Part shown: positions 1 through 64,000 of the stretch, piece after piece
Numbering within the stretch: position 1 is the stretch's first letter
Layout of the letters: the number at the start of each line of letters is the position of its first letter
Source: a virus
Taxonomy: Duplodnaviria; Heunggongvirae; Uroviricota; Caudoviricetes
IMG/VR virus record: IMGVR_UViG_3300035698_015309
Strand: one strand, 5' to 3'
Length of the DNA stretch: 64,000 bases
The notes under the pieces: model-generated
What the model was told of the DNA's origin: nothing
The model's database searches: none
The model's input: only the letters and a program-made list of their open reading frames with translations
Made by a program: the position numbers and the translations under genes

Positions 1-256
1 AGGTTCTGGTGTGCCCAGATGTTCTGGGGGTGAACACATTGGTACTAACGATCACCCACGAGGCGTAAAACGAGTGCTGAGAGAGCGATTCCGTCTTCGA
101 CGGACCAGTTCCTTGGGATTCGGACGGAAGGAGCAACCGTCATCCGAGCCCTTACCGTTGGGCCGGAAGTTTACTACCGAGGTACTTGGGTCACCAAGAT
201 TCGGCACAGCTTCAAACTTGATGCCTGTTACATTCTAGCAGGTTTTAAGGAACGGT
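1..256 (+). mobile_element. Copy A of the tnpB 3'-end / omega-RNA scaffold + right-end (RE) module, truncated by the window edge. Ends ...AGGTTTTAAGGAACGGT at 256.
   Basis: Close nt similarity to tnpB 3' ends at 8940-9212 and 51530-51812 and to mini-elements at 18540-18802 and 35826-36100(-). ORF 11..238 is in the same frame as the TnpB C-terminus and stops at TAG inside the terminal hairpin CCTGTTACATTCTAGCAGG. Confidence 0.6.
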
Positions 257-343
257 AGGGTTTGTCCGTGAGGATTTCCACCCGATCTACCCCGTCAGCG
301 AAGTGCAACACCTGGATCCGGTCGATAGAAATGGTCTGACTCA

Positions 344-1360
344 TTACGCCTCCATCGCAGCCGTCAGGTATTCGATGAGCTTGTCCCGCCCCCAGGCGTG
401 GATCAGGGCATCGTCATTCCCGACCTCGTAGGTGACCTTGTCACGTTTCCCGAGCTTCCCGAAGACCGCCGTCTGCCGTTTCAGGGGGAAGCGGGTACCC
501 TTCCTCATGTGAATGGAATAGACCCGCTTACGGGGGCCGAGGAGATATCCGGTTTTGCCGTGGGTGAAGGTGAACCAAGGCTCCGTTTTGTTCGAATCCT
601 TCCAGTAGCAGTTCTGCGTTTCTTCCGGCTCGCTGAAGGCGTAGCCTTTACCCCGCAACTCATCGAAGACGCCCTTCCAGAACTCCAGGTTCTTGCGCCG
701 CCGAGGGTCTTCGGGGATGGGGATGTCCTTGGTCTCAGTGTGGCTGACGAGAGGACTCCAGGCGACGTTCTCACCGAGGCCGCTGACATAGAACCCGACC
801 CGCACGCTGAGACACTCGGGCACATGAGGCGGCAGGCGGGTGCCTGGGGAGAAGGGGCACGCCCTCTCCAGGTCACGCCAGCGGTCCCGGAACTTGTCCA
901 CCAGCTCTTGGTCCGTGGTCTCGGGGATCTTCGTCTCGGACACATCCTGCAGGAAGTTGACCCCGTTATGGCCCGCCGTCCGCTCCTCCTCGGGGAGGGC
1001 CTCCCACCCCACAGTAGTCCCGTGCGGGAAGCCCTGCTCGTCGCAGACGGCGTCCCAGGCGAAGGTCTTCGCCCAGTGCTTCGCAGCCGTGCTGTAACGG
1101 TCGTTCCGGTCAGCGATGTGGACGTTGAGGATCGTGTTCGCCCAGTCAAGCCCCTCCTGAGGGAACTCGGACAGGGGGAGCTTCGGGGTAAGGGACGCTG
1201 TGAGCAAATGGACAACCCCCGCATCTGCGATGGTCAGCACCGGACGCCCGCACTCCTCGCAGAAAAACCACTGGGAGGATCGATCTGGGCCGATGTGGGC
1301 ACCCCCGGATCGGTAGTTGAAGTGCCCGCAGGGACACAGGGGGAGGCTTGATTCCAGCAT
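344..1360 (-). CDS. hypothetical protein with N-terminal CxC...CxxC zinc-ribbon (338 aa)
   Basis: Long ORF, last gene of a minus-strand operon running 3221->344. No recognisable catalytic motif. Confidence 0.5.
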   Translation of the reverse strand: MLESSLPLCPCGHFNYRSGGAHIGPDRSSQWFFCEECGRPVLTIADAGVVHLLTASLTPKLPLSEFPQEGLDWANTILNVHIADRNDRYSTAAKHWAKTFAWDAVCDEQGFPHGTTVGWEALPEEERTAGHNGVNFLQDVSETKIPETTDQELVDKFRDRWRDLERACPFSPGTRLPPHVPECLSVRVGFYVSGLGENVAWSPLVSHTETKDIPIPEDPRRRKNLEFWKGVFDELRGKGYAFSEPEETQNCYWKDSNKTEPWFTFTHGKTGYLLGPRKRVYSIHMRKGTRFPLKRQTAVFGKLGKRDKVTYEVGNDDALIHAWGRDKLIEYLTAAMEA

Positions 1361-1363
1361 GGG

Positions 1364-1588
1364 TTATCCTCCAAAGTGGTGGGCGACCGAGAGCACAACG
1401 CCGATGGCGGCGAGGATGAACCCGCTTACCACGATCAGCATTGCGGTGAGGTGCTTGCCGAAGCCCTTCAGCACGTCGGCGCTGCTCATGTCCCGGTCGA
1501 TGCGGAAGTTCTTCTTGAAGTTCAGGACAGCGAAAACGAAACCGATAAACACGATGCTGAGGCCAGCAATGATCAGCGCAGTTCCCAT
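1364..1588 (-). CDS. small membrane protein (two TM helices)
   Basis: Internal Met start MGTALIIAGLSIVFIGF... hydrophobic segments. Tightly packed after the upstream gene. Confidence 0.4.
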   Translation of the reverse strand: MGTALIIAGLSIVFIGFVFAVLNFKKNFRIDRDMSSADVLKGFGKHLTAMLIVVSGFILAAIGVVLSVAHHFGG

Positions 1589-1598
1589 GACGTTCCTC

Positions 1599-1883
1599 CT
1601 AGAAGCGGACGGTGCAGCCCTTGGCCACCGCTCCGCAGCAAACGGTGAAATTGACCTTCTCGCCCGCAACGTTCATACCCGCCATCTTAAAGGCGGCGTC
1701 GTCCGACCCGGAGCAGCCTCCGAACCAGTGCGGGGAGAGCTGGTGTGTGCTGAGTACAGTCACGTCAGACATCCCCGAGGAGGTCGCCGCCTTGACGGCG
1801 TCATCCTCGCCCACCATGTAGCCGCAGCCACCCACAGCCAGCCCGAACGCCAGCAGACACAGGATCACCAAGATCTTCCTCAT
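1599..1883 (-). CDS. putative lipoprotein
   Basis: MRKILVILCLLAFGLAVGGCGY: signal peptide plus lipobox-like LAVGGC. Confidence 0.45.
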   Translation of the reverse strand: MRKILVILCLLAFGLAVGGCGYMVGEDDAVKAATSSGMSDVTVLSTHQLSPHWFGGCSGSDDAAFKMAGMNVAGEKVNFTVCCGAVAKGCTVRF

Positions 1884-1894
1884 CTCGTCCTCCT

Positions 1895-2206
1895 CTATGA
1901 GTGGAGACCAGCATCGCAGGGCTTTCCTGGTGCTGCTCCACAAATGTGACAGTAACAGCCCTCTTCCGAGGGCGGCTTCGTGTGATCGACCTCGCTATTG
2001 CAAGGCTGCTTGAACCGATTGACTCCGCAGTAGAGGCAGTACGTGTTCGTTTCCGGGTGGCTGATGGCCTCTAGCCTATACTCCAGGTGCTTCACCATCC
2101 GATGCAGGATGGCCTCGTTCCGGTAGCTCCTAATGTAAAGGAACAGGAACACGAAGAAACCCACCTCGAAAGCTATCATCACGATGCGGTGTACGGTGTC
2201 GTTCAT
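1895..2206 (-). CDS. membrane / Cys-rich (zinc-ribbon) small protein
   Basis: Start MNDTVHRIVMIAFEVGFFVF preceded by GGGGACGGG RBS. C-terminal CLYCG...CYCHICG. Confidence 0.4.
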   Translation of the reverse strand: MNDTVHRIVMIAFEVGFFVFLFLYIRSYRNEAILHRMVKHLEYRLEAISHPETNTYCLYCGVNRFKQPCNSEVDHTKPPSEEGCYCHICGAAPGKPCDAGLHS

Positions 2207-2901
2207 CCCGTCCCCTTCATTTCCAGTGTGTCCCACTCCGGGGGCATTTCCGGGTCGTCCACACACCAGACAGTGTCAAAATCCACACTTTCAGGGGTGC
2301 CAGGACCGTGGTCAGTCGGGATTTGCCATCCCAACAGCAAACCGTACCCTGTCCGTTCTGGGTAACCCTCAGGCCAAGGACTGAAGAAGTGGGGGCCTGT
2401 GGTCTCTGTCATTTGCCAAATGGAACCATCGGACAGGCGCACCTTGCAGACAACCCCGACGTTGACGTGCCTCAGCACATCCAAGCTGGCACAGGGATAT
2501 TCCTGGCACAGCGTTTCATAGTCCACAGGGGTGATCTGACACTCTATGAGAGTCCCATCGGCACACTCAGACTCAGGCCAGCCTATCTCCCCCTCAGCGT
2601 AAGCGTCTTGATCGACCTCCCCCCCGTACCACGGAGGGGTGATGTCTGCGGGGTCGATCTCCATGTTGTGATTCCTACTCACACAACAGGGCTTACCCTT
2701 GAGCTGCTGGAAGAGATTGTTCCACCTTTCGATGTTTTCCTGCCGCTGGGTGGCCCAAACAGGGGCTTTGTCGGCGTCAGCCTTAGCGTCAGCCTTGGCC
2801 TTAGCGTCAGCTTCGGCCTGTTCCCTTTGCAGCAGCGCAATCTGCTCTTCACAGGTCTTGATCAGGGACTGACACTCTCCGATGGTCTGGGGAGCCCTCA
2901 C
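2203..2901 (-). CDS. hypothetical protein with AKADAKADA low-complexity/coiled-coil N-terminus (232 aa)
   Basis: ORF with GTGA start/stop overlap with the upstream bL12-like gene. Confidence 0.45.
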   Translation of the reverse strand: MRAPQTIGECQSLIKTCEEQIALLQREQAEADAKAKADAKADADKAPVWATQRQENIERWNNLFQQLKGKPCCVSRNHNMEIDPADITPPWYGGEVDQDAYAEGEIGWPESECADGTLIECQITPVDYETLCQEYPCASLDVLRHVNVGVVCKVRLSDGSIWQMTETTGPHFFSPWPEGYPERTGYGLLLGWQIPTDHGPGTPESVDFDTVWCVDDPEMPPEWDTLEMKGTG

Positions 2902-3221
2902 TTGACGCTTCCCAGGGCGGCGTCAATACACTCCAACCCGAGGGCGAGGGTGTTGACCAGCCGGGTACCGAGGCGTGCGCTGACAGTCTCCAGGCGCATT
3001 AGGGCGTGCCTCATTTCCAGAGGCGGGTCGTAGGACACAAACGTGCTCCAAGCCTGCAACGCCCGAGCCACCTCGGTGGCCTTGTCCGGGTCCACGTCGA
3101 CCCAACCCCGCTCGGAGGCTTCCTTGGTCTCCTTGAGACCCATCTGTGTGGCCCCCCTGAGCGCCTTGATGAAGGGGAGCTTGGCATCGAACTTGAAATG
3201 GATACGGGTCTGGGTATTCAT
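2898..3221 (-). CDS. ribosomal protein bL12 (L7/L12) C-terminal-domain-like protein
   Basis: FDAKLPFIKALRGATQMGLKETKEASE...ALQ resembles the bL12 CTD (KAVRGATGLGLKEAKDLVE). GGAGG RBS. Minus-orientation GATCATC/GAGTAGAC motif upstream at 3262-3300. Confidence 0.55.
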   Translation of the reverse strand: MNTQTRIHFKFDAKLPFIKALRGATQMGLKETKEASERGWVDVDPDKATEVARALQAWSTFVSYDPPLEMRHALMRLETVSARLGTRLVNTLALGLECIDAALGSVK

Positions 3222-3263
3222 CGGGTACTCCTTCCCTTCGGGTCATTTGTCCCGTTACAAGGT

Positions 3264-3740
3264 CTACTCCGTGGCCGAGTCAGATGATCCCGTTTCGACT
3301 TTGACCATATAGCCATCCCGGATCTCCCACTGTGGATCCACGCAGAGACCCGCCACATGATCCTCTAAACAAAAATGACACAGGGGGGTTCGTCCGCAAA
3401 GATCACAGGACTCAAGAACACAACTGGGAGCCAGCAATTGGGAGCATTGGCAACACCGCTGCGGGGCACCTCTGTCAATGACGTCAGCAAGCTCTCGGAT
3501 CGAACAACCGCCCCAATGGCGACGTACCCACTTCCCCCAACCTGTCCGTTTGCTGGCTTTCTTATACAACTGACAGACATAAAAGCTGATCACCTGAGGC
3601 TGTTCTAGAGTGTCCCTGTACAAGGTAGCGAGAACATCGAACGCTTCCTCGCTGTCTGCTGCCCAGACGTAGCCAAGTACCCGAGGGTGTGCCTCTGCTG
3701 TTTGGTAAAAACCAGTCCAGAAGTTTGGTTTTTCAGGCAT
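3264..3740 (-). CDS. Cys-rich hypothetical protein
   Basis: Start MPEKPNFW. Minus-orientation motif at 3775-3810. Divergent from the HNH gene. Confidence 0.45.
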   Translation of the reverse strand: MPEKPNFWTGFYQTAEAHPRVLGYVWAADSEEAFDVLATLYRDTLEQPQVISFYVCQLYKKASKRTGWGKWVRRHWGGCSIRELADVIDRGAPQRCCQCSQLLAPSCVLESCDLCGRTPLCHFCLEDHVAGLCVDPQWEIRDGYMVKVETGSSDSATE

Positions 3741-3865
3741 GCTCGTGCTCCCACCCTGCAAAACGGTAACTCTCCACTCTGTCTACTCTGAAGCGTCCCC
3801 AGATGATCCCGGTGAAAGGCCTATAAAGGACGGAAGCTGTAAACCAGTCCGGGGAGGCTTAACAA

Positions 3866-5097
3866 TGGCCAAAAACAAACCACAAAGACACTCGTTAGTG
3901 GGGCAACGTTTTGGTAAACTCTTGGCCCTGGAGAGGATTCCCGAAGGGCAAACCAAATATCGCTGTCTATGTGACTGCGGGAAAGAAGTTACCGTTGCCA
4001 GAGGCAGCCTTCAGCAAGGCGTAACACGTAGTTGCGGCTGTCTTCGTTCCCCCGATCTCATAGGACAAAAATTCCATCGGTTAACAGTCCTGGCCCTAAC
4101 CCGAAAAATGAAACAGGGTCGGAAGTTGCCCCACTACATCTGTCGATGCGACTGCGGAAACGAGCACATCGTAGACAGAACCGACCTCACCAAAGGGCGA
4201 GTAAAAAGCTGTGGCTGCCTACGGGGGTCTCATTATGGTACTGCCCGACCCATATGCAAGGGAGATCATTTCGGACGGTTGACAGTAGTTGCACAGGCTG
4301 GGAAGGGGGAGCATCTTTGCAACTGCTCTTGCGGAGGAACAAAAATCGTCCCCTATGTCCGTTTGAGAGCAGGTTCCGTGCAAAGCTGTGGGTGCCTACG
4401 AGGTTCGCCCCTGCCTTGGGGACAGGCGGCGCAGAATGCTGTTTTTCTGAGGAATCGAAAAAACGCACAGCTAAGAGGGTTGTCCTTTACCTTGATCCGA
4501 AACGACACACTGCCTCTTTTCAAACAAAACTGCTACTACTGTGGTGCGCCCCCGACAATGATTTACAAACACCCCAGAGGAAACTGCATCTACAATGGAT
4601 TGGATCGGGTGGACAACACCGAGGGTTACACACCCTCAAACGTGGTGCCCTGCTGCTGGAAGTGCAATAGAGCCAAGAGAGAGGCAACTAGAGAAGACTT
4701 TCTGAACTGGGTGATGTTACTACATGACCCAATACCACCCATCTCTGCCTCAGGTCTGGCCCGTGTAGTGGTCACCCCCAAAGACAAACAAATTTACCGG
4801 AAATATCAAGGAGACGCTACTCGACGAGGCATCTCCTTTAGTCTTGATCTCACTCCTTTTGCAGCCCTGATTCAGTCCAACTGTGGGTACTGTGGAACAC
4901 CCCCTGCATCTCGGTACAGAAAACATGTTTACACAGGGATAGACCGAGTCGACAATGTTTTGGGCTATGCCGCAGATAACTGTGTGCCTGCCTGCATCAG
5001 GTGCAATCGGGCAAAGAACACCGATGAATTAGCTGACTTCCTGGCTTGGGCAAAACGGATCCAGACCTTTCAAACCACCGCAATTTCCACCAAATAG
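3866..5097 (+). CDS. HNH endonuclease-like protein: four N-terminal ~45-aa Cys-rich repeats (GxxFGxL..Y.C.CDCG...SCGCL) plus two C-terminal HNH motifs (DRVDN..GY...N..P.C..CNRAK)
   Basis: Start MAKNKPQRH after a GGGGAGG RBS. Tandem internal repeats visible in the translation. HNH signature occurs twice. Confidence 0.6.
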
Positions 5098-6617
5098 CGG
5101 AACACCTGAGCATCCTGGTTGAAGGTAACCAACTCGTCATGCACAAAGCCCCCCTGACTTTGTTTCCCGCAGGCAAAGATGAAGTCCTTAGTCGGCCACC
5201 CTGCCGGGCGATGCCTGTCCCAGCAAGCCGAGCCCCGTATGTCCGCTAACCCGAGGGCAACTTCCTGAAGGTACATGAAAGCATTGCGAGAGGCGTTGCC
5301 TGACCCGTAGTAGGCTCCTCTAGCGCTGGTGTAGTTCATCGACTTAAGTGCCCCATTCGTACCATCCGTAGGCGAACCCCCGACGAGCTTGTGTCCTGTG
5401 GCGTTCCAAGCGGGGGCGTGGTAAATGCCTCGTCCGAAGGCTGCTCCCGCCTTGTGGACACCCCGAGGAAGATTCTCAGGCATCAGGAGTCCCTGCTTGC
5501 TGATACCCAACAAGTTTTCGGTGCGTGTGCCATGCCACGCCATGATCCGTCCTGTTGCCCCCGGCTTTTTGGCGGTTTGAGTGGCATAGGTACTAAAGCG
5601 GCTGTCTGTACCGTTGCGTGTGAACTTGAACACCCTGGCAACCCGCAACACCGAACGGCCTCCTCGCCACCAGTTTTGATTCCGCTGTGACTGTGCCGTG
5701 TTGAAGATCTCCACGACTTTGCGGAAGTCCTGGGTGCTTGGTTCACAAATTTCAATGGAGCAGCCGAGGCCATCGTACCATATCTGTTCTTTGCCCGCTG
5801 TGCTGGACGTGTGTGCTGCAGCTTGAAACACCTCCTTGGTCAGGTGGGCATCCCGAAGAAGCTGGAGGAATTTGCGCTGTTCCTGCAACCGAGCATAGCT
5901 GGAGAGCACCACTAGATGCAGGTTGTCCTGCCCCCGCTGATCACGTCTGATCTCTCTCGGAACATTGGACATGAAACGGTTGGTCAGGTCAATGACCCCA
6001 TCTCGGGGCACACCCTTTACGAGGGGCAGCGTCTGTTCCCGGTTTCGGGAACTCTCCCGCCCGAACTCCTGTTCTAAGGTGGTCTCGATCTCATCGAGGA
6101 TGGAGCCTCCGATGTCTAATTGCCTATCTGATAAATTACCGATGGGGTTGTCCGCCGTTGCCCCGGCCTGAGCGGAAAGACCAGCCCGAACTACCCGACT
6201 CGTCTCGTTGTAGATGACGCTCAGAAGTTGCCCGACTTCGGGGTTAAGGGAAGAAGTTACGGGGGCGGGTGTTAAAGCGACGGGCACAGCCGTCCCATTG
6301 GCAGCGGCTTTATTCATCTCCTCTTGATCAGAACGAGTTTCCAGCCGGGTGTACCCTTTACGTTCCTTCCCCTGCACCTTTTTGGAAAGCAGCGACTGTG
6401 CCTGCCCCAAGCTGATGCCCCGTTTGCTGCCCTTGTCAGATCCGGCTTTGCCAGTCGGACCCCATCGACACTCGAAGTTCGCCATCCCCCCTCCGAGATC
6501 CTCCACCCACCCCTTCCAGAATTTGTTACTGCCGAGGGTCACACAGCCGGTCTTAGCCCCCGTCAAATCTGTGAAATTCAGGGTCACACTCTCAACAATT
6601 GTCCCGGCCATCGTCAA
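5070..6617 (-). CDS. WGR-domain + PARP-like ADP-ribosyltransferase catalytic domain protein (515 aa)
   Basis: N-terminal KFWKGWVE...FECRWGPTG (WGR). C-terminal AWHGTRTENLLGISKQGLLMP / GRGIYHA / YLQEVALG / HDELVTF align with the PARP1 H-G-S, GKGIYFA and YNEY catalytic blocks (H-Y-E). Minus-orientation motif plus hairpin upstream at 6645-6690. Confidence 0.8.
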   Translation of the reverse strand: MTMAGTIVESVTLNFTDLTGAKTGCVTLGSNKFWKGWVEDLGGGMANFECRWGPTGKAGSDKGSKRGISLGQAQSLLSKKVQGKERKGYTRLETRSDQEEMNKAAANGTAVPVALTPAPVTSSLNPEVGQLLSVIYNETSRVVRAGLSAQAGATADNPIGNLSDRQLDIGGSILDEIETTLEQEFGRESSRNREQTLPLVKGVPRDGVIDLTNRFMSNVPREIRRDQRGQDNLHLVVLSSYARLQEQRKFLQLLRDAHLTKEVFQAAAHTSSTAGKEQIWYDGLGCSIEICEPSTQDFRKVVEIFNTAQSQRNQNWWRGGRSVLRVARVFKFTRNGTDSRFSTYATQTAKKPGATGRIMAWHGTRTENLLGISKQGLLMPENLPRGVHKAGAAFGRGIYHAPAWNATGHKLVGGSPTDGTNGALKSMNYTSARGAYYGSGNASRNAFMYLQEVALGLADIRGSACWDRHRPAGWPTKDFIFACGKQSQGGFVHDELVTFNQDAQVFRYLVEIAVV

Positions 6618-6683
6618 TCCTCCTGGTGGGCGTCAGTGCCCCTCACCTTAACTACTCTGCAGGTTGCCCAGATGATCCCTGGA

Positions 6684-6938
6684 TTAATCCAGGAGCAGAT
6701 CCGCCAGGGTGCGGAGCCAACCGTGAACTGTGTCGAACCCAAAGGCGTGCCCCTCACCCCAGGCGACGTCAAACGCTCTGTCTGCCTTGGGGTGTCCCGT
6801 CAGTCCGACATCCCTCAGGGCGTCCTGCTTGAACAAGGTCTTGAGCCGAAAAGACTCATCCTGGTAAGCACGGAAGATGCTGGGGCTGCGTCGGAGTGTC
6901 AGAAAAGGCTTGTGGTTGATGTACTTGTCGAAATCCAT
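6684..6938 (-). CDS. hypothetical small protein
   Basis: Start MDFDKYINH after an AAAAAGGAG RBS. Full minus-orientation motif plus leader hairpin at 6950-7010. Confidence 0.35.
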   Translation of the reverse strand: MDFDKYINHKPFLTLRRSPSIFRAYQDESFRLKTLFKQDALRDVGLTGHPKADRAFDVAWGEGHAFGFDTVHGWLRTLADLLLD

Positions 6939-7180
6939 TGGGTGCTCCTTTTTCGGGGTCATTTGCCCCTCACCCTTGTCTACTCTGTGGGTCGGGGAGA
7001 TGATCCCTGAAAGTCAGAAGGCACAACCCCTCTTTCAAGGAGGTGCCGTTCAAGAGTGGCATAGTCCACATGAGGAAGGGGACGGCGGAACGCATCACGA
7101 ATACGCCTTCCCTCAGGTGTCCTGATAGGGATGTTTTGAAGGTTTGGCCCCTTTTTCCGGTCCCCTGTTTTTCCCATCAC

Positions 7181-7717
7181 CTAGTCCTTTTCGTTTTCCG
7201 GAAGAGCGTGAGCCGTGGCCCTACAAATGTCCCGCAGGATCCCTCGGAGCACTTTGGCTTTGTTGTCTGCTTGTAAGGCCCTGTTCAGGGCCTTTTCCTG
7301 TCGATCCTTTTCCTGTACCCTGTCTGCTGTGGCCTTTGCCCGAATTGCCCGCTTTTCCGCTGACCTTATAGCTTCCACCACTATTGTTAGCGCCACATCG
7401 AGTGGTTCAGAGGGAAAGGGAACAGCGCACTGGACATGCTCATAGTCCCAACCCTCGTACTCGTAACTTCCACGAGTAGTGAGCAACTCCAGAGCAGCCT
7501 CAGCGTCCCCTTCTGACGCCTTCTGCGCCAGTTCAAAATGTTTCCTTCTGGTCTCCCAAATCTTGAGGGACTGCCTGTCATTTTGCAGTGCTCTTAGGTA
7601 GGGGTTGTGCTGGGCGTCCACAGCGAATTCCAGAGAACGTGTTTGGAGGTCGGAACGGGTCTCCTCGGAAAGGCTCGAAGGCTCTGGCCCTGGGTCGGGG
7701 TCCTTGACAGTACCCAA
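7181..7717 (-). CDS. hypothetical protein. TTG start overlaps the LE palindrome of the adjacent tnpB element.
   Basis: 178-aa ORF. The 5' end coincides with GGGTCCTTGACAGTACCC, so the true start is uncertain. Confidence 0.35.
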   Translation of the reverse strand: MGTVKDPDPGPEPSSLSEETRSDLQTRSLEFAVDAQHNPYLRALQNDRQSLKIWETRRKHFELAQKASEGDAEAALELLTTRGSYEYEGWDYEHVQCAVPFPSEPLDVALTIVVEAIRSAEKRAIRAKATADRVQEKDRQEKALNRALQADNKAKVLRGILRDICRATAHALPENEKD

Positions 7718-9212
7718 TTTAGTTGCTAAAATCTAACTATTCCTGCTTGAAACAAGAAGCAGAGGTCAGTAAATGAAGTGTCGCATCTTCCGACTTCACA
7801 AGGACACCAACCGATCTAAGATCGATAAGTTGGAAGCCCTGCACAAAGCATATGTCAAGTACGTCCGTATCTGCGTACAGACGATGCTCAACCAGCAAAC
7901 CCTCAACCTCCCGAAAGCCGCCAAACAAACGTTCTTCCCACGGGCTACTGATCTTACGTCTCAAATCGAAAAGATCGCACGAGACCATGCAATTCAAATC
8001 GTAAGTGCTTGGGCCAAAGCTACTTACGCTCGTAAATTAAAGCCGACTATCACCAATCTCAAGCATGACGGTACCCTCACCGATCAGGACGCCAAAGCAC
8101 TCTGTGTCATCGGGTTGAAGTCCATCAGCAAGCCATGGGAGTTCATCACCCAAGACCATCTCGATGCTTATCACACCCTGTTGGACACCTACGGAGGCAA
8201 CAAGCCTATCGTAAGGGACAACCTACCCATGAGGTTGTCAGAAATGACGGCTCGATTGGAAGACACAACTAAAGCTCCTTTGGGGGGTTTTTGGCTGAGG
8301 GTGTCCTCGTTGGAAGCTCGGAAATCCGTCTGGTTGCCTCTTGTTGGGAATCCTTACATCCAGCAGGCTGATCAGGTTAACAAGGGGATATCAGCCCGTA
8401 AAACCAAGAAGGGGTTCTGGCGCTTTGAGGCAGTTAGCAAGGCTGAGTGGACCATTCCTGAAGCACAGGAAGATTGGCCTAAGTTGGGTGTGGATGTGGG
8501 CTTGAACGTGCTTGCAGCTACTTCAGATGGCGTGACCTATGGTGAACACGTCAAACCTAAGTTCGACAAGCTCTACGCTCGTGTCAGAAATCTCCGAGCA
8601 AACCGCCAACGACAGGACCTGAAGGACAACAGCCCAAAGTTGGATCACCTTGAAAGCAAGCTGAGTGGGTTGATCAAGACAGAAACGGGTCGTGTAGTAA
8701 ACACCCTTATCGTCCGCCATCCTGAGACAGTGTTCGTGGTCGAGGATCTCGACCTTCGAGGTTGCCGAGGCCAAAAGCGGTTTGCTTACAGGGCGTTACA
8801 GACCAACTTGGAGAGAAAAGCCCCAACAGAGAAGGTGAACCCGGCTTATACGTCGCAGGAGTGCCCCTCCTGCGGTTACATTCATCGAGGCAACCGAAGT
8901 TCAATAAGGTTCCATTGCCGCTCGTGCGGTAGGAAGGCTCACGCTGATTGGGTGGGAAGTTCTGGTGTGCTCAGACGTTCTGAAGACGAACACATCAAAG
9001 CTGGCGATCATCCAAGAGGTGTAAAACGAGTGCTAAGAGAGCGATTCCGTGTTAAACGGACCAGTTCCTTGGGATTCGGGCGGAAGGAGCAACCGTCATT
9101 CGAGCCCTTACCGTTGGGCCAGAGGCTTACTACCGTTGGATCAGAGTCATTTGGCAGCGGCACAGCTTCAAACTTGATGCCTGTTACATTCCAGCAGGTT
9201 TTAAGGAACGGT
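7697..9212 (+). mobile_element. tnpA-less tnpB element (IS607-derived): LE palindrome GGGTCCTTGACAGTACCC with TTGACA-17-TAAAAT, tnpB, RE ending GGAACGGT
   Basis: LE shared with mini-elements at 18449 and 36179(-). The sequence just upstream of the tnpB ATG matches the tnpA 3' end / tnpB junction of the IS607 copy at 50340-50376. RE identical to the other copies. Confidence 0.7.
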
Positions 9213-9281
9213 ACCAGTGTCCATCAGCGAACCGCCTGTTCACCACCTGGATCATTGCAGCCTGAGCCATCTCGTCCGTAG
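7773..9281 (+). CDS. tnpB: TnpB (RuvC-like RNA-guided nuclease). Stop codon lost (TAG->CAG in the RE hairpin) giving a ~23-aa read-through into the flank.
   Basis: RuvC-I LGVDVGLNV, RuvC-II VFVVEDLDL, YTSQECPSCG...CRSCG zinc finger, HAD RuvC-III. ~90% identical to the tnpB at 50373. Confidence 0.85.
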   Translation: MKCRIFRLHKDTNRSKIDKLEALHKAYVKYVRICVQTMLNQQTLNLPKAAKQTFFPRATDLTSQIEKIARDHAIQIVSAWAKATYARKLKPTITNLKHDGTLTDQDAKALCVIGLKSISKPWEFITQDHLDAYHTLLDTYGGNKPIVRDNLPMRLSEMTARLEDTTKAPLGGFWLRVSSLEARKSVWLPLVGNPYIQQADQVNKGISARKTKKGFWRFEAVSKAEWTIPEAQEDWPKLGVDVGLNVLAATSDGVTYGEHVKPKFDKLYARVRNLRANRQRQDLKDNSPKLDHLESKLSGLIKTETGRVVNTLIVRHPETVFVVEDLDLRGCRGQKRFAYRALQTNLERKAPTEKVNPAYTSQECPSCGYIHRGNRSSIRFHCRSCGRKAHADWVGSSGVLRRSEDEHIKAGDHPRGVKRVLRERFRVKRTSSLGFGRKEQPSFEPLPLGQRLTTVGSESFGSGTASNLMPVTFQQVLRNGTSVHQRTACSPPGSLQPEPSRP

Positions 9282-9371
9282 TGGCATCATAGTACAGGTC
9301 CCCGTGCTTTTCCCTGAAAACCAGTAGACGTCCGGTTACGGTCGATTTGTCGGTCATTGAGAACCTCCGTC

Positions 9372-9534
9372 GTGTGTACCGACCAGCTTATTAAACTACC
9401 ACTCAGTCGGTGGAATTGAACCACACCTTGGCTTTATCAGAGCCACGCTCGAACACGAGCTACGACCTTGTAGTAGGACTGGCTACCTACATCTTCGGTT
9501 TATCAGACCGCTGTTCTAGCCGGTCGGTACACAC
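9372..9534 (-). other. structured element bounded by a perfect 13-bp inverted repeat (GTGTGTACCGACC / GGTCGGTACACAC), immediately downstream of a minus-orientation promoter motif (9535-9565)
   Basis: Internal hairpins GCTCG-TGTT-CGAGC and GGCT-CTGATAA-AGCC, a T-loop-like GTGG-TTCAATT-CCAC, and a duplicated CTGATAA. Confidence 0.3.
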
Positions 9535-9603
9535 TGTCTACTCAGAGAGGTTCCGAGATGATCCCTTTTGCTCGGTACGGTAGAGAAACACAGGAGGAAG
9601 ACC

Positions 9604-9921
9604 ATGCCGGATATTCACATTCTCACAGCAACAGACCACACGCCGGAACAGGTTCAGGCGTTCCGGGACGAGGTCGCCAAAGCCTCGCAGGATCCTGACT
9701 ACATCGTGGTCACCAACTTCGACGTCACCCTACAGACTGTAGAACAGCAGGAGGGGATGGTCCCCCTGGTTACTGCGGAGGGAGCCGACGCTGACGAGTT
9801 GGAGGCCCTGATGAAGGATTTGGACAGGGCGAGGAAGGATCCCTCCTACATCGTCGTGACCCATCTGGACGTCTATGTTGTCCACCTTCCGGTCCTGCCG
9901 CCAGTACCCACCACGGACTAA
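9604..9921 (+). CDS. small protein with an internal duplication (DPDYIVVTNFDV / DPSYIVVTHLDV), immediately upstream of cas3
   Basis: Start MPDIHIL after an AGGAGGAAG RBS. 106 aa. Confidence 0.45.
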   Translation: MPDIHILTATDHTPEQVQAFRDEVAKASQDPDYIVVTNFDVTLQTVEQQEGMVPLVTAEGADADELEALMKDLDRARKDPSYIVVTHLDVYVVHLPVLPPVPTTD

Positions 9922-9956
9922 CTCGACACATCTGACGAGATCCCAGTCCCCCAATT

Positions 9957-9982
9957 GATCATCGCCGGTCTTCCCCGAGTAG
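9957..9982 (+). promoter_or_regulatory. GATCATC-N13-GAGTAG promoter-like motif in front of the cas operon
   Basis: tGATCATCgccggtcttccccGAGTAGctgtgtgtataggggggacagATG; same two-box motif as upstream of >25 other genes. Confidence 0.4.
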
Positions 9983-10004
9983 CTGTGTGTATAGGGGGGG
10001 ACAG

Positions 10005-12365
10005 ATGCCCAACTGGAACCGAATAGCCCACAGCGCCAGCAAAGTAACCGGCAAGGTCCAAACGATGGTGGAACATCTGTTGGGGGTTGAAGCGCTGACT
10101 CTCCGTTTCCTGGGCACCCACTTCCCACCCCAGCACGTCAGAGAGGTTTCTTTCGCCAGCCGGGGGCATGACATCGGCAAATACAGTCCCCTGTTCCCTG
10201 ATGTACTGAACGGGGTAGCCCGAGGGGTGCTGGATCATTCCTCACCTGGAGCCTGGGTTGCTTACGACCGAGGATCCCTCCTCGCTTCCCTGTTGATCGC
10301 CGGACACCATAGGGGTCTGCCGGATTTCTCACGCGTCTATTTGGGGTGTGTCCTACGCCCCTCTGCACAGCCGATGGGTAGCGGGACTCATCCTAACCCC
10401 GGTGTCTTCCATGTCTATCCGGGGCCAGCGAAAGACTTGTTGGTTCCCCTACGTGAGGATGGCATCGAGCTTCCTGAAATCAATATAAATGATGATGAGA
10501 CCTTCTTTTCTTTTTCTGAACTGGTGAAAGGCTGGCAGTTGTCCATTGCCAAGGGCTTGGATGTCCGAATGGCCTTTTCTGCGCTCGTTGACGCCGACTT
10601 CCTGGACACCGCCGAGCACTTCAAACCAGGGCGCACCTGTCCCAACCCCCCGTTGGACGCCGGTCTCGCCCTTGACGTTTTGAACAAATACATCGACGGC
10701 CTCAGTGCCAAGAGCAAACGCAGCGATGGTGCTTCCCCTGTGGTGCAACAGGAACGGGACCGTCTACGACAGGACTGCCTCAGAGCCGCCCAGGGGCCTC
10801 CAGGACGCATTTTGACCTGTACAGCCCCCACCGGTGTAGGCAAAACTCTAGCGCTGGTCTCGTTCGCCCTGGCGCACTGTCAGGCCCACCAACTTAAACG
10901 GGTGATCATCGCTGTACCCTACAAAAGCATCATTCAACAGACGGCGAAAACCCTGAAGGAGCTTTTCAAGGACCGGGCCTTCGGTCCCCACTTTGTGTTG
11001 GAGCATCACACGGACGCCACGCAGTGGGTCGAAGAGGAGGATCTCCAACAGGATGGTAGATCAAATGAGATTGACCGACGAGGGCTCACTGAAAACTGGG
11101 ATGCACCAATCATCCTCACCACGAACGTTCAACTATTGGAGTCCTTGTTTTCCAATCGGCCAGGGAGATGCCGGAAACTCCACAACATCCAGGACTGCGT
11201 GATCATTTTTGATGAGGGCCAGTCTTTGCCCAGCCACCTTATGCTCCCCACAATAGCAATGCTCGACCGACTCAGCCGTCAGTATCAGGTCACGGTGGTG
11301 TCTGCCACGGCCACCCAGCCTGCCTTCCAGAGCATCCTGCCTCAGGTAGAAACACTCGTGGGGGAACCGCTCCAGCCCTACGAGGAGATTGCCTCCGCCC
11401 CCGTAGCCTCGGCCAAGGCGATGGTCCGCAACAAGTTTCACTGGCCGCACAACGACGACGAGAGGTGGACCTGGGCGCAGTTGGCTGACCGGGTGTGTTC
11501 GGAAAGGATGTCAAACCTCGTGCTTCTCAACAGGAAGGACCATGCGGAAGCGGCCTGGAGGGAAATACAGACACGGTGGGGGGCGGATCGAGCTATCTAT
11601 TTGACTTCCAACCTGTGTCCAGCCCACCGGAAGGGGCTACTCAAAGAGGTGGTTCGTCGGTTGAAGACCGTTGGGGACTACTTCGTTCTGGCAGCTACTC
11701 CTTGTGTGAACTCAGGGACGGACTTCGACTTCAACAGGGGCTTCCCGGCCATGGGACCGTTGGATGGGACGGCACAAACCGCTGGGCGGGTAAACCGGGA
11801 GGGCTTGCGGGTACTAGGGGACATCTTCGTTTTCCGCCCGGACGTTGAATACAAGGACATGTTCCCGCATGACGAGTGGTTCCAGGCTGCTGCCCGGATC
11901 ACGGAGCGGTTCCTCCGGCGCTACGGACAACGTCTCGACCCGACGAACCCGGAAATCTTGACCCAGTACTATGAGGCCCTCTATCGGGAAGCAGGGCTAG
12001 ATCACCCGGCCACCAAAAAGATCATCGAGGCGTACCAGGAGGGTTCCTTCGAGAAGGTCAGTCGACGCTACCGGGTCATTCCCGACAAAGGGGTCCAGGT
12101 CGTCGTTCCCTACCTGGAAGGAGGGTGTGGGGAGCAGTACAGGAAACTCAACAAGGAGCGGCCCACCCGGAAAAGCTTCCGGATGTGGATGAACCGAGCG
12201 GCCCTGCTATCGGTCTCTGTTCTGTCACTGAAGAAGGATCACCCCCTCTGGCTCAGCCTTGACCCCGTCACGCTGAAAAGGAAGGACGGCTCCATCACCG
12301 AAACGGGCTGGTACATCTGCACTGACCCAAGAGCCTACCACCCGGAACTTGGGCTGGTGCAATGA
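10005..12365 (+). CDS. cas3: Cas3 (HD nuclease + SF2 helicase)
   Basis: HD motifs (HDIGKYSPLF, IAGHHRG). Walker A CTAPTGVGKT. DEAD-like IFDEGQS. Start ATG 10005 after a GGGGGGG RBS; the listed GTG at 9987 lies inside the promoter motif. Confidence 0.9.
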   Translation: MPNWNRIAHSASKVTGKVQTMVEHLLGVEALTLRFLGTHFPPQHVREVSFASRGHDIGKYSPLFPDVLNGVARGVLDHSSPGAWVAYDRGSLLASLLIAGHHRGLPDFSRVYLGCVLRPSAQPMGSGTHPNPGVFHVYPGPAKDLLVPLREDGIELPEININDDETFFSFSELVKGWQLSIAKGLDVRMAFSALVDADFLDTAEHFKPGRTCPNPPLDAGLALDVLNKYIDGLSAKSKRSDGASPVVQQERDRLRQDCLRAAQGPPGRILTCTAPTGVGKTLALVSFALAHCQAHQLKRVIIAVPYKSIIQQTAKTLKELFKDRAFGPHFVLEHHTDATQWVEEEDLQQDGRSNEIDRRGLTENWDAPIILTTNVQLLESLFSNRPGRCRKLHNIQDCVIIFDEGQSLPSHLMLPTIAMLDRLSRQYQVTVVSATATQPAFQSILPQVETLVGEPLQPYEEIASAPVASAKAMVRNKFHWPHNDDERWTWAQLADRVCSERMSNLVLLNRKDHAEAAWREIQTRWGADRAIYLTSNLCPAHRKGLLKEVVRRLKTVGDYFVLAATPCVNSGTDFDFNRGFPAMGPLDGTAQTAGRVNREGLRVLGDIFVFRPDVEYKDMFPHDEWFQAAARITERFLRRYGQRLDPTNPEILTQYYEALYREAGLDHPATKKIIEAYQEGSFEKVSRRYRVIPDKGVQVVVPYLEGGCGEQYRKLNKERPTRKSFRMWMNRAALLSVSVLSLKKDHPLWLSLDPVTLKRKDGSITETGWYICTDPRAYHPELGLVQ

Positions 12366-12459
12366 AAAAGTCTGCGGACAGGGGTTCCTTTTGCGACTTC
12401 ATTGAGTAGTAAGAAGTGCCGCCGAAGAAACTCGGCTGGATAAACAGACGGAGGGACAG

Positions 12460-13131
12460 ATGAAAAAAGGTATGCTGCACGGGTTGGAAGTGTGGGGGGA
12501 CAATGCCTGCTTCTCCCGCCCAGAGGTGACGGAGCGGACCACCTACCCCATCCCAACCCACTCAGCCTGTCGGGGGATCTTCGACGCTATCTACTGGAAA
12601 AGGTCCGCCAACTTCTACTGGCAGATCGTCGGGGTAGAGGTTGTGAACCCGATCCGGTACATGGGGATCATGCGGAACGAGATGAAAGACAAGGTCACCC
12701 GCCGCACTCTTCAGGTTGATCTTACAACCCAGAAGCACCGGACCCAAAAGCACACCAGGACTCTCCTGGACCCCCGGTACCGCATCTTCGCACGGGCGGT
12801 CTGCCGGAATCCTGATGGGAACACCAACGCCATCGACGCCCAATTCCGTCGTCGGGCGGAGAGGGGCCAATGTTTCCACCAGCCCTTCTTAGGTTGCAAG
12901 GAGTTTATGGCCAACTTCCAGCTTGTCCCGGTGGATGAGCATGATCCATCACAGGGACTCGCAGACCTTCAGGTGGACGTGGGGGTGATGGTCTACGACA
13001 CCTTCAATCTGCTGGTGCCCGATGGAGATCCTTCGGTCAGCGTGTTCCACGCACAGATCAAGGATGGGGCCGTGGCCTACCCGGAGTTCACTGATAGTGC
13101 CGCCGTGTTCCGGCCAGGGGGTGCAGCATGA
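12460..13131 (+). CDS. cas5: Cas5c (Cas5d) type I-C pre-crRNA endoribonuclease subunit
   Basis: 223 aa directly after cas3. GLEVWGDNACFSRPE...YWKR resembles Cas5d N-terminal blocks. ATGA overlap with cas8c. Confidence 0.8.
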   Translation: MKKGMLHGLEVWGDNACFSRPEVTERTTYPIPTHSACRGIFDAIYWKRSANFYWQIVGVEVVNPIRYMGIMRNEMKDKVTRRTLQVDLTTQKHRTQKHTRTLLDPRYRIFARAVCRNPDGNTNAIDAQFRRRAERGQCFHQPFLGCKEFMANFQLVPVDEHDPSQGLADLQVDVGVMVYDTFNLLVPDGDPSVSVFHAQIKDGAVAYPEFTDSAAVFRPGGAA

Positions 13132-14960
13132 GTGGTATCGGACAGAGCCTCCTCAACTATGCCGCACACTATATGCCCCAGCAGGCTCCGGTGGGGTACG
13201 AGTACCTGACCGTCGTGGAAACCGTAGTGTGCCTGACCCCGGACGGGAAGTACCAGGACTGTCACCTCAGGGACACCAAGACGGCCTCCCCGATCCTGAC
13301 ACCTCGGGTGCCCTCCAATTTGCTCAGGGCCACGCCCCCCAAGACTCACTTCTTCATCGGGTATGTCCCCCAGGTGTTCCCTCTCCTCGTGGCCGAACCG
13401 CACGACAACACCAAGAACGAGGTGAAGAGGGGCCTCTTCCTGGAGCAGATCAGAACGGTCATCAAGGAGGTTCCCTGCACTCGGAAGTACCTGACCCCCA
13501 TCCAGACCTTCCTGGAGGACGACGAGCAGGTCGCCCTTGTGGTTCAGGCTCTGACGAAGATGGAGGCAGACCTCAAGCGGGCTGTGATCTTCCAGACCGA
13601 GGGGAAGAAACTCGGCATCCCGTTCCAGGACAAGAAGGAATGGCGGGAGTGGTGGGCGACCTACCTTTCAGGAGCGGACAAAAAGAAGAAGACCAGCGAT
13701 AAGACGTTCCGCTGCGTCGTCACCGGGGACGAGATCACGAACCCCTGCCGCATCCATCCTGACGGCATTGCCTTCGGCACAACGAAGACGAAGCTGGTTG
13801 CCGCCAAGCAGACCTCCAGTCACCACTATGGCCAGGAGTCTGGCCTCGTTGCTCCGATGTCAGACCAGACGGCGAGCACAATGACCCAGGCTCTGGTTCA
13901 TGCCGCCCAAAACGCCGGGACGGCCTTTGGGGATCTTCGAATCCTTGTGTGGGCTTGTTCCAGGGGAGAAACCCTTACGGGGAAGGCTGGACTGCTGGCG
14001 GGCCAAGGGCCGGTTCTTGAAGGGGGCGAGTGGACCCAGATCCTGTCCGACGTTATGTCCGACCTCTTGAACTCGGGATTGACGGATGGGGAACTCCGGG
14101 GTGCCACCCGGAAGGTGAAGGAATACCTGGACACGGGCACCGGACCGGGAGGTGTCCTAGACATGGACTGCACCTTGGGCATCGTTTCTAGCAACGGTCC
14201 CCGGTTGGCTGTCCGGCACTGGGAGACTGGACCCCTGTCCGTCCTGTTCAAGAACATCTATCGATGGTATCAGGATATGACCATCAGCAACAACCGCAAT
14301 GACACGGGGATCGCCCGCCTTTCTGCACTCTGGCAGATCCTTTCCGCTGTCAACGGCCCAAGGGGCAAAGCTTCCGAACTGGAGCGTGAGATGCTCGTTC
14401 AGGTAGCCCTGCGGGGCCAGTCGGTCCCAATGAGCATTGTCAAAAAGGCCCTGGTGCAGTTCCGGTCACAGTTGCACCTGTCCATCAAACCGTCAACCAA
14501 CATGGGGATCGCTCCGGCATTGCCGGGAATCCTCAAAACCTTCATCAACAGGAGAGGGAACACCATGTGTGAAGCAGGATTGAACAAGGACCACCCGAGT
14601 GTGGCGTACCAGTGTGGGCGGTTGTTGTCCGTCCTGTCCGAACTCCAGAGCCTCGCCATCGGTGGGAGGAACCCCCCGATGGCCCTGGCTGCTCAGTTCT
14701 CGTCCGCAACGATGCAGAACCCGGCCCGTGCGCTGGCCCGGTTACTGCTCCGTTCCGAGAAGCACGTCAACAAGCTCGTCCGACAGGGAAAGGGATGGGC
14801 GGATCACAAACGGCAGGAGATCGTCGACCGCCTGCCCACAGACCTTCCGACCCGCCTCGGCATCGAGGATCAAGCTTTGTTTGCCATGGGGTTGCTCCAC
14901 CAGCGCTCGTCCTGGAAGAAGCAGGACAAGCCCGCAGGGACACCCCCGATTAAGGCATAG
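13128..14960 (+). CDS. cas8c: Cas8c (Csd1) large subunit
   Basis: 610 aa between cas5 and cas7 in canonical I-C order. Size typical. No closer motif recognised by eye. Confidence 0.75.
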   Translation: MSGIGQSLLNYAAHYMPQQAPVGYEYLTVVETVVCLTPDGKYQDCHLRDTKTASPILTPRVPSNLLRATPPKTHFFIGYVPQVFPLLVAEPHDNTKNEVKRGLFLEQIRTVIKEVPCTRKYLTPIQTFLEDDEQVALVVQALTKMEADLKRAVIFQTEGKKLGIPFQDKKEWREWWATYLSGADKKKKTSDKTFRCVVTGDEITNPCRIHPDGIAFGTTKTKLVAAKQTSSHHYGQESGLVAPMSDQTASTMTQALVHAAQNAGTAFGDLRILVWACSRGETLTGKAGLLAGQGPVLEGGEWTQILSDVMSDLLNSGLTDGELRGATRKVKEYLDTGTGPGGVLDMDCTLGIVSSNGPRLAVRHWETGPLSVLFKNIYRWYQDMTISNNRNDTGIARLSALWQILSAVNGPRGKASELEREMLVQVALRGQSVPMSIVKKALVQFRSQLHLSIKPSTNMGIAPALPGILKTFINRRGNTMCEAGLNKDHPSVAYQCGRLLSVLSELQSLAIGGRNPPMALAAQFSSATMQNPARALARLLLRSEKHVNKLVRQGKGWADHKRQEIVDRLPTDLPTRLGIEDQALFAMGLLHQRSSWKKQDKPAGTPPIKA

Positions 14961-15020
14961 TCTCTAATGGCCTAAGGTGGGCCTTAGAGTTGGATTAGGC
15001 ATAAAGTGAGGAGAAGTATC

Positions 15021-16031
15021 ATGAAGGATCTTTTGATGTGGCTGAAGAGTGGGACGGCGGCAATCGGATACAGGTTCGAGATCTTGTTCCTGTTCGATTG
15101 TCTGATGGGGAATCCCAACGGTGACCCCGACTTCGGCAACCTGCCCCGGACCATCCCGGACACGGGACACGGGTTCGTCACCGACGTCGCCATCAAGCGG
15201 CGTCTCCGCAACTACGTGAGTCTCCGCAAGGCAGGCAAGACCCCGTACCAGATTTTGCTGATGATGAACACCTGTACCAACAGGCTCATCGCCAAGGCCC
15301 ACGAGGACTCCCACGGGACCGTCCCGGCGAAGGCTACCAAGCAGGAGGAGCGGGCGGCGGGTGACCGGATGTGCCAGGACTATTGGGATGTCCGCACCTT
15401 CGGCGGTGTTCTCAACACAGGTGCCAAGGCGGGCCAGATTCGTGGACCCGTCCAGGTGGTGAGTGCCCGGTCCCTCGATCCGGTATCCATCCAGGAGATC
15501 ACCATCACCCGCATGACCGACACCAAGGGCTCCCCTGATCCCAAGAAGGTCAAGACCCCCAAGGATCAGGGTTTCTCCTCCGCCCAGTGGCAGGAGTATG
15601 AGGACGGGGCCGAGGCGGCGGCTCTCCGCACGATGGGAACCAAGGCGATCATCCCCTACGGTCTCTTCGCTGCCAACATCACGGTGAGCGCTTTCGTGGC
15701 GGAACAGACGGGCTTCTCGGCGGAGGATCTGGCCCTGATGATCGAGGGTCTGGAAAACATGTACGACCATGATCGGACCTCCAGCAAGGGTTTGATGACC
15801 TGTCGGGGCATCTACATCTTCAAGCACGTCGGGACGGCGGACGACCCCGAAGAGCGGGCACAGCAGGCCAAGCTCGGGTGCGCCCCGGCCCATAAGCTGC
15901 TGGACAACGGACGCATCGTGACTGTGGTCAAAAAGGACGGGGTAGAGGCCCCGATGTCCTTCGACGACTACACTGTCACCGTGGACGAGTCCAAGCTCCC
16001 GGAAGGTGTCGAGTTCCGGGCCATCCAGTAA
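15021..16031 (+). CDS. cas7: Cas7c (Csd2) backbone subunit
   Basis: MGNPNGDPDFGNLPR signature near the N-terminus. AGGAG RBS before ATG 15021. Last cas gene before the leader and array. Confidence 0.85.
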   Translation: MKDLLMWLKSGTAAIGYRFEILFLFDCLMGNPNGDPDFGNLPRTIPDTGHGFVTDVAIKRRLRNYVSLRKAGKTPYQILLMMNTCTNRLIAKAHEDSHGTVPAKATKQEERAAGDRMCQDYWDVRTFGGVLNTGAKAGQIRGPVQVVSARSLDPVSIQEITITRMTDTKGSPDPKKVKTPKDQGFSSAQWQEYEDGAEAAALRTMGTKAIIPYGLFAANITVSAFVAEQTGFSAEDLALMIEGLENMYDHDRTSSKGLMTCRGIYIFKHVGTADDPEERAQQAKLGCAPAHKLLDNGRIVTVVKKDGVEAPMSFDDYTVTVDESKLPEGVEFRAIQ

Positions 16032-16227
16032 GGCCCTTTGCGAGCGGTTCCGTGGCGACGAAAACCCCGGAGTCGCTCGCAACCCAGAAAACCCCGTGAT
16101 CTGGGGTCGTTATACCGCAGCCGTTCTTTGATAACCGAACCAAACGGCTTGAAAAGTGACGGTTGGGAAGGACCGCTCGCAAAGGGGGCGGGAAAGCTGC
16201 GTCCCACAACGGTTTGCGAGGGGCACT

Positions 16228-17418
16228 GTCGCATCCTCTAACAAAGGATGCGTGGATTGAAACAGAGAGTACGTGCAGGCGTCCAGCGGGCTCAAGCCAA
16301 CGGAAAGTCGCATCCTCTAACAAAGGATGCGTGGATTGAAACGTTACTGCCCGCATGACACCCCGGATGAGATCACCAGTCGCATCCTCTAACAAAGGAT
16401 GCGTGGATTGAAACACTGTGGACCTGGCGGGGAAGAAGCCGACCTATGGTGGTGTCGCATCCTCTAACAAAGGATGCGTGGATTGAAACTTTCAAACAGC
16501 GACCCAGTCGAGTGCGACTTGGTGGGTGTCGCATCCTCTAACAAAGGATGCGTGGATTGAAACAAGTGCCTCGCCGTCAAGGATCCAGAGGGGAAGCTGA
16601 AGTCGCATCCTCTAACAAAGGATGCGTGGATTGAAACAGGCCCACAGAACGGCTCCCACGGCCTGGGGACGCCGTGTCGCATCCTCTAACAAAGGATGCG
16701 TGGATTGAAACGCTCAGAGGACTGCTCGACGGGACAAGACGGTCTTCCTCGTCGCATCCTCTAACAAAGGATGCGTGGATTGAAACTCGAAGTTGGGCGA
16801 AATCCAGGAATGACGGTCACAAGTCGCATCCTCTAACAAAGGATGCGTGGATTGAAACAATCCGATGACACTTCCCTTTCCTGTCCGCCCTTGGAGCGTC
16901 GCATCCTCTAACAAAGGGTGCGTGGATTGAAACGAGATCCCCCTTGCGACTCCCGCCCTGAAGGCGCTGGCGAAGTCGCATCCTCTAACAAAGGGTGCGT
17001 GGATTGAAACGTAAGCGAACTCCACCCCTGGTCCGTGGGTGACCGGTCGCATCCTCTAACAAAGGGTGCGTGGATTGAAACGCAGTGAGCCAGCGCCCCA
17101 CGAGCCATGCCTGCCTTACTGTCGCATCCTCTGAAAAAAGGATGCGTGGATTGAAACTAAATCCGATTTACGGGGAACTGGCTGGTCGGCTCACGTCGCA
17201 TCCTCTAACAAGGGGTGCGTGGATTGAAACGCTGATTCGGACTGATCCCTGAGAAGGCGCAACCCTGCCGTCGTACCATCTAACAAGGGGATGCGTGGAT
17301 TGAAACGAAACCGCAGCGAGGCAGAAGGGGTCACTCCCTCACGGGTGTGTGGATTGAAACATTAGGGTAGTAAGTGTAGACAACCTCGTCGTTCCCATGA
17401 GGGGGCGTGGATTGAAAC
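16228..17418 (+). CRISPR. Type I-C CRISPR array: 15 well-conserved 36-37-nt repeats (GTCGCATCCTCTAACAAAGGATGCGTGGATTGAAAC) plus 2 degenerate terminal repeats. Spacers 35-43 nt. Leader at 16035-16227.
   Basis: Repeat starts 16228, 16307, 16379, 16454, 16528, 16602, 16676, 16751, 16823, 16898, 16975, 17046, 17121, 17195, 17270; degenerate ends at 17360 and 17418. Distal repeats carry GGATGC->GGGTGC/GGGGTGC variants. Repeat ends in the I-C-typical GTGGATTGAAAC. Confidence 0.95.
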
Positions 17419-17501
17419 ATCGGTGATCCAGTTATACTCCCGATCCAGGCACGCCCCTTCCCCTAGAACGGAGTAGACAAGGGGCCTGAAAGGAGGTTCA
17501 A

Positions 17502-18401
17502 ATGATGACGCTTTGGATGAAACTGGCGGTCTTAGCCGTCCTGGGGACAACGACCCCGGAGCAGACCACCCACCCTGCATATACCCCGTACTCTTACGAC
17601 CAGACCCTCACTGCAGTGGCGGAGACCATCACAGCGGAAGAGGCTGAGTTGATCCTCACCGTTGACGTGGAGGAGGAGATCAACTACTGGATGATCAAGG
17701 AGCACTTCGGGTTCGATGACACCGTAATAGAGGACATCCTACATGTGGCCTTGCACACGGCAGAGGAGCCGATGCTCATCGCCCACATTGTTTCCACGGA
17801 AAGCGGTGGGGACCGTGACGTCATCAACTACTGTAAGGTGTGGGGTGAGCCCTTCTACAACGAGAGCAAAGAACGCTGGGAGAAGAAGTGCGTCAAGCTC
17901 GGCTCCTGCTACACGAACTGCCGGAAAAAGCGGCATGTTTGGAGGAACCACCTCGACGTCGGTCTGTATCAGCTTCGGGACGTGGTCGAGCGGGTCGGTG
18001 GCCCTGAGGACTCCAAGCGGTTCTGCGGGTGGTCCTGGTTGCGAGACTTTGAACGGGACACGGGTCGGGATGTGTCCTCTGAGTGCGCCCTGGAGCGTTT
18101 CTGTGCCCGTGACGCAATGATCCACGCCGTACACACCCTCCGGGAGGAACAGCTTGCAGCGGCCCACAGGGGCGTTGGTAAGGCCAACTGCCGGGGTCTC
18201 CCTGACGAATGGAAGTGGATGGGCCTGTGGAACGGTTGCAAGAGCGCCAGGAACCATGCAGACCACACTGCTCCCCTGGTTGAGATGCGGGACTTCCACG
18301 TCCGTCTGACGATGTTGCGGTACCGTATTGATGAGATTGCCGAGAAATGGCCGCTCTTGGGCTACCTCATTGTGCCCCTGAAAGGACAAAAGGTAGTTTG
18401 A
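17502..18401 (+). CDS. secreted protein with lytic-transglycosylase (SLT)-like motifs
   Basis: Signal-like N-terminus MMTLWMKLAVLAVLG. IVSTESGG...DVGLYQL resembles the SLT ES...GLMQ. GAGTAGAC plus AGGAGG upstream. Confidence 0.45.
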   Translation: MMTLWMKLAVLAVLGTTTPEQTTHPAYTPYSYDQTLTAVAETITAEEAELILTVDVEEEINYWMIKEHFGFDDTVIEDILHVALHTAEEPMLIAHIVSTESGGDRDVINYCKVWGEPFYNESKERWEKKCVKLGSCYTNCRKKRHVWRNHLDVGLYQLRDVVERVGGPEDSKRFCGWSWLRDFERDTGRDVSSECALERFCARDAMIHAVHTLREEQLAAAHRGVGKANCRGLPDEWKWMGLWNGCKSARNHADHTAPLVEMRDFHVRLTMLRYRIDEIAEKWPLLGYLIVPLKGQKVV

Positions 18402-18430
18402 AGCAGGGCAGACGCAATATAAAGAGTCGA

Positions 18431-18816
18431 GTCGTATCCTTTGACAAAGGGTACTTGACAGTGCCCTTCATACCTGCTAAAGTCTAACTGTTCCTGCTTG
18501 AAACAGGGAGCTGTTGCGGCAGGAAAGCTCATGCTGATTGGGTAGGAGGTTCTGGTGTGCCCAGATGTTCTGGGGACGAACGCATCAAAACTAACGATCA
18601 TCCGAGAGGCATAAAACGAGTGCTAAGAGAGCGATTCCGTGTTAAACGGACCAGTTCCTTGGGATTCGGACGGAAGGAGCAACCGTCATTCGAGCCCTTA
18701 CCGTTGGGCCGGAAGTTTACTACCGAGGTACTTGGGACACCAAGATTCGGCACAGCTTCAAACTTGATGCCTGTTACATTTTAGCAGGTTTTAAGGAACG
18801 GTATGTGGATTGAAAC
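18431..18816 (+). repeat. Solitary CRISPR repeat split by a mini-element: 5' hairpin part GTCGTATCCTTTGACAAAGGGTAC (18431-18454) and 3' handle TGTGGATTGAAAC (18804-18816)
   Basis: The two halves reconstruct a repeat variant with the same hairpin. Insertion is at the stem-loop/handle junction. Confidence 0.65.
18449..18802 (+). mobile_element. Miniature omega-RNA-only element, copy B: LE palindrome GGGTACTTGACAGTGCCC (TTGACA-17-TAAAGT) fused by internal deletion to the tnpB 3' end/RE
   Basis: LE matches 7697 and 36179(-). Junction CTTGAAACAGGG|AGCTGTTGCGGCAGG identical to copy C. RE identical to the tnpB copies. ORF 18557..18784 is the in-frame remnant. Confidence 0.7.
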
Positions 18817-18934
18817 ACGATGTTGATGTTCCACCTTGATGACCTGACTCAGGAGTGGCCGCTCAGGGGGCTGGATCAACGCTCCTAAAAGTCGGGGCCT
18901 TGTGGTTGTGCGTTTTTGACGGTTAGGAGAACGG

Positions 18935-19201
18935 CTACGCAGCCACTTTCTTTTTAGCGACCTCTTCCTTACCGAACGTCAGGGAATGGGCCTCGATGAT
19001 CTCCACGATCCGGGTACCCTCAGCGATGCGGAGCACTTCCAGCTTCTCGGGGGTGGCTTCCTTCCGGGTCACGTTGAGGACACGCTTGGTGCCACCGTAA
19101 CCGGGGACCGAGATGGTCACCTCCTGATAATCCTCCGACCAGCGGTACGGACCCTTGGTGTAGGAATGACCCTTGGTGATTACGGGTGTAGACTTCGTCA
19201 T
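18935..19201 (-). CDS. hypothetical protein (88 aa)
   Basis: AGGAG RBS before the ATG. Confidence 0.45.
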   Translation of the reverse strand: MTKSTPVITKGHSYTKGPYRWSEDYQEVTISVPGYGGTKRVLNVTRKEATPEKLEVLRIAEGTRIVEIIEAHSLTFGKEEVAKKKVAA

Positions 19202-19445
19202 GATATCGCTCCTGTTCGGTTTTCAGTTCGTTCAGTACTCTTCTTCAAACTCGACGCTGAGGACTTCCTAGCGTGGCACTCGCATATTGGCCACAAGTTT
19301 AAGTCCAAGTTTCTTGAGGGCCAATATGCGCCTTTTCGTATTCCGCAAGGAAGCGGCGTGAACTATAGCCCCCCCAGTGAGGGGTCTTTACTCATCCTAG
19401 CTCTAAGTCCACTAGAAATACAATCGGCCATATTCTTCTCCTCAA

Positions 19446-19679
19446 CTACAGTGCCCTGGACGGAACGGGAAGCGTCTCTGCGCTGCCGTTTTCCTGCACA
19501 GGCACGCAATTGACACAGAGGATTACCCCGATGGAGTCCCCTTCCCGAATCTCACATTCAGCTTCGCCACACTCCTCATCATCAAACTCGTCGCTATTCC
19601 ACTCATGATGTCCGAAGTGGGGACAAGTGTTGGGGTAAGGACACCGAGGATCTGTAGCATGACTACAAATATATTTCAT
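19446..19679 (-). CDS. Cys/His-rich zinc-binding small protein
   Basis: Start MKYICSHATD after a GGAGG RBS. Multiple CxxC/HxxH. Confidence 0.4.
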   Translation of the reverse strand: MKYICSHATDPRCPYPNTCPHFGHHEWNSDEFDDEECGEAECEIREGDSIGVILCVNCVPVQENGSAETLPVPSRAL

Positions 19680-19730
19680 GTGGCCTCCGTGGGGTCTTCG
19701 GGAAGAGGTGTCCAGTGGGTCCACCCCTCA

Positions 19731-20315
19731 TCATTTGTTTTCTTCCGCCAGGAGCAACTCCTGGACCCGCTGGATTTCCTCGGTGGTGTGTATGGTGCCA
19801 CCGCTGTTCAGCCGCAGGTAGAACCGCAGCCGCTCTTTACGGGAAAGGTCCACAAACGAAACATGGACATTGGGTAACCGACGCACATCCCGCAGTGACA
19901 GGTCACGGAACCAGAACGCCTTCCCGTCGTCCATCTCCGCTGGGATCACCCCTTCTAGCCAACGGAGCGTCGCCCGGATCCTCTGTTGTCCGTCGATCAC
20001 CTCAGCCGCTGCGTCCAGCCAGGACACCCCCTCTGGAAGATTCTCGTCCGTCTCGTACCTCTGGATGTATATCGGCGGAACCGGACCACCTGTGATCAGG
20101 TGCCCTATGAAGCGGGACGCCTGCGAGTCCGTCCAGACCAGCCCCCTCTGATAGTCTGGGTTCAGGTCCCAAGGGACCTTGTTTTTCCGCCCAATCGCCC
20201 GAACCTCCTCCAGCAGGAAGTCTAGGGGAAAGTCTAACTGACCAGTTGGCAAGGGCCAGTCCTGGTAGCTACGCAGGGTCGAGTCCACTTCCGGCCTGTT
20301 TTTGACATTGCTTCC
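19731..20315 (-). CDS. DUF262 (ParB-like nuclease, GmrSD N-terminal-type) domain protein
   Basis: VIDGQQR motif. Start MGSNVKN. Full minus-orientation motif plus leader hairpin at 20350-20393. Confidence 0.55.
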   Translation of the reverse strand, partial: GSNVKNRPEVDSTLRSYQDWPLPTGQLDFPLDFLLEEVRAIGRKNKVPWDLNPDYQRGLVWTDSQASRFIGHLITGGPVPPIYIQRYETDENLPEGVSWLDAAAEVIDGQQRIRATLRWLEGVIPAEMDDGKAFWFRDLSLRDVRRLPNVHVSFVDLSRKERLRFYLRLNSGGTIHTTEEIQRVQELLLAEENK

Positions 20316-20542
20316 CATCGTTTCATTCTCCTCAGGGGTCATTTGCCCCTCACTTACTCTACTCAGCGGGGTCAGCAGATGATCCCATTGCACGTAAGGA
20401 TCTAAGGAAGGTGTGTCCGAAACGGCCCTTGAGCAAAGACCCCCAGAACTTTTGTTGATCATCTCAGATTCCGTTGGAGTAGTGTGGGTAGCCTGAGGAA
20501 GGCTCACTAACATCGGGGTGGACCCCCGAGAAGGAGAATGGG

Positions 20543-22456
20543 ATGGGGTTTCTTATCTGGATCCTGATGCTTACGGGCATCGGAGCGGTCGGTCTCGGCG
20601 TCTGGCTCATCGCAAGACGCAAAATCTGGATGCTGAAGACGTGGCGAAAGGTCACCCGCAAGGTCACGGACAAGGTCCAGATGATGGACCAACGGGTGAC
20701 ACAGACAGACTTCGACGCTCAGGTGCAGGTCGAGATGGACGCTGCGGAGGCGAACGTACCGAAGGGCTTGGGCTTGTTGAGCATCCCGCTCTTCCTGTAC
20801 GCCCTGTTGGCCATTTTCTTCAGTTCCATGATGGTGGACGTGCCGCAATCCGGGTTCATGGAACTGGAGCGGAACTTCGGTGGGGCTTCGATGCCCGCAG
20901 GCCAGATCATCGCTACACAAGGCGAGAACGGCCCCCAGGCAGCGCTGCTGTCCCCCGGTCTCAAGTGGGTCATGCCCTTCATGTACTCCACGAATGAACG
21001 GGAGCCTGTGGTTATCCCGGACGGGATGATCGGCGTGATCACCACCAAGGCGGGCAAGTCCATGCCGGAGGGAATGATCTACGGCCCCAAGTTCACGGAC
21101 TTCGACGGTTTCCTCGACGCCCAGGTCTTCCTGGATCATGAGGACGGGTACAAGGGCCAACAGGTGACAGTGGCCCTGCCGGGAACGTGGAAGTTCCACT
21201 CAGGGGTGTACTCGATGACAGAGGCACCTATGACCAACGTGGAGATGGGCCATGTGATGGTCGTGAAGGCCAACTACGGCGATGTGCCCGAGGAGCGGGC
21301 AACCATCGAGATCACGGATCTCGTGGAGAAGGAGATTGCCCTGTCCAAGGATGAACTGGAAGCGGCATATCTGGAGGCGGAAGACGCCGAGCAGCGACGG
21401 CTGCTGGCTGCGGGGGTGGCGGAGAAGGACATCAGGATCGACCGCAAGAGCTTGAAGGTGCGAAAGACCAAGATCGTGCTGGTGGAGGTCAAACGGAAGA
21501 TCCCCGACCCGCTGGTCGATGTGGGTGAGGCGGGCATCTGGCGTGATGCGCTGGTCCCCAACAAGTATCCAATGCATCCGTTCGCCCACGAGATGACGGA
21601 TATCAATACGATGCGCCTGCGAATCTCCTACACTCCGCCTGGTGAGGAAGGGGAAGACGACGGGCGGGTCATCGTCCGTAGCAAGGATGGGTACGAGTTC
21701 CCGATGGACATACGCATTGTGTACCATGTGGAACCAATGAACGCCCCTTGGGTCCGTGCAATGGTAGGTGACGACGAGAAGATCGGGGATGTCGTGATGA
21801 CCCCTACGGTCCTCTCAATCTCCCGTGTGCTGGCAGGTCGGTCCAACGTGCTGGACTTCTTCGCAGACCTGGAGGTCCGGCAGAAGGACGCTAAGGATCT
21901 CATCGCCAAGAAGTGCGCCGTGTACGGTGTGACGGTCGATGAGGTACTCATCGGGCGTGTGGGCGACGAGGCTTCCCTGGGTGAACTGATGAAAACCCAG
22001 CGGGACCGTGAGATCGCCGTGCAGCAGCAGGTCACCTTCGCCGTACAGCAGAAGGCAGCGGAACAGCAGAAGCGGCTGAACAAGACGATGCAGGAGGCGG
22101 AGGAGGAGAAGAAGCTCGCCGCCGCTGCGTATCAGGCCCAGGTCGCCGTACAAAACAAGAAGAAGACCATCACCGACGCTGAGGCCGCTGCCGAGAAGGT
22201 GACGATTGCAGCCACGGCTGAAGCCGAGCGGATCTTCAAGATCAAGAAGGCGGAAGCGGACGGCTACACCCTGAAGGTTGCCGCCCTTGGTCCCCAGGGG
22301 GTGGCAATGCTGGAAGCCTTCCTGATCATCTCCGAGGGCAAGATCAAGATCACCCCGAACGTCGCAGTCAGCGGCGGAGGTGCCAACGGGGGCAACAACG
22401 CCTTCGAGGCACTGATGGCCATGATGCTCCAAGAGAAGGCCGGACCCGCCAATTAG
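20543..22456 (+). CDS. SPFH/band-7 flotillin-like membrane protein (637 aa)
   Basis: N-terminal TM segment. Long Ala/Glu/Gln/Lys coiled-coil tail typical of flotillins. GATCATC-N13-GAGTAG at 20457-20482. Confidence 0.7.
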   Translation: MGFLIWILMLTGIGAVGLGVWLIARRKIWMLKTWRKVTRKVTDKVQMMDQRVTQTDFDAQVQVEMDAAEANVPKGLGLLSIPLFLYALLAIFFSSMMVDVPQSGFMELERNFGGASMPAGQIIATQGENGPQAALLSPGLKWVMPFMYSTNEREPVVIPDGMIGVITTKAGKSMPEGMIYGPKFTDFDGFLDAQVFLDHEDGYKGQQVTVALPGTWKFHSGVYSMTEAPMTNVEMGHVMVVKANYGDVPEERATIEITDLVEKEIALSKDELEAAYLEAEDAEQRRLLAAGVAEKDIRIDRKSLKVRKTKIVLVEVKRKIPDPLVDVGEAGIWRDALVPNKYPMHPFAHEMTDINTMRLRISYTPPGEEGEDDGRVIVRSKDGYEFPMDIRIVYHVEPMNAPWVRAMVGDDEKIGDVVMTPTVLSISRVLAGRSNVLDFFADLEVRQKDAKDLIAKKCAVYGVTVDEVLIGRVGDEASLGELMKTQRDREIAVQQQVTFAVQQKAAEQQKRLNKTMQEAEEEKKLAAAAYQAQVAVQNKKKTITDAEAAAEKVTIAATAEAERIFKIKKAEADGYTLKVAALGPQGVAMLEAFLIISEGKIKITPNVAVSGGGANGGNNAFEALMAMMLQEKAGPAN

Positions 22457-22514
22457 TCCCCTGCTGCCCCCTTCCCTACGGGGAGGGGGCGGTCCCTGGT
22501 CAAGGAGACCCCTC

Positions 22515-23078
22515 ATGAGCCTCACACTAGAAGACCTCCAAGATCACAAGAAGGTCAGTTGGGATACCTTCCGTTCGGTGCCGCTCGGGTTGCACGAAGG
22601 GGAGGAACTGGAGATCCGGTTCCTGCTGAACAAGGCTGGGGAGCACAAAATCGGCCTGTTTGACCCACGGCGCCACTGGTGGTCGGTGTGCTCATCCACT
22701 ACGGAGGAAGCGGACGCAGTTGTCAGCTTCAACGCCATCCTTGGTGCCGTCCCTACCCCGCTGCAAAGGAAAACCATCACCTTCCAGTCTGAGGGGGACA
22801 GCAAACCGGATTTCGAAAAGGGTGAGGATGAGGTCGTCAACTACCACCTCACCCTGTACGGCATGTTCGTTGGCAATCTCCGAGTCGGCAAATTCCAGGG
22901 TCAGGTAGAGCACTACGACACGATACTCTTCCCCGAATCAGCGCAGGACGATGCCGCCTATCAGATGCAGTACGGACAGCTTGTGCTCGCCTGTTACGAG
23001 TTCGTGCGGGGCCTCTACGACGCCCACGCTGCCGCTGCCCTTAGCCCCGTGGGATCATCTCCGGCACCCACAGAGTAG
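22515..23078 (+). CDS. hypothetical protein. C-terminal ...GSSPAPTE* is encoded by the intergenic motif.
   Basis: AAGGAG RBS. Stop codon is the TAG of GAGTAG. Confidence 0.45.
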   Translation: MSLTLEDLQDHKKVSWDTFRSVPLGLHEGEELEIRFLLNKAGEHKIGLFDPRRHWWSVCSSTTEEADAVVSFNAILGAVPTPLQRKTITFQSEGDSKPDFEKGEDEVVNYHLTLYGMFVGNLRVGKFQGQVEHYDTILFPESAQDDAAYQMQYGQLVLACYEFVRGLYDAHAAAALSPVGSSPAPTE

Positions 23079-23100
23079 ACAGGGTGTATGGAGGTGGCAA

Positions 23101-23301
23101 ATGACCACAGAACAGAGTCAGGCACTTCAAGGCGTACAGGGAAAAGTCATCAAAGACATAAAAGTCGGGGAGATGACCTCTTGGTGTGACAGCGGCGAGG
23201 TCCAGATCCGGTGCAGCGACGGAACGATCATTCGGATCAGTACCATTGCCGATGCCGAGGACAACAGAGCCTTCCTCGCACTGTCCGTCACCGTGCGGTA
23301 G
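23101..23301 (+). CDS. hypothetical small protein
   Basis: Full motif plus GGAGG upstream. Confidence 0.35.
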   Translation: MTTEQSQALQGVQGKVIKDIKVGEMTSWCDSGEVQIRCSDGTIIRISTIADAEDNRAFLALSVTVR

Positions 23302-23751
23302 TTGGGACTCCGACAACCACCGGGGGTTATCATCGAAGCCCCACGTCCGTCCCTGTGCCTGCACCCGGACGATCATCCTTTATGGGAAACAATGGAACGG
23401 CTGGCTTGGGTTCTTGCGAACAGTCACGGTCTACCCCTCCATTTTGTAGAACCCAAACGTAGACCCCTGTCCGATGGAGCAGCGGGAGTATGCTATTGCC
23501 ACGAGAGGCGTATTGCAATCCGGCTCCGGTGTAAGGATCGTGTAGAAGACGGCGGGGGGTGGTGGTCGAAGCCAGACCCCTGGGATCAGATCGTATTGAC
23601 GGTTGCCCATGAGGTTGCCCACCTCCGACATCCCAATCACGGAGCAGACTTCAAGGACCTGGAACAACGCCTGTACCGAGAAGCTCAGGAACTGCTAGGG
23701 TGTTGGGATCATCCCCGGCACCCACAGAGTAGACAGGGTGAGGGGGAATGA
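23302..23751 (+). CDS. SprT/Wss1-like putative zinc metallopeptidase (HEVAHLRHPNHGADF)
   Basis: HExxH...H motif. Start uncertain (TTG 23302 or ATG ~23389). Confidence 0.4.
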   Translation: MGLRQPPGVIIEAPRPSLCLHPDDHPLWETMERLAWVLANSHGLPLHFVEPKRRPLSDGAAGVCYCHERRIAIRLRCKDRVEDGGGWWSKPDPWDQIVLTVAHEVAHLRHPNHGADFKDLEQRLYREAQELLGCWDHPRHPQSRQGEGE

Positions 23752-23770
23752 CCCCCGAGGAGGATCTTAA

Positions 23771-24346
23771 ATGAGTGGCTACCCCACACGATATACTGCA
23801 GAAGGTTGTGACAGCCAATGTGTGTACCGTTCCTGTATGTGGCCGGGTGAGGACAAGGGGATCCTTGCCCAGGGCCGGGGCTACACTCGTTATCACAAGA
23901 AACCGCTCCCCGTCTGTATGCAGAGACATCTTCATGGGTGCCCCTATCTGAAACCCAAACCAGACGTTGAGAACGCCCGATGTTGTTACGCACCCAATTA
24001 CAAACGTAAGGGCAAGGCTCCCTCAGGATGGCGTACCTGTGAGACCTGCGGAACAATGGTCCCCCTTCAGGTGGCCAAAGCACTTAACAACCTCCCAAAA
24101 CGGGATGGCGTTCCTTGCCTACATGAACAGGTAGAACCGTCCATCATAACTGGTTGGTTTGAGTGCCCCTCTTGTCGTTACAAGCATAAGGGTGTTTTCG
24201 ATCATCGGCCTCTCCCCTTTGAGAAACCGAACAAAACACTGCAAGAACTGTATGACACCCTGGAGGTGCGACTTAACCAAACCGCAGAGAGTGAAATGAC
24301 TCTTGAAGGCGGATCGGCGGGATCATCTCCCCGACCCACAGAGTAG
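23771..24346 (+). CDS. Cys-rich hypothetical protein ending ...GSSPRPTE*
   Basis: Full motif plus leader hairpin plus GGAGG upstream. Confidence 0.45.
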   Translation: MSGYPTRYTAEGCDSQCVYRSCMWPGEDKGILAQGRGYTRYHKKPLPVCMQRHLHGCPYLKPKPDVENARCCYAPNYKRKGKAPSGWRTCETCGTMVPLQVAKALNNLPKRDGVPCLHEQVEPSIITGWFECPSCRYKHKGVFDHRPLPFEKPNKTLQELYDTLEVRLNQTAESEMTLEGGSAGSSPRPTE

Positions 24347-24382
24347 TTAAGGTGAGGGGCAAATGACCCCTGGGAGGATGCG

Positions 24383-24637
24383 ATGACCCTGGAGCAACTG
24401 TTTGACAAGCATGGGAACTGCCCGACCATGGGCGACCCCTACCGGAACAGCAACCCAACCACGGATCTGCTGTTCGATGAGTACGGGGATGTGCTGCCCA
24501 CGGCCCTGGCCTTCCTGAGGCGGCTTGTTCAGGAACGGAAGGTGAAGCCGATGTGCGACGCCATCACGATCCTGATGGCTGACCGCTTCGCCTGCAACAC
24601 GAAGTGCAACTATAACGCCATCACAATGTGGCGCTAG
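24383..24637 (+). CDS. hypothetical small protein
   Basis: Motif, leader hairpin (with MTPGRMR mini-uORF), GGAGG. Confidence 0.4.
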   Translation: MTLEQLFDKHGNCPTMGDPYRNSNPTTDLLFDEYGDVLPTALAFLRRLVQERKVKPMCDAITILMADRFACNTKCNYNAITMWR

Positions 24638-24646
24638 GAGACCCAA

Positions 24647-24745
24647 TGACGTTCCACAGTGGCATGACCCTGTTGTGCGCTGGGATGGCGGTTGCGGGCT
24701 TCGCCACCCTGATCATCGGCAACTACCTGGAGAAGGGAGGCTGAT
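24647..24745 (+). CDS. 32-aa hydrophobic peptide
   Basis: AGGAG RBS. Single TM-like segment. Unlisted ORF found by reading the sequence. Confidence 0.3.
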
Positions 24746-24970
24746 ATGACCTGTGTCTTTTGTGGACGGCTGCGTGAGATGGTTCGTCAGCGTAAACTCA
24801 AGGAACTGGAGCAGCGGGGGCGGACCCCGGACAGGGACTTCGAGGACTACGTCGACAACGAGATGAAGGAGTTGGCCGAGAAGCTCACCTCCATCCTGGA
24901 CCCGGACGGGCCGTGGGTCCGCATGGCGGATCTGCCCAACGGGAGCGCCGACGACGGCGGTGACTACTAG
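24746..24970 (+). CDS. hypothetical small protein
   Basis: GGGAGG RBS. Confidence 0.4.
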   Translation: MTCVFCGRLREMVRQRKLKELEQRGRTPDRDFEDYVDNEMKELAEKLTSILDPDGPWVRMADLPNGSADDGGDY

Positions 24971-25006
24971 GGACATGTGGTCAACTTCTCAAAACCAGGA
25001 GTCCTG

Positions 25007-25774
25007 ATGAACAAGACAGGAATCGGCTACCTGGACTACTCGTGGAACCCCCTCACGGGATGTTCCCCGGTGTCTGCCGGGTGCCAGAACTGCTGGGCCA
25101 AGAAGAGGGCCACCGAGAACGCTGCAACGGGGTCGAAGTGGTACGACCCGAAGGACCCCTTCAAGCCTACGCTGCACCGGGACAGGCTGGACGAGCCCTC
25201 CCACCGCAAGACGCCGTCAGTAATCGGTGTGGGCTTCATGGGGGACATCTGCCACCCGGATCTCCCGGAGGACGCCCTGGCGTGTGTGCTCCAGTCCTGC
25301 AGGATCGCAAACCAGCACACCTACCTGTGGCTGACGAAACGAGCAGACAGGCTGGGAGAGGCCCTCCTCGGGGTGGACCCGGTCCCGAACGTATGGCTCG
25401 GTGTGTCCGTGGAAAATATGGCGGGCGCTATTGAGCGCCTGCCTATCCTTGCACAACTGGCGGAACGTGGATGGCACACCTGGGTCTCGATGGAGCCGCT
25501 GATCGGGTCGGTGACCCTCGCCCCGTCCCCACACCACAACTGGGATCTTGTCGAGTGGGTGATCGTGGGTTGCGAGTCTGGGGACGACCGGAGGCCGATG
25601 GACCCCGCTTGGGTGACCCAGCTTCATGGCGAATGCGACCACTTTGGCATCCCCTTCTTCCTCAAGCAGATGGAGGTGGGGGGCAAAGTCCAGGCGCACC
25701 CGACACCCTACCTCAACGGTGTACAGCACACCGAGATCCCCGACGCAATCCAGAAGCACCTGGGAACGTCCTAA
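25007..25774 (+). CDS. Phage Gp37/Gp68-family (DUF5131) protein
   Basis: MNKTGIGYLDYSWNPLTGCSPVSAGCQNCWA matches the family N-terminal Cys signature. AGGAG RBS. Confidence 0.7.
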   Translation: MNKTGIGYLDYSWNPLTGCSPVSAGCQNCWAKKRATENAATGSKWYDPKDPFKPTLHRDRLDEPSHRKTPSVIGVGFMGDICHPDLPEDALACVLQSCRIANQHTYLWLTKRADRLGEALLGVDPVPNVWLGVSVENMAGAIERLPILAQLAERGWHTWVSMEPLIGSVTLAPSPHHNWDLVEWVIVGCESGDDRRPMDPAWVTQLHGECDHFGIPFFLKQMEVGGKVQAHPTPYLNGVQHTEIPDAIQKHLGTS

Positions 25775-26274
25775 TGAGCGCCCCGGTCTATCTCTCAGCG
25801 TATTGCGACGCTAGTTATTACTATGTGACTGGGCAGGCCGGGTGGGGCGCATGGCTACGGGACAGCAAGACACGGGTCTTGGTGGCAGCACCGATCCCGT
25901 CATCGGTGGATTGGCTCAAGGGCAACACACAGGTGGAGTTGTTCGCTGTCTACCAGACTGTCCTCTGCGCCTTAAAACATCTGGACAGCGAGACCGGGAC
26001 GCATCTCGTTGTGAAGACGGACAACAAAGGGGTCGTTGGGTGGTTTAAAAAGGGGATGGGGTGCGGGGATCGGGAGACGCAGGTAGTAACCGAGACCCTC
26101 GCCGCCGTTGAGGCTGCGGGCGTGACTCTGATTGTGAAGTGGGTGGAAAGCCACCAGCCGAGGAATCGCAACGTGCAGGCATACCTGAACACACGGGTTG
26201 ATGAGTTGGCCCGCCGAGCAATGATCCAGGGTGAGCGAGTGTTCTGGAAGAAGCCTATCCGGGAAGCGGTCTGA
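25775..26274 (+). CDS. RNase H-like protein
   Basis: YCDASYYYVTGQAGWGAWL...ELFAVYQ resembles RNase HI DGS/E blocks. ATG overlaps the upstream stop. Confidence 0.5.
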
Positions 26275-26379
26275 TGAAGGACGATCATCAACGGATACCT
26301 GAGAAGGAAGAGATCATCCTGGTGTCCGGTTGAGTAGTACAGGTGAGGGGCAAAGGACCCCTGACAAAGGAGCCCAACG

Positions 26380-26649
26380 ATGACGACATCACTGAACCCC
26401 GTTGACTGGGACGACGACCATGTGGTCGTTATTTCCTTCCTCCACAACCATGGAAGCAACTCCCGGTACCTGACTGCCAACGAACAATGGTATGTGTTTT
26501 GCCGTGGTAACGGATTCGGAAACTGTACTTCCGAACAACTGGAACACAGCGGTTGGAACTGGTCACACGTCAGGGATTCAGACGATACAGGATATGCAAG
26601 GATGGCCAACTGTGTGCGAGAACTGGTGCCCGAGGCGGAACAGAAATAA
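26380..26649 (+). CDS. hypothetical small protein
   Basis: Motif plus hairpin plus AAAGGAG upstream. Confidence 0.4.
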   Translation: MTTSLNPVDWDDDHVVVISFLHNHGSNSRYLTANEQWYVFCRGNGFGNCTSEQLEHSGWNWSHVRDSDDTGYARMANCVRELVPEAEQK

Positions 26650-26666
26650 ACGAAAAGGAGAGAGAG

Positions 26667-27323
26667 ATGTCCAAAGACAAAGTGAACTGGAAGCTCCGGT
26701 ACAAGGAAACGGCTCAGGCACTTGCTGCCCTGAAACGGGCGGCGTTGATCCAGGGGACGCAGGACCATCTGATCGAGTTGGAACGGACCAAAATCCGGGA
26801 GGCTGCTGTATCCCTTTCCCAGGAGGCTGACAAGGCAAGGGCAATGGGGAAGACCCTCCAGACGACAGTCCTGGATGCTCTCAAGGGCATGGCGACACAG
26901 AGCGACACGTTGGGGACCTTAGCCAACTCTCTTGCCACCGACCAGTTCGGCAACAAAGGGTCGGCAGATGCCGTTAAGGAAGCCCTGATGACTATCGGGG
27001 TCCTTACAGAGGAACGAGACCAGGCGACCGCTCAGGTTGAGGATCTGACCGAGGCTCTCCGGGAGGAGACCAGGGCACGGGTAACCCTGTCCGTGGAACT
27101 GAAGGATCTCTACCGTAAGGGCGTGCTCGGTACGGACACGGCGAAGATCCTGAACAGACACTTCGGTTCAGCCCTGCGGGCGAGTAATCGTCATCTTCAG
27201 GCGCTCTGGCCTTCCACCGAAACACAGGAAGGACTCCGTCACCTGTTCAATTGGGCCAAGGGTGCCTTGGCCCGTCAGGCAGACCACGAAAAGGGTTTGT
27301 CTGAAGAGGAGACTACCACATGA
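26667..27323 (+). CDS. coiled-coil protein
   Basis: Start MSKDKVNW after AAAAGGAGAGAGAG. Confidence 0.45.
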   Translation: MSKDKVNWKLRYKETAQALAALKRAALIQGTQDHLIELERTKIREAAVSLSQEADKARAMGKTLQTTVLDALKGMATQSDTLGTLANSLATDQFGNKGSADAVKEALMTIGVLTEERDQATAQVEDLTEALREETRARVTLSVELKDLYRKGVLGTDTAKILNRHFGSALRASNRHLQALWPSTETQEGLRHLFNWAKGALARQADHEKGLSEEETTT

Positions 27324-27631
27324 AAGTCTTGGCCGTGTTCCAGCATGTCACCTATGCACACCTTCAAGCGGCTAACTTCCTCGGTGTTGCCGCAACACCC
27401 GAAGCGGCCAAAGCCATCATGCAGAAAGACATCGACGCATTGGTGGCTGACGGTGCCACTCTGCACAAGGTAACTGCTGAGGCCACTCCCAACAAGGCCA
27501 TATGGGCGGAGCGGCATGAGCAGCAACTTGGTCTGGACCCCAGCGATTTACTCGTCCTGAACGCCGATGACCACAACGTGTGTCACGTTGCCCAAGAGTT
27601 TGAGTTAGAAGGTTGGGTACCTGACGCTTAA
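27320..27631 (+). CDS. hypothetical small protein
   Basis: ATGA-coupled to the upstream gene. Confidence 0.4.
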   Translation: MKVLAVFQHVTYAHLQAANFLGVAATPEAAKAIMQKDIDALVADGATLHKVTAEATPNKAIWAERHEQQLGLDPSDLLVLNADDHNVCHVAQEFELEGWVPDA

Positions 27632-27704
27632 GAAGGAAGGGATCATCTCACCACCCTGTTGAGTAGTCCAAGTGAGGGGCAAACGTCCCCTGGGAGGCTC
27701 ACCG

Positions 27705-28094
27705 ATGGACATGCAAAAGTTTGTAGGGAAACCCTGCACCGTGTACGAGTGGGTGGGAGAGATGGAGTGGCAGCAGGAGGGATGGAGCCAGGGGGGGCCT
27801 CTCCCCGTCCCGTGGACTGTCACCACGGCGGAAGAAGGCGGTCAGCAAGCCCCAGAAGTGCGGAAGGCTGTCGGGGTCATCCGGGAGTGTTCCCTCATGG
27901 GGGACAACCCCCGACTGCTGTGCATGGTGGAGTTGTCCGATGGCACCCTCTGGCGAGGGGACTCTCAGGATCACAACTTTGACATTGAGTTAGAGAAGGG
28001 AGCGGACGGGAGTCTGACGCTGACGTGGGGAAGCCCCGATGGAAGCGACACGCTGTGGAAGGACCTGTGGGTACACATCCCCGCTGCCTACTAG
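27705..28094 (+). CDS. hypothetical protein
   Basis: Motif plus hairpin plus GGGAGG upstream. Confidence 0.4.
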   Translation: MDMQKFVGKPCTVYEWVGEMEWQQEGWSQGGPLPVPWTVTTAEEGGQQAPEVRKAVGVIRECSLMGDNPRLLCMVELSDGTLWRGDSQDHNFDIELEKGADGSLTLTWGSPDGSDTLWKDLWVHIPAAY

Positions 28095-28180
28095 GAGCAC
28101 GACAAAAAGGGATCATCTCACCGACCTGCTGAGTAGTTAAAGTGAGGGGGCAAATGACCCCTGACAAGGAGACCAACGCA

Positions 28181-28813
28181 ATGAGCAACCCTCAGATAGA
28201 TACCCTGGTCAAACGGATCGCCGCCGCTCGGGACGCTTATTACAACGGCTCCCCCATCATGACGGATGTGGTTTACGACGCCCTGGAAGATCAGCTTCGA
28301 GCGCTCGACCCCAAGCACCCGGAACTCCTCAAGGTCGGTGCAGCCCCCGCCCCGGTCAAGGGTGCATGGCCGAAGGTCCGGCACAGCATCCCAATGTCCA
28401 GCCTGAACAAGGCCCAGGTCGAAACGGATCTGGCTGCGTGGTTCGCCTCGGTGAGCAACGCCGATGTCGCTGTGATGGACAAACTTGATGGTATCTCGTG
28501 TTTTGATGGGGCTACCCCACTGCATCTGGCTAATGGGGAAACTGTCCCCCTTCAAGAGGTCGTAGAAAAGGGACTGATGCCCCAAGTTTTAACCTGGGAT
28601 CCTGAAAGGGGGGTCACCACTGAACAAGTCGTGGCCGTCAAAGACAACGGCATCAAGGATAACTGGGTTCGGGTTACCTTTGAAACGGATCCCCTGCATC
28701 TGGGATCCTCTGTTGTGGTGACTGAAGACCATCTCTTCTATGTCAAGGATAAAGGGTGGGTTGAAGCTAAAGATCTCACGGGTGAAGACGTGCTTGACTG
28801 TACCGAACAACCC
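28181..28813 (+). CDS. ligA: NAD-dependent DNA ligase N-terminal fragment (adenylation-domain start through the KxDG lysine) fused to an N-terminal split-intein half (IntN, 28499-28813)
   Basis: MSNPQIDTLVKRIAAARDAYY...VMDKLDGIS then CFDGATPLHLANGE... (Hint block A). Stops after ~105 aa of intein. An alternative start at 28154 is in frame. Confidence 0.75.
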
Positions 28814-29837
28814 TGATAGTTTAGACCCCAGGATACCCCATCTAGCGGGTGTCCTGGGGGGCCTTATGTTATTAGGGGACGCTTGGTTTGTTGAACATTT
28901 CAGGAAAACCAGAAAACGGGGTAACACGATAGCTGGTCGTCAATGGACCTTGCGAGTAAAGCAAGAAAAACCTGTCCTGACAAAAATTTGTGACCGCTGT
29001 GGACATAAAGAGATCACCTTATCGAGTCCATTATCTCGGGTTCGGCACGTGGTTAAACAAGCTGTAGAACAGGAACAGAAGTGGGGTCTGCATCTTTGCC
29101 CCAAATGTGCTCGTAAGGAGGCACGCAAAAAGGCAGCTATTACGAGAGCAACGCCCGGATGGAGTGAGAACTTTGGTCGTCAAGTAGCTTTGGGTCTGGC
29201 TTTAATACCGTCAGACAAAAATGCAGAACGATATGAAAGAGCACGTCAAACCCGTATTGCCACCTATTCCCGCATGACACCGAAGGAACGACGCAGAGGT
29301 GTCGTCAAGCAATGGCAAACAATGACGGAGGAGGCTAAACAACGGAGAGCAAAAAAAATAGGCGAGGGTGCCAAAAAAGTTTGGGCCTCATTAACGCCAG
29401 AACAAAGAAACCAACGGGTTGCTCGGATGATCAAGGGGCTCCCTCGATCAAAGATATCGGATGATTTTCGACAACATCTGATAGATGCGAGATTGTATGC
29501 AGGCTTTGTAAGTGAACAAGTCATTTCAGGTTTCACCGTTGATGAGGCTAATGAGACCTTGAAAGTGATCCTTGAGTTCTTTGGGGACTACTATCATTGT
29601 AACCCGAGTAACCCCAAATTCTCAGACCCTGAGTTCTACAACACAACAATCCGAATGACATCGGCCCAAAAATGGCAGTATGATCGCCGTCGTTTAGCGG
29701 GACTCAGAAAAGTAGGGTACCGTATTCTAGTGGTATGGGAAAGTGACTGGCGTAAAAACCCTGAAGATGTGTTGAGCAGAGTGCGGACATTTCTGAATCA
29801 GTTTAAAACGGGATCATCTGCGGACCCCACAGAGTAG
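28740..29837 (+). CDS. free-standing endonuclease between the ligA halves; C-terminal Vsr/DUF559-like nuclease domain. Start uncertain (overlaps the IntN end).
   Basis: FFGDYYHCNP...QKWQYDRRRLAGLRKVGYRILVVWESDW. Frame differs from both ligA halves. Ends in the ...GSSADPTE* motif. Confidence 0.55.
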   Translation: MSRIKGGLKLKISRVKTCLTVPNNPDSLDPRIPHLAGVLGGLMLLGDAWFVEHFRKTRKRGNTIAGRQWTLRVKQEKPVLTKICDRCGHKEITLSSPLSRVRHVVKQAVEQEQKWGLHLCPKCARKEARKKAAITRATPGWSENFGRQVALGLALIPSDKNAERYERARQTRIATYSRMTPKERRRGVVKQWQTMTEEAKQRRAKKIGEGAKKVWASLTPEQRNQRVARMIKGLPRSKISDDFRQHLIDARLYAGFVSEQVISGFTVDEANETLKVILEFFGDYYHCNPSNPKFSDPEFYNTTIRMTSAQKWQYDRRRLAGLRKVGYRILVVWESDWRKNPEDVLSRVRTFLNQFKTGSSADPTE

Positions 29838-29868
29838 ACCTAGTGACGGTCATCAAACGAGGTCTACA

Positions 29869-31734
29869 ATGCGAGTTGCATCCGTTGAGAAAGTACCGGG
29901 ACCCAGAAGAGCCTTTGATCTGACAATCCGCAATACGTCCTGTTACTTTGTGGGGCCTGGAATTTTAGCACACAACTGTGGGATGAGATACGAAAACAGG
30001 AAGCTAGTGCAGGCGCTGACACGGGGCGACGGGACGATAGGCGAGGATATCACCCGGAACGTCCTGCTGATGAAGGGTGCAGTCAAGGTACTGCCCCCGA
30101 CGTTACCGGATGGCACCCCCACCCCAGACGATGTGTGGGTGCGGGCCGAGGTTGTGGTGACCCACGATGACTTCGTCACCCACTTCAAGGGCGAATCCAA
30201 CCCCCGTAACACGGCGAGCGGCACTGCGAAACGTCAAACTGACAACAGCAAATGTGCCTTCCTGACGGTTATCTGCTATCAACTCCTGCCCGGTGGTCGC
30301 CCGATGGCGTCCAAGAGCGCCGAGTTGAAGGCCCTGGCCACGATGGGCTTCCAGGTACCCCGCTGGGGTGAGTACAAGGGACTGGCAGCAGTGGAGGCCC
30401 TCTACCAGGACTACATCGCCACCGTCAGGAAGAGCCTGGGTTACGATATCGACGGGCTGGTGATCGAGGTGGCTGACGCCAACGCCCGTGCGATGCTTGG
30501 GGAACTGAACAACCGCCCCAAGGGTGCCTGCGCTTATAAGTTTCCTCATGAGTCCAAGCCGACCACGCTGCGGAGCATCCGTTGGCAGGTAGGCAACAGC
30601 GGGCGCATCACCCCGGTGGCCGAATTTGACGTTGTGAACCTCGCAGGGGCGAACGTCAAACAGGCGAGCCTTCACAACATCAGCAACATCGAAGGGCTGT
30701 GGGGCAAAGCCACTGTTCCGGTACCCGGCGACGCAATTCTCGTTTCTCGCAGAAATGATGTTATCCCCTATGTAGAGGAAGTCCTGAACAAGTTCGGTAC
30801 AGGCACGGGACTCCGCACCCCGACCCAGTGCCCCTCCTGCCAGGGAGCCTTGGTGCGGGACGGCGAGTACCTTGTGTGCCGCAGCGAGGAGTGCCCCGCC
30901 CAGGCAACCGGGGCCATCAGACGCTGGGTCAAGAAGCTCGGTGTCCTACACGTTGGCGAGACCCTGATCGACGCAATGGTGGATGCGTTCCCTTTCACCC
31001 TCACCGAGGAAGTGTTTGAAGTCACCTTCGGCGTAAAGAAGGATGACGTGAAGACCCTCCCGGCAGCGGATCAGGAACGGATACGCAACGCCCCAATGGA
31101 CATCGCTGACCTCTACAACCTGGACCTGGACGAGGTCGCCTCCCTGGAGTTGAGCGGACGGCGTGTCGGCGGCTCGGCGGACAAAGCCCTCAGGAACCTT
31201 AACGCCAAGAAGACGCTGCCCCTGCACGTCCTGATAGGGAGCCTGGGTATCCCCCTGATCGGGCGCAGCATGGCCAAGGTGGTTGTGGACGCTGGATACA
31301 CCACCCTGAACCTGCTCTTCAAGGCCAAGGTGCATGTTCCCATCGTCACCAGGGGCAAGACCCTCCCGGCAGTTGCCAGCATCCCTGGAATGGGGGACAC
31401 GAAAGCGCTGGCCTTCGTGACGGGATTTGCTGCCAAGGCCGGGCTGATCGTCAAGTTGCGGGCCACGCAAGACCTTGGCGGAGCCGACATCACCATCCAG
31501 GACATCTCCGGGCCGTTGCTCGGGATGACCTTTTGCCTGACTGGCACCCGTGAACCCGCCCTGCTCGATGCTATCGAAAAGGCGGGTGGCACAATGAAGG
31601 GCAGCGTGTCCAAGAAACTATCCTACCTGATCGCCCTGGACCCGGACAGTACCTCGGGCAAAGCGAAAAAGGCCAAGCAGTACGGCGTGAAGGTGATCGG
31701 CTTGGACGAGGCGTACAAGCTGGCGGGGGTGTGA
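29869..31734 (+). CDS. ligA: C-terminal split-intein half (IntC, 36 aa, ...FVGPGILAHN) fused to the remainder of NAD-dependent DNA ligase
   Basis: Own motif plus RBS plus ATG. HN|CGMRYENRKLVQALTRGDGTIGEDIT continues LigA. C4 zinc finger CPSCQ...CRSEECPAQ and a C-terminal BRCT region present. Confidence 0.8.
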   Translation: MRVASVEKVPGPRRAFDLTIRNTSCYFVGPGILAHNCGMRYENRKLVQALTRGDGTIGEDITRNVLLMKGAVKVLPPTLPDGTPTPDDVWVRAEVVVTHDDFVTHFKGESNPRNTASGTAKRQTDNSKCAFLTVICYQLLPGGRPMASKSAELKALATMGFQVPRWGEYKGLAAVEALYQDYIATVRKSLGYDIDGLVIEVADANARAMLGELNNRPKGACAYKFPHESKPTTLRSIRWQVGNSGRITPVAEFDVVNLAGANVKQASLHNISNIEGLWGKATVPVPGDAILVSRRNDVIPYVEEVLNKFGTGTGLRTPTQCPSCQGALVRDGEYLVCRSEECPAQATGAIRRWVKKLGVLHVGETLIDAMVDAFPFTLTEEVFEVTFGVKKDDVKTLPAADQERIRNAPMDIADLYNLDLDEVASLELSGRRVGGSADKALRNLNAKKTLPLHVLIGSLGIPLIGRSMAKVVVDAGYTTLNLLFKAKVHVPIVTRGKTLPAVASIPGMGDTKALAFVTGFAAKAGLIVKLRATQDLGGADITIQDISGPLLGMTFCLTGTREPALLDAIEKAGGTMKGSVSKKLSYLIALDPDSTSGKAKKAKQYGVKVIGLDEAYKLAGV

Positions 31735-32357
31735 CGATGGGTGAGGTCGTACCAGGACCAGGGACGCTTCAGTTTGCGCTGGACAGCATAAATGATCCGG
31801 TGTTGCAAAAGGTTAAGGACCAGCAGCCCCTCACCCCTGAAGACCAAAATCATCTGAGGGAAAAGATGGGGCTTCCTGGTCCTGAGCATGTGCCTTGGGG
31901 TCATGGCCCCTGGAAACGGGACGACCCGGATATGCTCGCCCTTGATTATTTGAAGGACACTACGGTTTTTGGCTCCTGTGATAAGGAGACAGATGAATAC
32001 CTGGAGAACACAATCTGGGAGTGGTACCGAGGTGTGAGACTCGCATTCCAAGAGTGTGGGTGCCAAAACTGCATGCAGATTGGAGAGGCAAAAACGATGA
32101 CAGCGCCCGCTGCAATTGCCCGTGGTGAAAGGCACTACGCAGCCGTAATGAACAAACGCCTGCCACGGGGGTGGAGAAAACAGCCTAAAGTGCTGGCCCT
32201 CATTGCCAAGTTTGACCAGGAACTGAAGGCAGCAGGCAACGATCTCATGCGGACGGCACGGGGGGACAACTACGCTGGGGATACAGCACCTGAGGCAACC
32301 GGGCCAATCGGAAAGGAATGGACCCTTCGGGAATGGCCTCGGGAGTACAGTTGGTGA
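31731..32357 (+). CDS. hypothetical protein; paralogue of the gene at 33031 (VPGPGTLQFA..., CGCQNC)
   Basis: ATGA-coupled to ligA. Confidence 0.45.
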   Translation: MTMGEVVPGPGTLQFALDSINDPVLQKVKDQQPLTPEDQNHLREKMGLPGPEHVPWGHGPWKRDDPDMLALDYLKDTTVFGSCDKETDEYLENTIWEWYRGVRLAFQECGCQNCMQIGEAKTMTAPAAIARGERHYAAVMNKRLPRGWRKQPKVLALIAKFDQELKAAGNDLMRTARGDNYAGDTAPEATGPIGKEWTLREWPREYSW

Positions 32358-32968
32358 TGAACACTGAGGCTACAAACGTCACCAGCCAGTGGTTGGGACA
32401 GAACTGGCAGACCTTTCAGGAAGCGGGACATTACGGTCTCCGTACCTGGGCGGTGCCCATCCCTTCAAGTGATGTGGAGGACGTGATCCAGGACACGGCC
32501 ATACAATTCATTCATGTCGATGCTCTTCGCTTCTTCATTCACCGGGAAGGGGAGGAACTGAAAAGCTCTCTGACCTTAGACCGACTAGGTCTGTTTATAG
32601 CCCGTAAGGCCATCAAGTGGCTCCAACGAGCCGGTCAAGACGTAGTTCCCCGTAGCAGCCTGGGGGCACAGACAAAATGGGAGTGGCAAGGCAAAACCAC
32701 AGCACCACAGCCGCCCACATCGTATGAAGTGGACCCGTCGAACAGCCAATGGACAGCGGGTTGTCAAATGGAGCTTGTGGAGTCCGTTTGCACTCAGATC
32801 TTTCCGGACAACGCTGAACGGTACGTGGCTATCATCAAACGAAGGGTTGAAGGTTACAGCCAGACTGAGATAGCCGCAGAGTTCGGTTCTACTAAGGGTC
32901 GGATCGGTCGTGTTCTCCAGCGTGTTCGTCGGGAGTTTCAGCCCTTCCGGGAGGCCCTTTGCAGTTGA
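32357..32968 (+). CDS. sigma-70-family-like protein (region-4 HTH: YSQTEIAAEFGSTKGRIGRVLQRVRREF)
   Basis: C-terminal r4.2-type HTH. ATGA overlap with the upstream gene. Confidence 0.45.
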   Translation: MNTEATNVTSQWLGQNWQTFQEAGHYGLRTWAVPIPSSDVEDVIQDTAIQFIHVDALRFFIHREGEELKSSLTLDRLGLFIARKAIKWLQRAGQDVVPRSSLGAQTKWEWQGKTTAPQPPTSYEVDPSNSQWTAGCQMELVESVCTQIFPDNAERYVAIIKRRVEGYSQTEIAAEFGSTKGRIGRVLQRVRREFQPFREALCS

Positions 32969-33030
32969 CGGGATCATCTGTGGCGGCGGCAGAGTAGTGT
33001 GGATGAGGCACTAGACTTAGAGGATGACTG

Positions 33031-33654
33031 ATGGACAATGTCATACCAGGGCCGGGCACGCTTCAGTTTGCCTTTAACCAGATGAAGGATCCGCTGGATC
33101 GGAAGTTCATTGACCACCCGGAACTCGTCACGGACGAGGAAATAAAGGAGATGGCCGCTCGGTTGCCTGGAGGTAAAGGCCATCACACTTGGCCCGAAGG
33201 TCCCTGGCAGCGGGAAGGGCTTGACCTGTTTGATATGATCATCGCAAACTTCAGTGATGACATCCTCAAAAACCCCATCAACCCAGACAACCTCGATGAT
33301 GAGGATGCCTTGGAATACACGATCAGTCAGTGGTACTTGGATGTTCGCTTTGTCTTTCGTCCTTGTGGTTGTGGGAACTGCGGGGATGCCGGGGATGCCG
33401 TAACGTGTATTGTCCCCGAGGCTATTACTCGGGGAGAACGAAGATTTGCTCCCATCATGAACAAATACCACACAAAGGGATGGCGCAAACACCCCAGAGT
33501 ACTTGCCTTCATTCGACAATTTGACGGCGAATTGGAGGCAGCGGACTGGGACCTGATGAAAACCAAACGATGGCATGAATACGCCTGCTCATCGGCACCA
33601 CTTTTGACGCACCGTTGGGCCAATTGGTCTCTCCAAGAATGGCCCCGGCAATGA
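33031..33654 (+). CDS. hypothetical protein; paralogue of 31731 (IPGPGTLQFA..., CGCGNC)
   Basis: Motif at 32964-32990. ~40% aa identity to 31731 by eye. Confidence 0.45.
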   Translation: MDNVIPGPGTLQFAFNQMKDPLDRKFIDHPELVTDEEIKEMAARLPGGKGHHTWPEGPWQREGLDLFDMIIANFSDDILKNPINPDNLDDEDALEYTISQWYLDVRFVFRPCGCGNCGDAGDAVTCIVPEAITRGERRFAPIMNKYHTKGWRKHPRVLAFIRQFDGELEAADWDLMKTKRWHEYACSSAPLLTHRWANWSLQEWPRQ

Positions 33655-33682
33655 CACAGTTACAGGACAAGGAGACAAGCCA

Positions 33683-33925
33683 ATGATGATCACAGGACAG
33701 CATAAGGTTCTCATGGCCGACATGACCTGGAAGGCAGCTCAGGATGTGACGGTGGGAGACCTGTTGAGTGTTCCTTGGCTGATTGGTGCTATCGGTGCTG
33801 ATGGGTCTACGGAGGCACCGGCCCGGTTCCCTCTGGACCAGGGTCATCTCAAGGTGTCCCCTGGGGGGACGGTGGTCCGAATCCTGCAGATCAGTAGGAC
33901 ACTGGACAAGAAACGGGGAGACTGA
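33683..33925 (+). CDS. small protein with Hint-block-A-like N-terminus (ITGQHKVLMADMTWKAAQDVTVGDLL)
   Basis: ORF plus AAGGAGA RBS. Confidence 0.3.
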   Translation: MMITGQHKVLMADMTWKAAQDVTVGDLLSVPWLIGAIGADGSTEAPARFPLDQGHLKVSPGGTVVRILQISRTLDKKRGD

Positions 33926-33927
33926 TC

Positions 33928-34209
33928 GTGCGTAAAACGAACAAGACCCAGGACGGGCGGGTGACCTACTGGGTCGAGCACACGGACCCTGAGGAGCGTG
34001 GCAACTCCTGGTCGGTGGCTGGCCGTGGTGTTTTCCAGTTTTCCCATGAGGACGGCACAACCTTCTCTGCCTCAACGGTCAGCAAACTGGCATATGGGAA
34101 AACGGAAGCCCACGCTATCAAGGGCCTGGAGCGACGGTTCCTGAAGTCCCTGACTCGGGTCGCCGCCCTCATCAACGGAGCACAGGAACAAACGGGAGAG
34201 ACGACATGA
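33928..34209 (+). CDS. hypothetical small protein
   Basis: Coupled ORF. Confidence 0.3.
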   Translation: MRKTNKTQDGRVTYWVEHTDPEERGNSWSVAGRGVFQFSHEDGTTFSASTVSKLAYGKTEAHAIKGLERRFLKSLTRVAALINGAQEQTGETT

Positions 34210-34700
34210 GCCAGGAAAAGTGGACGCCGGAAACAGTCAAAACCTTCCGAGAGAAACGTGGCCTCAATCAACATGCCCTCGGTGTCCTCATGGGGTACGT
34301 GGGTCAGCGTTCTACCACGATGGCACACAGTGAGCAGAGGCTCCCGGACGGGACACCCCGCCGCTCCCTGACGATTGCGGACAGGGTTCGCCTGGACTAC
34401 CTCCAGCAGTTGCCCCTCCCTGAGTTGTATGCACTACTGAGGGACAACGATGCTGATCCCAAGGACAATGCCAAGTGGGTCCAGATCAGCATCTGGGAGT
34501 ATGAGTTCCGTGAGCGGGGCGAAGTCAAAGCGGAGTGTTGCCCCATTATGCAGGACGACGGGTCGCTGATGTGGGGTGTGCGGGTACTGCCCATGACATT
34601 CCCCTTCGAGGAAATACGCCTGTATCGCATACTACGGAGCGCCAAGTGCTCCGTTCAGGGGACGGCAGAGGAAACCTCGGATCATCCTGTGTGCCTGTAG
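34206..34700 (+). CDS. XRE-type HTH domain protein
   Basis: TFREKRGLNQHALGVLMGYVGQRSTTMAHSEQ is a typical HTH_XRE. Confidence 0.5.
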   Translation: MSQEKWTPETVKTFREKRGLNQHALGVLMGYVGQRSTTMAHSEQRLPDGTPRRSLTIADRVRLDYLQQLPLPELYALLRDNDADPKDNAKWVQISIWEYEFRERGEVKAECCPIMQDDGSLMWGVRVLPMTFPFEEIRLYRILRSAKCSVQGTAEETSDHPVCL

Positions 34701-34754
34701 GAGTAGATCAAGTAACTGGGGGATGTGAGGCCCCGCTGAAACAAGGAGACGACC

Positions 34755-35021
34755 ATGTGGATGGAACTGGCAATAGCGGGAGTGTGGGTGCTTTTTGGTT
34801 TCATCGTTTTCGCTTTCAACAGGATGATCCTGCCCCCTGTGACACAGTTTCTCGACAGTCTGTGTCGCAACCCGGTTTATCACAAGTATTCCGTTGAACG
34901 AATCCTCCTGGTATGGCCAATGTACATAATCAACATGTGCCTGACCTTCCTGATGCTGGTGACACCGCTCTACGGCTTTTGGTTGACAACCCAAACACTA
35001 TGGCCCCTGCTAGGGACCTGA
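34755..35021 (+). CDS. small membrane protein
   Basis: Two hydrophobic helices. Motif plus AAGGAG upstream. Confidence 0.4.
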   Translation: MWMELAIAGVWVLFGFIVFAFNRMILPPVTQFLDSLCRNPVYHKYSVERILLVWPMYIINMCLTFLMLVTPLYGFWLTTQTLWPLLGT

Positions 35022-35033
35022 GGAGAATAAAGG

Positions 35034-35501
35034 ATGACGGACCAGACCGAAAGGGACCAGGTTTTCTACGCTAAACTACAACGGAACCGGCGGGAACGGC
35101 TCGACCTCTACAAGAAGGGTGAGTACCTAAAAGGGCTGGCCTTTTGGCTGAGCCTCAGCGCATCCGCTCTGCTAATCATCACTGCCTTCGTAGTGGTGTG
35201 GGGCCTCGGCAAGGCAGTGGACACCCTCGAAGCGATGGACCCCCTGGTCGTCACCAAGGTCGAGACCGTGGTGGAGGAGAAGGTGATCAAGGTGCCCTGC
35301 CCGCCGCCCCCCGTAAGCAACACCGGAGGCGCTGTGGACGGGAAACTCCAGGTCGTTGGGGTTGGGAGCGCCACCCGGTGTGAGATGCACACGGACACGG
35401 GGTGGGTCGTGGTTCCAGCCTCAGCCTGTCCGGCACTCCTCCAGGGAATGCTACCCCCACAGCCGTCCACTCAGGGTGGTGGCACCGCAGCGGGGGGTTA
35501 G
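35034..35501 (+). CDS. membrane-anchored protein
   Basis: TM segment LAFWLSLSASALLIITAFVVVWGL. Confidence 0.4.
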   Translation: MTDQTERDQVFYAKLQRNRRERLDLYKKGEYLKGLAFWLSLSASALLIITAFVVVWGLGKAVDTLEAMDPLVVTKVETVVEEKVIKVPCPPPPVSNTGGAVDGKLQVVGVGSATRCEMHTDTGWVVVPASACPALLQGMLPPQPSTQGGGTAAGG

Positions 35502-35505
35502 TCCG

Positions 35506-35769
35506 ATGGCTTCAAAGCGAGATCCCCTCTGGTACGAGTTCATTGTACGGACACTCCCAAAATGGTTCGACCCGAAGGTCCACAGTGCCAACATGACGGT
35601 CCCCATCTGTGGCCTCTGTGGGTGCAGCGGACGCCTTGATCAGCCGGTACCGGGGTGGGATGCCCGTCTCAAGGGCTTCTGCATCTGTCCCAACGGACGA
35701 GCGTTGAAGCGTCAGGTTCGGAAGGCGGAACTGAAACGCCTGAAAGCGGAAGAGGAAGCAGATGACTGA
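35506..35769 (+). CDS. Cys-rich small protein
   Basis: MASKRDPLWYEF...CGLCGCSG...CICPNG. Confidence 0.35.
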   Translation: MASKRDPLWYEFIVRTLPKWFDPKVHSANMTVPICGLCGCSGRLDQPVPGWDARLKGFCICPNGRALKRQVRKAELKRLKAEEEADD

Positions 35770-35825
35770 ATCAATGACACGAACCGATGCTGCTGCTATC
35801 CTTGACTGCCCCGAGGAGGTACTCA

Positions 35826-36179
35826 ACCGTTCCTTAAAACCTGCTAAAATGTAACAGGCATCAAGTTTGAAGCTGTGCCGAATCTTGGTGACCCAAGTAC
35901 CTCGGTAGTAAACCTCCGGCCCAACGGTAAGGGCTCGATTGACGACCGCTCTAATCGCCCGAATCCTAAGGAACTGGTCCGTCGAAGACGGAATCGCTCT
36001 CTCAGCACTCGTTTTACGCCTCGTGGATGATCGCCAGCTTTGGTGTGTTCATTCCCAGAACATCTGGGCACACCAGAACCTCCTACCCAATCAGCATAAG
36101 CCTTCCTGCCACAACAGCTCCCTGTTTCAAGCAGGAATAGTTAGACTTTAGTAAGTTTGAGGGGTACTGTCAAGTACCC
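35826..36179 (-). mobile_element. Miniature omega-RNA-only element, copy C (minus strand): LE palindrome GGGTACTTGACAGTACCC at 36162-36179, RE at 35826
   Basis: Reverse complement is near-identical to copy B including the deletion junction. ORF 35844..36071(-) is the remnant frame. Confidence 0.7.
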
Positions 36180-36196
36180 TCCACCATGGGGATTGT

Positions 36197-36523
36197 GTGG
36201 GGGCAGATTCTGAGGCTGACTCTGTTGCTGAGGAGCTTGGTTTGTACCGTGTCACACACCCGCCTGAAAACCCGAAAAACCGAGCCTACTGTGTAGCTGA
36301 TGAAACCCATCCCCTCAAACCCTATACCGTCCGTGACCATGACATTGTAGACGCCTCTCAAATTCTAGTGGCGTGCTCGAAAGCAATGCATGAGATACAG
36401 CGCTCAGGTACATGGGCAACCGTCAGGTATGCTCAAAAACGGAAACGCCCCGTCCTGGTCGTTTGGCCGGATGGCACTGTCGGCACCTTGTGGTATGGTG
36501 CTGTTGGGACTAAGCTACATTAG
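36197..36523 (+). CDS. hypothetical protein (start uncertain)
   Basis: ORF abutting the LE of copy C. Confidence 0.3.
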   Translation: MGADSEADSVAEELGLYRVTHPPENPKNRAYCVADETHPLKPYTVRDHDIVDASQILVACSKAMHEIQRSGTWATVRYAQKRKRPVLVVWPDGTVGTLWYGAVGTKLH

Positions 36524-36543
36524 GGAAATCCGAGGAGCGCAAC

Positions 36544-36897
36544 ATGTCCGTTTACATATACCAACCTGATGCCTTTGAAAAACTCATTGAGGTAGAAGGC
36601 GAGGATTACCGACGTCTTGGCACCCAGGAGCGGATGGGGCACTGTTCCTTTGACGCCTTCAAGGACGTTTGGGAGGCCGGATACACCTCTTTGAAGGGTA
36701 CTGACAAGCTCAGACCTTGCCTCCATGTAAAGGGTGGCAGTGCCATCTACGGCTGGTGGGGATGGAACCGTTATGCAGTGGCTGCAAAGGGTGAAATAAT
36801 TTTTCTGACGGGCCTGGCTCGTACAGGCGAGGACATTACGAAGGCTACCGCCGTTGGATTCAGACTGGACAAGGAAGCCTTCAAAAACCAAACGTAG
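36544..36897 (+). CDS. hypothetical protein
   Basis: GAGGAG RBS. Confidence 0.4.
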   Translation: MSVYIYQPDAFEKLIEVEGEDYRRLGTQERMGHCSFDAFKDVWEAGYTSLKGTDKLRPCLHVKGGSAIYGWWGWNRYAVAAKGEIIFLTGLARTGEDITKATAVGFRLDKEAFKNQT

Positions 36898-36998
36898 TCC
36901 TGAAGCGTAAATCCAGGGGCACCTCCCATCTGGAAAAGTTCGAAGCCTAGACAACCCCACCATCGCCGGTATCATACGAATAACAGAGGAGGCATTGA

Positions 36999-37091
36999 CA
37001 TGCCCCTGTTCCTTTATTTCGCTGGTTCCTTCCTTGTGGCCTTCGGGGCCGAAATGATCCACACGGCCCAGACCATTATTGACGAGGAGTA
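36999..37091 (+). CDS. 30-aa hydrophobic peptide (MPLFLYFAGSFLVAFGAEMIHTAQTIIDEE)
   Basis: GAGGAGG RBS. Not in the ORF track (<60 aa). Confidence 0.25.
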
Positions 37092-37099
37092 GGCCCTAA

Positions 37100-37297
37100 A
37101 TGCTAGAGAAGACGGGCTTCTGCACATGCTGCGGGGCCACTCAAAAAATGAGCGCTCTCCGGCAAACCCGTGTCCGGGGCGTCCCGGTGATAGAGTGCCT
37201 AGATCGAGATGCCTGTGAACGACGCTGCAAGGACGGGCGGTTAAAACGTCTCATCGGGTTGTCCGTAAGGTCTCACACGGGGTCGCTTTTCGGCTGA
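37100..37297 (+). CDS. zinc-ribbon small protein
   Basis: CTCCG...C..C. Confidence 0.35.
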   Translation: MLEKTGFCTCCGATQKMSALRQTRVRGVPVIECLDRDACERRCKDGRLKRLIGLSVRSHTGSLFG

Positions 37298-37326
37298 ATG
37301 GAGTAGACCAAGTCAGGAGGTGTTCC

Positions 37327-37932
37327 ATGTCCGTCAAATTCACCAAGAAAGGCATTGCCATCGAAAAGGGTACCACTCCCCCCTCGTGGGAGGACACCGA
37401 CCAGCAGTATCAGGAGTACGTGGGCCACCAGCTTCTCAAAGCTCGACTGGAGCACCTGAAAATCTTGGAGGAAATCGCAGGGGTGCTGCCCGTGTTCGAG
37501 GAACGGCACCTCCTCAATATGGAGGCGCATCAGGCAGCGATGATTTACCTGAACCTCCCGGATCCAGGCCCCCTTTTCCCGAGCTACCAACGAAACTTTA
37601 TCACCATGAACACCACGGTAATGGACCCTGCAATTTCCTGTGCCGGGGTGATGCCCCATGTCAGGGTACTTCTTGGGTGGCTCGCTTTTCCTGAGACAAT
37701 CCGAGAAGGCGTCTGCTACCACCTCTTGACGGCGGGACGTGCTCTTTACCCTTTTGGATACGACTCAGGCCGTTCGGGTTTCACCCTCCTCCAGGAGCGT
37801 GTGGGACACTGCGTCGCTGCCGGTCTCGCTGCCTGTGAAAAACTCGGTTTTGATGGTACAAGGACGCCCCGGAAATCGGTGGTTGAACAACTCGTCCAGA
37901 CTGCGGCCCTTCTCACGGAGGACACCGAATGA
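37327..37932 (+). CDS. hypothetical protein
   Basis: GAGTAGAC plus AGGAGG upstream. Confidence 0.4.
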   Translation: MSVKFTKKGIAIEKGTTPPSWEDTDQQYQEYVGHQLLKARLEHLKILEEIAGVLPVFEERHLLNMEAHQAAMIYLNLPDPGPLFPSYQRNFITMNTTVMDPAISCAGVMPHVRVLLGWLAFPETIREGVCYHLLTAGRALYPFGYDSGRSGFTLLQERVGHCVAAGLAACEKLGFDGTRTPRKSVVEQLVQTAALLTEDTE

Positions 37933-38696
37933 GCACCGCAATCATCGTACTCGGTCATGGTGGTGGGATCCCCGTCCCTGGGATGGGCAACACGAACTTC
38001 GCCATCGTCCCGAATGCCCCCAGAGGGATCCCCGGACCAGAGTTGCTCCAAAGCCATCCCTTCTGGTTGGTCGACTGCGGACCAGAGACCCTCGCCACCC
38101 TGGTCGGGTTGCGTGCCCTGAAGAACCTGAAGGGGATCTTCATCACGCACGTACACTACGATCACACTGGGGGCCTACTCGGGCTGGCCTACACCTTCAA
38201 ATACATGTTGAAGCGCAAGATCCCTCTCGTGATCCCCAGCAAGCTCCAAGTGCTGCTGGAACAAACGATGGTGGAGTTGACACGGACATCAGGTGGCCCA
38301 GCTAACGTGTGGTTGGACTACTGGCAGGGCTGCTTCCTGGGGAATGGTGCTGACCTGGAGGTGGAGGGTTTCACGGCGGAGTTCTTCCCCGAGGATCACA
38401 ACATCGAAGATTTCCCTGTCTATGGGGTCAAGATCCGGGTGCCCTCCTTGCGTAAGGTTTACTTCACAGGCGACACCGTTAACCCCTCGGACAAGGACGC
38501 AGACATCATCTTCCAGGACTGTCAGGTCTACGGGGACGATTCCAAGTACGACGTCCACTGTTCCTACCAAAAAATCCTCCAGGCGTTCCCCGAAGGATGC
38601 CGGGAACACGTCATCCTCTGTCACTGCCCCCCGCAACCGCAGTTCGAGGAGGACGGTTTCAAGCACGCCACGCAGTGGAGAGTGTTTTACGTCTGA
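37929..38696 (+). CDS. metallo-beta-lactamase-fold hydrolase (RNase Z-like)
   Basis: FITHVHYDHTGG (HxHxDH). Stop is 8 nt before the solitary CRISPR repeat. Confidence 0.6.
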   Translation: MSTAIIVLGHGGGIPVPGMGNTNFAIVPNAPRGIPGPELLQSHPFWLVDCGPETLATLVGLRALKNLKGIFITHVHYDHTGGLLGLAYTFKYMLKRKIPLVIPSKLQVLLEQTMVELTRTSGGPANVWLDYWQGCFLGNGADLEVEGFTAEFFPEDHNIEDFPVYGVKIRVPSLRKVYFTGDTVNPSDKDADIIFQDCQVYGDDSKYDVHCSYQKILQAFPEGCREHVILCHCPPQPQFEEDGFKHATQWRVFYV

Positions 38697-38704
38697 GTGC
38701 CTAA

Positions 38705-38740
38705 GTCGCATCTTTTGGCAAAAGGTGCGTGGATTGAAAC
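38705..38740 (+). repeat. Solitary CRISPR repeat GTCGCATCTTTTGGCAAAAGGTGCGTGGATTGAAAC
   Basis: Identical 5' GTCGCATC and 3' GCGTGGATTGAAAC. Stem-loop sequence differs from the array repeat but stays self-complementary. No second repeat within 200 nt. Confidence 0.8.
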
Positions 38741-38743
38741 GGC

Positions 38744-39336
38744 GTGACCCCTGACAGATAGATGATCGCCTGACCGCTCACGGGGTCATAGGAACCCTTA
38801 ACGGTCAGGGACGCCTCCGCCGGGCGGGACACCACGGGGATCTTGGGCCAGTCCCGGATGAGGATCCCAACCAGCCGCTCGGACTCCTGGACGATTCTGT
38901 GGGGCGGGATGAGCAGCGTGAGGGTGTCCCCATCGAAAGCAACGGGATGGAACCCCCGCTTCCACAACCACTCTAACAGGACGATCAACTCGGGGTGCTC
39001 CTCGGCCAGGATCTGGATGCCCTTCACCAAGGGGCGGAAGGCGTTGTCCGGTAAACCGAACGCCGAGTCAGGGATCGAGACCTCGGTGAGGCCCTCTGTC
39101 CAAGCACCCCACTGGGGATTCACGGGAACGGTACGGGGAGCGCCACGCTTGCCCCACAGCGCCCCCAGAGCCTCCTGTTCCTGTGCCTGCTCCTCTTCGG
39201 TCAACTGGACCCACAGGAGGCGCTCACGGGACACGAAGCCCTGGTCCTCATCCGGGGTCCAGGGCAGTCCTTCGGGAAGTGCCCTGCCTACGAGGATCAT
39301 GAGGGCCAGGTCACGGTGCTGTTCTAAAAGTGTCAT
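38744..39336 (-). CDS. hypothetical protein. The listed ORF runs on to 38701 because the CRISPR repeat is open in this frame.
   Basis: 198-aa ORF (211 aa as listed). The last ~12 aa (...PFQSTHLLPKDAT) are encoded by the repeat. Confidence 0.35.
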
Positions 39337-39485
39337 GCAGCTACTTTACCCGGATCATGTTGCTCGGAGGTAGAAGTTTGAACTGTTCCCGAAAAGCTAG
39401 GCAAACGTGCTCCATAAGCCGCCACTGAAAACCGCTTGACACACCATGGGTGTCTATGTACCATTAGGGAGAGCAAGGGAGAACT

Positions 39486-39671
39486 ATGGAGCCCATCCTT
39501 CTGACTATCAACGAGGTTGCCCGTTTGTTCGGGATGCACCCAAATTCGATCCGTAAACTCATGGGCGATGGCAGACTACCCTTTCTTAAGATCGATAAGT
39601 CGCTGCGGTTCGAAACTGATGCCGTGATGCTATTTATTGAGAAACTCAGGAAACAGAGAGCGAAGGATTGA
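39486..39671 (+). CDS. MerR/excisionase-type HTH protein (IS607 TnpA N-terminal-domain-like)
   Basis: INEVARLFGMHPNSIRKLMGDGRLPFLKIDKSLRF. GGGAGAA RBS. Confidence 0.55.
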   Translation: MEPILLTINEVARLFGMHPNSIRKLMGDGRLPFLKIDKSLRFETDAVMLFIEKLRKQRAKD

Positions 39672-41067
39672 CGTCTTGAAAGTCACTCGCATTCTTCAGG
39701 CAGATGTTCCGCCTGCTTTGTTGCAGGTGTGTCGAGCTACCAGATTTCTTCGTGCAGATGTCTGGCGTCGGTACGGTGCCCTGAAGAACGTGGGTAAAAG
39801 TGCCTTGGCTATCCGTAAAGAAATTGTAGCAGGTGGCATCTACGTCACTCTCGCCATAGACGGGACCATACGTAACGAAACAACCAAAGATGTCGTGAAC
39901 GACATCCTGTTCTACAAAGCAGCAGCGAAAGGAAAGGTTCGCAAAGCCATTTGGCAGCGCACCGACAATGAAATGGAACGCAAACGACTCTACACGCTTC
40001 TGCGATCAGACGCATGGATGGAGGATCCCTTCCTTCACCGCCAAATGCGTAAACACTTCAAGCACGGCGTCTCACACACGAAAAATCAGTTTATCGTGAG
40101 GTCCGACAAATTCAAAATAGAGCACGTTAATGGGTATCTGACGATCGTCATCCAAATTGCCCGTAAATACGGTGACGACATAGTTCTAACGACAACGTCA
40201 AACGGCACGAGTGTGGATCTGAGTAGCTGTAACCTACGCATCATTGTGAAGGGTGGTACAACTGAGATCCACTACAGCGTGGATAAAAGCAGTGGGCGTC
40301 CGCATGGTAGCCGGACGCTGGGCGTTGATAAAGGCTACACCGAAGCATTTGTTGATTCGGATGGTGAGCATCAGGGTGAGCAGTTCGGTGCTGTGATGAC
40401 TGAGTACAGCGACAAGGTCAGCAAGACGGGTTCCGCTAGAAACAAGTTGTACGCCCTAGAAAAAAAGCATCGTCAAAGCGGAAACTCCAGAAAAGCTGAC
40501 AACATCAGGGCACACAACCTTGGGTGTAAAAAGATTGATGCTCGTAAACGATTGGCTCAAACACGACTACGGGGTGTAGCCTTTAAGGCTGCTCATGCCA
40601 TCGTGGATAAGGCAGCGGTGGTCGTGTCAGAAGACTTAACCTCTCCGATCGCAAAAAAGCGACCTTGGAAAAGGTTTAATAGAAGAATGAGTGGCTGGGC
40701 AAAGGGAGCACTTGCTGAGGCCCTCGATTCAGTTTGTACGCAGCGTGAAGCCAGCCATGAGTTGGTAAACTGTGCTTACACATCGCAAATGGACTCTGTA
40801 ACGGGTTTGCTGCAAGGCAAGCGTGTTGGAGACAAATTTTACCGTATTAACGGGGATGTTATTCAGGCCGATCACAATGCTGCGCTGAACGTGTTAGCCC
40901 GGTTGTCTGACAAGGACATCGGGTGTTTCACCCCTTATCAAGAGGTAAAACGCATCTTGTTGGCACGTTCTCCGGCGGAACTGACCGTCAAAAGGCACGA
41001 GTTGCAGTCGAGAGGCTCTCAACCGTGTGCGGATAAACCCTCACGATCAGGAGTGATCAATGCTTGA
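39637..41067 (+). CDS. TnpB-like RuvC nuclease lacking the zinc finger (start uncertain)
   Basis: RuvC-I LGVDKGYTE, RuvC-II VVVSEDLTS, YTSQ then no CxxC, RuvC-III IQADHNAALNV. Confidence 0.6.
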   Translation: MRNSGNRERRIDVLKVTRILQADVPPALLQVCRATRFLRADVWRRYGALKNVGKSALAIRKEIVAGGIYVTLAIDGTIRNETTKDVVNDILFYKAAAKGKVRKAIWQRTDNEMERKRLYTLLRSDAWMEDPFLHRQMRKHFKHGVSHTKNQFIVRSDKFKIEHVNGYLTIVIQIARKYGDDIVLTTTSNGTSVDLSSCNLRIIVKGGTTEIHYSVDKSSGRPHGSRTLGVDKGYTEAFVDSDGEHQGEQFGAVMTEYSDKVSKTGSARNKLYALEKKHRQSGNSRKADNIRAHNLGCKKIDARKRLAQTRLRGVAFKAAHAIVDKAAVVVSEDLTSPIAKKRPWKRFNRRMSGWAKGALAEALDSVCTQREASHELVNCAYTSQMDSVTGLLQGKRVGDKFYRINGDVIQADHNAALNVLARLSDKDIGCFTPYQEVKRILLARSPAELTVKRHELQSRGSQPCADKPSRSGVINA

Positions 41068-41371
41068 GGAACAGCAGATGGTTGCCGTTCTCGTCGCTGC
41101 TGGTACGTCCGCCTACGGGGACGACAGCAAACTGACTGATACCGCTCGTGACTGGCTCTCCGCAAGGTTTTCCCCCGAGGACACACAGTTCTGGTTGGAA
41201 GCTGGCTGCTGGGATGTCAAGGTCGCCAGGGCCTTCAAGGACGCTGACCTGGACTCCGAGGACGTAGAGTTCGAAACTGCCAAGCCCACCAAGAGCACGA
41301 TTGCCCATAAGGTCTGCGCCGGGGAGATATCCCTGAACGCCGCCATCCGCATCGCCAAGAGCCGCCAGTAG
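41060..41371 (+). CDS. hypothetical protein
   Basis: ATGA-coupled to the tnpB-like gene. AGGAG RBS. Confidence 0.4.
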   Translation: MLEEQQMVAVLVAAGTSAYGDDSKLTDTARDWLSARFSPEDTQFWLEAGCWDVKVARAFKDADLDSEDVEFETAKPTKSTIAHKVCAGEISLNAAIRIAKSRQ

Positions 41372-41417
41372 ATCATCGACCTAGCTGTGCGAGTAGATCC
41401 CTGTAGGAGGTTCCGCT

Positions 41418-42026
41418 TTGTCTGTTATGCCCGCCACCATCGGGAAAGCCGTCCCTATTGGAGCGCATCCCTATGCAACTGTCGTAGCGGAATACATCCT
41501 CCAGGTGTTTCCTGTGGCCCTCCAAAACCATTGCTGGTGGTGGGGCCAGTCGGAGGGAAAGGAAACGATTCTTATTGTGACCCTGTGTCAAACACCACAT
41601 ATCAGCCTTGGGTTCCAGTTTCGCAAAGACAGTTTGCGTGTTCGATTGGTCCTACAACAAAAGCCCCTTCACACCTTTGAACTGCAGCACTATCTGGATG
41701 AGTCCCTCATTGGTTGGTTGTCCTTAGCGGCGGACACCCTGGACGAGCACCTCATGTTGATGCAGACCAAAAAAACGGCTCATCCTGTTTTTCAAAACAT
41801 GTCAAGAATTTCTTTGTGGTGTGTGGACCTAATGGAGACCGTGCGAGTCAATCCCGGTACCTACTTCACCTGGAACTCAGATTATCGGATCATTAATCCG
41901 ATCCTGGCGGAGGACCCAACGGCTCGCCTTGATGACATCGATGAGCAGTGTCTTAGCCTAACCACGTCTGAGGAGTTTTACGCACTGGTTCGCAAAGGGC
42001 AGTTCCGAGGACCTATGCTTTATTAA
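41418..42026 (+). CDS. hypothetical protein
   Basis: Motif plus AGGAGG upstream. Confidence 0.4.
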   Translation: MSVMPATIGKAVPIGAHPYATVVAEYILQVFPVALQNHCWWWGQSEGKETILIVTLCQTPHISLGFQFRKDSLRVRLVLQQKPLHTFELQHYLDESLIGWLSLAADTLDEHLMLMQTKKTAHPVFQNMSRISLWCVDLMETVRVNPGTYFTWNSDYRIINPILAEDPTARLDDIDEQCLSLTTSEEFYALVRKGQFRGPMLY

Positions 42027-42095
42027 TTCCTGGGCTGTTCCTTTCAGGAGCCCGTTGAGTAGAGCAGTTGTGGCCTTTTAGCAGGAGAAAAAGAG

Positions 42096-44366
42096 ATGAG
42101 CTATCCGACCCGTTCCGATGTGTCCCAGTGCTGTGCCGATTTTAAAGCGTGGCTTCGCAGGCAGGGGCTTGGGGGAAAACCCGCCAGGGACTACGCCCGA
42201 TGTGTCCGGGCAGTAGAGAAACACACCTCTGGTTATTATTTCACCGCCGAAAATGTCGAGAAAGTGCTCAAGGTCAACACCCGTGTCTATCGGACAGCGT
42301 GGGCGGGCAAAAACGGTTTCATGGCCTACTGGGCGCAGCGGGAGAAAGAGGTGACCCAGGCCTGTGGTGTCCTGGACGTTCTGGCAGCAATGTCGGGTGG
42401 TGGGGCACCAAAGCCGACCAAGGGGTCACCTATGAAGGTAGAACCCATCTCCCAGAAGGAGTTCGAGAAGATTTGTGGGGCACCGAAGCCGTCGCGTCAG
42501 CTTCCTGACTTCTCCCAGTTGGCAGAAGGCCACGTGGATGCCGTCAAAACGGATGACCAGGGTCACCTCCACGTCACTATGTGCATCGCTCGTAACAGTA
42601 ACCTCGCCAAAATGGTGCTGGAGGGCCTCCCCCTGAGGTTGGTCCCGGCGGACCCGACCAAGCAGCCCCGATACACGGATGAGGATCTCCAGCAGGCACT
42701 GGAAGAGGACCGGGGGAAGGAGGGTCGTGCGGGTCGTGACTCCGCCCGGAACATCCTGAAAGAGATCATCGGCAGGTTGTTGGGGAAGACCAAGACGGAA
42801 GTCAACGACATCGCTCGGTACTCCCACGCTAAGGACAACGAACTCAAGGACTTCATCCTGGAGTTGGTGCAGGCGCAGGCGTCCTACAGGAACGGACTGA
42901 ACCTCGTCTACGAGACCCTGCTCGGGGCTGTCCCGGAGGATCTGGGGGACGGGGCGGGACGGAAGGCCCAGGCGATCCTGAAAGCGCTCCCTCAGAAGGA
43001 TCTCATCGAGGAGATCCTCGGGGATAAGCCTTCGGACGAATCGGGTCTGCTCACCTTCACCAACAGCCTCCTCATGGGGCTGGCCAGGGTGTTCGACACG
43101 TCGGACGTGGACACGGGGATCGCTTGGAAGCCCGAGATGACGTCGGAACGGATCATCGAAAGCATCCACAGGATACGGACAAAACAGGAGAACGGCCTCG
43201 TTGTAGCGGCCCTGCGGCGGGTGGCCGAGAAGACCCTGGGCCTCAAACTCCCCCCCGGTTTGAGCCCTGAAATGTTGGAGCAGCACATCCAGCACAAGGT
43301 GTCTGACTTGCAGGGGCTGTCCACCGGGGGTCGCCGGTGGGAACAGACCCTCTGGACTGTGTACCGGATGGTGGTAGAGTCTGCCCCTCCCGGTACGGCT
43401 TCCCCCGAGGGGATCATTGGAGCAGTCCAGGACAAGGTCAAAGCCATCCAGTCCGAGGCAGTCCAGTGGCGGGCCGCTCTTCTGAACATCATCCCGATGT
43501 TGGGAGGGGAACCCAACGGGGATGCGACCCCGCAGAGGGCGTTGGAGATCATCGGTGCCCTGCTCAAGGAACGGGATCTCAAAACGTTGCAAGCCGGGAC
43601 GGGGACACCCACAGGAGCACCTGTCATGTGGGAACAGGCGCTTCGTTCCATTGCCGGTTTGATCGGGGGGGACGACTGGACTAACGCTGAAACCCCTGAG
43701 GAGATCCGGGACGAGACCGTAGCTCTGGTGCGATCCCTGGAGCAGCGGGAACGGTTGTGTGTCCTGTCCAAACTGGCAGGGATGATGGGCGACTCCTATA
43801 TGGAGGTCGTGGACGATGCCGTTGGACCTGAGGGTGTGGGAGGTTCCCACCAGGATGTGGAACATGATGTCCTGGTGGCCCTTGTGAAGGCTGTCTCGCA
43901 GGACCGCACGGCACCCGAGGAGAAACCCTCGGGCCTCCCCTACAACCTGTTCAAGCTGGTCACCCTGCTTGGCAGTCCGCTGGTGGGGGACATCGCTTCG
44001 GCACCCAAGGAGGCGGGAACCACCGACGAGGCCAAGACCGAGTACATCGTCAACCTCATCGTTGAGCAGTGGAAGGAGATGGCTGGATGGCGACAGGCCA
44101 TGCTCGACCTGCGCCTCACGGACCTCAAGTACTATTGCCCCACTTTGTCGGAACAGGAGGTGGCAGTTGTCAGCCTCGTTGATGCCAAGAGGACCTTGAG
44201 CGAGGGCATCCGTAAACTCTTCCTGAGGAAGACCGCATCGCCAGTTTCCGCCGATCATGTCATTCTCGCAATGGCTGCTCGGTATGGTGAGAGGACGCAC
44301 CTGGAGGTGCCCAAGTCTGCGGTGGACGATCTGTTGGGCACCCTCCAGGTACTGCTCAAAACTTGA
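42096..44366 (+). CDS. large hypothetical protein (756 aa) with an N-terminal ~90-aa ...GFMAYW domain shared with the gene at 61552
   Basis: GAGTAGA plus AGGAGAAAAAGAG upstream. Confidence 0.5.
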   Translation: MSYPTRSDVSQCCADFKAWLRRQGLGGKPARDYARCVRAVEKHTSGYYFTAENVEKVLKVNTRVYRTAWAGKNGFMAYWAQREKEVTQACGVLDVLAAMSGGGAPKPTKGSPMKVEPISQKEFEKICGAPKPSRQLPDFSQLAEGHVDAVKTDDQGHLHVTMCIARNSNLAKMVLEGLPLRLVPADPTKQPRYTDEDLQQALEEDRGKEGRAGRDSARNILKEIIGRLLGKTKTEVNDIARYSHAKDNELKDFILELVQAQASYRNGLNLVYETLLGAVPEDLGDGAGRKAQAILKALPQKDLIEEILGDKPSDESGLLTFTNSLLMGLARVFDTSDVDTGIAWKPEMTSERIIESIHRIRTKQENGLVVAALRRVAEKTLGLKLPPGLSPEMLEQHIQHKVSDLQGLSTGGRRWEQTLWTVYRMVVESAPPGTASPEGIIGAVQDKVKAIQSEAVQWRAALLNIIPMLGGEPNGDATPQRALEIIGALLKERDLKTLQAGTGTPTGAPVMWEQALRSIAGLIGGDDWTNAETPEEIRDETVALVRSLEQRERLCVLSKLAGMMGDSYMEVVDDAVGPEGVGGSHQDVEHDVLVALVKAVSQDRTAPEEKPSGLPYNLFKLVTLLGSPLVGDIASAPKEAGTTDEAKTEYIVNLIVEQWKEMAGWRQAMLDLRLTDLKYYCPTLSEQEVAVVSLVDAKRTLSEGIRKLFLRKTASPVSADHVILAMAARYGERTHLEVPKSAVDDLLGTLQVLLKT

Positions 44367-44384
44367 ACCAATGGGAGCAACACC

Positions 44385-44597
44385 ATGAGCGACAACAAGC
44401 CTTTCGAGAGTAAGTTCAACAACTGCATGGTCCTCTGCCGGAAGATCATCGACAACACCGGGGACGCCGTCGTGGTGTCCCTGGACGGCTACCTCCTCGC
44501 TCCCTTGGAGGACGTCCCCATGGAGGTTCTGCAGAGCCTCTTCCCCAACTGTAACACCCCCCGGATCCCCGGACAGAACAACAAGACGACGGTTTGA
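44385..44597 (+). CDS. hypothetical small protein
   Basis: RBS-like GGGAGCAA. Confidence 0.35.
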   Translation: MSDNKPFESKFNNCMVLCRKIIDNTGDAVVVSLDGYLLAPLEDVPMEVLQSLFPNCNTPRIPGQNNKTTV

Positions 44598-44968
44598 GCC
44601 TCCTCGAAACACTCCAGAACGTAGACTGCGCCACGCCGTGCCTGAAGTGTGGTCGCCACCTTGAATGGAACAGGCACGCCCACCATGTGGAGGGCAATGA
44701 CTTGGTCCTGGGTTGCCCCGACTGTAGTAAAGGGACGGAAGGCCTCCCCTGCCATCACCGTACTGTTCTGGGGGCAACTCCGCCGAGAGATCCTCGGAAG
44801 ATCATCCTCGGACATTCGGGAGTAGACCCTGTGAGGAGGAAGGATGGGCAGGTTGCTTCAGTTCGAAGATGGTGTACTCCGCAGGAAACTCCAAGAGTTG
44901 CTCATCAGCGTCGACCGGCTCGACTTCAAATTCCTCCGTTTCTTCACCATTTGTGTCGGGTGTGGTAA
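44594..44968 (+). CDS. zinc-ribbon protein (TTG start). 3' extent doubtful (overlaps the next gene and its motif).
   Basis: CLKCGRH...CPDCSKG. Confidence 0.3.
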   Translation: MSLLETLQNVDCATPCLKCGRHLEWNRHAHHVEGNDLVLGCPDCSKGTEGLPCHHRTVLGATPPRDPRKIILGHSGVDPVRRKDGQVASVRRWCTPQETPRVAHQRRPARLQIPPFLHHLCRVW

Positions 44969-45059
44969 ACCCATCAGACCTCGCAGGGGTCCACGGGGCA
45001 GCGAGTCGTTGCTGTGCCCGGACTGTGCCGAGAAGGAGCCACCCGATGCCCTTAAATGA
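44844..45059 (+). CDS. zinc-ribbon small protein
   Basis: Motif at 44801-44830 plus GAGGAGGAAGG. CVGCGK...CPDCAEK. Confidence 0.4.
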   Translation: MGRLLQFEDGVLRRKLQELLISVDRLDFKFLRFFTICVGCGKPIRPRRGPRGSESLLCPDCAEKEPPDALK

Positions 45060-45237
45060 AACCCGTCAGGTCATGGTGGCCACCTATTCTTGTGGTCATT
45101 CAGCACAGTTTACGGGGGCTTATCCGTTGGTGGGTGACCCCACCACCTGTATGCACTGCCTGAAAGAGGTCGTTGTGACTGAACTCCACAAGGAGTTCGT
45201 TCCTCGGCCACCCAAGGTGTTCTGGAGGAACACATGA
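45046..45237 (+). CDS. hypothetical small protein
   Basis: Overlapping start. CGH...CMHC. Confidence 0.35.
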   Translation: MPLNETRQVMVATYSCGHSAQFTGAYPLVGDPTTCMHCLKEVVVTELHKEFVPRPPKVFWRNT

Positions 45238-45545
45238 AAACCGCAGACGGCGTCGAGATCGTGTTGGGGGAAACCACAGGCTACATAATAAGCGAGGACG
45301 AGAAGACCCTCTTGTCGTTCGTTCTCCGGCCCTCCACAGGTGGGGAAAAGGTTGCCCGTGTTGCGACCCCCGATGGGAAGGGCAGCATCGGGACCATTTC
45401 AGTGTACTCTGACCCCAAGCCCCTGCTCCTGGCCCACATCGCCAAGATGGACGGGTGCATCACTGAAACGTCCACAAAGCTGACCGGCTTCCAAAAACGA
45501 AAGAGCGTCTTCGCCCGGCTGTTGGCGGAAACGACGCAGTCATGA
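45234..45545 (+). CDS. hypothetical protein
   Basis: ATGA coupling. Confidence 0.4.
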   Translation: MKTADGVEIVLGETTGYIISEDEKTLLSFVLRPSTGGEKVARVATPDGKGSIGTISVYSDPKPLLLAHIAKMDGCITETSTKLTGFQKRKSVFARLLAETTQS

Positions 45546-45790
45546 GCCTTTCGAACCCAATGAGCGTCATGCTCATCCTTACGGCCAATTACGGCGGCAA
45601 ATGGACGTACAATCGCAAGCAGACTCAATGGGACTGCGATGACGGACGATACGTCCAACAACGTCCGGGTGAGGACAATGATCACCCGGACGTGTGGCAC
45701 CTCCACAGGGACGGGGACGACCCAGTACTGCTAGTAGCACCTACGATAGAGGGGCTGAGACGGGCTGTTCATCGGCTTGACGGAGGTTGA
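45542..45790 (+). CDS. hypothetical small protein
   Basis: ATGA coupling. Confidence 0.35.
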   Translation: MSLSNPMSVMLILTANYGGKWTYNRKQTQWDCDDGRYVQQRPGEDNDHPDVWHLHRDGDDPVLLVAPTIEGLRRAVHRLDGG

Positions 45791-46151
45791 AATGGACGAG
45801 TTCCTGGCACTGTGTGTGGAGTACCTGGAGGAGAACAAGGCTGCTGGGATCAACCCCCAGAAGCCCGTGATGTTCGTGGACCGGGGTGATGCCGTTGGGA
45901 TGTACCATAAAGGCACCCTGAGGCAGATCCTGGAGCAGGCGCTGGCCAAGGAAATGCACACCGCAGTCAGGGCAGCGACCTTCACCAAGCGGGAGGACGA
46001 TGCCTGGGTGGTGGCGCTTCTCCCCCATTTCCCCCTTACGGGTTGGGAACACAGGATCTACCCCACGAACTCCAACGGAGTCCCTGATCTGAACGACGTC
46101 TTCATCCCCAATGACTTGATCCAGGAGGCCGTAGATGCGTTGGAAAAGTAA
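45777..46151 (+). CDS. hypothetical protein
   Basis: Coupled ORF. Confidence 0.4.
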   Translation: MTEVEMDEFLALCVEYLEENKAAGINPQKPVMFVDRGDAVGMYHKGTLRQILEQALAKEMHTAVRAATFTKREDDAWVVALLPHFPLTGWEHRIYPTNSNGVPDLNDVFIPNDLIQEAVDALEK

Positions 46152-46356
46152 AGCGTCACAGAACCCCCACGAACCGTTCAAGCTGGTCTTCGTCTGGAGT
46201 GCTAGGGAGTGTCTCGCCTGCGGTGGGAACTTCTTGTTGGAACGGATGTACATCCACACCCAGGTGAACGAGGGCGGTGGCATCTCTGAGACATGCTACT
46301 GCAAAGGGTGCGGGAACATCCCTGATCGTCTCGTCCTGGCCAAAGGGGACGACTAA
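46135..46356 (+). CDS. zinc-ribbon small protein
   Basis: CLACGGNF...CYCKGCGN. Confidence 0.35.
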   Translation: MRWKSKASQNPHEPFKLVFVWSARECLACGGNFLLERMYIHTQVNEGGGISETCYCKGCGNIPDRLVLAKGDD

Positions 46357-46778
46357 TGGCCTTCTGGATCACGGACATGCTCAATGGTTCGGCAACAAAG
46401 GACGAGATGCTCTCTCGTGGGGTGATCATCCTCCAAAAAGGGCAGTTGACACACCCCTATGATGGTGGCAGTCACCACTATCAGGTAGGGAACACCCGGA
46501 TCAACAAACATGGGAATCTTCAGTTTTGGGTGACACCCTACAGGAGTTCCTTCCAAACACCCCTCATCGTCACCTTAGGTTTATGTGCGGGCCTGAGTAT
46601 GGGATGGCTCAATGGCAAAGCACCTGACTGGTGGACCCTTGGCCTTTGTATTGGGCTGGTGCTGGCGACCAGCGGTCTGGAAAAAGGCATCTACTGGGGG
46701 ATCATTGGGCGGCACAAGAAGGAATGGTTGGACAAGTTCCTTCGGGATAATGGGTTCCCACCCCCTTCGGAGGAGTAA
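46356..46778 (+). CDS. membrane protein
   Basis: TM helices in the C-terminal half. Confidence 0.4.
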   Translation: MAFWITDMLNGSATKDEMLSRGVIILQKGQLTHPYDGGSHHYQVGNTRINKHGNLQFWVTPYRSSFQTPLIVTLGLCAGLSMGWLNGKAPDWWTLGLCIGLVLATSGLEKGIYWGIIGRHKKEWLDKFLRDNGFPPPSEE

Positions 46779-47036
46779 ATGAGAAAACTCACCAAGCAAA
46801 TGGTGGAGACCACGGTTATCACCGAAATCAAATGTGACCTGTGCGGTAAAGACATCGGACCCACAGCGGAAGATGAGTTGGATGCTCAGGAAGCCATCAC
46901 CATCTGTTTTACCGGGGGCTATAGCTCGGTCTTCGGGGACATGGAGACCTTCAGGGCCGATCTGTGTCAGCATTGCCTGCATAAAAGACTCGGGGACGTG
47001 CTACGTCCCGTAGAGCAGGAGGAGGAAGAGGACTGA
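46779..47036 (+). CDS. zinc-ribbon small protein
   Basis: CDLCGKD...CQHC. Confidence 0.4.
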   Translation: MRKLTKQMVETTVITEIKCDLCGKDIGPTAEDELDAQEAITICFTGGYSSVFGDMETFRADLCQHCLHKRLGDVLRPVEQEEEED

Positions 47037-47464
47037 TGGCTACCTGGATTGGGGTGTCACCCTGGATGGTGGAGGAACGGGGGCTAACCCCTTTGAACCT
47101 GGGGCTGCAGTCCCTCAACAGGGGGCACGCCACCCTCGACGGGACCAAGTTCACGGTGTACGACGCTGAGATGAAGGAGGGAGCGTTAAGACTCCTGGTC
47201 ATCCCCTGGACCTCTCCCTTCCGTGGCATAATCTTCATTACGGTAGGGGTCCTCATCGGGACGGTCCTGGGGGCCATTGCCAAACTGAACATAAACTGGT
47301 GGTGGCCCGTGCTGACCTGGGTGATGTGTTCCCTTCTTTCCCTCGGGTCTGAGTTCGGGGCTGACTGGTGGTTCCGAGGCCGACACGTCAAGGAACGGAG
47401 AGCCAAGCTGTTGTTCCAGAACGACGGGATGGCCCTGATTGATCAGGAGGAAACCGATGGGTGA
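47036..47464 (+). CDS. membrane protein
   Basis: TM helices. Confidence 0.4.
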   Translation: MATWIGVSPWMVEERGLTPLNLGLQSLNRGHATLDGTKFTVYDAEMKEGALRLLVIPWTSPFRGIIFITVGVLIGTVLGAIAKLNINWWWPVLTWVMCSLLSLGSEFGADWWFRGRHVKERRAKLLFQNDGMALIDQEETDG

Positions 47465-47666
47465 CCTGATTGAAGCGCTCCAGATCCTCAAAGAGTACGG
47501 GAACCCACAGTCTCCCACGTGTTGCGGACACGACATTCTCTACGTCGGTATCGATCCCGAAGATGTGTCCGAGGATGACACAGCAAAACTGAACAAACTG
47601 GGCTTCCATGCTGCTGAGATTGGTAGTGAGTGCTGCTTCAAATCTTTCCGGTTCGGGTCGTATTGA
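47457..47666 (+). CDS. hypothetical small protein
   Basis: Coupled ATG MGDLIEALQ. Confidence 0.35.
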   Translation: MGDLIEALQILKEYGNPQSPTCCGHDILYVGIDPEDVSEDDTAKLNKLGFHAAEIGSECCFKSFRFGSY

Positions 47667-47682
47667 CAGAAGGAGAACTAGA

Positions 47683-48093
47683 ATGGCACAGAGGAGCTTC
47701 TACAAGGTCGTTTCCGTAGCAGGCGAAGGCAAACTCTATTCCGCCGCCGTCCGATGTCGGGGCTGGCGGAAACGGTACATCCCGAACCGTTGGGCTGAGG
47801 CCGAGACTGGTCTCTTTGTGTTCAGAACTCTTTATGATGCCAAAGTCTTCTGTAGCAGTGAGAAATTCAAGGATGACACCGAGATCTGGCAGTGTCAGAC
47901 CGAGAAGTCCATCCGGGTAAAGACCCACATCCTGGGTTACGTCGTAAAGGGAAGACCCAAGGATTTCAAAGCCTTCTGGGATGTTATGCGAAAGCCCCTC
48001 AAATGGGGTTGGAACTGGTCCTTCCCTTTCCTGCGTACCACGCCCAAGGGGACGGCGATGTACAAGCGAGTCAAGCTCCTCGAACGGGTTTAG
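47683..48093 (+). CDS. hypothetical protein
   Basis: AGAAGGAGAA RBS. Confidence 0.4.
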   Translation: MAQRSFYKVVSVAGEGKLYSAAVRCRGWRKRYIPNRWAEAETGLFVFRTLYDAKVFCSSEKFKDDTEIWQCQTEKSIRVKTHILGYVVKGRPKDFKAFWDVMRKPLKWGWNWSFPFLRTTPKGTAMYKRVKLLERV

Positions 48094-48096
48094 AGC

Positions 48097-48610
48097 TATG
48101 TTGATGAGGGAGCGGCAGCACGAAGCAATCCTGTGGCCTAACGAACGCTATCCCGAGAGCCATGTTGTTCGTGAGGGTGGCGGCAGGTTCTGTGTCCCGA
48201 TGGAGCAAGGAGATCATGGGAGGCTTTTCGTTTCCGTCCGTCCCGTACAACCCAAAGGTGACCTGATGAGGACCATCGACGTGCACAACAAACACCCCGT
48301 CCGCATCACCCTCACGGATAAGGGGCGGGTGCGTCTCCGTCAGGGCAAAGCTGACATTATATACGCCCCGTCAACGGCACGGGCTTGGGCCTGTCAGTTG
48401 TTGCAACTGGCTGCACTTGAAGCCCCCAACCGGGATGGTGAGCGGGTGATCCGGCGGGGGACGTGGGACGGTTCAGTGAATGTCCACACCAAACGGTGGG
48501 AAATGGTAACCCGTAGTAATAGCCTCCGGTTCACGGGAGTCGGATACGACACGATCTGGATGGTACAGGAAGCGATCAAGACAGCCTGCACCCAGGCTGT
48601 AAGGAGATGA
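48097..48610 (+). CDS. hypothetical protein
   Basis: ORF. Confidence 0.4.
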
Positions 48611-48906
48611 CGATGAGTAGGGAACGACCGACCGATGCTGAAATTCAAGAGGCTTTCAACGTACTGGGCGCAGCCGCTCTCGTTACGATGCCCACACCTT
48701 GCACGGTCAACCCCCTGACGGAGACAGGTCGAACACTGATGACAGCAATCCAGGGGATGCAGGAAGAACTGGAAGCTCGCCGTTTCGTAATGGCTGAACT
48801 TAGTGGTTGGGACAGGTGCCTCAGTGACTCAAAGCTGGCTACCAGGTTCGTGGTTGCCCAGAACAGGCTCAGGAAAGTCCACAACGAGCACCTCCCACCG
48901 GACTAG
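48607..48906 (+). CDS. hypothetical protein
   Basis: ATGA coupling. Confidence 0.35.
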   Translation: MTMSRERPTDAEIQEAFNVLGAAALVTMPTPCTVNPLTETGRTLMTAIQGMQEELEARRFVMAELSGWDRCLSDSKLATRFVVAQNRLRKVHNEHLPPD

Positions 48907-48952
48907 AGAGATTATCGGTGCCTCTGTCTGAGTAGACAGGGTAGGAGGCTTC

Positions 48953-49291
48953 ATGGCTGCACAAGAAACAAGGTACATCACCGTTCGGTACTGTACAGGT
49001 CACTCCTGGGGCCACTCAGCCTGGGTCCTCGTCGTCCTGGAAATCACGCCGGGATCAACCCTCAAGAAGGAGATGGAACTACTCCGGGACAGAATTGGCC
49101 AGGAGTGCAACTGGTCAGATCAGTACCGGGGAACCACGGTCGAGGCTGTTCTCGATGCGTACCTCACGGAGGAGTGGCTCCAGCGTCAGATCGAGGCGGG
49201 GGACAAAACCATCAGGAAAGCCACCGCCCAGGTCACCCACTTCCGGGGTATCCTGGAGCAGCAATACCCACCCAAGGACTCTGACGAGTAG
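48953..49291 (+). CDS. hypothetical protein
   Basis: GATTATC...GAGTAGAC plus AGGAGG upstream. Confidence 0.4.
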   Translation: MAAQETRYITVRYCTGHSWGHSAWVLVVLEITPGSTLKKEMELLRDRIGQECNWSDQYRGTTVEAVLDAYLTEEWLQRQIEAGDKTIRKATAQVTHFRGILEQQYPPKDSDE

Positions 49292-49310
49292 ACGGGATAG
49301 GAGGAACACA

Positions 49311-49460
49311 ATGGCCCACGAGTATGAATCCAAGCGAGCGACGGTCAAGGTCCTGCGTGCCGACAACTTCCTGGTTATCGTGACCGAAGACGGCGACATC
49401 TACTATTGCAAGCGCACGGGTACGCTCAAACACGTCGTCGGGGGCACCAAGGGTGCATGA
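49311..49460 (+). CDS. hypothetical 49-aa protein
   Basis: GAGTAGAC plus AGGAGG upstream. Confidence 0.3.
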   Translation: MAHEYESKRATVKVLRADNFLVIVTEDGDIYYCKRTGTLKHVVGGTKGA

Positions 49461-49538
49461 GCAGCAACCAAAAACCTACCTGACTCTCCTTTTTTCTCGG
49501 TGATCCTTTTATAACCTCCACGTTGGTATAGTGGAGGC

Positions 49539-49745
49539 ATGAAACGAACCATGATCGTCCGAGTGACCACAACCGAATTTGAAACGTCTGATGGACGGGT
49601 GATCCCACACCCCATTCCGTTTGATCCCGATGAGGTGCCTACCGTCGAAGAGTTCCAACAACAGTACAACAGGTGGCGCAAGGTCTTTGAAGATCAAGGA
49701 CTGGTGTTTCCCATACCTGATGCGGGAGATGAGGATGCTGACTGA
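49539..49745 (+). CDS. hypothetical small protein. 3' end overlaps the tnpA start and may be truncated by, or part of, the IS607 element.
   Basis: Hairpin CCTCCAC-N9-GTGGAGG embeds the RBS. Confidence 0.3.
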   Translation: MKRTMIVRVTTTEFETSDGRVIPHPIPFDPDEVPTVEEFQQQYNRWRKVFEDQGLVFPIPDAGDEDAD

Positions 49746-50376
49746 TCGTCTCCTAGCTCTCACCAAAGCAGCCGAAGCTCTTGGTGTTCACCGGAATACG
49801 CTTCGGGACTGGGCTGATGAAGACAAGATCCCTCACGTTCGCACCGTGGGTGGGCATCGCCGTTTCAAGCAATCAGACATTGACAGGTTGCTGGGCAATC
49901 TCCCAATCGATAAACAGCAAACGGAACGAGTTGTTATCTACTGCCGTGTGTCCAGCCACGATCAGAAAAAGTCAGGCGATCTTGAACGTCAGGCTGGACG
50001 GGTCACGATACACAGCATCACGAAGCAGTACAAGTTGGTCGAAGTGCTTCAAGACGTTGGGTCGGGCATGTCAGACACACGCCCAAAACTCCGAAAGTTG
50101 TTCAAACTGGTCAATGCCCATGAAATAGATAGGGTGGTTGTTGAACACAAAGACCGCCTGACTCGCTTCGGGTTCAATCTGGTCAATGCTTACTTCAACA
50201 GTCATGGTGTCACCATCGAGTGGACACAAGAAGTCCTTGGCAAAGGCTATCAGGAAGAGTTGGTCGAAGACATTTTGACGCTCATGTCGTCGTTCTCCGC
50301 TAAGATTTATGGCAAACGTTCGGCAGAACGACGTAAGGCCAAGAAAGCAGCAGAAGCGGCAGAGACAGTCAAATGA
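49720..50376 (+). CDS. tnpA: IS607 TnpA: MerR-like HTH fused to a serine-recombinase catalytic domain (start ATG 49720-49735)
   Basis: LTKAAEALGVHRNTLRDWADEDKIPHVRTVGGHRRF then VVIYCRVSSHDQ (catalytic Ser) ...RQ. Confidence 0.8.
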   Translation: MREMRMLTDRLLALTKAAEALGVHRNTLRDWADEDKIPHVRTVGGHRRFKQSDIDRLLGNLPIDKQQTERVVIYCRVSSHDQKKSGDLERQAGRVTIHSITKQYKLVEVLQDVGSGMSDTRPKLRKLFKLVNAHEIDRVVVEHKDRLTRFGFNLVNAYFNSHGVTIEWTQEVLGKGYQEELVEDILTLMSSFSAKIYGKRSAERRKAKKAAEAAETVK

Positions 50377-51797
50377 AATGTCGCATCTTCCGACTTCATA
50401 AAGATACCAATCAGTCCAAAATCGACAAGTTGGAAGTCCTACACAATGCCTACGTCAAGTACGTCCGTATCTGCGTACAAACGATGCTTGACCAGCGGGT
50501 CTATAATCTCCCGAAAGCCGCCAAACAAACGTTCTTCCCACGGGCCACCAACCTTACGTCTCAGATCGAAAAGAACGCACGAGACCATGCAATACAAATC
50601 GTGAGCGCTTGGGCGAAAGCTACTTATGCTCGTAAGTTGAAGCCAACCATTACCAACCTTAAGCATGACGGTACCCTTACCGATCAGGATGCCAAAGCAC
50701 TCTATGTCATCGGATTGAAGTCCATCAGTAAACCGTGGAAAGTTATTACTCAAGACCATCTCGACGCCTACCACACCCTGTTGGACACCTACGGAGGTAA
50801 TAAGCCTATCGTAAGAAACAACCTACCCATGAGGTTGTCGGAGATGACGGCTCGATTGGAAGATACATCGAAGGCCCCTCTCGGGGATTTCTGGCTGAGA
50901 GTATCCTCGTTAGAAGCTCGTAAGTCCGTCTGGTTACCCCTCGTTGGGAATCCTTACATCCAACAGGCTGATCAGGTCAGTAAAGGCATTTCGGTCCGCA
51001 AGACCAAGCGAGGCTTCTGGCGCTTTGAAGCTGTCAGCAAGGCCGAGTGGGCCGTTCCTGAAGCACAGGAGGGTTGGCCTAAGTTGGGCGTTGACGTTGG
51101 TCTGAACGTCCTTGCAGCTACCTCAGATGGAGTGACCTATGGTGAGCACGTCAAGCCCAAATTCGATAAGCTCTATGCTCGTGTCAGAAATCTCCGAGCA
51201 AATCGCCAACGACAGGATTTGAAAGACAACAGTCCAAGGTTAGATCACCTTGAGAGCAAGTTGAGTGGGTTGATCAAGACAGAAACGGGTCGTGTGGTGA
51301 ATACCCTCATCGCCCGTCATCCCGAGACGGTGTTCGTAGTCGAAGATCTTGATCTTCGAGGTTGCCGGGGTCAAAAGCGGTTCGCTTACAGGGCGTTACA
51401 GATCAACTTGGAAAGGAAGGCTCCAACAAAGAAAGTGAACCCTGCTTACACGTCGCAGGAGTGTCCTTCTTGTGGTTATGTTCATCGAGGAAACCGAAGT
51501 TCAATAAGGTTCCGTTGCCGCTGTTGTGGCAGGAAGGCTCACGCTGATTGGGTAGGAAGTGCTGGTGTGCTCAGACGTTCTGGGAACGAACACATTGGAA
51601 CTGGTGATCACCCACGAGGCGTAAAACGAGTGCTGAGAGAGCGATTCCGTCTTCGACGGACCAGTTCCTTGGGATTCGGGCGAAAAGAGCAACCGTCATT
51701 CGAGCCCTTACCGTTGGGCCGGAGGCTTACTACCGTTGGATCAGATTCGTCTGGCAGCGGCACAGCTTCAAACTTGATGCCTAGTAGATTCAAGTAG
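50373..51797 (+). CDS. tnpB: TnpB (RuvC + zinc finger), intact stop
   Basis: ~90% identical to 7773..9281. CPSCGYVHRGN...CRCCGRKAHADW. Confidence 0.85.
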   Translation: MKCRIFRLHKDTNQSKIDKLEVLHNAYVKYVRICVQTMLDQRVYNLPKAAKQTFFPRATNLTSQIEKNARDHAIQIVSAWAKATYARKLKPTITNLKHDGTLTDQDAKALYVIGLKSISKPWKVITQDHLDAYHTLLDTYGGNKPIVRNNLPMRLSEMTARLEDTSKAPLGDFWLRVSSLEARKSVWLPLVGNPYIQQADQVSKGISVRKTKRGFWRFEAVSKAEWAVPEAQEGWPKLGVDVGLNVLAATSDGVTYGEHVKPKFDKLYARVRNLRANRQRQDLKDNSPRLDHLESKLSGLIKTETGRVVNTLIARHPETVFVVEDLDLRGCRGQKRFAYRALQINLERKAPTKKVNPAYTSQECPSCGYVHRGNRSSIRFRCRCCGRKAHADWVGSAGVLRRSGNEHIGTGDHPRGVKRVLRERFRLRRTSSLGFGRKEQPSFEPLPLGRRLTTVGSDSSGSGTASNLMPSRFK

Positions 51798-52008
51798 GTT
51801 TTGAGGAACGGTTTACGCCACCCTCTCCATCTGTGTAAGAGACTTGGTGCAAACCCTGGACCCGAATGCTTTCATCCTGCATCACGACATCAAACACCCG
51901 CTGATCAGGGCTCTCCTGGCCAGCGGACTTTTCGAGGACACGGGTAAGGTCGCAAGCTACGGGTTCGTCTTTGATCGGCCCGTGTGGAAACTACTTAAGG
52001 AGGACTGA

Positions 52009-52261
52009 AATGCCACTTCTCGTCGCCATCGTTATCATCCTCGTCGCAGTCGGGGCATACTTCTTCGTCCGTTGGATCCTGGGCCTACGTGCGGACGCAA
52101 AGGGCGCACGCCAAGCCACGGACCTGATCATGCGGGACGCCGTCGCTGATGTCCACAAGGCCCTGGAGGACATGCGGTCCACTGCCGGGGACGTGAAGGT
52201 CGACAAAGCCGTCCGGGTGCTCAACATCTTGGTCCAGGAATACAACCGCCGCCAGAGGTAG
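52009..52261 (+). CDS. small membrane protein
   Basis: MPLLVAIVIILVAVGAYFFV. Confidence 0.35.
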
Positions 52262-52332
52262 CTGCCGGGATCATCCTGGCCAGTGGCTGAGTAGAGTGTG
52301 TGAGGGACAAAGACCCGGACAAGGAGCATCCA

Positions 52333-52755
52333 ATGAGCCACATGCTACGACACCCCAAGGAACTGCTACGACAGTACAAGGAACTCGGATGGCTCATTCC
52401 CCGACGTGTCCTAGCGGTCTTCACGGACAAGAAGAACGGGACGGGCAAGTACCGCACGGTGATGCTCCTTGATGGACACACCCATATCATCCCCATCCCT
52501 GCAATGGGGGATGCGAACTTCAGGCGGGAACTGAGGGACGCCCTTGAGTTCAGGCACCTGACCTTCATCGTGGACTTTGGGTGGATACATATGCCATCCG
52601 TCGAAGCGGTCTATCATGATCCCAAGATAAGATCCGACGTCATTTTACTCCGGGGCCAGACTCATCCCGTCAAGGTGCCCACGATCGCCGTGGACAGACT
52701 GGAAACAGCCCTGGCCAAGCACGCCTCCCGCAAAGAGCCCGGCCCATGCCCCTAA
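52333..52755 (+). CDS. hypothetical protein
   Basis: Motif plus hairpin plus AAGGAG upstream. Confidence 0.4.
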   Translation: MSHMLRHPKELLRQYKELGWLIPRRVLAVFTDKKNGTGKYRTVMLLDGHTHIIPIPAMGDANFRRELRDALEFRHLTFIVDFGWIHMPSVEAVYHDPKIRSDVILLRGQTHPVKVPTIAVDRLETALAKHASRKEPGPCP

Positions 52756-53189
52756 GCATCTCGATAACGCCTTACAGCACGGCTCAGGCCGTCTGGGACG
52801 CCTACATCAAGAGCATCTCGGAGGACGCCGGGGTTGACCTAACGGAGTGCTCCATGGAGGCGGTCAGCGCCGAGGGCGACGACGTCAGTGTCCCCGTTCA
52901 GGACATGCTCGGCTTCATCGAAAGGATGGGGGCCTGGGGCTGGGTAGAAGAAGCCACCAACGAGATCCACATCTGGTTCGAGGAAGGATGCTCCCCCAGG
53001 CGGAAGCTCCAGGTGCTCGGACACGAGCTTGGGCACGTGCTCACGGACAACCCCTTCGAGCCCGGAGGCCAGACCGAGGATCAGCGTGTTGTGGAGGACG
53101 AACAGCGGGCCGACTTGGTCAGCGACCTGATCCTCCAGATCGTGGAAACTGCTGGTCTACTGGAACCGGAGGTTACTGATGAGGGCTGA
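52746..53189 (+). CDS. putative zinc metallopeptidase (HELGHVL, ImmA/IrrE/DUF955-like)
   Basis: HExxH motif VLGHELGHVLTDNPF. Confidence 0.45.
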   Translation: MPLSISITPYSTAQAVWDAYIKSISEDAGVDLTECSMEAVSAEGDDVSVPVQDMLGFIERMGAWGWVEEATNEIHIWFEEGCSPRRKLQVLGHELGHVLTDNPFEPGGQTEDQRVVEDEQRADLVSDLILQIVETAGLLEPEVTDEG

Positions 53190-53373
53190 CGAGCTTCCCA
53201 ACCCCATTCGGCACCACTATTCGGTGGAACAGCTTACTCGTTGTGTGCGGATCGTGCGTAGTCCTACCAAGGACCGAAGAATCACCATCCACTTCCCGGA
53301 CGAAACCCACCTGTGGCTTTGCTCGAACTTGACGGGATGGGTGTGCAAAGCCAGGCACAAAGGAGAGGTCACA

Positions 53374-53960
53374 TGTTAGACTCAGGTGCTGCTTCCTCAT
53401 CAGGTTCGGGTTTGGCCTTACTTTTGGCGGTCCTTAGTACAGCCGGAATCCTGGCTATCGTGCTTGGGGTCCGAGCAGCCCGCAATCGCATCAAGGCCCG
53501 TCGAGTCCCTGAGTGGGTCGGACGCTTCAGGGACATTTTCAACCAACAGGACCTGTTCAAGCAGTCTGTCATGCCTGCCCACTTCGTCTTCCTCCGTGAC
53601 GACATGTTGCAGGTCCGGCTCACCTACTATCGGAATGGTGTACTTGTGTTCTGGGCGCACTCGGGCCTTTGTGTTAGCATCGCTGACACACCCGAGCATT
53701 CACCCCCGAAAACGATCTCGGATCTGAACAGGTCCCACTGGATGCTCGTAGCCGACAGTGTAGCTCAGACGTGGGAGAATGGACCTTGGAACCCCGCTGT
53801 AGAACAAGCCTTGGTCGCTGTGGAGTGTGCCATTGTGGAGGTCTTAAACCGACGACGGCTGGATGCCGAGGAACGCCGGACCACCAAGAAGGACTCCCTT
53901 CAGACTCGACATGAAGCCTGGACAGTTCCCGACGACGGTTCGCACCCACTTTCCCGCTAG
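53374..53960 (+). CDS. membrane-anchored hypothetical protein
   Basis: N-terminal TM LALLLAVLSTAGILAIVLGV. Confidence 0.4.
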
Positions 53961-53966
53961 GGCAAC

Positions 53967-54176
53967 ATGCCCGGACACGACTGCCACTTCCTGACCTATA
54001 GGGTAGAACTCAACTACGACACGAAACGCTGGGAGGTGAAGCACGCTTCAGGTTACGTTGTAGCCGACACCCGGACCCGCAACGAGGCCCTCCTGATCCG
54101 GCGACGGTTGCGGGCCATCCAGGTTGACATCACAGACACCTTGCAAAGAGGGTCATCCGAGGCATCCTTAGAGTAG
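53967..54176 (+). CDS. hypothetical small protein
   Basis: ORF. Confidence 0.35.
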   Translation: MPGHDCHFLTYRVELNYDTKRWEVKHASGYVVADTRTRNEALLIRRRLRAIQVDITDTLQRGSSEASLE

Positions 54177-54224
54177 ATGTAGTAGGGGTACCCGGAAAAA
54201 CAGGCCCGAACCCAAGGAGTGATT

Positions 54225-54440
54225 ATGACAGACGCAACAAAGAAGACCCGCATCGTGATCAGTACAGGCGGTCTGCACTGCGGAAAGTACGAACCATCTG
54301 AGGAGACACTCAGGAAACTTAAGGGAGTCATCGTGGATGCAGTGGGGAAACAACTGAGGGGTGAGGCTGGTCCCAGCGAACCCTGGCCCTTTGACCCGGT
54401 CCTTCCCATCAAGGGATCATCTGAGGACTCCGCAGAGTAG
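54225..54440 (+). CDS. hypothetical small protein
   Basis: GAGTAGA plus AAGGAG upstream. Confidence 0.35.
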   Translation: MTDATKKTRIVISTGGLHCGKYEPSEETLRKLKGVIVDAVGKQLRGEAGPSEPWPFDPVLPIKGSSEDSAE

Positions 54441-54479
54441 CTCAAGTGACCGTAGAGAAAAAAACGGAGGACGACTTAG

Positions 54480-54671
54480 GTGGGAACTGCCAACCAAGCG
54501 ATACCGAAGATTGAGGATCTCGCCACGGAGTTGTGGGTCTTAGCACAACTTCTACCCGGTGAGGGTATCGAGGATGGTATAGGACGTCTGACTGAGCACC
54601 TCCTTAAAACGGGGTTGGTCGGATTGCAAGACGACTGTGGGGATCCAAAAAAGGAAGGGCTGATCCGATGA
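54480..54671 (+). CDS. hypothetical small protein (GTG start)
   Basis: Motif at 54415-54442 plus ACGGAGG. Confidence 0.3.
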   Translation: MGTANQAIPKIEDLATELWVLAQLLPGEGIEDGIGRLTEHLLKTGLVGLQDDCGDPKKEGLIR

Positions 54672-55012
54672 TCACCTGTTGCGAGCAATGGGCCAAACTC
54701 CGCAGGGACTTCCATGTGACCCTGAGGGTGCTCCATACCCTGGGAGCCAACACCCCCAGGCACACGACGCAGTTGTACCAGATCCTCCAGCGGACACGGG
54801 GACAGGGGTACATCGACCTCGTGACCAGTGAGCGGTGTCCGTGCAACGAGTGCCCCGACCCAGCGCTTGTCAGGGAGTTCGTTTCCCGTATGCTGACCCG
54901 GCACCCAGAGGGTGTAAAGAACCACGCCGCTGTGGATGCACTGGCCACTGAGATCCTGGGGGACATCGACAAGGAGCGGCTTGCGGCTCTGCATCGTGCG
55001 GAGGGGGGCTGA
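54668..55012 (+). CDS. hypothetical protein
   Basis: ATGA coupling. Confidence 0.4.
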   Translation: MITCCEQWAKLRRDFHVTLRVLHTLGANTPRHTTQLYQILQRTRGQGYIDLVTSERCPCNECPDPALVREFVSRMLTRHPEGVKNHAAVDALATEILGDIDKERLAALHRAEGG

Positions 55013-55014
55013 CA

Positions 55015-55313
55015 TGGGCTTCAAATGCGGCAACGACCCAATGGGGACACTGACAATCCACGCCGAGGGAGGAGACCTTTCATTCAAGGTGACCTTTGAC
55101 GGCGGAGGTGCTGGGGAAAATAAGAGTGTGATACTGGACGCAGCGCTTTCACAGTCCTGGATGAAAGTCCCGATCACGCTCGTCCTACGTGACGAGACCG
55201 TGGTGGACCGGGAACCCCGGCACATCTACTACGACGCTCTTTCAATGTTCGACTGCGCCTACTATATCGACCCCGCCCGTGACTGGTGGGGTGTCGTTGG
55301 AGTAGAGCGATGA
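55015..55313 (+). CDS. hypothetical protein
   Basis: ORF. Confidence 0.35.
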
Positions 55314-55358
55314 TGTCTAGTGTTGTGTTCAATGTGTAACTGACCGAAGGAGGTCCCA

Positions 55359-55994
55359 ATGTATCTTTTCGTACTGGCCGCTATTTCCACCGGGTGTGGG
55401 TTCCTCATAGAGCGAATCTGTGGGTGGACGGAACCTTGCGTAAGCACCGCCGCAAAAATGTGCGCTCCAGACGCTGTGTCGTGGTCCTCCGTCCCGCTTA
55501 CGTTGTCCATGATCTTTTTCTTCATTGCTCTCGTTCTGGTCATCATAGCCCTTATGACCAGCCTGATCGAACGGTCGGAACAAGTCTTTGGCAAAGAGTC
55601 CCTTCGTTGTATGCTGGCCAAGTTCGGTCACCGGCACTCCAGATGGTTGGTTCTGTCGGACATCCTCAAAAACTACGTGGGGGAGAAATACCCGACACTA
55701 GAGAAGGAGATCTTCGCCTCTCTGTCACAAAAGGATCTCACAGGGTTAGCTGCGGACTTCCCTGAACTTCAGTCTGCCACCACCCTTTTGGAGTTCTGCA
55801 AACGCCTCCAGGGACTCTACGACGAGATGTGGGCGCTGGCTGAGGAAATCGAGGATACGAAACAGGCCATGCGCTACCGCACCCAGGACCTGTGGGTACC
55901 CTTCTCCTCCTTCATCCCCAAACTGGATGAAGACGAGTTCGACTTCATCCTTCCGGCCAACCCTCTGGTCTCGGACAAGCCCGTCGAGGAGTAG
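55359..55994 (+). CDS. membrane protein
   Basis: Two N-terminal TM helices. AAGGAGG RBS. Confidence 0.4.
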   Translation: MYLFVLAAISTGCGFLIERICGWTEPCVSTAAKMCAPDAVSWSSVPLTLSMIFFFIALVLVIIALMTSLIERSEQVFGKESLRCMLAKFGHRHSRWLVLSDILKNYVGEKYPTLEKEIFASLSQKDLTGLAADFPELQSATTLLEFCKRLQGLYDEMWALAEEIEDTKQAMRYRTQDLWVPFSSFIPKLDEDEFDFILPANPLVSDKPVEE

Positions 55995-55999
55995 CCCCG

Positions 56000-56251
56000 A
56001 TGCCTAGCTGGGAACAGATGCAGCAGATGCCGGGGTTCGGGACGTGCAAAGCCTGCGGACAGAAGCGCCGGGGTCGGTGTCTTGACGGCAACAAGCCGGT
56101 GAGGGGTCGCTACAAGAATGGGGTGGCATATGTCCTCGGCGGCTGCACCGCAGGGTGGATCCCTCGGTACAAGAACCGGAAACGAGGGGTGTCCACCACG
56201 TCCGTGGGCGGCGGCTGGTCAATGAGCCGACCGCATGTCAGGGGAACATAA
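56000..56251 (+). CDS. Cys-rich small protein
   Basis: FGTCKACGQKRRGRC. Confidence 0.35.
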   Translation: MPSWEQMQQMPGFGTCKACGQKRRGRCLDGNKPVRGRYKNGVAYVLGGCTAGWIPRYKNRKRGVSTTSVGGGWSMSRPHVRGT

Positions 56252-56339
56252 AGAACTAACACTGTCGATCACCTTAAGTGGGTGTCCTATGGGATCATCT
56301 CGTCAGGCGGCAGAGTAGTCTGGGTAGGAGGACACCACA

Positions 56340-57053
56340 ATGCCCAGAAAGACGAAAGACGGCCTGAGCAAGCAAGCCAACCTGATCTCATCACACTGCC
56401 TGGTAGCCGTACTCAGCGGGAACCCCGAAGAGATCCACAACGTGGGGACCATCCAGGATCTCGAAGAACGACGGGTCGTCATTGCCCATCTAACGGAAAT
56501 ACTGGACATCATGGCCCCGAACTTCCTGGGGCGTACAAAGGTCACTTCCGCCATTCAGACGGCCCTTGGTCACCTCCGCAACATGATACCCAAGGGGCGA
56601 GACGAGTATGAGTACAGGGGGCTCAAGGTCTACAGGATGACCTTCGCTCAGCCCCGTCTCTGCGACGGTGAGTCCGTCACGGGCGGCTGGGGCGTGTCCA
56701 AGGACAGGATCAACCCGATCCCCGGTGCCGGGTGGTTCAGGACCGTAACGAGCGCCTACAGGGCCATCGACACCCTGCTCATAACCGGGGACTCGCCCGA
56801 GTTCCACAAGCTCTACAACCCGAAGCCGGTGTGCGTGAGCACCCTGGTGGAGGCCCTGGAGGCCCTGGTCGATTACGGCATCATGCCGTCCCCTGTCCTG
56901 GAGGATCTACAGGACGACGCCAAGTGTGCCCTGGACGAGTACCACGGGCGAGTCTGCCGCTGCGAAGCGTGCGGAAAGCTGCTCTATACCATCGAGGACC
57001 ACGCTCCCGACTGCCCCCAGAAGAACACGATGGTGACCAAGGGGTCTTGCTGA
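56340..57053 (+). CDS. hypothetical protein with a C-terminal CRCEACGK...C zinc-binding motif
   Basis: Motif at 56291-56318 plus GTAGGAGG. Confidence 0.45.
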   Translation: MPRKTKDGLSKQANLISSHCLVAVLSGNPEEIHNVGTIQDLEERRVVIAHLTEILDIMAPNFLGRTKVTSAIQTALGHLRNMIPKGRDEYEYRGLKVYRMTFAQPRLCDGESVTGGWGVSKDRINPIPGAGWFRTVTSAYRAIDTLLITGDSPEFHKLYNPKPVCVSTLVEALEALVDYGIMPSPVLEDLQDDAKCALDEYHGRVCRCEACGKLLYTIEDHAPDCPQKNTMVTKGSC

Positions 57054-57382
57054 TGAGCCGCTTCCCCCAGCAAGCCAAGGAGATACAGATGACTAACAAT
57101 GCTCTGGCCGATTCGCTAAAACGTCTAGCGCACGACCTCGCTCTAACGGGGTCTGTGTTTCTCCTGACGGTGGTTCATTTCATGCACGCTGAAATGACGG
57201 CTGCGTGGGAAGCGCACGTAGCTTTCAAGACCCTTTTCTCAGTCTTCTTCCTGGCCGGGGTCGTCCTGTACCTCATTGGGAAAAGAGAAGTCAACCCCCG
57301 GCCCTTCCTATCCCTCATCGGATCACTCGCCGTCATCGTCGCCTGTGTTATCGTTTTCAGTGCGCTCAAGATAGCTGGTTAG
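57053..57382 (+). CDS. membrane protein
   Basis: TGATG coupling. Three hydrophobic helices. Confidence 0.35.
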   Translation: MSRFPQQAKEIQMTNNALADSLKRLAHDLALTGSVFLLTVVHFMHAEMTAAWEAHVAFKTLFSVFFLAGVVLYLIGKREVNPRPFLSLIGSLAVIVACVIVFSALKIAG

Positions 57383-57415
57383 GAATGCACAAGAGGCAAA
57401 CAAGGGAGGAACCAG

Positions 57416-57727
57416 ATGAACGCCGCCGACTGTGACCACATTGGCTACTTGATAGTGGAGTACGCCAATGGACTGTCGGAAGACTTGAAGGAGGCCCTCT
57501 TTGCAATGGACCCCCGAATCGAAGAGAACTTCGAGGGCTACAACTACGTCCAAGCCCGAAGAGAGCAAGTCCGAGCCCTGTTCAAAACCAAAATAGTGGA
57601 GCGGTTTGGGGAGGCATGGTCGGTAATGAATGCCTGCACCAAGGAAATAAGGGTCAAAGTGTTGGCGGAAGCTGGCAGAGAAGTTTATGGAGAAGACTAC
57701 GACCCCAAATTACACGGGAACGGCTGA
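57416..57727 (+). CDS. hypothetical protein
   Basis: AAGGGAGGAACCAG RBS. Confidence 0.4.
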   Translation: MNAADCDHIGYLIVEYANGLSEDLKEALFAMDPRIEENFEGYNYVQARREQVRALFKTKIVERFGEAWSVMNACTKEIRVKVLAEAGREVYGEDYDPKLHGNG

Positions 57728-57743
57728 GGGAAGGAGCAACAGC

Positions 57744-57956
57744 ATGAGCCGCAAACGAAAGCCAAAGTGTGAGAGACTGCCCCCGAACCTGGATAAGCCG
57801 AAGGACGGGCGGGTGAAGCCCCCGGAATTGGAGCCGTGTCCGAAGTGCAAAGGCAGTGGCCGGGTGGTAGATCCATATGGTTGGACCTATAAGGAGCGCT
57901 TCACCACCTGTCCCCTGTGTGCAGGGGGTAAGTATGTAATGGACCCAGGGGACTGA
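57744..57956 (+). CDS. zinc-ribbon small protein
   Basis: CPKCKGSG...CPLCAGG. AAGGAGCAA RBS. Confidence 0.35.
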   Translation: MSRKRKPKCERLPPNLDKPKDGRVKPPELEPCPKCKGSGRVVDPYGWTYKERFTTCPLCAGGKYVMDPGD

Positions 57957-57997
57957 CCCATGAGCGATCTCGCCAAGTCGCCCTTGAAGGATAAGTC

Positions 57998-58324
57998 ATG
58001 AGGTGGCCCTGGCAATGGTTCAGGCGAGAGCCCTGCGAAGTTCACAGCTACGGGCTTGAGAAACGACTCGCCCTGGCCCCCCGAACGTCACTAGCCCCAG
58101 CCTGGACCAGGAGGTACCCCCACACAAGGCACTTCCTGGTCTGGTTTGACCAGTCCATCTGTCAACGGTGCGGACACCGACCCTTTGCTGTGGTGCGGAA
58201 GGTGGCGGCAGCAAATGCCCTAGAATATGCTGGGTACATACATTCCCGCAGGTACCAGAGGGCTGGCTGGTTGGACCTGGGCAAACAGCCCAAAGATCAT
58301 CCGAGTCCCCGCCTGAGTAGATGA
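57998..58324 (+). CDS. hypothetical protein
   Basis: ORF. Confidence 0.3.
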   Translation: MRWPWQWFRREPCEVHSYGLEKRLALAPRTSLAPAWTRRYPHTRHFLVWFDQSICQRCGHRPFAVVRKVAAANALEYAGYIHSRRYQRAGWLDLGKQPKDHPSPRLSR

Positions 58325-58340
58325 ACCAGGAGGTTGGCGG

Positions 58341-58559
58341 ATGGATCCTCTGACGATCAAGATTGTAAACGCTGGGATGGGTGTCGATCATGACATGCCC
58401 TGTCCGGTCTGTAAGGAGAACGTGGCTGTTCTGAACATCAACTCGGGGGTGTTCCAGCCTTGCTGGCCTTGCCAGGAGAAGGGCTGGAATACGATTCAAG
58501 TCCCCAAGCGGCTCCGCAAACTGTTCCGTTTCCTCAATGACAAGGGGGTGCTGAAATGA
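58341..58559 (+). CDS. zinc-binding small protein
   Basis: Motif at 58300-58326 plus AGGAGG. CPVCKEN...CWPCQEKG. Confidence 0.35.
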   Translation: MDPLTIKIVNAGMGVDHDMPCPVCKENVAVLNINSGVFQPCWPCQEKGWNTIQVPKRLRKLFRFLNDKGVLK

Positions 58560-58870
58560 ACGTCGAAGCAACACAAGCAAGAGAACGTGCCGCCACCGCC
58601 AAGCGGGATCTCAAGGCGGCACAGCACGCCCTGGCTCACATCGTTCGGTCCTGCCAGCACGACTACACCGACCCGGTCTACAAGCCGATCGTCCAGGAAG
58701 CCTATACCATCCCTGGCGATGCGCCCGGCACGATGGGCGTCGACTTTCGAGGCCCCTGTCACGTCCCCCGGAAAGAGACCCCCCAGTGGATGCAGACCTG
58801 CCGAATCTGTGGCACCACCCGGACGACTATTCGGACCAAGGATGAAGTGAAGAAGATTCCACAGTTCTAG
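58556..58870 (+). CDS. hypothetical protein
   Basis: ATGA coupling. Confidence 0.4.
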   Translation: MNVEATQARERAATAKRDLKAAQHALAHIVRSCQHDYTDPVYKPIVQEAYTIPGDAPGTMGVDFRGPCHVPRKETPQWMQTCRICGTTRTTIRTKDEVKKIPQF

Positions 58871-58880
58871 GAGACGTTTC

Positions 58881-59420
58881 ATGCCACACAGCAAAGTCGA
58901 ACCCTTCAAGGATCTGGTGGGCACCGTATCTGACTCGGTAGTCGCCAAAAAAGCTGGGGTCACCAGAGCCGCTGTAGCCCTTTATCGGAGGACACGGGGA
59001 ATCCCCGCACACAAGCAACCCATCGACTGGAGCGTCATCCCTTTAGGAAAGGTGACGGACGTTCAGATTGCAGCAGAGTACGGGATATCCATTCAAGCAA
59101 TAGGTCTTCAACGGCAACAAAGGGGCATCCCAAGAGCATCTAAAAGTTCCTTTGCCAACCTTACGGACGAAGACCTTTTCGACCAACACTACCTAGAGGT
59201 AGCTCGAAAAACAGGAAGCCATTGGTCTGCAGTACATGCGGAACGCCGACGAAGGAGGGGTCCAGCATACCACAGGGTAAACTGGAGTCAGCAGGCTGTC
59301 TTTTTAGGAACGATGACTGACTCTACGTTGGCTCGAAAACTGGGGATCTCGACCGCAGCCGTCTGCTGGCAAAGGAAGCAAAGAGGCATCCTTGCCTACA
59401 CGAAACGAACTAAGTCTTGA
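58881..59420 (+). CDS. DNA-binding protein with three HTH-like repeats (GVTRAAVALYRRTRGIP / GISIQAIGLQRQQRGIP / GISTAAVCWQRKQRGIL)
   Basis: Internal triplication visible in the translation. Confidence 0.45.
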   Translation: MPHSKVEPFKDLVGTVSDSVVAKKAGVTRAAVALYRRTRGIPAHKQPIDWSVIPLGKVTDVQIAAEYGISIQAIGLQRQQRGIPRASKSSFANLTDEDLFDQHYLEVARKTGSHWSAVHAERRRRRGPAYHRVNWSQQAVFLGTMTDSTLARKLGISTAAVCWQRKQRGILAYTKRTKS

Positions 59421-59778
59421 GTTCCTTGCTGTCCGCAGGAAGCACATCAGTTACCGGACTAGGAACCGGGGTCTTCCACGTCAGCGTGTAGCCGTCCTCT
59501 GACTGTGCCAACCGGCTACGCAGTTCAACCCTGTTCTCTACAAGTCTACGGAAAAGACTGTCATCACTTTTGGCTGCGTCATTCAAGGTGCTGACGTCGT
59601 CCAGGAGATCCCAGCACTGTTCCGCCCGGTTCTTCCAGGCATCCAGTGCCCGAAATAATGTCCCCACGTGCTCAGGACCGAACCCGCAGTCCTCCCCGCT
59701 CGCTACGGCTGTGTCATACTCCTCCCGTACCCTCTCAACCGTCCAGGGCCTCTGAGTCCCGCTTTCACTTTCACACAT
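59410..59778 (-). CDS. hypothetical protein
   Basis: Start MCESESG after a GAGGAGG RBS. Confidence 0.4.
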   Translation of the reverse strand: MCESESGTQRPWTVERVREEYDTAVASGEDCGFGPEHVGTLFRALDAWKNRAEQCWDLLDDVSTLNDAAKSDDSLFRRLVENRVELRSRLAQSEDGYTLTWKTPVPSPVTDVLPADSKELKT

Positions 59779-59788
59779 CGGATCCTCC

Positions 59789-60313
59789 TCAGTCAGTTTG
59801 TGAGTCCGGTCGTTCCGGCAAGTCCCCAAACAGAAGGGACCGCACGGCCTGGACCCCAGATTCTGTACCATCCCAGGTGTCGGGCAGTTCCATCCACGAC
59901 TTCACCCCGACCTTGAGCGTGTCGCTGGAAGCGTCCCACAGAGGCCCTGGGACGGCCCGTATGACGCCGATGCCGCAGACCATAGACCACTCCACGGATC
60001 CGTCATCCAGGCGCACAGCGTCCGGCTGCTGGGACACGGCCACGATAACGAGGTTGGCTTCAGCAGCCTCATGGGCCACATCAGCCAGCGCCTGCACCCG
60101 TTCCTTGATTGTGACATTCCTAAAGAAAGCCCACGCCTTCCGGGGATTGGCGTCCCTCAACGAAGACGAAAACAGCGGGAAGATCACTCGGTCAGGCTTA
60201 ATAATCTGGAGGACATTCTCACCCTCACAGCCCAAGACCAATGCATCGGAATTCGGGGCCTTCCTAAAGATCGGCAGTTCGTTTTCCCTCATCTGGTACA
60301 CAAAGTAGCGCAT
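59789..60313 (-). CDS. hypothetical protein
   Basis: AAGGAGAGG RBS. ATGA overlap with the upstream gene. Confidence 0.45.
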   Translation of the reverse strand: MRYFVYQMRENELPIFRKAPNSDALVLGCEGENVLQIIKPDRVIFPLFSSSLRDANPRKAWAFFRNVTIKERVQALADVAHEAAEANLVIVAVSQQPDAVRLDDGSVEWSMVCGIGVIRAVPGPLWDASSDTLKVGVKSWMELPDTWDGTESGVQAVRSLLFGDLPERPDSQTD

Positions 60314-61380
60314 CAGTCCTCTCCTTGTTTTTCACAGGGCCACCACTTCGCTTTACCGTGCGGATCGACCAGGTGCGAAAACCCCATTGCCTTCCCCTTG
60401 AGGGGGGCAATGTTTAGGTGTTCGAAGTGCCCCAACTCAAGAGGACGCCCTTCGATCCGGGCATCCTCCTCTATCTCTCCCAGGAAGCACTCAAGGCAGA
60501 GGCTGTTCCGGGGGTACTGGTCGCTCACCAGCTTCCAGATTGTGGCGGGGAGGCTGTAGTCGACCCGCTTGATGCAGCCGCACTTCGGGCAGGATGGGTG
60601 ACCTTCCGGGTTATAATTGGAGATCGTCCACATGGCGTTCTTGGGCACATTAACAAAGGGCAACGTGTAGAACTCTCCCATCCCGGTAGATTCGAAAACG
60701 CTACCCTCCACGTTAAGGCCCAGCCGAGCGAACACCTCGAACGTCAGCAGACTCCGATAGAAACGCCGAAGCTGGTAGGAGGCATCCCGGCCAGGGTCAA
60801 TGACCGGCCCATCGTTGGCGTCAAAAACCTTGGTCTCCTCCACCTTGAGTCTGCCTCCCTGAAGTGCCGGGGCGTCCAGGGTAGCGTCCATGCCGGGCAA
60901 CAGAAGAGAAGGACTGTCCACGTAGTCGAACAGGAAACTGATGGCGTAACGGACCATCGGAAGCCAGGTGTCAATCAGCATCTCCCGGATCATCGTGTCG
61001 TACCCTGTCAACAGGCCGCTGGTGGCCAGCATGTGGGCCTGTCCGATAAGGAATTCGTAGGTGGCGAGCGCCTGTGAAGGAACGTAAAAATGGAGTCCCT
61101 CCGGGAGGTGCCTGACGATGTCCCACCCCTGAATAAGATCCAGGATCTGGGGGGTGTACTTAACCACGGTATGGGCGTCTGCCTCCGTGGCATAACCCTC
61201 CGGGACGTCCTCCACCTTCTCTGTACCAACCCCGGCCAGCCTGATCCTCATGGGTTCCAGTCGTGTCCCCTCCTGGGTGTACAGGGGACTCATCCCATCT
61301 ACAAGGTAAAGCTGGGGGAAGATGTCCCATTTGCCCTTGAGGTTACGGATCCGTTTGCGTGCTCGTTGTTTGGACATCAT
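60313..61380 (-). CDS. hypothetical protein (355 aa)
   Basis: Start MMSKQRARKR after a GGAGG RBS. Confidence 0.45.
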   Translation of the reverse strand: MMSKQRARKRIRNLKGKWDIFPQLYLVDGMSPLYTQEGTRLEPMRIRLAGVGTEKVEDVPEGYATEADAHTVVKYTPQILDLIQGWDIVRHLPEGLHFYVPSQALATYEFLIGQAHMLATSGLLTGYDTMIREMLIDTWLPMVRYAISFLFDYVDSPSLLLPGMDATLDAPALQGGRLKVEETKVFDANDGPVIDPGRDASYQLRRFYRSLLTFEVFARLGLNVEGSVFESTGMGEFYTLPFVNVPKNAMWTISNYNPEGHPSCPKCGCIKRVDYSLPATIWKLVSDQYPRNSLCLECFLGEIEEDARIEGRPLELGHFEHLNIAPLKGKAMGFSHLVDPHGKAKWWPCEKQGED

Positions 61381-61551
61381 CAGATTCCTCCGCAACAGAC
61401 TGTGCATCTGCCATCCAGGGTTGTGGTGCGAGCGGACTGTTCGTCCACCCGCCCGATTACCCTACCCACAGAATCTGTGTCTTTCCAGGCCTTTTTGCTC
61501 TCGTTGGAGTAGATCAGAGAGAATGACCAGAACACCAGGGGCGAAAACGGC

Positions 61552-62988
61552 ATGAGCTTCCCTACCAAAGCCGAGATCCAAAAGCACCTCCCGGAGTACG
61601 TCCGGTGGGTGGAAGCGACCCACAATCTCTCACAGAAAACGGTCCGGTACTATGTCCAGTGTATCCTAGACCTGATCCAAGACCTGTTAGACGTACCCGC
61701 ACACCAGTTCGAAGAAAGGGTGACAACCCGTCTGCAGACCATCCTGACCTTCCAGTCATCCTTTTGGAATGGGCCAGCCGGATTCATGGCCTATTGGCGG
61801 AGGACGGAGGCGTCTCCCTCTCTGAGTCAGAACAATGGAGGAGTTATGAGCTTCCCTACCAAAGCCGAAGTCAAAAAGCACCTTCCGGAATACATCCGGT
61901 GGACCGCTCATAACCGGGGATTGCAGGGGGAGACGATCAAGCACCATCTCCTGTACATCCAGCGATTGATCGATGTGTCCCCAGAACGGTTCACGGAAGA
62001 GTGGGTTGCCCTCAAACAATCGGGGCAGTCTAACTTTGACACAAGCCATTGGTTAGGACAGTCCGGGTTCATGGCCTACTGGAACGAAGCCAAGGGACCG
62101 ATAGGCCGGTTGACCACCGAAGACGTCATCAACCTCTTCCCTGAATACCGGACCTGGGTCGACAGACATCATGATCTGAGGGGCCTCAGTTTGGTCAATT
62201 TCTGTCGGTACATCCAAAACGTGATTGGGAAGAGGGGCGTCAGCCAGATGGTCATCGCTCTAGCTTTAAAAACCCAGCCAGAGTGGTACACCGACGCCTG
62301 GGAAGGCCCCAAAGGCTTCCTGACCTTCCTCAAGGAGTACAGCGCCTCAGAGACCCCAACGGAGGACACCTACAATCCGATAGTGACATCAGAAGACAAC
62401 TTCTCCCCAAATAAAAAGTTCTATGATGAACAGAACAATCCCTGGGAAACAGCGATGCATCGTGTGGCCCGTTCCTTAAGGATCTATGATAGTGAGAACA
62501 TGTCCGCAGAAGTCGTGGCGGACAAGATCCAGGATGTCGTCCAGATCGTGACGAACCGGCCCAACCCGTGGAAGGAAGCGCTCTTGTCCGTGACCAATGC
62601 CTTCGGCTACCCCCCAGAGGGTGACCCCGGACGACCGGCCCGGCAGTTCGCTGGCATGTTCATCCGTCACCTCAAGGGGTCACCGTCGCTGATGCGGGGG
62701 CGTACCTCCCGTGACTGGTTGGCGGCGTTCCGCAAACTGTCAGTCCTGCTGGATGGTGATGATCTGGTGAAGCCCGGAGCGGACCCTGACGACTGTTACA
62801 CCCTGATGGCGAAACTGATCCGGCTGCGGGATGCGGACACCCAGGCCAAGGTGTCGGGCTTCAAGGAAATGCTGACTCAGGCCCTCGCCGCTCGGTACAT
62901 TGAGAAAGAGAAAAACACCCTCCCGAGTACCCCCGTGGACGACCTACTCAGGAAATTGTCCCAGATCCCGACGACTCCCGAAGCCTGA
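61552..62988 (+). CDS. hypothetical protein with a tandemly duplicated N-terminal (S)FPTKAE..KHLPEY(V/I)RW...GFMAYW domain
   Basis: GAGTAGA upstream. The duplication is obvious in the translation. Confidence 0.5.
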   Translation: MSFPTKAEIQKHLPEYVRWVEATHNLSQKTVRYYVQCILDLIQDLLDVPAHQFEERVTTRLQTILTFQSSFWNGPAGFMAYWRRTEASPSLSQNNGGVMSFPTKAEVKKHLPEYIRWTAHNRGLQGETIKHHLLYIQRLIDVSPERFTEEWVALKQSGQSNFDTSHWLGQSGFMAYWNEAKGPIGRLTTEDVINLFPEYRTWVDRHHDLRGLSLVNFCRYIQNVIGKRGVSQMVIALALKTQPEWYTDAWEGPKGFLTFLKEYSASETPTEDTYNPIVTSEDNFSPNKKFYDEQNNPWETAMHRVARSLRIYDSENMSAEVVADKIQDVVQIVTNRPNPWKEALLSVTNAFGYPPEGDPGRPARQFAGMFIRHLKGSPSLMRGRTSRDWLAAFRKLSVLLDGDDLVKPGADPDDCYTLMAKLIRLRDADTQAKVSGFKEMLTQALAARYIEKEKNTLPSTPVDDLLRKLSQIPTTPEA

Positions 62989-63454
62989 TCGTCCGCCCGG
63001 ACCAGCGAGGTTCCTTTCTGTTCGGGTTTTTGCACTCAAAGTGATGGAGATCCTCAAGGAACATCCATCCTTCGGCAGTTGTGAGGTAGTCGAAGTTCAG
63101 CAGCCTCACAGCCTCAGTTTTTGCACACAGGTCTACTGCCAGGACGGAATGGGAACCGTACCGTTTGTGCCACACGTTGATCTCACAGGGGAGATCCTTG
63201 GTGCCCATGAACGAGGGCCACACAGGCTCCTCCACGAACTCCAGTCCGAAACGGTCCAGGGCAGCCTGGATGCCATTAGCGGTTCCGTAACGGCAGCCTG
63301 TGAGATCAACCAGTTCCTCGTACTCCTCGGGGGACACGACCTGCCCCGTCCAGTAGGTGTGGGCGTTGGTCACGGTGATTAGTTGGCAGTCTTGACCAAC
63401 AGCGTTCTCCTGCCGGAACTTTTTCCAGAGGGCCTTCGTGATCCGCTTAGACAT
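62948..63454 (-). CDS. hypothetical protein
   Basis: Start MSKRITK after an AGGAG RBS. Confidence 0.4.
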   Translation of the reverse strand: MSKRITKALWKKFRQENAVGQDCQLITVTNAHTYWTGQVVSPEEYEELVDLTGCRYGTANGIQAALDRFGLEFVEEPVWPSFMGTKDLPCEINVWHKRYGSHSVLAVDLCAKTEAVRLLNFDYLTTAEGWMFLEDLHHFECKNPNRKEPRWSGRTIRLRESSGSGTIS

Positions 63455-63520
63455 CAATTGCTCCTAAGAAAACATTTGACAAGGAGGGACAATTCGTGTG
63501 TTCTTTAGGTGCTTATCGCT

Positions 63521-63557
63521 GTCGCATCTTCTGAAAAGAATATGCGTGGATTGAAAC
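63521..63557 (+). repeat. Solitary CRISPR repeat GTCGCATCTTCTGAAAAGAATATGCGTGGATTGAAAC (37 nt, GAAA tetraloop variant)
   Basis: Conserved termini. Divergent but still self-complementary stem. Intergenic between two minus-strand genes. Confidence 0.8.
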
Positions 63558-63560
63558 GGC

Positions 63561-63790
63561 CTAGAGGACATAGGGTTCTCCCGCCGGGGGTAGGATCTCG
63601 TACAGGTAGTGAACGTCCGGTTTGCCGTCCGTTTTGGAAGCGCAGGATGCCAGGACTCGGAACTCCAAGGGGGTAGGCTTCCGCATGAGCACCACCCGCC
63701 AGGCAAACAGCGCTTCGGCCTCTTCTGTTTCATACACGATCTTCCACAGATCTTTACCAAGCTCCATCGCTGCTAGTGGTGTCTTCATCG
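63561..63790 (-). CDS. hypothetical small protein
   Basis: Start MKTPLAAMELGKD after a GGAGGGG RBS and a minus-orientation GGAGTAGAC. Confidence 0.4.
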
Positions 63791-63916
63791 GTCCCCTCCG
63801 TTCTGTAAGTCTACTCCGTAACACCGGGCAAGGGCACAATCGGAGACCCTCAGAGATCATCAAGGGTGCGATTGGAGTAGAGCTTGTGTGGATGGAACTT
63901 GAAGGAGAGTTGACTA

Positions 63917-64000
63917 ATGGCAACGCATATTTTCTACCACTCCGCAGACCTGGACGGGCATTGCGGCGGGGCCGTCTGTTCAAAGGCCCTTCCTGGCTCT
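63917..64000 (+). CDS. 5' end of a gene running off the window. DHH-phosphoesterase-like N-terminus (HIFYHSADLDGHCGGAV).
   Basis: Motif at 63873-63899 plus GGAGAG RBS. Confidence 0.3.
   Translation, partial: MATHIFYHSADLDGHCGGAVCSKALPGS

Follow-up and report, generated by a model that had tools for sequence, protein, structure and literature searches.

The window analyzed here, a 64,000-nt stretch of viral DNA, carries on its minus strand an uninterrupted open reading frame for a PARP-family protein (5070–6617; 515 aa counted from a TTG codon). The initial annotation had delimited the gene in this way. The open frame and all of the motifs quoted for it are indeed present in the translation, but the start lies at ATG 6611 rather than at 6617. 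Read in the direction of the gene, the sequence 5′ of it is AGGAGGATTGACGATGGCC, with AGGAGG (6619–6624, minus strand) separated from ATG 6611 by a 7-nt spacer into which the TTG falls, and we therefore assign this canonical Shine–Dalgarno element to the ATG. The resulting CDS (5070–6611, minus strand; stop codon TGA at 5070–5072) encodes 513 aa, and its product is identical to a database protein (P0001). Residues are numbered throughout by the 515-aa scheme, counted from the TTG at 6617. Neither an intrinsic terminator nor a sigma-70 promoter was detected for the gene.

The protein has three domains, all encoded on the minus strand. An N-terminal WGR domain (6342–6587; residues 11–92) scored 31.3 bits against a Pfam cut-off of 22. 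It is joined by a variable linker (6267–6326; residues 98–117; pLDDT <50), corresponding to gap-rich, poorly conserved alignment columns, to a PARP regulatory or helical domain (HD; PARP_reg, PF02877; 5805–6254; residues 122–271), which scored 40.2 bits against a cut-off of 26.8. The ADP-ribosyltransferase (ART) catalytic domain follows (5073–5732; residues 296–515). Here the Pfam match extends from residue 296 to 401 (49.2 bits versus a cut-off of 26.7) and reaches only halfway through the profile. Thus, the WGR and catalytic domains recognized earlier both exceed the Pfam gathering scores, but the regulatory domain between them had been missed. The protein also matches PHROG 23333; it matches no PADLOC family and no NCBIfam model. 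By sequence, the best matches among solved structures were PARP1, then PARP2, PARP4 and PARP3, and a family profile aligned to the PARP1 WGR-HD-ART chain 4dqy_C over residues 26 to 409.

To locate the catalytic residues, we used a family alignment of 43 sequences with 51–75% identity to the query. The profile of this family aligned by hhalign to human PARP1 662–1014 with a probability of 99.5%; the motif numbering of the PARP1 reference used (H862, Y896, K903, Y907, E988) and its overlap with the PDB alignments agree. His362 (codon 5532–5534), Tyr399 (5421–5423) and Glu495 (5133–5135) correspond to PARP1 H862, Y896 and E988, and each is conserved in 43/43 sequences, in line with the H-Y-E triad initially proposed. 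Further matches in the ART pocket are G363 to G863, K425 to K903, S426 to S904, N428 to N906 and Y429 to Y907. All of these pocket residues are likewise found in 43/43 sequences, except S426 (41/43). Structure prediction, which had been suggested as a check, gave the same picture. An AlphaFold2 model built from the 43-sequence alignment reached a pLDDT of 85.3 and a pTM of 0.80, with disorder confined to the N-terminal tip and the 98–117 linker. DNA-break-bound PARP1 and PARP2 took the top Foldseek ranks (E = 1.6e-23), with target TM scores of 0.73–0.74 for 4opx_C and 4dqy_C, and PARP4, a mono-transferase, was the best structural match for the HD-ART part. Since the predicted structure matches PARP1 and PARP2, the C-terminal half adopts an ART fold despite the loss of sequence-profile signal, and a non-ART fold, the outcome that would have contradicted the annotation, was not obtained.

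These results bear on whether the protein might be a dead pseudo-PARP with a solely DNA-binding or regulatory function. The half-length Pfam match would fit such a protein, as would the occurrence of WGR domains in bacterial transcription factors too (PMC7824862). Yet the triad and the nicotinamide-pocket residues are invariant, and the model shows a complete ART fold at high confidence, making a dead enzyme very improbable. Across the clade, strong purifying selection is evident; the three domains are arranged and folded as in PARP1, the H-Y-E triad and the NAD pocket do not vary, and the core leucines of the HD are conserved (see below). Judged from its sequence, the protein is probably a genuine, active PARP1/2-like enzyme composed of WGR, autoinhibitory HD and ART domains.

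The regulatory parts of the protein are conserved as well. HD residues L174, L251, L254 and D256 correspond to PARP1 L713, L765, L768 and D770, with little or no variation among the 43 sequences. We take these PARP1 residues to be HD core positions whose mutation renders the enzyme DNA-independent. For PARP2 and PARP3, an equivalent result with two HD leucines has been described (PMC5966428). In the WGR domain, W52-G53-P54 aligns with PARP1 W589-G590-R591. Trp52 is kept in 42/43 family members, and two cysteines, C25 and C50, are invariant. The arginine position, by contrast, is occupied by S (22 sequences), P (11), A (7), T (2) or E (1), and by R in none of the 43. W589, which stacks on the 5′ end of the DNA, is the main WGR–DNA contact, while the triad arginine contacts Zn1 in PARP1 and the second DNA or nucleosome in PARP2 (PMC8150716); neither R591 nor W589 is treated in an NAR review (PMC6486540). 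Among bacterial PARPs, the highest co-evolution scores fall on G and R of this motif (PMC5966428). Because R is absent here, ligand recognition may differ from that of PARP1–3.

Comparison with human PARP1–3 reveals other differences. The phage protein shares with PARP2, PARP3 and the C-terminal module of PARP1 the WGR-HD-ART order and the H-Y-E triad, yet identity is only 18–24%. It has no N-terminal extension, its HD is ∼17 residues longer than that of PARP1, its acceptor-loop region is shorter, and the position of PARP1 Y986 is occupied by His. A conserved, clade-specific insertion of 19 residues (404–422, WNATGHKLVGGSPTDGTNG; ...WNAT...TDGTNG) follows the Tyr399 strand of the ART domain. 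The altered WGR domain, with two invariant cysteines and without the arginine, and the ART insertion may together confer a different nucleic-acid ligand or acceptor, such as DNA ends. To our knowledge, HPF1, XRCC1 and histones do not exist in bacteria, the hosts of the PARP-carrying phage. Polymer synthesis requires an H-Y-E triad but is not guaranteed by it, PARP3 and PARP4 being mono-transferases.

Two bacterial enzymes, HaPARP of Herpetosiphon aurantiacus and CdPARP of Clostridioides difficile, have the same WGR-PARP_reg-PARP_cat arrangement and H-Y-E triad as the phage protein. Both make PAR in vitro, and HaPARP does so in a DNA-dependent manner (PMC5966428, PMC8120803). Their organisms also encode PARG and MacroD, whereas neither was found near the phage PARP gene. 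Virus-encoded H-Y-[EDQ] ARTs, as here, are known from jumbo phages and giant viruses, including Xanthomonas phage XacN1 (BBA65562.1), Klebsiella phage vB_KpM_FBKp34 and Bodo saltans virus, and proteins of this group gave the top structural matches in BFVD. Surveys have already recorded PARPs in jumbo phages (PMC7824862, PMC9503650), and a proposed phage repair scheme pairs phage PARPs with an NAD-dependent ligase (PMC11662467). With an H-Y-E ART encoded in a genome of 528,260 bp, the present protein falls within the jumbo-phage PART/PARP group (H-Y-[EDQ] ART, genome >200 kb). It nonetheless shows no more than 23–29% identity to any phage record in GenBank/INPHARED and forms part of a tight clade of its own.

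The most firmly established precedent for a phage-encoded enzyme of this kind is provided by ARTs with which phages modify the host machinery, and Iyer et al. proposed such a role for jumbo-phage PARPs (PMC7824862). The protein could accordingly be a host-takeover effector, its WGR and HD serving only to tether the enzyme to DNA or the nucleoid. Two related loci, L008 and L010, encode near the PARP gene an extra short protein with a PARP catalytic domain only, suggestive of a wider ART toolkit; there is no such second PARP-domain gene in the window. On the other hand, the phage PARP is an H-Y-E enzyme, unlike the T4 ARTs Alt, ModA and ModB, which have an R-S-E motif. Moreover, strict conservation of an autoinhibitory HD and its core leucines points to activity that is ligand-gated rather than constitutive. 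We regard a takeover function as unlikely, though more credible than a dead enzyme.

The gene had been placed on a mobile element. Its carrier is instead a complete huge-phage genome: the exact PARP protein is encoded on JGI contig 3300025697 Ga0208769_1000001 (528,260 bp; contig position = window position + 323,798), which has TerL and a major capsid protein. According to CheckV, this contig from Ace Lake, Antarctica, is the longest viral contig of IMG/VR with direct terminal repeats (DTR, complete); both structural genes were confirmed by HHpred, and the genome was placed in the huge-phage clades described by Al-Shayeb et al. (PMC8116208). The two papers on the Ace Lake genome cover CRISPR-Cas, or terminase and capsid genes; PARP and ADP-ribosylation go unmentioned in both, as in the main text of Al-Shayeb et al. 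The content of the window is phage-like, with many small unannotated ORFs, HNH and ligase PHROGs, the anti-Pycsar gene Apyc1, RNase H and three TnpB-like genes.

Close relatives of the protein are confined largely to similar contigs. A word-indexed search returned 267 homologues; the 120 listed show 51–74% identity, nearly all have the three Pfam domains, and many are carried on contigs of 280–536 kb. An exhaustive search of 1.84 billion representatives gave 467 matches at E ≤ 1e-3 and 9 at E ≤ 1e-30, and the three full-length 50%-identity representatives were 66%, 45% and 44% identical to the query, beyond which identity fell to ∼30%. In IMG/VR, close relatives occur on viral contigs of 536, 315 and 30 kb. 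Two scans of GTDB (185,579 species genomes) produced a single close relative, on a 27.6-kb contig in the MAG of an uncultured bacterium. With no other close relative among these species genomes, a bacterial chromosomal origin is unsupported. Deposited phage genomes (GenBank/INPHARED) yielded by tblastn relatives at 23–29% identity only, some of which carry the annotation poly(ADP-ribose) polymerase, and megablast with 24 kb from the window matched none of 50,697 phage records. The clade, which comprises more than 120 clusters, thus appears to be distinct, strongly conserved and specific to huge phages, occurring almost exclusively on phage contigs of 200–540 kb.

To see which neighbors accompany the gene, every ORF in the window was compared by tblastn with 18 related loci. 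Recurring genes were an HNH gene, a NAD-dependent DNA ligase (LigA) module, TnpB and a GmrSD-like gene. None of these is consistently adjacent, and no conserved operon partner of the PARP gene was found among the 18 loci. The HNH gene (3739–5097, plus strand; the gene caller places its start at 3865) converges on the PARP gene and overlaps its 3′ end by 28 nt. Several HNH endonucleases had been described nearby; HNH modules are present, but they are two modules of this single convergent ORF rather than separate genes. In L015–L019, an HNH gene occupies the same position beside a different PARP (565 aa), one with a true W-G-R. The HNH gene probably encodes a homing endonuclease and moves together with PARP genes.

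The LigA module (28142–31734, plus strand), interrupted by an intein and an endonuclease ORF, lies 23 kb from the PARP gene in the window. It sits immediately upstream of the PARP gene in L010, a relative of 436 kb, and is within 10 kb in L011 and L024, and partly so in L009. LigA can be viewed as a candidate functional partner of the PARP. No gene for PARG, a macrodomain protein, ARH, Nudix or NAD salvage was found with precomputed Pfam matches covering nearly all of the 64-kb window and 5 kb beyond its start, nor in ∼10 kb on either side of the PARP gene in L008, L009 and L010. The earlier remark that no PARG-like partner was recognizable therefore holds for both regions. The window and the relatives' flanks likewise showed no PAR reader.

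A CRISPR locus had also been reported beside the PARP gene, and we find type I-C cas3, cas5d, csd1 and cas7 (9987–16031) with a CRISPR array at ∼16.2–17.3 kb. This adjacency is seen in the present genome only. Since the relatives' PARP genes have no cas genes nearby, the adjacency lends no support to a CRISPR-linked role for the PARP, and we set this reading aside. Genes of biological conflict are abundant in the window, comprising anti-Pycsar Apyc1, the GmrSD-like gene and CRISPR-Cas.

Such surroundings would suit an enzyme for counter-defence, which, like DNA-damage signaling, had been hypothesized at the outset. It could bind phage DNA ends cut by host nucleases and ADP-ribosylate either the terminal phosphates or the nuclease, blocking exonucleases until the ends are ligated; in a variant, it would act against competing phages whose DNA has been cleaved by the type I-C Cas3 of the phage itself. 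There is precedent for the chemistry: DNA ADP-ribosylation by PARP2 and by plant PARP1/2, in the plant case on terminal phosphates, is described in two reports (PMC7726343, PMC8190142). Against end protection of this kind, adjacency to CRISPR-Cas is not kept in relatives, no PADLOC family matches and there is no conserved partner gene. We consider it improbable, slightly more so than a role in host takeover.

Upstream of the PARP gene lies a promoter-like motif, GGGATCATCT-N11-AGAGTAG-NN-AAGG (6646–6679, minus strand), 34 nt long and 34 nt from the PARP start. The window contains 14 copies of this motif, versus 0 expected. All but one (13/14) precede a called, same-strand start codon by 15–38 nt, and copies are found ahead of the PARP gene, both LigA pieces and other genes. 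L011, the closest relative, has 12 copies of a slightly shorter motif, one of them at the same position 5′ of its PARP gene; none occurs in more distant relatives. The motif may be a lineage-specific promoter, in which case the PARP gene and LigA would belong to one expression class.

Our favored interpretation, which we hold to be reasonably probable, is that the gene, equipped with its own promoter-like element, encodes an NAD+ ADP-ribosyltransferase of the PARP family, catalytically competent and under allosteric control, that would mark breaks in conjunction with the phage LigA. The enzyme of this lytic-type 528-kb huge phage has a minimal, PARP2/PARP3-like WGR-HD-ART layout, and in the resting state its NAD+ site would be blocked by the HD. 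During infection, the WGR domain, through conserved Trp52, would bind at a nick or nucleic-acid end that has arisen in the DNA of the phage (or host), lifting HD autoinhibition. The active enzyme would then ADP-ribosylate, with mono- or poly(ADP-ribose), itself, nearby proteins and/or the DNA end. Breaks could arise from the phage's own HNH, TnpB and Cas3 nucleases and from host restriction, and the modification would mark or protect them in a very large genome, PARP and LigA acting in one NAD+-dependent program of DNA metabolism. Break sensing or end marking in the phage's own NAD+-dependent DNA metabolism is most plausibly the role of the protein. Several points run counter to this interpretation: the WGR arginine is never Arg in the clade, no eraser or PAR reader was seen in the window or the relatives' flanks, the PARP gene has no conserved operon partner, and the link to LigA may simply be inherited synteny. 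The searchable literature yielded no experimental work on any phage PARP.

A broader proposal, doubtful at present, is that a clade of 200- to 540-kb phages vertically keeps a self-contained PARP break response consisting of a ligand-gated PARP and the phage NAD-dependent ligase. If so, such a response, operating inside bacteria, would be the viral counterpart of eukaryotic single-strand-break signaling and perhaps related to it by evolution. PARP1–3-type enzymes are central to DNA-break signaling in eukaryotes, and we know of only two bacterial PARPs that have been assayed. The phage family is abundant, strongly conserved and complete, with sensor, autoinhibitory and catalytic domains, and is carried with the phages' own NAD-dependent ligase; it is therefore a good candidate for testing PARP function in a prokaryotic virus. 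The kind of system is not new, and the annotation follows from standard profile searches. Phage PARPs are already on record, and the present gene is a well-supported additional member of this known kind. Its clade deviates in lacking the WGR arginine and in having an insertion in the ART domain. Variation at the arginine position could inform how WGR domains read DNA ends.

The arginine that gives the WGR domain its name (residue 54; the W589-G590-R591 triad of PARP1 corresponds to W52-G53-P54 here) is never present in the clade of the window's PARP, where serine, proline, alanine, threonine or glutamate occupies this position. Cysteines C25 and C50 of the same domain are invariant in this clade (residues 25, 50 and 54 are encoded within 6456–6545). 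One possible reading of the missing arginine and the invariant cysteine pair is that this domain binds its ligand in another way; a disulfide or metal site with a structural role is another. Two relatives, L008 and the 436-kb L010, also encode a second, short protein with only the PARP catalytic domain and H-Y-E-like motifs (L008, 17628–18533, 301 aa; L010, 16264–16944, 226 aa), 5–6 kb away from the gene for the three-domain PARP. The window has no counterpart of this short protein.

A two-module HNH endonuclease gene (3739–5097, plus strand) converges on the PARP gene and overlaps its 3′ end by 28 nt. Its counterpart in the related locus L018 (10357–11664, minus strand) overlaps the PARP gene there by 40 nt. 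Such convergent overlap is seen in several phage lineages, with the PARP-bearing loci L005, L008 and L011 listed besides these two; one lineage with a convergent HNH gene shows just ∼33% identity in the PARP catalytic region. The HNH gene resembles a homing endonuclease gene, one that accompanies PARP genes or targets them.

The NAD-dependent DNA ligase gene is ‘fractured’ (28142–31734, plus strand throughout). In the product of the first ORF (28142–28816), LigA domain Ia, up to and including the KxDG motif (..VMDKLDGIS), is followed by an intein N-half (CFDGATPL..); the second (28740–29837) encodes an MTES_1575/DUF559-like endonuclease; and the product of the third (29869–31734) opens with 36 IntC-like residues, the last of them GILAHN|C, before LigA resumes. 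These three ORFs occupy different frames, an arrangement that suggests a split intein whose homing endonuclease is free-standing. An identical layout is found in L010 (6173–9664).

The motif GGGATCATCT-N11-AGAGTAG-NN-AAGG occurs 14 times in the window, versus 0 expected. Five copies are on the minus strand (3777–3810, 6646–6679, 6974–7007, 9532–9565 and 20353–20386) and nine on the plus strand (at 23051, 23705, 24319, 27639, 28109, 29810, 32970, 54413 and 56291), and for 13 of the 14 a called start codon follows on the same strand, 15–38 nt downstream. In L011, the closest relative, a slightly shorter form occurs 12 times; more distant relatives have none. This promoter-like motif may be recognized by a phage-encoded sigma factor, and in relatives L009 and L010 the PARP gene has sigma-70-like genes nearby.

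Full TnpB-like genes are present at 7773–9281, 39637–41067 and 50373–51797, with a serine resolvase accompanying the last one (IS607-like). A 257-nt repeat (1–257, 8957–9213 and 18547–18803; 84–93% identity) represents the 3′-terminal part of TnpB-like genes; two such copies flank the mostly minus-strand PARP block (∼340–7720). A 63-nt repeat (7698–7760 and 18449–18511) holds a near-consensus sigma-70 promoter (TTGACA-17-TAAAAT).

Type I-C genes cas3-cas5d-csd1(cas8c)-cas7 are followed directly by a CRISPR array (9987–17420 in all) of ∼16 36-nt repeats (GTCGCATCCTCTAACAAAGGATGCGTGGATTGAAAC), with degenerate repeats onward to 17420. No cas4, cas1 or cas2 was found locally, an absence already published for this Ace Lake phage (PMC7416419). 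Other conflict genes encode a GmrSD_N-like protein (19731–20513, minus strand), which also matches the PADLOC NsnA and PD-T4-2_A models, and an anti-Pycsar Apyc1-type metallo-beta-lactamase-fold protein (37929–38696, plus strand; precomputed Pfam match).

Single units resembling the CRISPR repeat also occur well away from the array, at 38705–38740 and 63522–63557. The former (30/36 identity) immediately follows the Apyc1 gene. A further solitary unit, at 18781–18816, abuts the end of a truncated TnpB-type element and is therefore repeat-like in its 3′ part only (24/36 across all 36 nt, exact over GTGGATTGAAAC); here the element may have inserted into a CRISPR repeat.

Follow-up and report, generated by a model that had tools for sequence, protein, structure and literature searches.

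The IS607 element of Clostridium botulinum is the closest described point of comparison for the locus studied here: by experiment, GG is required and TGGG preferred, and TGGG is also the TAM of its TnpB (10.1101/2023.11.20.567912). In the IS200/IS605 family, both tnpB-only elements and protein-free minimal elements that carry an omega RNA have been documented (10.1101/2023.03.14.532601). Homing is a published role for TnpB, and the steps of the model proposed below follow this IS607/TnpB work (10.1101/2023.11.20.567912; 10.1101/2023.03.14.532601).

The window (the whole stretch of 64,000 nucleotides that we analysed) belongs to a metagenomic source genome of ~528 kb, and the related pieces L002 and L010 are catalogued as viral contigs. 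It holds one tnpB-only element (element a, 7698-9212), three mini-elements (b, c and d) and one full IS607-family copy (copy e), whose features are collected in Table 1. We consider 7698-9212 very probably to be non-autonomous and to have arisen by internal deletion from an insertion sequence of the IS607 family, with the family's own left end (LE) and with MITE-like relatives that retain only the guide RNA. Relatives were gathered by means of the invariant 23-mer of the right end (RE), of TnpA homologues, and of a TnpB scan of species genomes.

A tnpB-only element and its protein-free relatives

Read from the left, element a consists of GGGTCCTTGACAGTACCC, an inward-reading promoter, CTAACTATTCCTGCTTGAAACA, a match to the 3′ end of tnpA and a long TnpB ORF, and its right end closes with ...GGAACGGT. 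Between the two ends there is no tnpA except for ~7 terminal codons; the serine-recombinase TnpA with its N-terminal MerR-like HTH is not encoded, and because tnpA is missing from 7698-9212 we class the element as an IS607 derivative rather than an autonomous member. Homology to copy e begins at 7754 (equivalent to 50354), and the tnpA frame of 7755-7775, read directly from the sequence, gives E-A-E-V-S-K-stop, with A-A-E-T-V-K-stop at the same place in copy e. The earlier note was right that the stretch just before the tnpB ATG matches the tnpA 3′ end of the full IS607, and its proposal that tnpA was deleted is supported, as an internal deletion. An AGAGG Shine-Dalgarno sequence for tnpB lies inside the same remnant.

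The TNB domain of the element a TnpB was identified as PF07282 (Pfam, E=5.9e-13), and the protein is 91% identical to that of copy e (474 aa) and 73% identical to that of L016, a Myxococcota MAG. Among element a, copy e, L004 and L008, the dN/dS of tnpB is 0.07-0.13 at a dS of 0.55-0.68: purifying selection acts on this gene. The usual stop codon, which is TAG in the mini-elements and a TAG one codon later in copy e, reads CAG in element a, so that the ORF passes the end of the RE at 9212 by 22 sense codons plus a stop, as the earlier note had described; CAG also replaces TAG in L006 and, at another insertion site, in L004. This change is a loop substitution in the terminal hairpin of the RNA and gives TnpB a tail that depends on the insertion site. 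RNA-guided, TAM-dependent DNA cleavage by this TnpB is predicted, with GGG(T), read only from the junctions, as the putative TAM.

For the RNA partner, we aligned the scaffold region of 14 copies. The consensus fold covers columns 37-324 (~8941-9205 in element a), with 97.3% of cells paired, and it contains 37 compensatory pairs, compared with 15.1 +/- 2.4 in shuffles and 4-16 with slid partners. A scan of 7500-9400 against Rfam at E<=1 gave no family, RAGATH-18-type RNAs included. We infer that this covariation-supported structured RNA at the tnpB 3′ end and RE is the predicted omega RNA, and that the nucleotides immediately beyond it (9213..9232) would act as its guide.

The mini-elements are 355 bp long and comprise LE2 (our label for the type of left end found on element a), a ~290-nt omega RNA scaffold and the RE, with no protein gene; what they retain is exactly the covariation-supported scaffold. 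All of them have in common a second junction, ...TTGAAACAGG(G/A)(A/G)GC joined to TGTT..., by which the LE is connected to tnpB codon ~383. Their substitutions are distributed over the former codon positions without bias (61/51/58), whereas the coding copies have a third-position excess (92/91/136).

Mini-element b sits in a solitary type I-C CRISPR repeat, at the GGGT of that repeat: its flanks, GTCGTATCCTTTGACAAAGGG on the left and TATGTGGATTGAAAC on the right, when joined give 36 nt that are a variant of GTCGCATCCTCTAACAAAGGGTGCGTGGATTGAAAC, the CRISPR repeat nearby, with a compensated stem change. For this insertion the window itself thus supplies a reference for the empty site. GGGTGC, which the earlier note had reported in CRISPR repeat variants, does occur in the last repeats of the array. 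The guide of mini-element b is unlikely to target the array, since the two TAM-proximal positions read AT versus GC and the spacer part differs too. A likeness between LE2 and the type I-C repeat (TCTAAC...TTGAAAC) is absent from the LEs of L016 and L003 and probably reflects chance.

Table 1. Coordinates of the features discussed, counted from the first nucleotide of the window
Feature	Position	Strand	Remarks
Host-gene 3′ (C-terminal) fragment	7181..7700	-	joining 7700 to 9212
Element a (tnpB-only), LE2	7698..7754	+	GGGT junction 7698-7701; presumed GG crossover 7699-7700
Predicted sigma-70-type promoter, inward-reading	7704..7732	+	TTGACA 7704-7709, 17-nt spacer, TAAAAT 7727-7732
tnpA 3′ end remnant	7755..7775	+	~7 codons and TGA overlapping the tnpB ATG
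tnpB of element a	7773..9281	+	502 aa; RuvC/zinc-finger TNB domain
Predicted omega RNA scaffold	8941..9212	+	overlaps tnpB 3′ end and RE; ends ...GGTTTTAAGGAACGGT
Predicted omega RNA guide segment	9213..9232	+	flank sequence, different at every copy
Host-gene 5′ (N-terminal) fragment	9212..9357	-	own GGAGG ribosome-binding site
Mini-element b	18449..18802	+	LE2 with promoter, omega RNA scaffold, RE; no ORF
Mini-element c	35826..36179	-	architecture as in b
Mini-element d, right part	1..256	+	LE before window start; site complete in L010
Full IS607-family copy e	49451..51812	+	diverged LE, orfX, tnpA, tnpB, RE
Copy e LE	49451-~49538	+	starts GGGT at 49451, ~285 bp upstream of tnpA; strongly diverged
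Copy e orfX	49539-49745	+	conserved 68-aa ORF, preceded by GGAGG
Copy e tnpA	49735-50376	+	MerR-HTH/resolvase domains identified
Copy e tnpB	50373-51797	+	474 aa
Copy e RE	ends 51812	+	GGAACGGT

Junctions and proposed mobility

Every left junction reads R-GGGT at the boundary with the element (window a, b, c and e; L002/L009, L003, L004, L007, L008, L010, L012, L016, L017, L019, L021 and L022), and on the right all junctions have ...ACGGT, beyond which the sequence varies (more than 12 copies across both ends). The five right ends in the window (1-256, 9212, 18802, 35826 on the minus strand, and 51812) all finish in ...GGTTTTRAGGAACGGT, a terminus common to all copies, and then diverge. The earlier note had put forward the flanking GGGT(A/C)C as a target or TAM motif; the GGGT part is present at every LE junction, but the (A/C)C belongs to the element itself. 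The R-GGGT junction motif agrees with the GG core and the TGGG target/TAM established by experiment for the C. botulinum IS607 (10.1101/2023.11.20.567912), and the presence of GG(T) at both ends without duplication is what a serine recombinase crossing over at a GG core should leave.

Element a interrupts a gene: when 7700 is joined to 9212 in silico, a 221-aa minus-strand ORF is restored from two fragments. Empty sites in related genomes, suggested earlier as a check, were sought with the reconstituted 221-aa protein as query; none was found for element a in viral contigs, and a search of 5.8 billion proteins returned only an already-truncated 178-aa fragment and no intact homologue, so that the restored frame is the only support for the 7700/9212 junction.

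Element a is located upstream of a type I-C cas3-cas5d-csd1-cas7 cluster and the associated array, at a distance of 775 bp.

The tnpB-only copies with LE2 (window a, L004 and L008) are each found in different flanks and have in common the junction ...CTG(C/T)TTGAAACA(A/G)GAA(G/T)CAGAGGT(C/T)AGTAAATG. Because this LE-tnpA-tail-tnpB junction is the same in all three, one deletion would have made the tnpB-only form; because that form occupies at least three sites, it would have moved after tnpA was lost, implying that TnpA acted in trans. The ancestor would have had the layout LE, orfX, tnpA (serine recombinase), tnpB and RE, and the single deletion would have run from ~57 bp inside the LE through to the last ~7 tnpA codons, placing the element's LE promoter directly before tnpB (and, in the mini-elements, beside the omega RNA). 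A second deletion would then have given rise to the 355-bp mini-elements (window b and c, L002/L009 and L010 among those with LE2), in which promoter and omega RNA scaffold remain and for which both TnpA and TnpB would be needed in trans.

In the proposed cycle, the LE promoter would produce one transcript containing the tnpB mRNA, the omega RNA scaffold in its last ~290 nt and a guide from the right flank, namely the 16-20 nt that follow ...ACGGT. With TnpA provided in trans, the element would leave one site and enter another by a GG crossover within R-GGGT, without duplication, and the joint predicted for an excision bounded by LE2 and RE2 is ...GGGGTACC.... The site left empty, with GGG(T) beside the guide match, would be cleaved by TnpB and its omega RNA, and recombination would copy the element back. 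That TnpA excises and integrates the LE2 elements is a reading suggested by the same deletion form at three sites. The source genome carries at least two IS607 tnpA genes, and no LE2-type end was seen with either. The TnpA of copy e is at most a possible mover, since the LE of that copy shows no more than marginal similarity to LE2 (34/57, z=2.4), and this counts against our reading. Among viral contigs, the search for relatives of TnpA yielded just a 32% match, of no use here, and the closest TnpA relative, P0002, is 73% identical (compared by gene layout).

Since copies a, b and c have diverged by 10-19%, and since insertion a is also present in L006 and insertion d in L010 at the same sites, the LE2 copies look old and may now be immobile. 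These observations favour an alternative in which the LE2 elements no longer transpose and are fossils or domesticated modules, the TnpB and guide-RNA genes being kept for a function of the host genome's own (homing between co-infecting genomes or cutting of competitors, for example) rather than for maintenance of the transposon. The purifying selection on tnpB points the same way, as do the retention of both promoter and RNA structure in the mini-elements and the lack, within the window, of a cognate LE2-type tnpA. We nevertheless find this alternative unlikely: the predicted guides are the sequences beside each insertion, as homing predicts, the deletion form reached its several sites after tnpA was lost, two IS607 tnpA genes are present in the same ~528-kb genome, and element a disrupts a gene. 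The non-autonomous transposon derivative remains our preferred reading.

A bolder extension, which we put forward as a speculation with rather little chance of being correct, is that the LE2 promoter became near-consensus in those lineages that lack tnpA, and that one TnpB gene together with several guide-RNA genes, each transcribed independently, forms a distributed multi-guide device for homing (a gene drive) or for cutting competitors between co-infecting relatives, in a ~528-kb, CRISPR-bearing and probably viral genome. If so, the preference for R-GGGT would also predispose type I-C CRISPR repeats to insertion.

The left end and its relatives

An inward-facing promoter inside the left end is normal for insertion sequences. 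The one in LE2, which the earlier note had picked out as consensus-like, matches the consensus at 11/12 positions and is TG-extended (TG before the -10). Across seven LE2 copies the -35 hexamer never varies and the -10 does so at one of its six positions (position 5 is A or G), whereas 9/17 positions of the spacer vary; conserved hexamers with a variable spacer fit selection for promoter function. The full element of L016 has TAAAAG as its -10, which is weaker.

The 18-bp palindrome claimed for the left end, GGGTCCTTGACAGTACCC, is present at 7698-7715, with two more copies at 18449 (+) and 36179 (-), where 0.13 would be expected by chance, but it is imperfect in element a: 5/6 positions of its 6-bp arms pair there, and in window copy c, L008 and L010 they pair throughout. 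The palindrome could in principle be the functional DNA site itself, either an operator for the MerR-like HTH of TnpA or a recombinase dimer site, with the promoter-like hexamers a by-product, and it is in favour of this that all LE2 copies, and L016 as well, keep five of the six pairs (GGGT.C / G.ACCC). We think this improbable, as the remaining pair is neither maintained nor compensated, most of the left arm is the GGGT that the junction requires, the centre is TTGACA rather than the GG crossover, the palindrome is missing from the LEs of other full-length relatives, and the pattern of kept hexamers and varying spacer is that of a promoter. Comparison of the LE2 copies, L016 and the other LE variants gave no evidence of a separate role for the palindrome.

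LE2 was correctly described as common to element a and the mini-elements (CTAACTATTCCTGCTTGAAACA is present in element a and in two of them), but the analysis does not uphold its description as novel, nor the idea that it was newly acquired after the loss of tnpA. In L016, GGGTTCTTGACAGCACCC...CTACTAAAAGTC...TCCTGC lies directly upstream of a complete orfX-tnpA-tnpB element that ends in ...GGAACGGT; this element runs from GCGCGA / GGGTTCTTGACAGCACCCATCTGACCTACTAAAAGTCGATTGCTCCTGCC... through orfX, tnpA and tnpB to ...GGTTTTGAGGAACGGT / TAAGCC (slashes mark the junctions). Its LE aligns with LE2 at 44/57 positions (77%; z=10.7 against shuffles), so that, at the level of the family, an LE of this type is found upstream of tnpA, the very observation that the earlier note had named as refuting its proposal. 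L016, whose TnpA is 57% identical to that of the window, is the sole tnpA-bearing carrier of an LE2-type end that we found, and no full-length copy with LE2 at >90% identity turned up among the relatives collected. The LE of L003 is also similar to LE2 (40/57, z=7.4); behind it come a small RHH-like ORF and then tnpB.

The left starts of the other full-length relatives are GGGTTCCTGAGCAGTAAC (L022), GGGTTCCTGAACTGTACC (L019) and GGGTGCATGAGCAGCAACC (copy e), all of which begin GGGT(T/G)C(C/A)TGA(G/A)C(A/T)GNA(A/C)C. Inspected by eye, they resemble the LE2 terminus GGGTACTTGACAGTACCC with variations, and a terminal motif GGGT(N)C(T/C)TGA..CAG..A(A/C)C can be made out in L016, L019, L022 and copy e; the 57-nt alignment to LE2 is weak (z=3.3 for L019, z=-0.1 for L022 and, as given above, 2.4 for copy e). 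Each LE also holds an inverted copy of the subterminal ~20 nt of its own RE. The subterminal motif of LE2 is TGCTAAAATCTAAC, and its inverted repeat is found in the RE: LE2b, CCTTCATACCTGCTAAAGTCTAAC, can be compared with the reverse complement of RE2, CCTTAAAACCTGCTAAAATGTAAC, and, separately, the copy e LE, AAAACCTACCTGACTCTCCT, with the reverse complement of its own RE, AAAACCTACTTGAATCTACT. Because each mirrors the motif of its own RE, both are cognate ends that co-evolve with their REs and not foreign sequence, and on these sequence comparisons we read LE2 as a left end that is ordinary for one branch of the IS607 clade.

That LE2 is absent upstream of the full IS607 is true in the literal sense that 48.9-49.8 kb contains only 8-11-nt chance matches, but a diverged end of the same layout is present at 49451; it was missed at 49.5-49.7 kb because that stretch lies inside orfX, the LE being further upstream. 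A small ORF overlapping the start of tnpA by ~11 nt was found in every full-length relative checked. The left boundary of copy e is based on the GGGT junction, on positional alignment and on the inverted LE/RE motif; its excision in silico did not clearly rebuild a known gene.

The LE types are interleaved on the scale of TnpB similarity (element a and copy e have different LEs at 91% TnpB identity, element a and L016 the same LE type at 73%), which suggests that LE-tnpA and tnpB-RE modules have been exchanged between elements. Replacement of the LE of element a, after the loss of tnpA, by a new and unrelated one carrying palindrome and promoter, yielding a chimeric element of a new type, would agree with the lack of a significant LE2 match upstream of the full IS607 in the window and with a likeness to the copy e LE that is no more than marginal, but we regard it as highly improbable given the LE2-type end that precedes the full orfX-tnpA-tnpB set in L016, the terminal motif visible by eye in the other full-length relatives (the alignment is not significant for L022) and the inverted copy of its own RE motif within LE2.

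Comparison with known systems

Both tnpB-only and guide-RNA-only forms are categories already described for TnpB transposons; element a is real but ordinary, and it does not challenge current understanding. Its value is mainly one of annotation. An IS607/TnpB clade that had not been characterised, present in a Myxococcota MAG and in a very large genome that is probably viral, now has precise element ends, R-GGGT as its candidate TAM and an omega RNA scaffold; tnpB-only and omega-RNA-only non-autonomous elements are seen to have counterparts in the IS607 lineage; and the supposedly novel left end proves to be the one usual for the family. One might also try the ~474-aa TnpB, given its defined scaffold and G-rich candidate TAM, as a reagent for editing.

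With the C. botulinum IS607 (Zedaveinyte et al., 10.1101/2023.11.20.567912), this clade has in common a TnpA composed of MerR-HTH and resolvase domains and a tnpB that overlaps the tnpA stop (as in copy e and L016), a GG at each junction, a target/TAM rich in G (R-GGGT here, TGGG in C. botulinum), the geometry of scarless excision, a guide RNA encoded at the RE, and short ends with repeated motifs (40-60 bp were sufficient there). Unlike it, the clade of the window is without a group I intron, has a conserved 62-74-aa ORF upstream of tnpA and always has T after the GG at both ends, and element a is without tnpA.

The tnpB-only elements of the IS1341 group of IS200/IS605, as in G. stearothermophilus (Meers et al., 10.1101/2023.03.14.532601), resemble element a in having tnpB and an overlapping omega RNA between conserved LE and RE with no transposase, in their presumed mobilisation in trans, and in being far commoner than autonomous copies. 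Those elements depend on a Y1 (HUH) transposase, hairpin ends and single-stranded DNA, whereas element a is of serine-recombinase IS607 descent, with the tail of tnpA still visible. The PATE/MITE-like, omega-RNA-only elements described by the same authors are the counterparts of the mini-elements, with both ends, no ORF, an intact omega RNA scaffold and a need for TnpB and TnpA in trans; the mini-elements of the window differ from them in belonging to the IS607 lineage and in carrying a near-consensus LE promoter directly upstream of the scaffold.

Insertion of a mini-element into a CRISPR repeat

The ORF-less mini-element b, which comprises a promoter-bearing LE2 (the left end of the tnpB-only element), an omega RNA scaffold and a right end, has inserted into a solitary type I-C CRISPR repeat ~1.1 kb beyond the type I-C array. 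The repeat variant that it splits carries a compensated stem change (C5T/G23A), and the 3′ handle of the interrupted repeat now lies downstream of the mini-element's promoter and scaffold, which read into it. The two further solitary repeats could each be a single-repeat unit or what is left of a decayed mini-array. No cas1, cas2 or cas4 was seen between the cas cluster and the array in the window.

LE2 itself resembles the I-C repeat in one respect: it contains TCTAAC...TTGAAAC (7733-7753), and both motifs also occur in the repeat, where TCTAAC forms the loop and ATTGAAAC the 3′ end. Because these motifs are missing from the left ends of related elements at L016 (a complete element in a Myxococcota MAG) and L003 (an LE2-like left end), we judge from the sequences that the sharing is probably due to chance.

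Coordinates of features in the window and at related loci
Locus	Position	Strand	Feature
Window	5070-6617	-	515-aa protein: WGR, PARP regulatory and PARP catalytic domains
Window	9987-16031		Compact type I-C cluster, cas3-cas5d-csd1(cas8c)-cas7, adjoining array
Window	16228-17418		Type I-C array
Window	18430-18452 + 18802-18816		Solitary I-C repeat holding mini-element b, inserted at its GGGT
Window	38705-38740; 63525-63557		Further solitary I-C repeats (n=2), distant from array
Window	23703-56331		~43-nt repeats, 9 direct copies
Window	near 3252, 6637, 20333		~43-nt repeats, inverted copies
Window	49539-49745		orfX
L012	3949-4116		orfX
L016	~2213-2361		orfX
L019	2323-2511		orfX
L021	2290-2514		orfX
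L022	2299-2511		orfX
L003	~1560-1715	-	Small ribbon-helix-helix-like ORF between LE and tnpB (tnpB-only relative)
L017	~1090-1265		As for L003
L012	4001-6895		Second IS607-type element of the ~528-kb genome
L021	3142-4104		N6/N4 DNA methyltransferase gene in tnpB's place, orfX-tnpA element

orfX and additional small ORFs

All full-length relatives examined from the IS607 clade of the window's complete copy (copy e) carry orfX, a conserved ORF of 62-74 aa that lies 5′ of tnpA, overlaps its start by ~11 nt and has no Pfam match; at L007, a shortened version is fused ahead of tnpB. Perhaps it serves the transposon as an accessory or regulatory gene. The ribbon-helix-helix-like ORF of L003 has a separate promoter of its own (TTGACA-17-CATAAT). 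Between its tnpA and tnpB, the L012 element holds one passenger ORF of 171 aa and another of 71 aa, neither with a Pfam match.

Genomic setting

The dispersed ~43-nt repeats, laid out as GGGATCATC...GAGTAG...GTGAGGGG and often followed by CAAATGACCCCTG, are unrelated to the IS607 elements. The source contig spans 528 kb, its small ORFs are mostly unannotatable, and it probably derives from a huge phage.

Follow-up and report, generated by a model that had tools for sequence, protein, structure and literature searches.

How does a phage supply guides to a CRISPR-Cas system when it lacks the genes that acquire them? The question is raised by a 64,000-nt stretch of DNA from a Caudoviricetes phage (hereafter the window), in which a type I-C effector operon and its array stand without an adaptation module. 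The window corresponds at 100% identity to positions 323,799-387,798 of JGI contig Ga0208769_1000001, a complete circular huge-phage genome of 528,260 bp (~528 kb) from Ace Lake. The contig carries a DTR, TerL and MCP, and its genome is complete (CheckV paper, PMC8116208); at more than 200 kb, it places the locus among the effector-only CRISPR-Cas systems of huge phages. Locus and array recur at 99.99% identity in a second sample (BLAST). IMG/VR scanned with Cas8c peptides and with the repeat gave no matches, and the copy scanned seems not to include the phage.

The core finding is already known, because Panwar et al. 2020 (PMC7416419) reported the system and Al-Shayeb et al. 2020 (PMC7162821) showed the rule to which it belongs. 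The exact system in the exact genome was thus published in 2020: the consulted parts of the Panwar paper describe a type I-C system without cas1, cas2 and cas4 in a ~528-kb Ace Lake phage (cluster CL24), with the three genes missing from the whole phage genome, arrays present and no IMG/VR matches to the spacers. Both locus and contig are those described here, and those parts reveal no difference. Al-Shayeb et al. found Cas1, Cas2 and Cas4 missing from almost all huge-phage CRISPR-Cas systems; the arrays are compact, and competing phages or host genes were proposed as targets. In their huge-phage I-C variant a helicase replaces Cas3, whereas the Ace Lake phage has a canonical HD-helicase Cas3; its array is also larger, with 17 repeats against a median of 6.

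Several features go beyond these accounts. Repeat and spacer lengths, a promoter motif, solitary repeats and tnpB elements are not mentioned in the consulted parts of PMC7416419. Nor did the portions of the literature consulted on the system yield any report of the phage's repeat and spacer lengths, of its solitary repeats, or of a motif shared across the phage clade and placed before an I-E-like cas3. Here we describe these features (Table 1) and weigh what they suggest about how the phage arms its effector.

Table 1. Positions of the features discussed, numbered from the first nucleotide of the window
Feature	Position	Strand	Remarks
tnpA-less tnpB element	7698-9213	+	boundaries from BLAST between copies and sequence reading
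tRNA-Ile (GAT)	9400-9471	-	ARAGORN and Rfam; minus-strand motif copy at 9538-9563
Phage promoter-like motif, exact copy	9957-9982	+	22 nt before cas3 ATG
cas3	ORF 9987-12365; JGI-called ATG 10005	+	HD nuclease fused to SF2 helicase; profile and structure matches
cas5c (Cas5d)	12460-13131	+	predicted pre-crRNA endonuclease; profile matches
cas8c (Csd1)	13128-14960	+	divergent; profile matches
Possible internal cas11c	14565-14960	+	in-frame ATG with AGGAGAGGG upstream; 131 codons
cas7c (Csd2)	15021-16031	+	profile match
Leader	16032-16227 (196 nt)	+	no sigma-70-like promoter, no phage motif
CRISPR array	16228-17418	+	17 repeats, 16 spacers; degenerate end distal to cas genes
Solitary repeat 1, 5' part (hairpin)	18431-18454	+	
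Miniature tnpB-derived element	18455-18804	+	TTGACA-17-TAAAGT promoter and ~290 nt of tnpB 3' region, no tnpB ORF; splits solitary repeat 1
Solitary repeat 1, 3' part GTGGATTGAAAC	18805-18816	+	
Diverged copy of the final ~25 codons of gene 17502-18401	18817-18888	+	begins at first base after solitary repeat 1
Solitary repeat 2	38705-38740	+	between two convergent genes
Solitary repeat 3 (37 nt)	63521-63557	+	3 nt past the stop of a minus-strand gene

The effector operon and its promoter motif

Profile searches and our reading of the array confirm the gene order given by the initial annotation, cas3-cas5c-cas8c-cas7c followed by a leader and a 17-repeat array; its subtype, I-C, and its phage origin likewise find support in the profile results and in the contig's identity. 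All four ORFs are intact and of full length. Cas3 scores 44.9 bits against TIGR01596 (HD domain; cut-off 43.45) and matches the DEAD helicase and Cas3-like_C_2 profiles, with a core that falls below the NCBIfam equivalog cut-off. Its nuclease and helicase motifs can be read directly (H24, H55-D56, HH, DADFLD, APTGVGKT and DEGQ), and its best matches among solved structures are 8zns (E=2e-72) and the I-C Cas3 of Neisseria lactamica, 8g9u (E=1.2e-71). Cas5c scores 102.7 bits with TIGR01876 (cut-off 85), keeps the AIYWK and FHQP motifs and finds its best solved-structure match in the N. lactamica I-C Cas5; none of the window ORFs matches the Cas6 family in Pfam. Cas7c reaches 248.7 bits with TIGR02589 (cut-off 182.25). 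A GTG at 15006 was rejected as its start, an exact protein look-up from that position giving no match.

Cas8c matches Pfam Cas_Csd1 (PF09709, E=1.7e-66) across profile positions 16-556 of 559. Its TIGR01863 score of 178 bits lies below the equivalog cut-off of 218.65, and it is therefore a divergent member of the family; a word-indexed protein search at E<=1e-10 returned only the protein itself. Cas11c is made from an internal start within cas8c in I-C systems, and the in-frame ATG found here makes a candidate cas11c product possible.

The effector half of a I-C system is thus represented by cas8c, Cas5c without Cas6, Cas7c and a single-chain HD-helicase Cas3, in the order cas3-cas5-cas8-cas7. 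Canonical bacterial I-C systems (N. lactamica, 8g9t/8g9u; Desulfovibrio vulgaris, 7kha/8dex) share with the phage these four genes, their order, the repeat tail and Cas5c processing. Unlike them, the phage has no cas4-cas1-cas2, and its Cas8c is very divergent.

How is the operon expressed? The motif GATCATC-N13-GAGTAG, previously noted before the operon, is present there as an exact copy and proves to be phage-wide. The window holds 23 exact copies and, allowing up to two mismatches, 28 matches where 1.3 are expected. Every copy checked (all but the one at the window end) shares its strand with the start codon that follows, which is usually 17-45 nt downstream, with exceptions. It is common to the phage clade and conserved in relatives. 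One relative, L006, has it before the cas3 of a different cas operon; in marine relatives it stands, at this locus, before a cas3 of an unrelated, I-E-like kind. Beside one and the same gene, then, lie a I-C module in the Ace Lake phage, a I-E-like module in marine relatives and no module in a third relative. The presence of different type I modules beside the same gene, each with cas3 behind the clade's motif, points to repeated, selected capture of type I effector modules at this locus.

The array and the missing adaptation genes

The absence of cas1, cas2 and cas4 claimed for the 64 kb is borne out, and it extends to 10 kb on either side. Pfam profiles for Cas1, Cas2 and Cas4 match none of the ~86 window ORFs, and the JGI gene calls in the two flanks include no cas1, cas2 or cas4. 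The tblastn check that had been proposed, run with Pfam-verified I-C Cas4, Cas1 and Cas2 as queries against all six frames of window and flanks (~83 kb in all), gave a best E of 0.038. As it lacks the cas4-cas1-cas2 module of type I-C, the locus counts as an effector-only derivative rather than a complete I-C system. Without Cas1, Cas2 and Cas4 its spacer set would be fixed, or renewed only with outside help. Vibrio phage ICP1 likewise encodes a type I system, a I-F directed against another mobile element; it carries cas1 and cas2-3 and acquires spacers, which the Ace Lake phage cannot do on its own.

The array itself is of I-C architecture, each repeat consisting of a stable hairpin followed by an 11-nt tail, UGGAUUGAAAC. 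All 17 repeats end in the 12-nt GTGGATTGAAAC, the same tail as in ordinary bacterial I-C repeats. The first nine repeats are identical 36-mers; the next six, which are variants, have 36-37 nt, and repeats 16 and 17 are 31 nt long with different stems. The dimensions are another matter: bacterial I-C arrays have repeats of 32-33 nt, whereas the phage repeat has 36 nt with a 7-nt loop. Spacers in 12 bacterial I-C arrays measure 32-38 nt (median 34-35), compared with 35-43 nt (median 38.5) in the phage. The initial annotation was right that the spacers are unusually variable for type I-C (they are long as well), but its range of 35-43 nt holds for spacers 1-14 only; spacers 15 and 16, which it did not mention, have 23 and 27 nt. 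The idea that the terminal short spacers, or the stretch beyond the last repeat, might serve as guides that regulate the cas promoter was discarded, there being no convincing PAM-plus-seed match. The 36-nt repeat was not found in 185,579 GTDB species representatives.

Given a repeat and spacers of such length, and spacers so variable, one must ask what integrated them. Perhaps the array is not static: the phage may acquire spacers in trans through Cas1-Cas2(-Cas4) on loan from a host I-C system, a proposal made by Panwar et al. in the consulted parts of PMC7416419. Something must have integrated 14 unique full-length spacers of varied length, the repeat tail is that of ordinary I-C arrays, and the same parts of that paper describe contigs, assigned by binning to Gammaproteobacteria and Firmicutes, that bear identical repeats and spacers. 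Those 'bacterial' contigs may, however, be mis-binned phage fragments. The two samples compared have the same array, and none of the species representatives searched carries the repeat. Because bacterial repeats and spacers differ in length from those of the phage, a standard I-C integrase would not obviously make such an array. We regard borrowed adaptation as doubtful, though it is the likeliest of the alternatives weighed here.

Solitary repeats and tnpB elements

Outside the array, the window contains only three copies of the repeat tail (up to one mismatch allowed), ending at 18816, 38740 and 63557. Each belongs to a solitary repeat, with no second repeat within ~100 bp. The 12-nt tail is exact in all three, and the stems show compensating changes such as C-G to U-A. 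When its two parts are rejoined, solitary repeat 1 is a 36-mer that folds like an array repeat, and what follows it is homologous to the end of a phage gene. A related phage has the junction of solitary repeat 2 without the repeat, which is thus an insertion relative to that phage. All three abut gene 3' ends, the first two lying 30 and 8 nt past the stop codons of co-directional genes, and solitary repeats 2 and 3 have no promoter-like site directly upstream. The guide of solitary repeat 1 has no match in a non-self context in JGI metagenome contigs, no relatives of the gene beside solitary repeat 3 were found in IMG/VR, and a search of the metagenome collection for solitary repeats across the 528-kb genome returned only fragments with solitary repeats 2 and 3. 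Plain terminators are not a good explanation: there is no U-tract, a terminator scan did not call them, and exact conservation of the 12-nt tail argues against it.

The element that splits solitary repeat 1 belongs to a family found throughout the region. The tnpA-less tnpB element reported just upstream of cas3 is indeed there, ending ~790 bp upstream rather than ~750. Its left end is marked by TTGACA-17-TAAAAT and its right end, at ~9213, reads ...TTTAAGGAACGGT(A); no tnpA adjoins it. The tnpB ORF (7773-9281) has a Cas12f1-like TNB domain and guided_TnpB matches, with RuvC and zinc-ribbon TNB present (PF07282, E=5.9e-13) and an NF040570 score of 91.8 bits, just below the cut-off of 100. The ~83 kb examined has at least five genes of tnpB type and three truncated copies besides. 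With copies so dense throughout the region, we rejected a functional link to the cas operon; the proximity is probably coincidental. TnpB elements of the IS200/IS605-IS607 type encode a guide RNA over their 3' end, up to the right end of the element; here the last ~290 nt is what all five copies share, two of which lack the gene, and this would fit a putative functional RNA.

What do the solitary repeats do? Most likely they would feed the same Cas5c/Cascade machinery as the array, each as a single fixed guide. A quite different function is suggested by RNA anti-CRISPRs (Racrs), solitary phage repeats, among them the type I-C RacrIC1, that inhibit CRISPR-Cas (PMC10651486). The Ace Lake repeats could in the same way sequester the Cas proteins of a host I-C system. 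They resemble Racrs, and the solitary repeat units of Faure et al. 2019 as cited in the consulted parts of PMC10651486, in being single viral repeats away from an array with the hairpin kept, and the tail they share with ordinary bacterial I-C repeats would suit a decoy. But the phage's own Cas5c and Cas7c recognise that tail and would be poisoned too. A Racr has its own promoter in an element free of cas genes, whereas here the matching cas genes reside in the same genome and two of the three repeats have no promoter directly upstream. The closeness of solitary repeats 1 and 2 to the stops of co-directional genes also speaks against decoys, and a decoy would not need to abut a gene end, still less a diverged copy of one. 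We therefore think a Racr role unlikely.

Their use as guides has a partial parallel. Virus-borne mini-CRISPR arrays, attributed to Medvedeva et al. in 2019, reportedly serve in conflicts between related viruses; they are said to depend on host Cas and to flank their spacer with two repeats. Such arrays are one-guide units, the guide being similar to a gene found in close relatives, and this fits the gene-end copy after solitary repeat 1. In contrast, the Ace Lake units have a single repeat, and the phage encodes its own effector.

Targets and the proposed role of the system

Against what is the effector directed? The window contains no self-targets of the spacers. GenBank phages gave no target (one chance-level match, E=0.8), nor did PLSDB plasmids, the related-phage loci or, for spacers 1-4, IMG/VR. 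The initial annotation stands in its subtype, missing adaptation module, phage origin and use of the phage's own promoter motif, but its statement that such systems are used for inter-element conflict remains inferred, because all 16 spacers are without a detectable target.

In the explanation we favour, operon and array would be transcribed during infection from the motif before cas3. Read-through into the array is assumed, since the leader has no recognisable promoter. Cas5c would cleave the precursor at the hairpin bases, and each crRNA would assemble with Cas5c, Cas8c, internally translated Cas11c and ~7-8 Cas7 subunits. The complex would locate PAM-flanked matching DNA and recruit Cas3, leading to degradation. 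The targets are most likely rival phages or other mobile elements that share the host. As a whole (an effector-only phage I-C system, transcribed from the phage motif and interfering through Cascade and Cas3) we consider this explanation probable, even though Cas8c and the Cas3 core score below the NCBIfam equivalog cut-offs.

Could the system instead silence or cut host genes for takeover? Some huge-phage spacers do aim at host transcription and translation genes (PMC7162821). The intact HD nuclease of Cas3 favours degradation over silencing, however, and we give this role little credence. Still less probable is that the locus is a decaying, non-functional relic from a bacterium. The missing adaptation module and the failure to find a spacer target would suit a relic; the degenerate far end of the array, with its 23- and 27-nt spacers, and the insertion that breaks one solitary repeat are both compatible with decay. 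Against this stand four full-length ORFs with catalytic motifs, nine identical leading repeats and an operon that has gained the phage's own promoter motif. Related phages keep an effector-only type I system of another kind at this locus, which suggests that modules of this sort are selected for.

The core finding is one more confirmed case of huge phages keeping effector-only CRISPR systems whose transcription they control themselves, and it leaves unchanged the picture of huge-phage CRISPR set out in 2020. The solitary repeats suggest something more, an idea we put forward as speculation that is probably wrong: a phage without adaptation genes may gain guides by setting a single repeat beside a conserved gene end, so that the alleles of sister phages are targeted. 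Solitary repeats 2 and 3, directly against phage gene 3' ends, would be processed by Cas5c into fixed guides against those alleles. Solitary repeat 1 would have been placed after a recoded copy of a gene end, abutting the displaced original end. The carrier's own copy would be protected by the repeat, which offers no PAM, or by recoding. If true, single-repeat guide gain would work in the manner of homing or a gene drive, and the solitary repeats at gene ends would point to a way, open to testing, in which a phage lacking Cas1-Cas2 could come by useful guides.

Origin and composition of the type I-C system

The initial annotation placed a CRISPR-Cas system of type I-C, without adaptation genes, on a phage-like element. 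From what genome does it come? Cas8c has a residue-for-residue match on JGI contig Ga0208769_1000001 (528,260 bp), and the window is positions 323,799-387,798 of that contig at 100% identity. According to the CheckV paper, no direct-terminal-repeat contig in IMG/VR is longer than this one from Ace Lake, Antarctica, which is 100% complete and carries genes for terminase and major capsid protein (PMC8116208). Panwar et al. describe a huge phage of ~528 kb, complete and circular, whose type I-C system lacks cas1, cas2 and cas4, and state that its spacers had no matches in IMG/VR (PMC7416419); Al-Shayeb et al. report that Cas1, Cas2 and Cas4 are absent from almost all huge-phage CRISPR systems (PMC7162821). 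The central claim is thus correct and its interpretation supported, but it is already published for this exact genome.

The four genes, cas3-cas5c-cas8c-cas7c, are co-directional, and profile searches and the closest solved structures, those of type I-C proteins, bear out the subtype. The nearest solved structure to Cas5c is Neisseria lactamica I-C Cas5 (8g9t); Cas3 matches 8zns and N. lactamica I-C Cas3 (8g9u) near-equally. In Cas3 the HD residues (H24, H55-D56, HH, DADFLD) are retained, as are helicase motifs I and II. Within cas8c, an ATG in frame at 14565, preceded by the Shine-Dalgarno-like AGGAGAGGG, could start a candidate 131-residue Cas11c. The reported lack of adaptation genes holds equally: Pfam scans of ~86 ORFs in the window and JGI gene calls for 10 kb on each side revealed no Cas1, Cas2 or Cas4, and the Pfam-verified cas4-cas1-cas2 set of one bacterial I-C locus, searched against the window and its two flanks in all six frames, gave a best E of 0.038 (24.6 bits).

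Features of the window (window positions)
Feature	Position	Strand	Details
tnpA-less tnpB element	7698-9213; tnpB ORF 7773-9281		own promoter TTGACA-17-TAAAAT
tRNA-Ile (GAT)	9400-9471	-	between tnpB element and cas3; own motif copy
cas3	ORF 9987-12365; JGI start 10005	+	HD domain and DEAD helicase
cas5c	12460-13131	+	TIGR01876, 102.7 bits, above cut-off
cas8c	13128-14960	+	Pfam Csd1, E=1.7e-66
cas7c	15021-16031	+	TIGR02589, 248.7 bits, above cut-off
Array	16228-17418		17 repeats
Solitary repeat 1	18431-18454 (hairpin half) and 18805-18816 (tail)		split
Solitary repeat 2	38705-38740		complete repeat, GTCGCATCTTTTGGCAAAAGGTGCGTGGATTGAAAC
Solitary repeat 3	63521-63557		complete repeat
Example motif sites	6652-6677; 23707-23732; 28111-28136		of 23 in the window

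A 196-nt leader directly follows cas7c and leads into the array. Within it (16039-16225), TTGCGAG(C) or its complement occurs four times, as inverted repeats. Repeats 1-9 are one invariant 36-mer, GTCGCATCCTCTAACAAAGGATGCGTGGATTGAAAC, and repeats 10-15 are variant forms 36-37 nt in length. The last two, repeats 16 and 17 (17307-17418), are 31 nt long, with loops of canonical length and other, unrelated stems, and spacers 15 and 16 measure 23 and 27 nt. These two repeats may represent the array's ancestral form or an end that has degraded. Every repeat folds as a hairpin with a single-stranded tail, UGGAUUGAAAC, after it. Against 12 ordinary bacterial I-C arrays that turned up in a pattern scan (repeats 32-33 nt, median spacers 34-35 nt with a range of 32-38, periods 64-70 nt), the phage array has repeats of 36 nt, spacers of 35-43 nt (spacers 1-14) with a median of 38.5, and a period of 71-79 nt. 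The spacers are thus as unusual as first noted, and the array is unusual in repeat length too. It is identical in a second sample, and the 36-nt repeat was found in no genome among GTDB representatives.

What does the array target? The spacers matched nothing in the window outside the array, in GenBank phages, in PLSDB plasmids or in the related-phage loci, and for spacers 1-4 the initial 22 nt had no match in IMG/VR. Since targets were not found, the proposed role in mobile-element conflict rests on analogy. Spacer 9 (16859-16897) resembles sequence at 50716 and 8116 (minus strand): its initial 12 nt match tnpB exactly at 50716, right after TTC, and 12 of 13 positions match at 8116, the remainder of the spacer being unmatched; we estimate ~0.002 such matches by chance, for a likeness noticed post hoc.

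Promoter-like motif and the locus in related phages

The motif GATCATC-N13-GAGTAG has 23 exact copies in the window; allowing up to two mismatches gives 28, where chance would give 1.3. Its extended form is GGGATCATCT-N12-GAGTAG-N5-GTG, and a GGGGCAAATGACCCC hairpin and ribosome-binding site often follow. In every checkable copy, leaving out one at the window end without a called gene downstream, the motif shares the strand of the start codon that follows it and usually sits 17-45 nt upstream of that codon, with exceptions. It is conserved before genes of related huge phages (L006 and L009). The operon does carry this motif of the phage's own, at 9957-9982, 22 nt 5' of the cas3 ATG, and one related-phage copy precedes cas3 in a cas operon that is unrelated; together these point to a cas operon under the transcriptional programme of the phage itself. 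The leader holds neither the phage motif nor a sigma-70-like promoter, and the array would, we assume, be transcribed by read-through. By eye, the C-terminus of ORF 32318-32968 resembles sigma region 4.

Eight homologues were found for the gene of 299 codons that follows the array (17502-18401). In marine relatives its homologue stands, as in the window, with a PARP-like gene and Band_7, and the locus is occupied by another type I system, also effector-only (L006 11255-18332; also L007 and L008). That system comprises an HD-domain Cas3, a CasE-like protein and three proteins measuring 580, 283 and 207 aa, with 29-nt, I-E-like repeats (GTATCCCCCACGTAAGTGGGGATGGCAAG) and a two-repeat mini-array 5' of cas3. 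A third relative, L009, has no cas genes there. The locus looks like one at which effector-only CRISPR modules have landed repeatedly.

The PARP-like protein of the window (5070-6617, minus strand) has WGR, PARP regulatory and catalytic domains. Elsewhere, an NAD-dependent DNA ligase is split into two genes (28142-31734), the first ending with an intein N-half (KLDGIS|C...) and the second beginning with a C-half (...HN|C); the two are separated by a free-standing gene for an endonuclease (28740-29837, MTES_1575-like). In L009 a TnsA-like gene breaks the ligase at a different point.

tnpB elements

The tnpA-less tnpB element reported upstream of cas3 was confirmed; it ends ~790 bp before the cas3 ATG, and a 105-codon ORF without assigned function also lies between them. 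Its last ~290 nt recur at 1-257, 18515-18803, 35826-36180 (minus strand) and 51520-51812. A complete IS607-type unit (MerR-resolvase and tnpB) occupies 49621-51812, and two further tnpB genes lie just outside the window (14314-16035 and 18861-20327 of L005, the locus covering the sequence beyond it). A second tnpB-like gene (39486-41067), with AYTSQ and DHNAALN motifs, adjoins an HTH gene. Because tnpB copies are so dense in this region, the one near cas3 needs no special explanation.

Two miniature tnpB-derived elements (18455-18804 and 35826-36179, minus strand) look like guide-RNA cassettes that stand alone: they combine a strong TTGACA-17-TAAAGT promoter with the ~290-nt tnpB 3' region and lack the gene.

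Solitary repeats

Beyond the array there are three copies of GTGGATTGAAAC, with their ends at 18816, 38740 and 63557; chance would give 0.3 matches to this 12-mer over the whole window. All three solitary type I-C repeats keep the 12-nt tail exactly; the stems of repeats 2 and 3 differ from the array repeat by compensating changes that preserve pairing. Solitary repeat 1 is split at its hairpin/tail junction by a 350-nt miniature tnpB-derived element, and its rejoined halves form a 36-mer that folds as the other repeats do. Because of this insertion point, the predicted guide of the element would start with GTGGATTGAAAC.

Each solitary repeat abuts a gene's 3' end. Repeat 3 lies 3 nt past the stop of a minus-strand gene, and repeat 1 lies 30 nt past that of gene 17502-18401. 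Starting exactly at the boundary of repeat 1, the next 70 nt (18817-18888) duplicate the final ~25 codons of this gene (18309-18385) in diverged form, with ~70% DNA identity (TMLRYRIDEIAEKWPLLGY versus TMLMFHLDDLTQEWPLRGL). Repeat 2 starts 8 nt past the stop of a metallo-beta-lactamase-fold gene (37929-38696), whose product weakly matches the anti-Pycsar protein Apyc1, and borders the conserved C-terminal codons of a gene running convergently. The flanking genes overlap by 8 nt in the closest relative, where the repeat is absent; solitary repeat 2 is therefore an insertion.

Chance does not explain any of the three. None looks like a terminator, and a scan near repeats 2 and 3 revealed no sigma-70-like promoter of their own. 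What, then, might they do? We prefer, with low confidence, to see them as fixed guides that would direct the phage's own complex against alleles of sister phages; the related-phage loci and, for the repeat 1 guide, metagenome contigs yielded no matching allele. Alternatively they could be RNA anti-CRISPR decoys (PMC10651486), processing sites or relics. These dispersed repeats, the clade-wide promoter capture and the odd repeat and spacer lengths are the parts that deserve more work.

Follow-up and report, generated by a model that had tools for sequence, protein, structure and literature searches.

A probable IS607-type mini-element insertion at the GGGT of a solitary type I-C CRISPR repeat in a huge phage

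The type I-C locus and its interrupted repeat

According to its description (Panwar et al. 2020, PMC7416419), the phage to which the window (the whole stretch of DNA analyzed here, 64,000 nucleotides) belongs is a huge phage from Ace Lake, Antarctica, with a complete circular genome of 528,260 bp (Ga0208769_1000001), a type I-C system without cas1, cas2 and cas4, and repeats identical to those of its presumed bacterial hosts; the same text reports the phage in several sampling years. In the window, the type I-C genes, the array and the intact solitary repeats lie as follows:

9987..16031, plus strand: cas3-cas5c-cas8c-cas7c operon (cas3 9987-12365, cas5c 12460-13131, cas8c 13128-14960, cas7c 15006-16031)
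16228..17418, plus strand: type I-C CRISPR array of 17 repeats, the last ones degenerate; consensus GTCGCATCCTCTAACAAAGGATGCGTGGATTGAAAC
38705..38740, plus strand: intact solitary type I-C repeat
63521..63557, plus strand: intact solitary type I-C repeat, 37 nt

The window's type I-C locus lacks cas4, cas1 and cas2. Huge-phage CRISPR-Cas loci without adaptation genes were reportedly described by Al-Shayeb et al. in 2020. The type I-C identity of the repeats is apparent from their length (36 nt in the rebuilt unit, where ~32-37 nt is expected), their internal hairpin (97.6% of cells paired across the repeats), their 3' ...ATTGAAAC handle and their location beside cas3-cas5c-cas8c-cas7c. Outside the array, at least four solitary type I-C repeats occur in ~67 kb of the phage, three of them intact (at 38705, at 63521 and at position 1934 of contig L001) and one, beginning at 18431, that is split. 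These are single units in a phage genome: no significant second repeat was found within 110 nt on either side of the solitary repeats, and the idea of a mini-array at these sites was discarded on that ground. No gene family is common to their neighborhoods, and no promoter-like site was detected 5' of the intact units.

The split unit occupies the two ends of the stretch 18431-18816, whose letters agree with those quoted earlier:

18431..18452, plus strand: left part (positions 1-22) of an interrupted solitary type I-C repeat, ending in GGGT (18449-18452), the transposon target and presumed TAM
18453..18802, plus strand: copy C, a putative 350-nt non-autonomous IS607-type mini-element whose terminal GGT (18800-18802) duplicates the GGT at 18450-18452
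18803..18816, plus strand: positions 23-36 of the interrupted repeat, its right part (AT plus GTGGATTGAAAC)

A sequence-only reading of this DNA had proposed that the flanks of the insert rebuild a type I-C repeat, and the alignments bear this out. At 18805-18816, GTGGATTGAAAC agrees letter for letter with the 3' part of the array repeat; it has 20 matches in the window, against 0.3 expected, and stands outside the array at 18805, 38729 and 63546. For the handle at 18805, GTCGTATCCTTTGACAAAGGGTAC stands 350 nt 5' of it. The stretch 18431-18454 is the sole non-array 24-mer in the window with no more than five mismatches to the 5' part of the repeat, and a match this close would arise by chance in the 400 nt 5' of a handle with a probability of ~1.5e-5; given this unique 24-mer and the handle, the splitting of a solitary repeat by the insert is real. 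Excision of 18453-18802 (the element plus one GGT) leaves GTCGTATCCTTTGACAAAGGGTATGTGGATTGAAAC, exactly 36 nt, which aligns without gaps to the array repeat and retains a 7-bp stem, in which one C:G pair has become U:A by compensatory change and G:U pairs fill in elsewhere. The 24-mer could alternatively have been a part of the element itself; its last 6 nt (GGGTAC/GGGTCC) do recur at other left junctions, but its first 18 nt do not. The gene downstream of the insertion (18935-19201) is convergent.

An IS607-like element family and its junctions

Copy C is related to four other copies in the window, two of which carry genes:

1..256, plus strand: copy A, a third mini-element of which the window has the 3' part; contig L001 carries it in full (3268-3617)
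7702..9213, plus strand: copy B, with left end, tnpB and right end, tnpA deleted; the tnpB ORF (7773-9281) reads through the right end
35826..36175, minus strand: copy D, a second mini-element, 90% identical to 18453-18802
49621..51813, plus strand: copy E, with tnpA, tnpB and a right end that finishes at 51813
49621-50376, plus strand: tnpA ORF of copy E, a serine recombinase; HTH from residue 48, likely start ATG 49736
50373-51797, plus strand: tnpB of copy E, directly downstream of tnpA and overlapping its stop by 4 nt
18455..18483, plus strand: sigma-70-like promoter in the left end of copy C, TTGACA-17-TAAAGT with a TG extension
18557..18784, plus strand: remnant ORF in copy C, TnpB C-terminus, 75 codons, no functional gene

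Copy C contains no gene; compared with the full-length tnpB elements, it retains the left end and the final ~290 nt. This agrees with the earlier description of the insert as a left end joined to a tnpB 3' end/omega-RNA region, except that its length is 350 nt (18453-18802) rather than 354 bp. All mini copies are built in this way, from a left end of ~57-65 nt, with its promoter, fused to the terminal ~290 nt, which specify a strongly structured RNA. Counting the window copies and the metagenomic copies L024 and L025, at least five such mini-elements of 349-350 nt are present at five different loci, are 86-92% identical and share the same internal deletion junction; they appear to be a non-autonomous family that arose by one deletion and was then transposed. 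The TTGACA-17-TAAAGT noted in the sequence-only reading (10/12 matches) is indeed the sole promoter-like site in 18250-19000, and copy B has TTGACA-17-TAAAAT at the equivalent place.

The tnpB ORFs of copies B and E (502 and 474 aa) are 91% identical. As had been stated, two intact tnpB genes are available in trans; tnpA is likewise present in trans. TnpB matches the Pfam families Cas12f1-like_TNB (5.9e-13) and, weakly, OrfB_IS605, has distant PDB matches to Cas12f, CasPhi and TnpB, and displays DVGLN, VVEDL and HADW motifs, whose catalytic assignment is by eye only. The tnpA ORF (49621-50376) encodes an N-terminal HTH_17/MerR domain (residues 48-91) followed by a Resolvase domain (residues 104-245, E = 2e-21; Pfam). 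Because this MerR-HTH/resolvase TnpA lies directly upstream of tnpB, the family is assigned as IS607-like, and the mini-elements would be a new non-autonomous member of it. The serine TnpA is presumably tied to the mini-element ends by association, as a left end of copy E was sought upstream of tnpA and none was recognizable. Also in keeping with IS607 are the absence of terminal inverted repeats and of a target-site duplication, and the presence of the core at both junctions and once in the empty site. No Y1 transposase was found among the ~30 window ORFs scanned with Pfam, a set that holds few of the small ORFs.

The junctions follow the same pattern throughout the family. Left junctions read (R)GGGT at 8/8 independent sites, with (A/C)C-TTGACA directly 3' of the GGGT in seven of the eight (the left end in L021 is internally deleted). 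Right ends read GGAAC-GGT, then variable sequence, in every readable copy (nine right ends, 10 distinct downstream flanks), and GGT is common to both junctions in all copies. At the sequence level, (R)GGGT on the left fits a target that would double as the TAM, and the ACGGT of the right end a non-TAM look-alike. A related phage contig, L031, provides the empty site for copy A, which splits a small gene conserved in the related phage. Removal of the element and one GGT makes copy A gap-free to L031, with a 72-aa uninterrupted match to a 78-aa protein (score 273), whereas retention of GGGTAC, as an IS200/IS605-style rule would have it, introduces a frameshift exactly at the junction (score 167). 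As the L031 empty site holds one copy, the single GGT belongs to the target. Which bases make up the TAM, and where the guide begins, are inferred by analogy.

Applied to copy C, the junction rule from copy A places the insertion inside the 3' arm of the stem and not exactly at the hairpin/handle junction or Cas5c site as had been proposed. The crossover falls at repeat positions 20-22, and Cas5c would be expected to cut 3-5 nt further downstream. The AC at 18453-18454 is then the first two bases of the element, positions 1-22 of the repeat ending at 18452, and the hairpin visible upstream, previously taken as intact, is chimeric. On the other side, the 'one A' is no orphan base but part of an AT (18803-18804) that corresponds to repeat positions 23-24. 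This serine-type reconstruction leaves no extra base in the repeat, whereas an IS605-style one needs a 2-nt insertion. The pre-insertion repeat obtained from the junction rule predicts an uninterrupted allele reading ...AAAGGGTATGTGGATTGAAAC; under the junction model, the empty allele would read ...TTTGACAAAGGGTATGTGGATTGAAAC, and the donor joint after excision of the element is predicted as AAAGGGTATGTGG. As crossover core, GG and GT would both be compatible with the shared GGT.

Exact-protein look-ups of both flanking genes showed that every contig reaching the locus carries the insert; many of these contigs break inside the element. At least six different samples (JGI, ENA, Logan) yielded contigs with the insertion, which is fixed in the sampled population. 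No uninterrupted allele was seen among the contigs reaching the site, and pattern scans of IMG/VR with both junction models gave no match to one; relatives of the upstream gene are followed by different DNA, consisting of I-E-like mini-arrays. IMG/VR holds no other right-end/handle junction. A scan of GTDB genomes with the flanking protein gave no match, a GTDB scan with a conserved 19-mer gave three matches in taxa unrelated to one another, close to the chance expectation, and blastn against phage and plasmid collections gave none.

The presumed omega-RNA and its predicted target

The part of copy C that is homologous to the full-length elements has the features of a guide-RNA scaffold:

18515..18802, plus strand: presumed omega-RNA scaffold (tnpB 3' end homologue plus right end), with the end ...GGAACGG(U)

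Identity of this region to copies B and E is 83-87%. Compared with shuffled sequences, the 3' ~290 nt fold more stably (z-score -5.85), and the consensus structure over eight copies comprises 92 pairs, with 98.2% of cells paired. Covariation amounts to 12 compensatory pairs (both sides changed), compared with 5.8 +/- 1.5 in shuffles (0/500) and at most three in slid controls. An Rfam search with the region gave no family match, including to RAGATH and known omega-RNA. The conserved, modeled structure fits an omega-RNA, and the mini-element probably still makes one, the guide of which would be the adjoining DNA, (U)AUGUGGAUUGAAACAC...

AT plus GTGGATTGAAAC adjoins the right end, and the earlier expectation that the guide of a putative omega-RNA would begin with the 3' part of the repeat is thus upheld. 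The predicted guide is AUGUGGAUUGAAAC..., that is, (U)AUGUGGAUUGAAACACGAUG past the right end, with the GGGT of the left flank as TAM; the right repeat part (18803-18816) would form its first 14 nt. Apart from the locus itself, no place in the window matches TAM and guide perfectly. In this register, all array and solitary repeats have GC, not AU, at the two TAM-proximal positions, and GGGT is in register in 5/17 array repeats and missing from the other 12/17. The array-variant target in the TAM register is GGGT-GCGTGGATTGAAAC, whereas the cognate target expected to be cut is GGGT-ATGTGGATTGAAAC, given also as GGGT-ATGTGGATTGAAACAC. As the array repeats mismatch next to the TAM and most of them lack GGGT, the guide would specify the unoccupied version of its own solitary repeat and not the CRISPR array, which is the ordinary homing or retention logic of a TnpB element. 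The view that the guide matches every repeat thus holds for the 12-nt identity but not in the TAM register, with its mismatches at positions 1-2 and its five GGGT-bearing repeats. The closest near-match is the degenerate repeat at 17325 (ACGGGT followed by GTGTGGATTGAAACAT), with one mismatch to the guide in the first 15 positions, through which some off-target activity on the array may arise.

The choice of a repeat as the target can be compared with the sites on offer. Outside the elements, the window contains 77 non-coding GGGT sites; 14 are in CRISPR DNA, and six of these 14 fall at repeat positions 19-22. At least nine independent insertion sites are known, and only that of copy C lies in a repeat; one repeat insertion among at least nine sites is about the chance expectation. 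The insertion landed in a repeat because this repeat variant contains the GGGT target of the family. None of the other right-end flanks among these sites is repeat-like after multiple-test correction, and the right flank of L003, considered as a second repeat association, was rejected (a 10-nt match, p ~0.03 before correction for nine tests).

Interpretation and relation to known systems

The reading that we favor, with a probability of roughly 80%, is an ordinary IS607-type mini-element insertion at the GGGT of a solitary type I-C repeat, with no TnpB/CRISPR hybrid. A mini-element from which tnpA and tnpB had been deleted would have been mobilized in trans by the serine-recombinase TnpA of the phage and integrated into a solitary type I-C repeat of the same genome, chosen because the 3' arm of its hairpin contains GGGT, the target motif with a GG core. 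After recombination at the shared GG(T), the left flank would retain repeat positions 1-22 and the right side positions 20-36; once transcribed and loaded by TnpB, the guide, together with the GGGT TAM, would be directed to the unoccupied version of the element's own site (homing or retention). Such an event requires no special biology and is most likely an ordinary selfish insertion. Processing by type I-C Cas5c depends on the repeat hairpin and the adjoining handle. Because the hairpin stands 350 nt from the handle at 18805 and none lies directly 5' of it, the split repeat is probably dead as a Cas5c/Cascade substrate, and the interrupted unit probably inactive for Cas5c processing. That the element 'disables' the repeat, as had been suggested, is therefore plausible as a side effect. 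An RNA species starting at UGGAUUGAAAC would mark Cas5c processing of the handle.

The most far-reaching alternative is a functional TnpB/CRISPR hybrid, in which a guide built on the repeat handle aims TnpB at repeats of the phage itself, its host or rival phages, or in which the junction is a Cas12-type precursor. The 14 nt of repeat with which the guide would open, the GGGT that puts five of the 17 array repeats in register, the single mismatch to repeat 17325 and the availability of tnpB and tnpA in trans all speak for it, as does the identity of host and phage repeats reported in PMC7416419. Weighing more heavily, the array and solitary repeats mismatch the guide at both TAM-proximal positions and 12 of the 17 array repeats lack GGGT; the insert contains no tnpB and lies in a class 1 repeat with its own effector; and a single case in at least nine insertion sites is what chance would give, IMG/VR holding no other right-end/handle junction. 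We regard this hybrid as very unlikely, and the Cas12-precursor reading put forward from the sequence alone is unsupported. It is no more than a long shot that the omega-RNA is loaded by the phage TnpB as a nuclease against GGGT-bearing type I-C repeats, either the intact form of this solitary repeat in related phages or near-cognate repeats in host or rival arrays; if true, a CRISPR repeat would here naturally supply the guide with which TnpB homes into CRISPR DNA or attacks it. A small chance thus remains that the repeat-derived guide is functional. It is also improbable, if slightly less so, that the insertion has been kept because it is useful, either through a promoter-driven handle transcript (crRNA-like, or antisense to gene 18935-19201) or because switching off the repeat is advantageous. 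A strong promoter-like site does read toward the handle, the downstream gene is convergent, and the insertion is fixed across at least six samples of a phage that is reported over several sampling years (PMC7416419); yet a neutral insertion in a single clonal phage population is equally expected to be fixed, the conservation is seen within one population, and Cas5c processing is unlikely now that the hairpin no longer precedes the handle.

Two further alternatives concern the nature of the element and the assembly. An IS200/IS605 element with a Y1 TnpA, moving by peel and paste with a 6-nt TAM (GGGTAC) and inserted right after the hairpin of a 38-nt ancestral repeat, would account for the GGGT(A/C)C found 5' of TTGACA at the left junctions, for the apparently intact visible hairpin and for the weak Pfam OrfB_IS605 match. 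This model was dropped once the sole transposase linked to tnpB proved to be a serine recombinase and the empty-site comparison gave a frameshift; it also requires the 2-nt insertion in the repeat, of which the serine model has no need, and is highly improbable. Least credible is a mis-assembly that joined two half-repeats to a repeated element. In contigs L003, L005 and L020 the left flank of this locus is indeed followed by different right flanks, and many contigs break within the element, but the flanks complement one another to an exact 36-nt repeat, and the junctions are identical in assemblies made independently by JGI and ENA, the closed 528-kb genome among them.

The favored reading, an ordinary mini-element insertion, has close parallels in the IS607 family, for which the transposition mechanism was treated by Chen et al. 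2018 (PMC6188088) and in which CboIStron, studied by experiment, recombines at a GG core, uses TGGG both as its target and as its TAM, and has a scaffold RNA (omega-RNA) with UCGG at its end (Zedaveinyte et al., PMC10690162). Like these elements, the phage family has a MerR-HTH serine TnpA directly 5' of tnpB, GG at both junctions, an xGGG target that presumably doubles as the TAM, a right end of the xCGG type (here ACGG(T), with RGGG(T) on the left) and a presumed omega-RNA that overlaps the tnpB 3' end and the right end. Unlike CboIStron, the phage elements contain no group I intron, their core is extended to GGT by a conserved T, their presumed omega-RNA has no Rfam match, and their host is a huge phage, in which they are known here from sequence.

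PATEs are non-autonomous MITE-like mini-derivatives of IS200/IS605. The phage mini-elements resemble these and other MITE-like mini-derivatives in keeping only the ends and the guide-RNA region and in having spread to several loci, presumably with a transposase provided in trans, but appear to be derived from IS607 rather than from a Y1-type element and have their own promoter and a complete presumed omega-RNA.

The solitary repeats, in turn, recall the RNA anti-CRISPRs (Racr, including RacrIC1), which are viral solitary repeat units (Camara-Wilpert et al. 2023, PMC10651486): they are single type I-C repeats in a phage, intergenic, with hairpin and handle preserved, and the presumed hosts share the repeat. 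Racr act as small RNAs that bind Cas proteins and inhibit interference. The phage repeats differ in that, unusually, the Ace Lake phage owns a type I-C effector and array, in that no promoter is found at the intact units and in that the unit at 18431 is split. In the accessible text of PMC7416419, neither solitary repeats nor IS607/TnpB elements are mentioned for this phage.

Type V systems (Cas12) originated from TnpB (Altae-Tran et al. 2023, PMC10691335), and the locus is similar to such an origin in that a TnpB-family guide-RNA scaffold abuts CRISPR repeat sequence. By contrast, no nuclease gene lies at the junction, the repeat is of class 1 and stands alone, evolutionary conservation of the arrangement is lacking, and the target motif explains the placement. 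The linkage of a TnpB or Cas12 gene to an array with scaffold-derived or scaffold-pairing repeats, by which type V is recognized, is absent from the locus.

The locus indicates that the target and TAM of an IS607-type TnpB (GGGT, with its GG core) can occur inside the stem of a CRISPR repeat, and that the first bases of an element may then mimic an intact hairpin and lead to misleading boundary calls. Promoter-plus-omega-RNA mini-elements have spread in a 528-kb phage that also carries a serine TnpA, two TnpBs, a type I-C effector, an array and solitary repeats, and the locus is suited to studying whether TnpB guides and CRISPR repeats interfere with one another and what solitary repeats do beside matching Cas proteins.

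Copies of the TnpB element in and around the window

Mini-element copy A of the IS607-type TnpB element, complete in the metagenomic contig L001 (3268-3617, corresponding to window 1-256), breaks a small gene whose counterpart is intact in the related phage L031 (~3635-3871, 78 aa), and this pair of loci served as the empty-site test. In several metagenomic contigs (L003 from 3647, L005 at ~1340-1500, and L020), one shared left flank leads into differing right flanks. Such contigs are either chimeras, produced when the assembly passed through the repeated element, or genuine recombinants of different copies.

In copy B, the stop codon of tnpB (7773-9281) is lost and the reading frame continues for 28 codons beyond the transposon right end, the ORF lengths being 502 aa (copy B, with readthrough) versus 474 aa. 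In copy E, no recognisable left end was found in 49250-49740, upstream of the serine tnpA. The start of this gene overlaps with the stop of a small ORF ahead of it; copy E may therefore be immobilised. A third TnpB-like ORF is unrelated to the other two.

39486-39671, small HTH_17 ORF ahead of the third TnpB-like ORF
39637-41067, third TnpB-like ORF, with TNB domain and transposase PHROG

A recurrent intergenic motif and other genes

More than 20 intergenic occurrences of the motif GGGATCATC-N12-GAGTAG lie in the window, in the orientation of the downstream gene, and in many of them a GAGGGG...CCCCTG hairpin and a ribosome-binding site come next. The motif resembles a promoter or 5'-UTR module specific to this phage.

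Examples of the motif in the window
23051-23111
23705-23765
24319-24379
27639-27699
29810-29870
3262-3292, reverse orientation
6646-6681, reverse orientation
20353-20388, reverse orientation

The phage also encodes a protein with WGR, PARP regulatory and PARP catalytic domains (5070-6617), its gene being kept beside the same gene in the relatives L026, L028 and L031. Separately, ORF 61552-62988 contains an 89% identical 57-nt direct repeat (61552-61608 and 61846-61902), the two units having a spacing of 294 nt and an ATG at the start.

CRISPR modules and solitary repeats

Related marine huge phages carry mini-arrays of 2-3 repeats just downstream of their homologue of ORF 17502-18401, the gene preceding the split solitary repeat. 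Their repeat, GTGTATCCCCCACGTAAGTGGGGATGGCAAG, is I-E-like and differs from the type I-C repeat.

L026 ~6750-6860, I-E-like mini-array
L028 ~9240-9420, I-E-like mini-array, followed by a cas3-HD...cas6e-like operon (genes 9482-15560)

This neighbourhood looks like a hotspot where CRISPR modules collect. Three solitary type I-C repeats are intact.

Window 38705-38740, array strand
Window 63521-63557, array strand
L001 1934-1969, array strand

All three are flanked by convergent genes whose 3' ends face the repeat, and in one case an MBL-fold gene (weakly Apyc1-like) ends 9 nt before it. Compensatory changes preserve their hairpins, and no second repeat lies within 110 nt of any of them. What is unusual about this phage's solitary type I-C repeats is that the same phage encodes matching Cas proteins.
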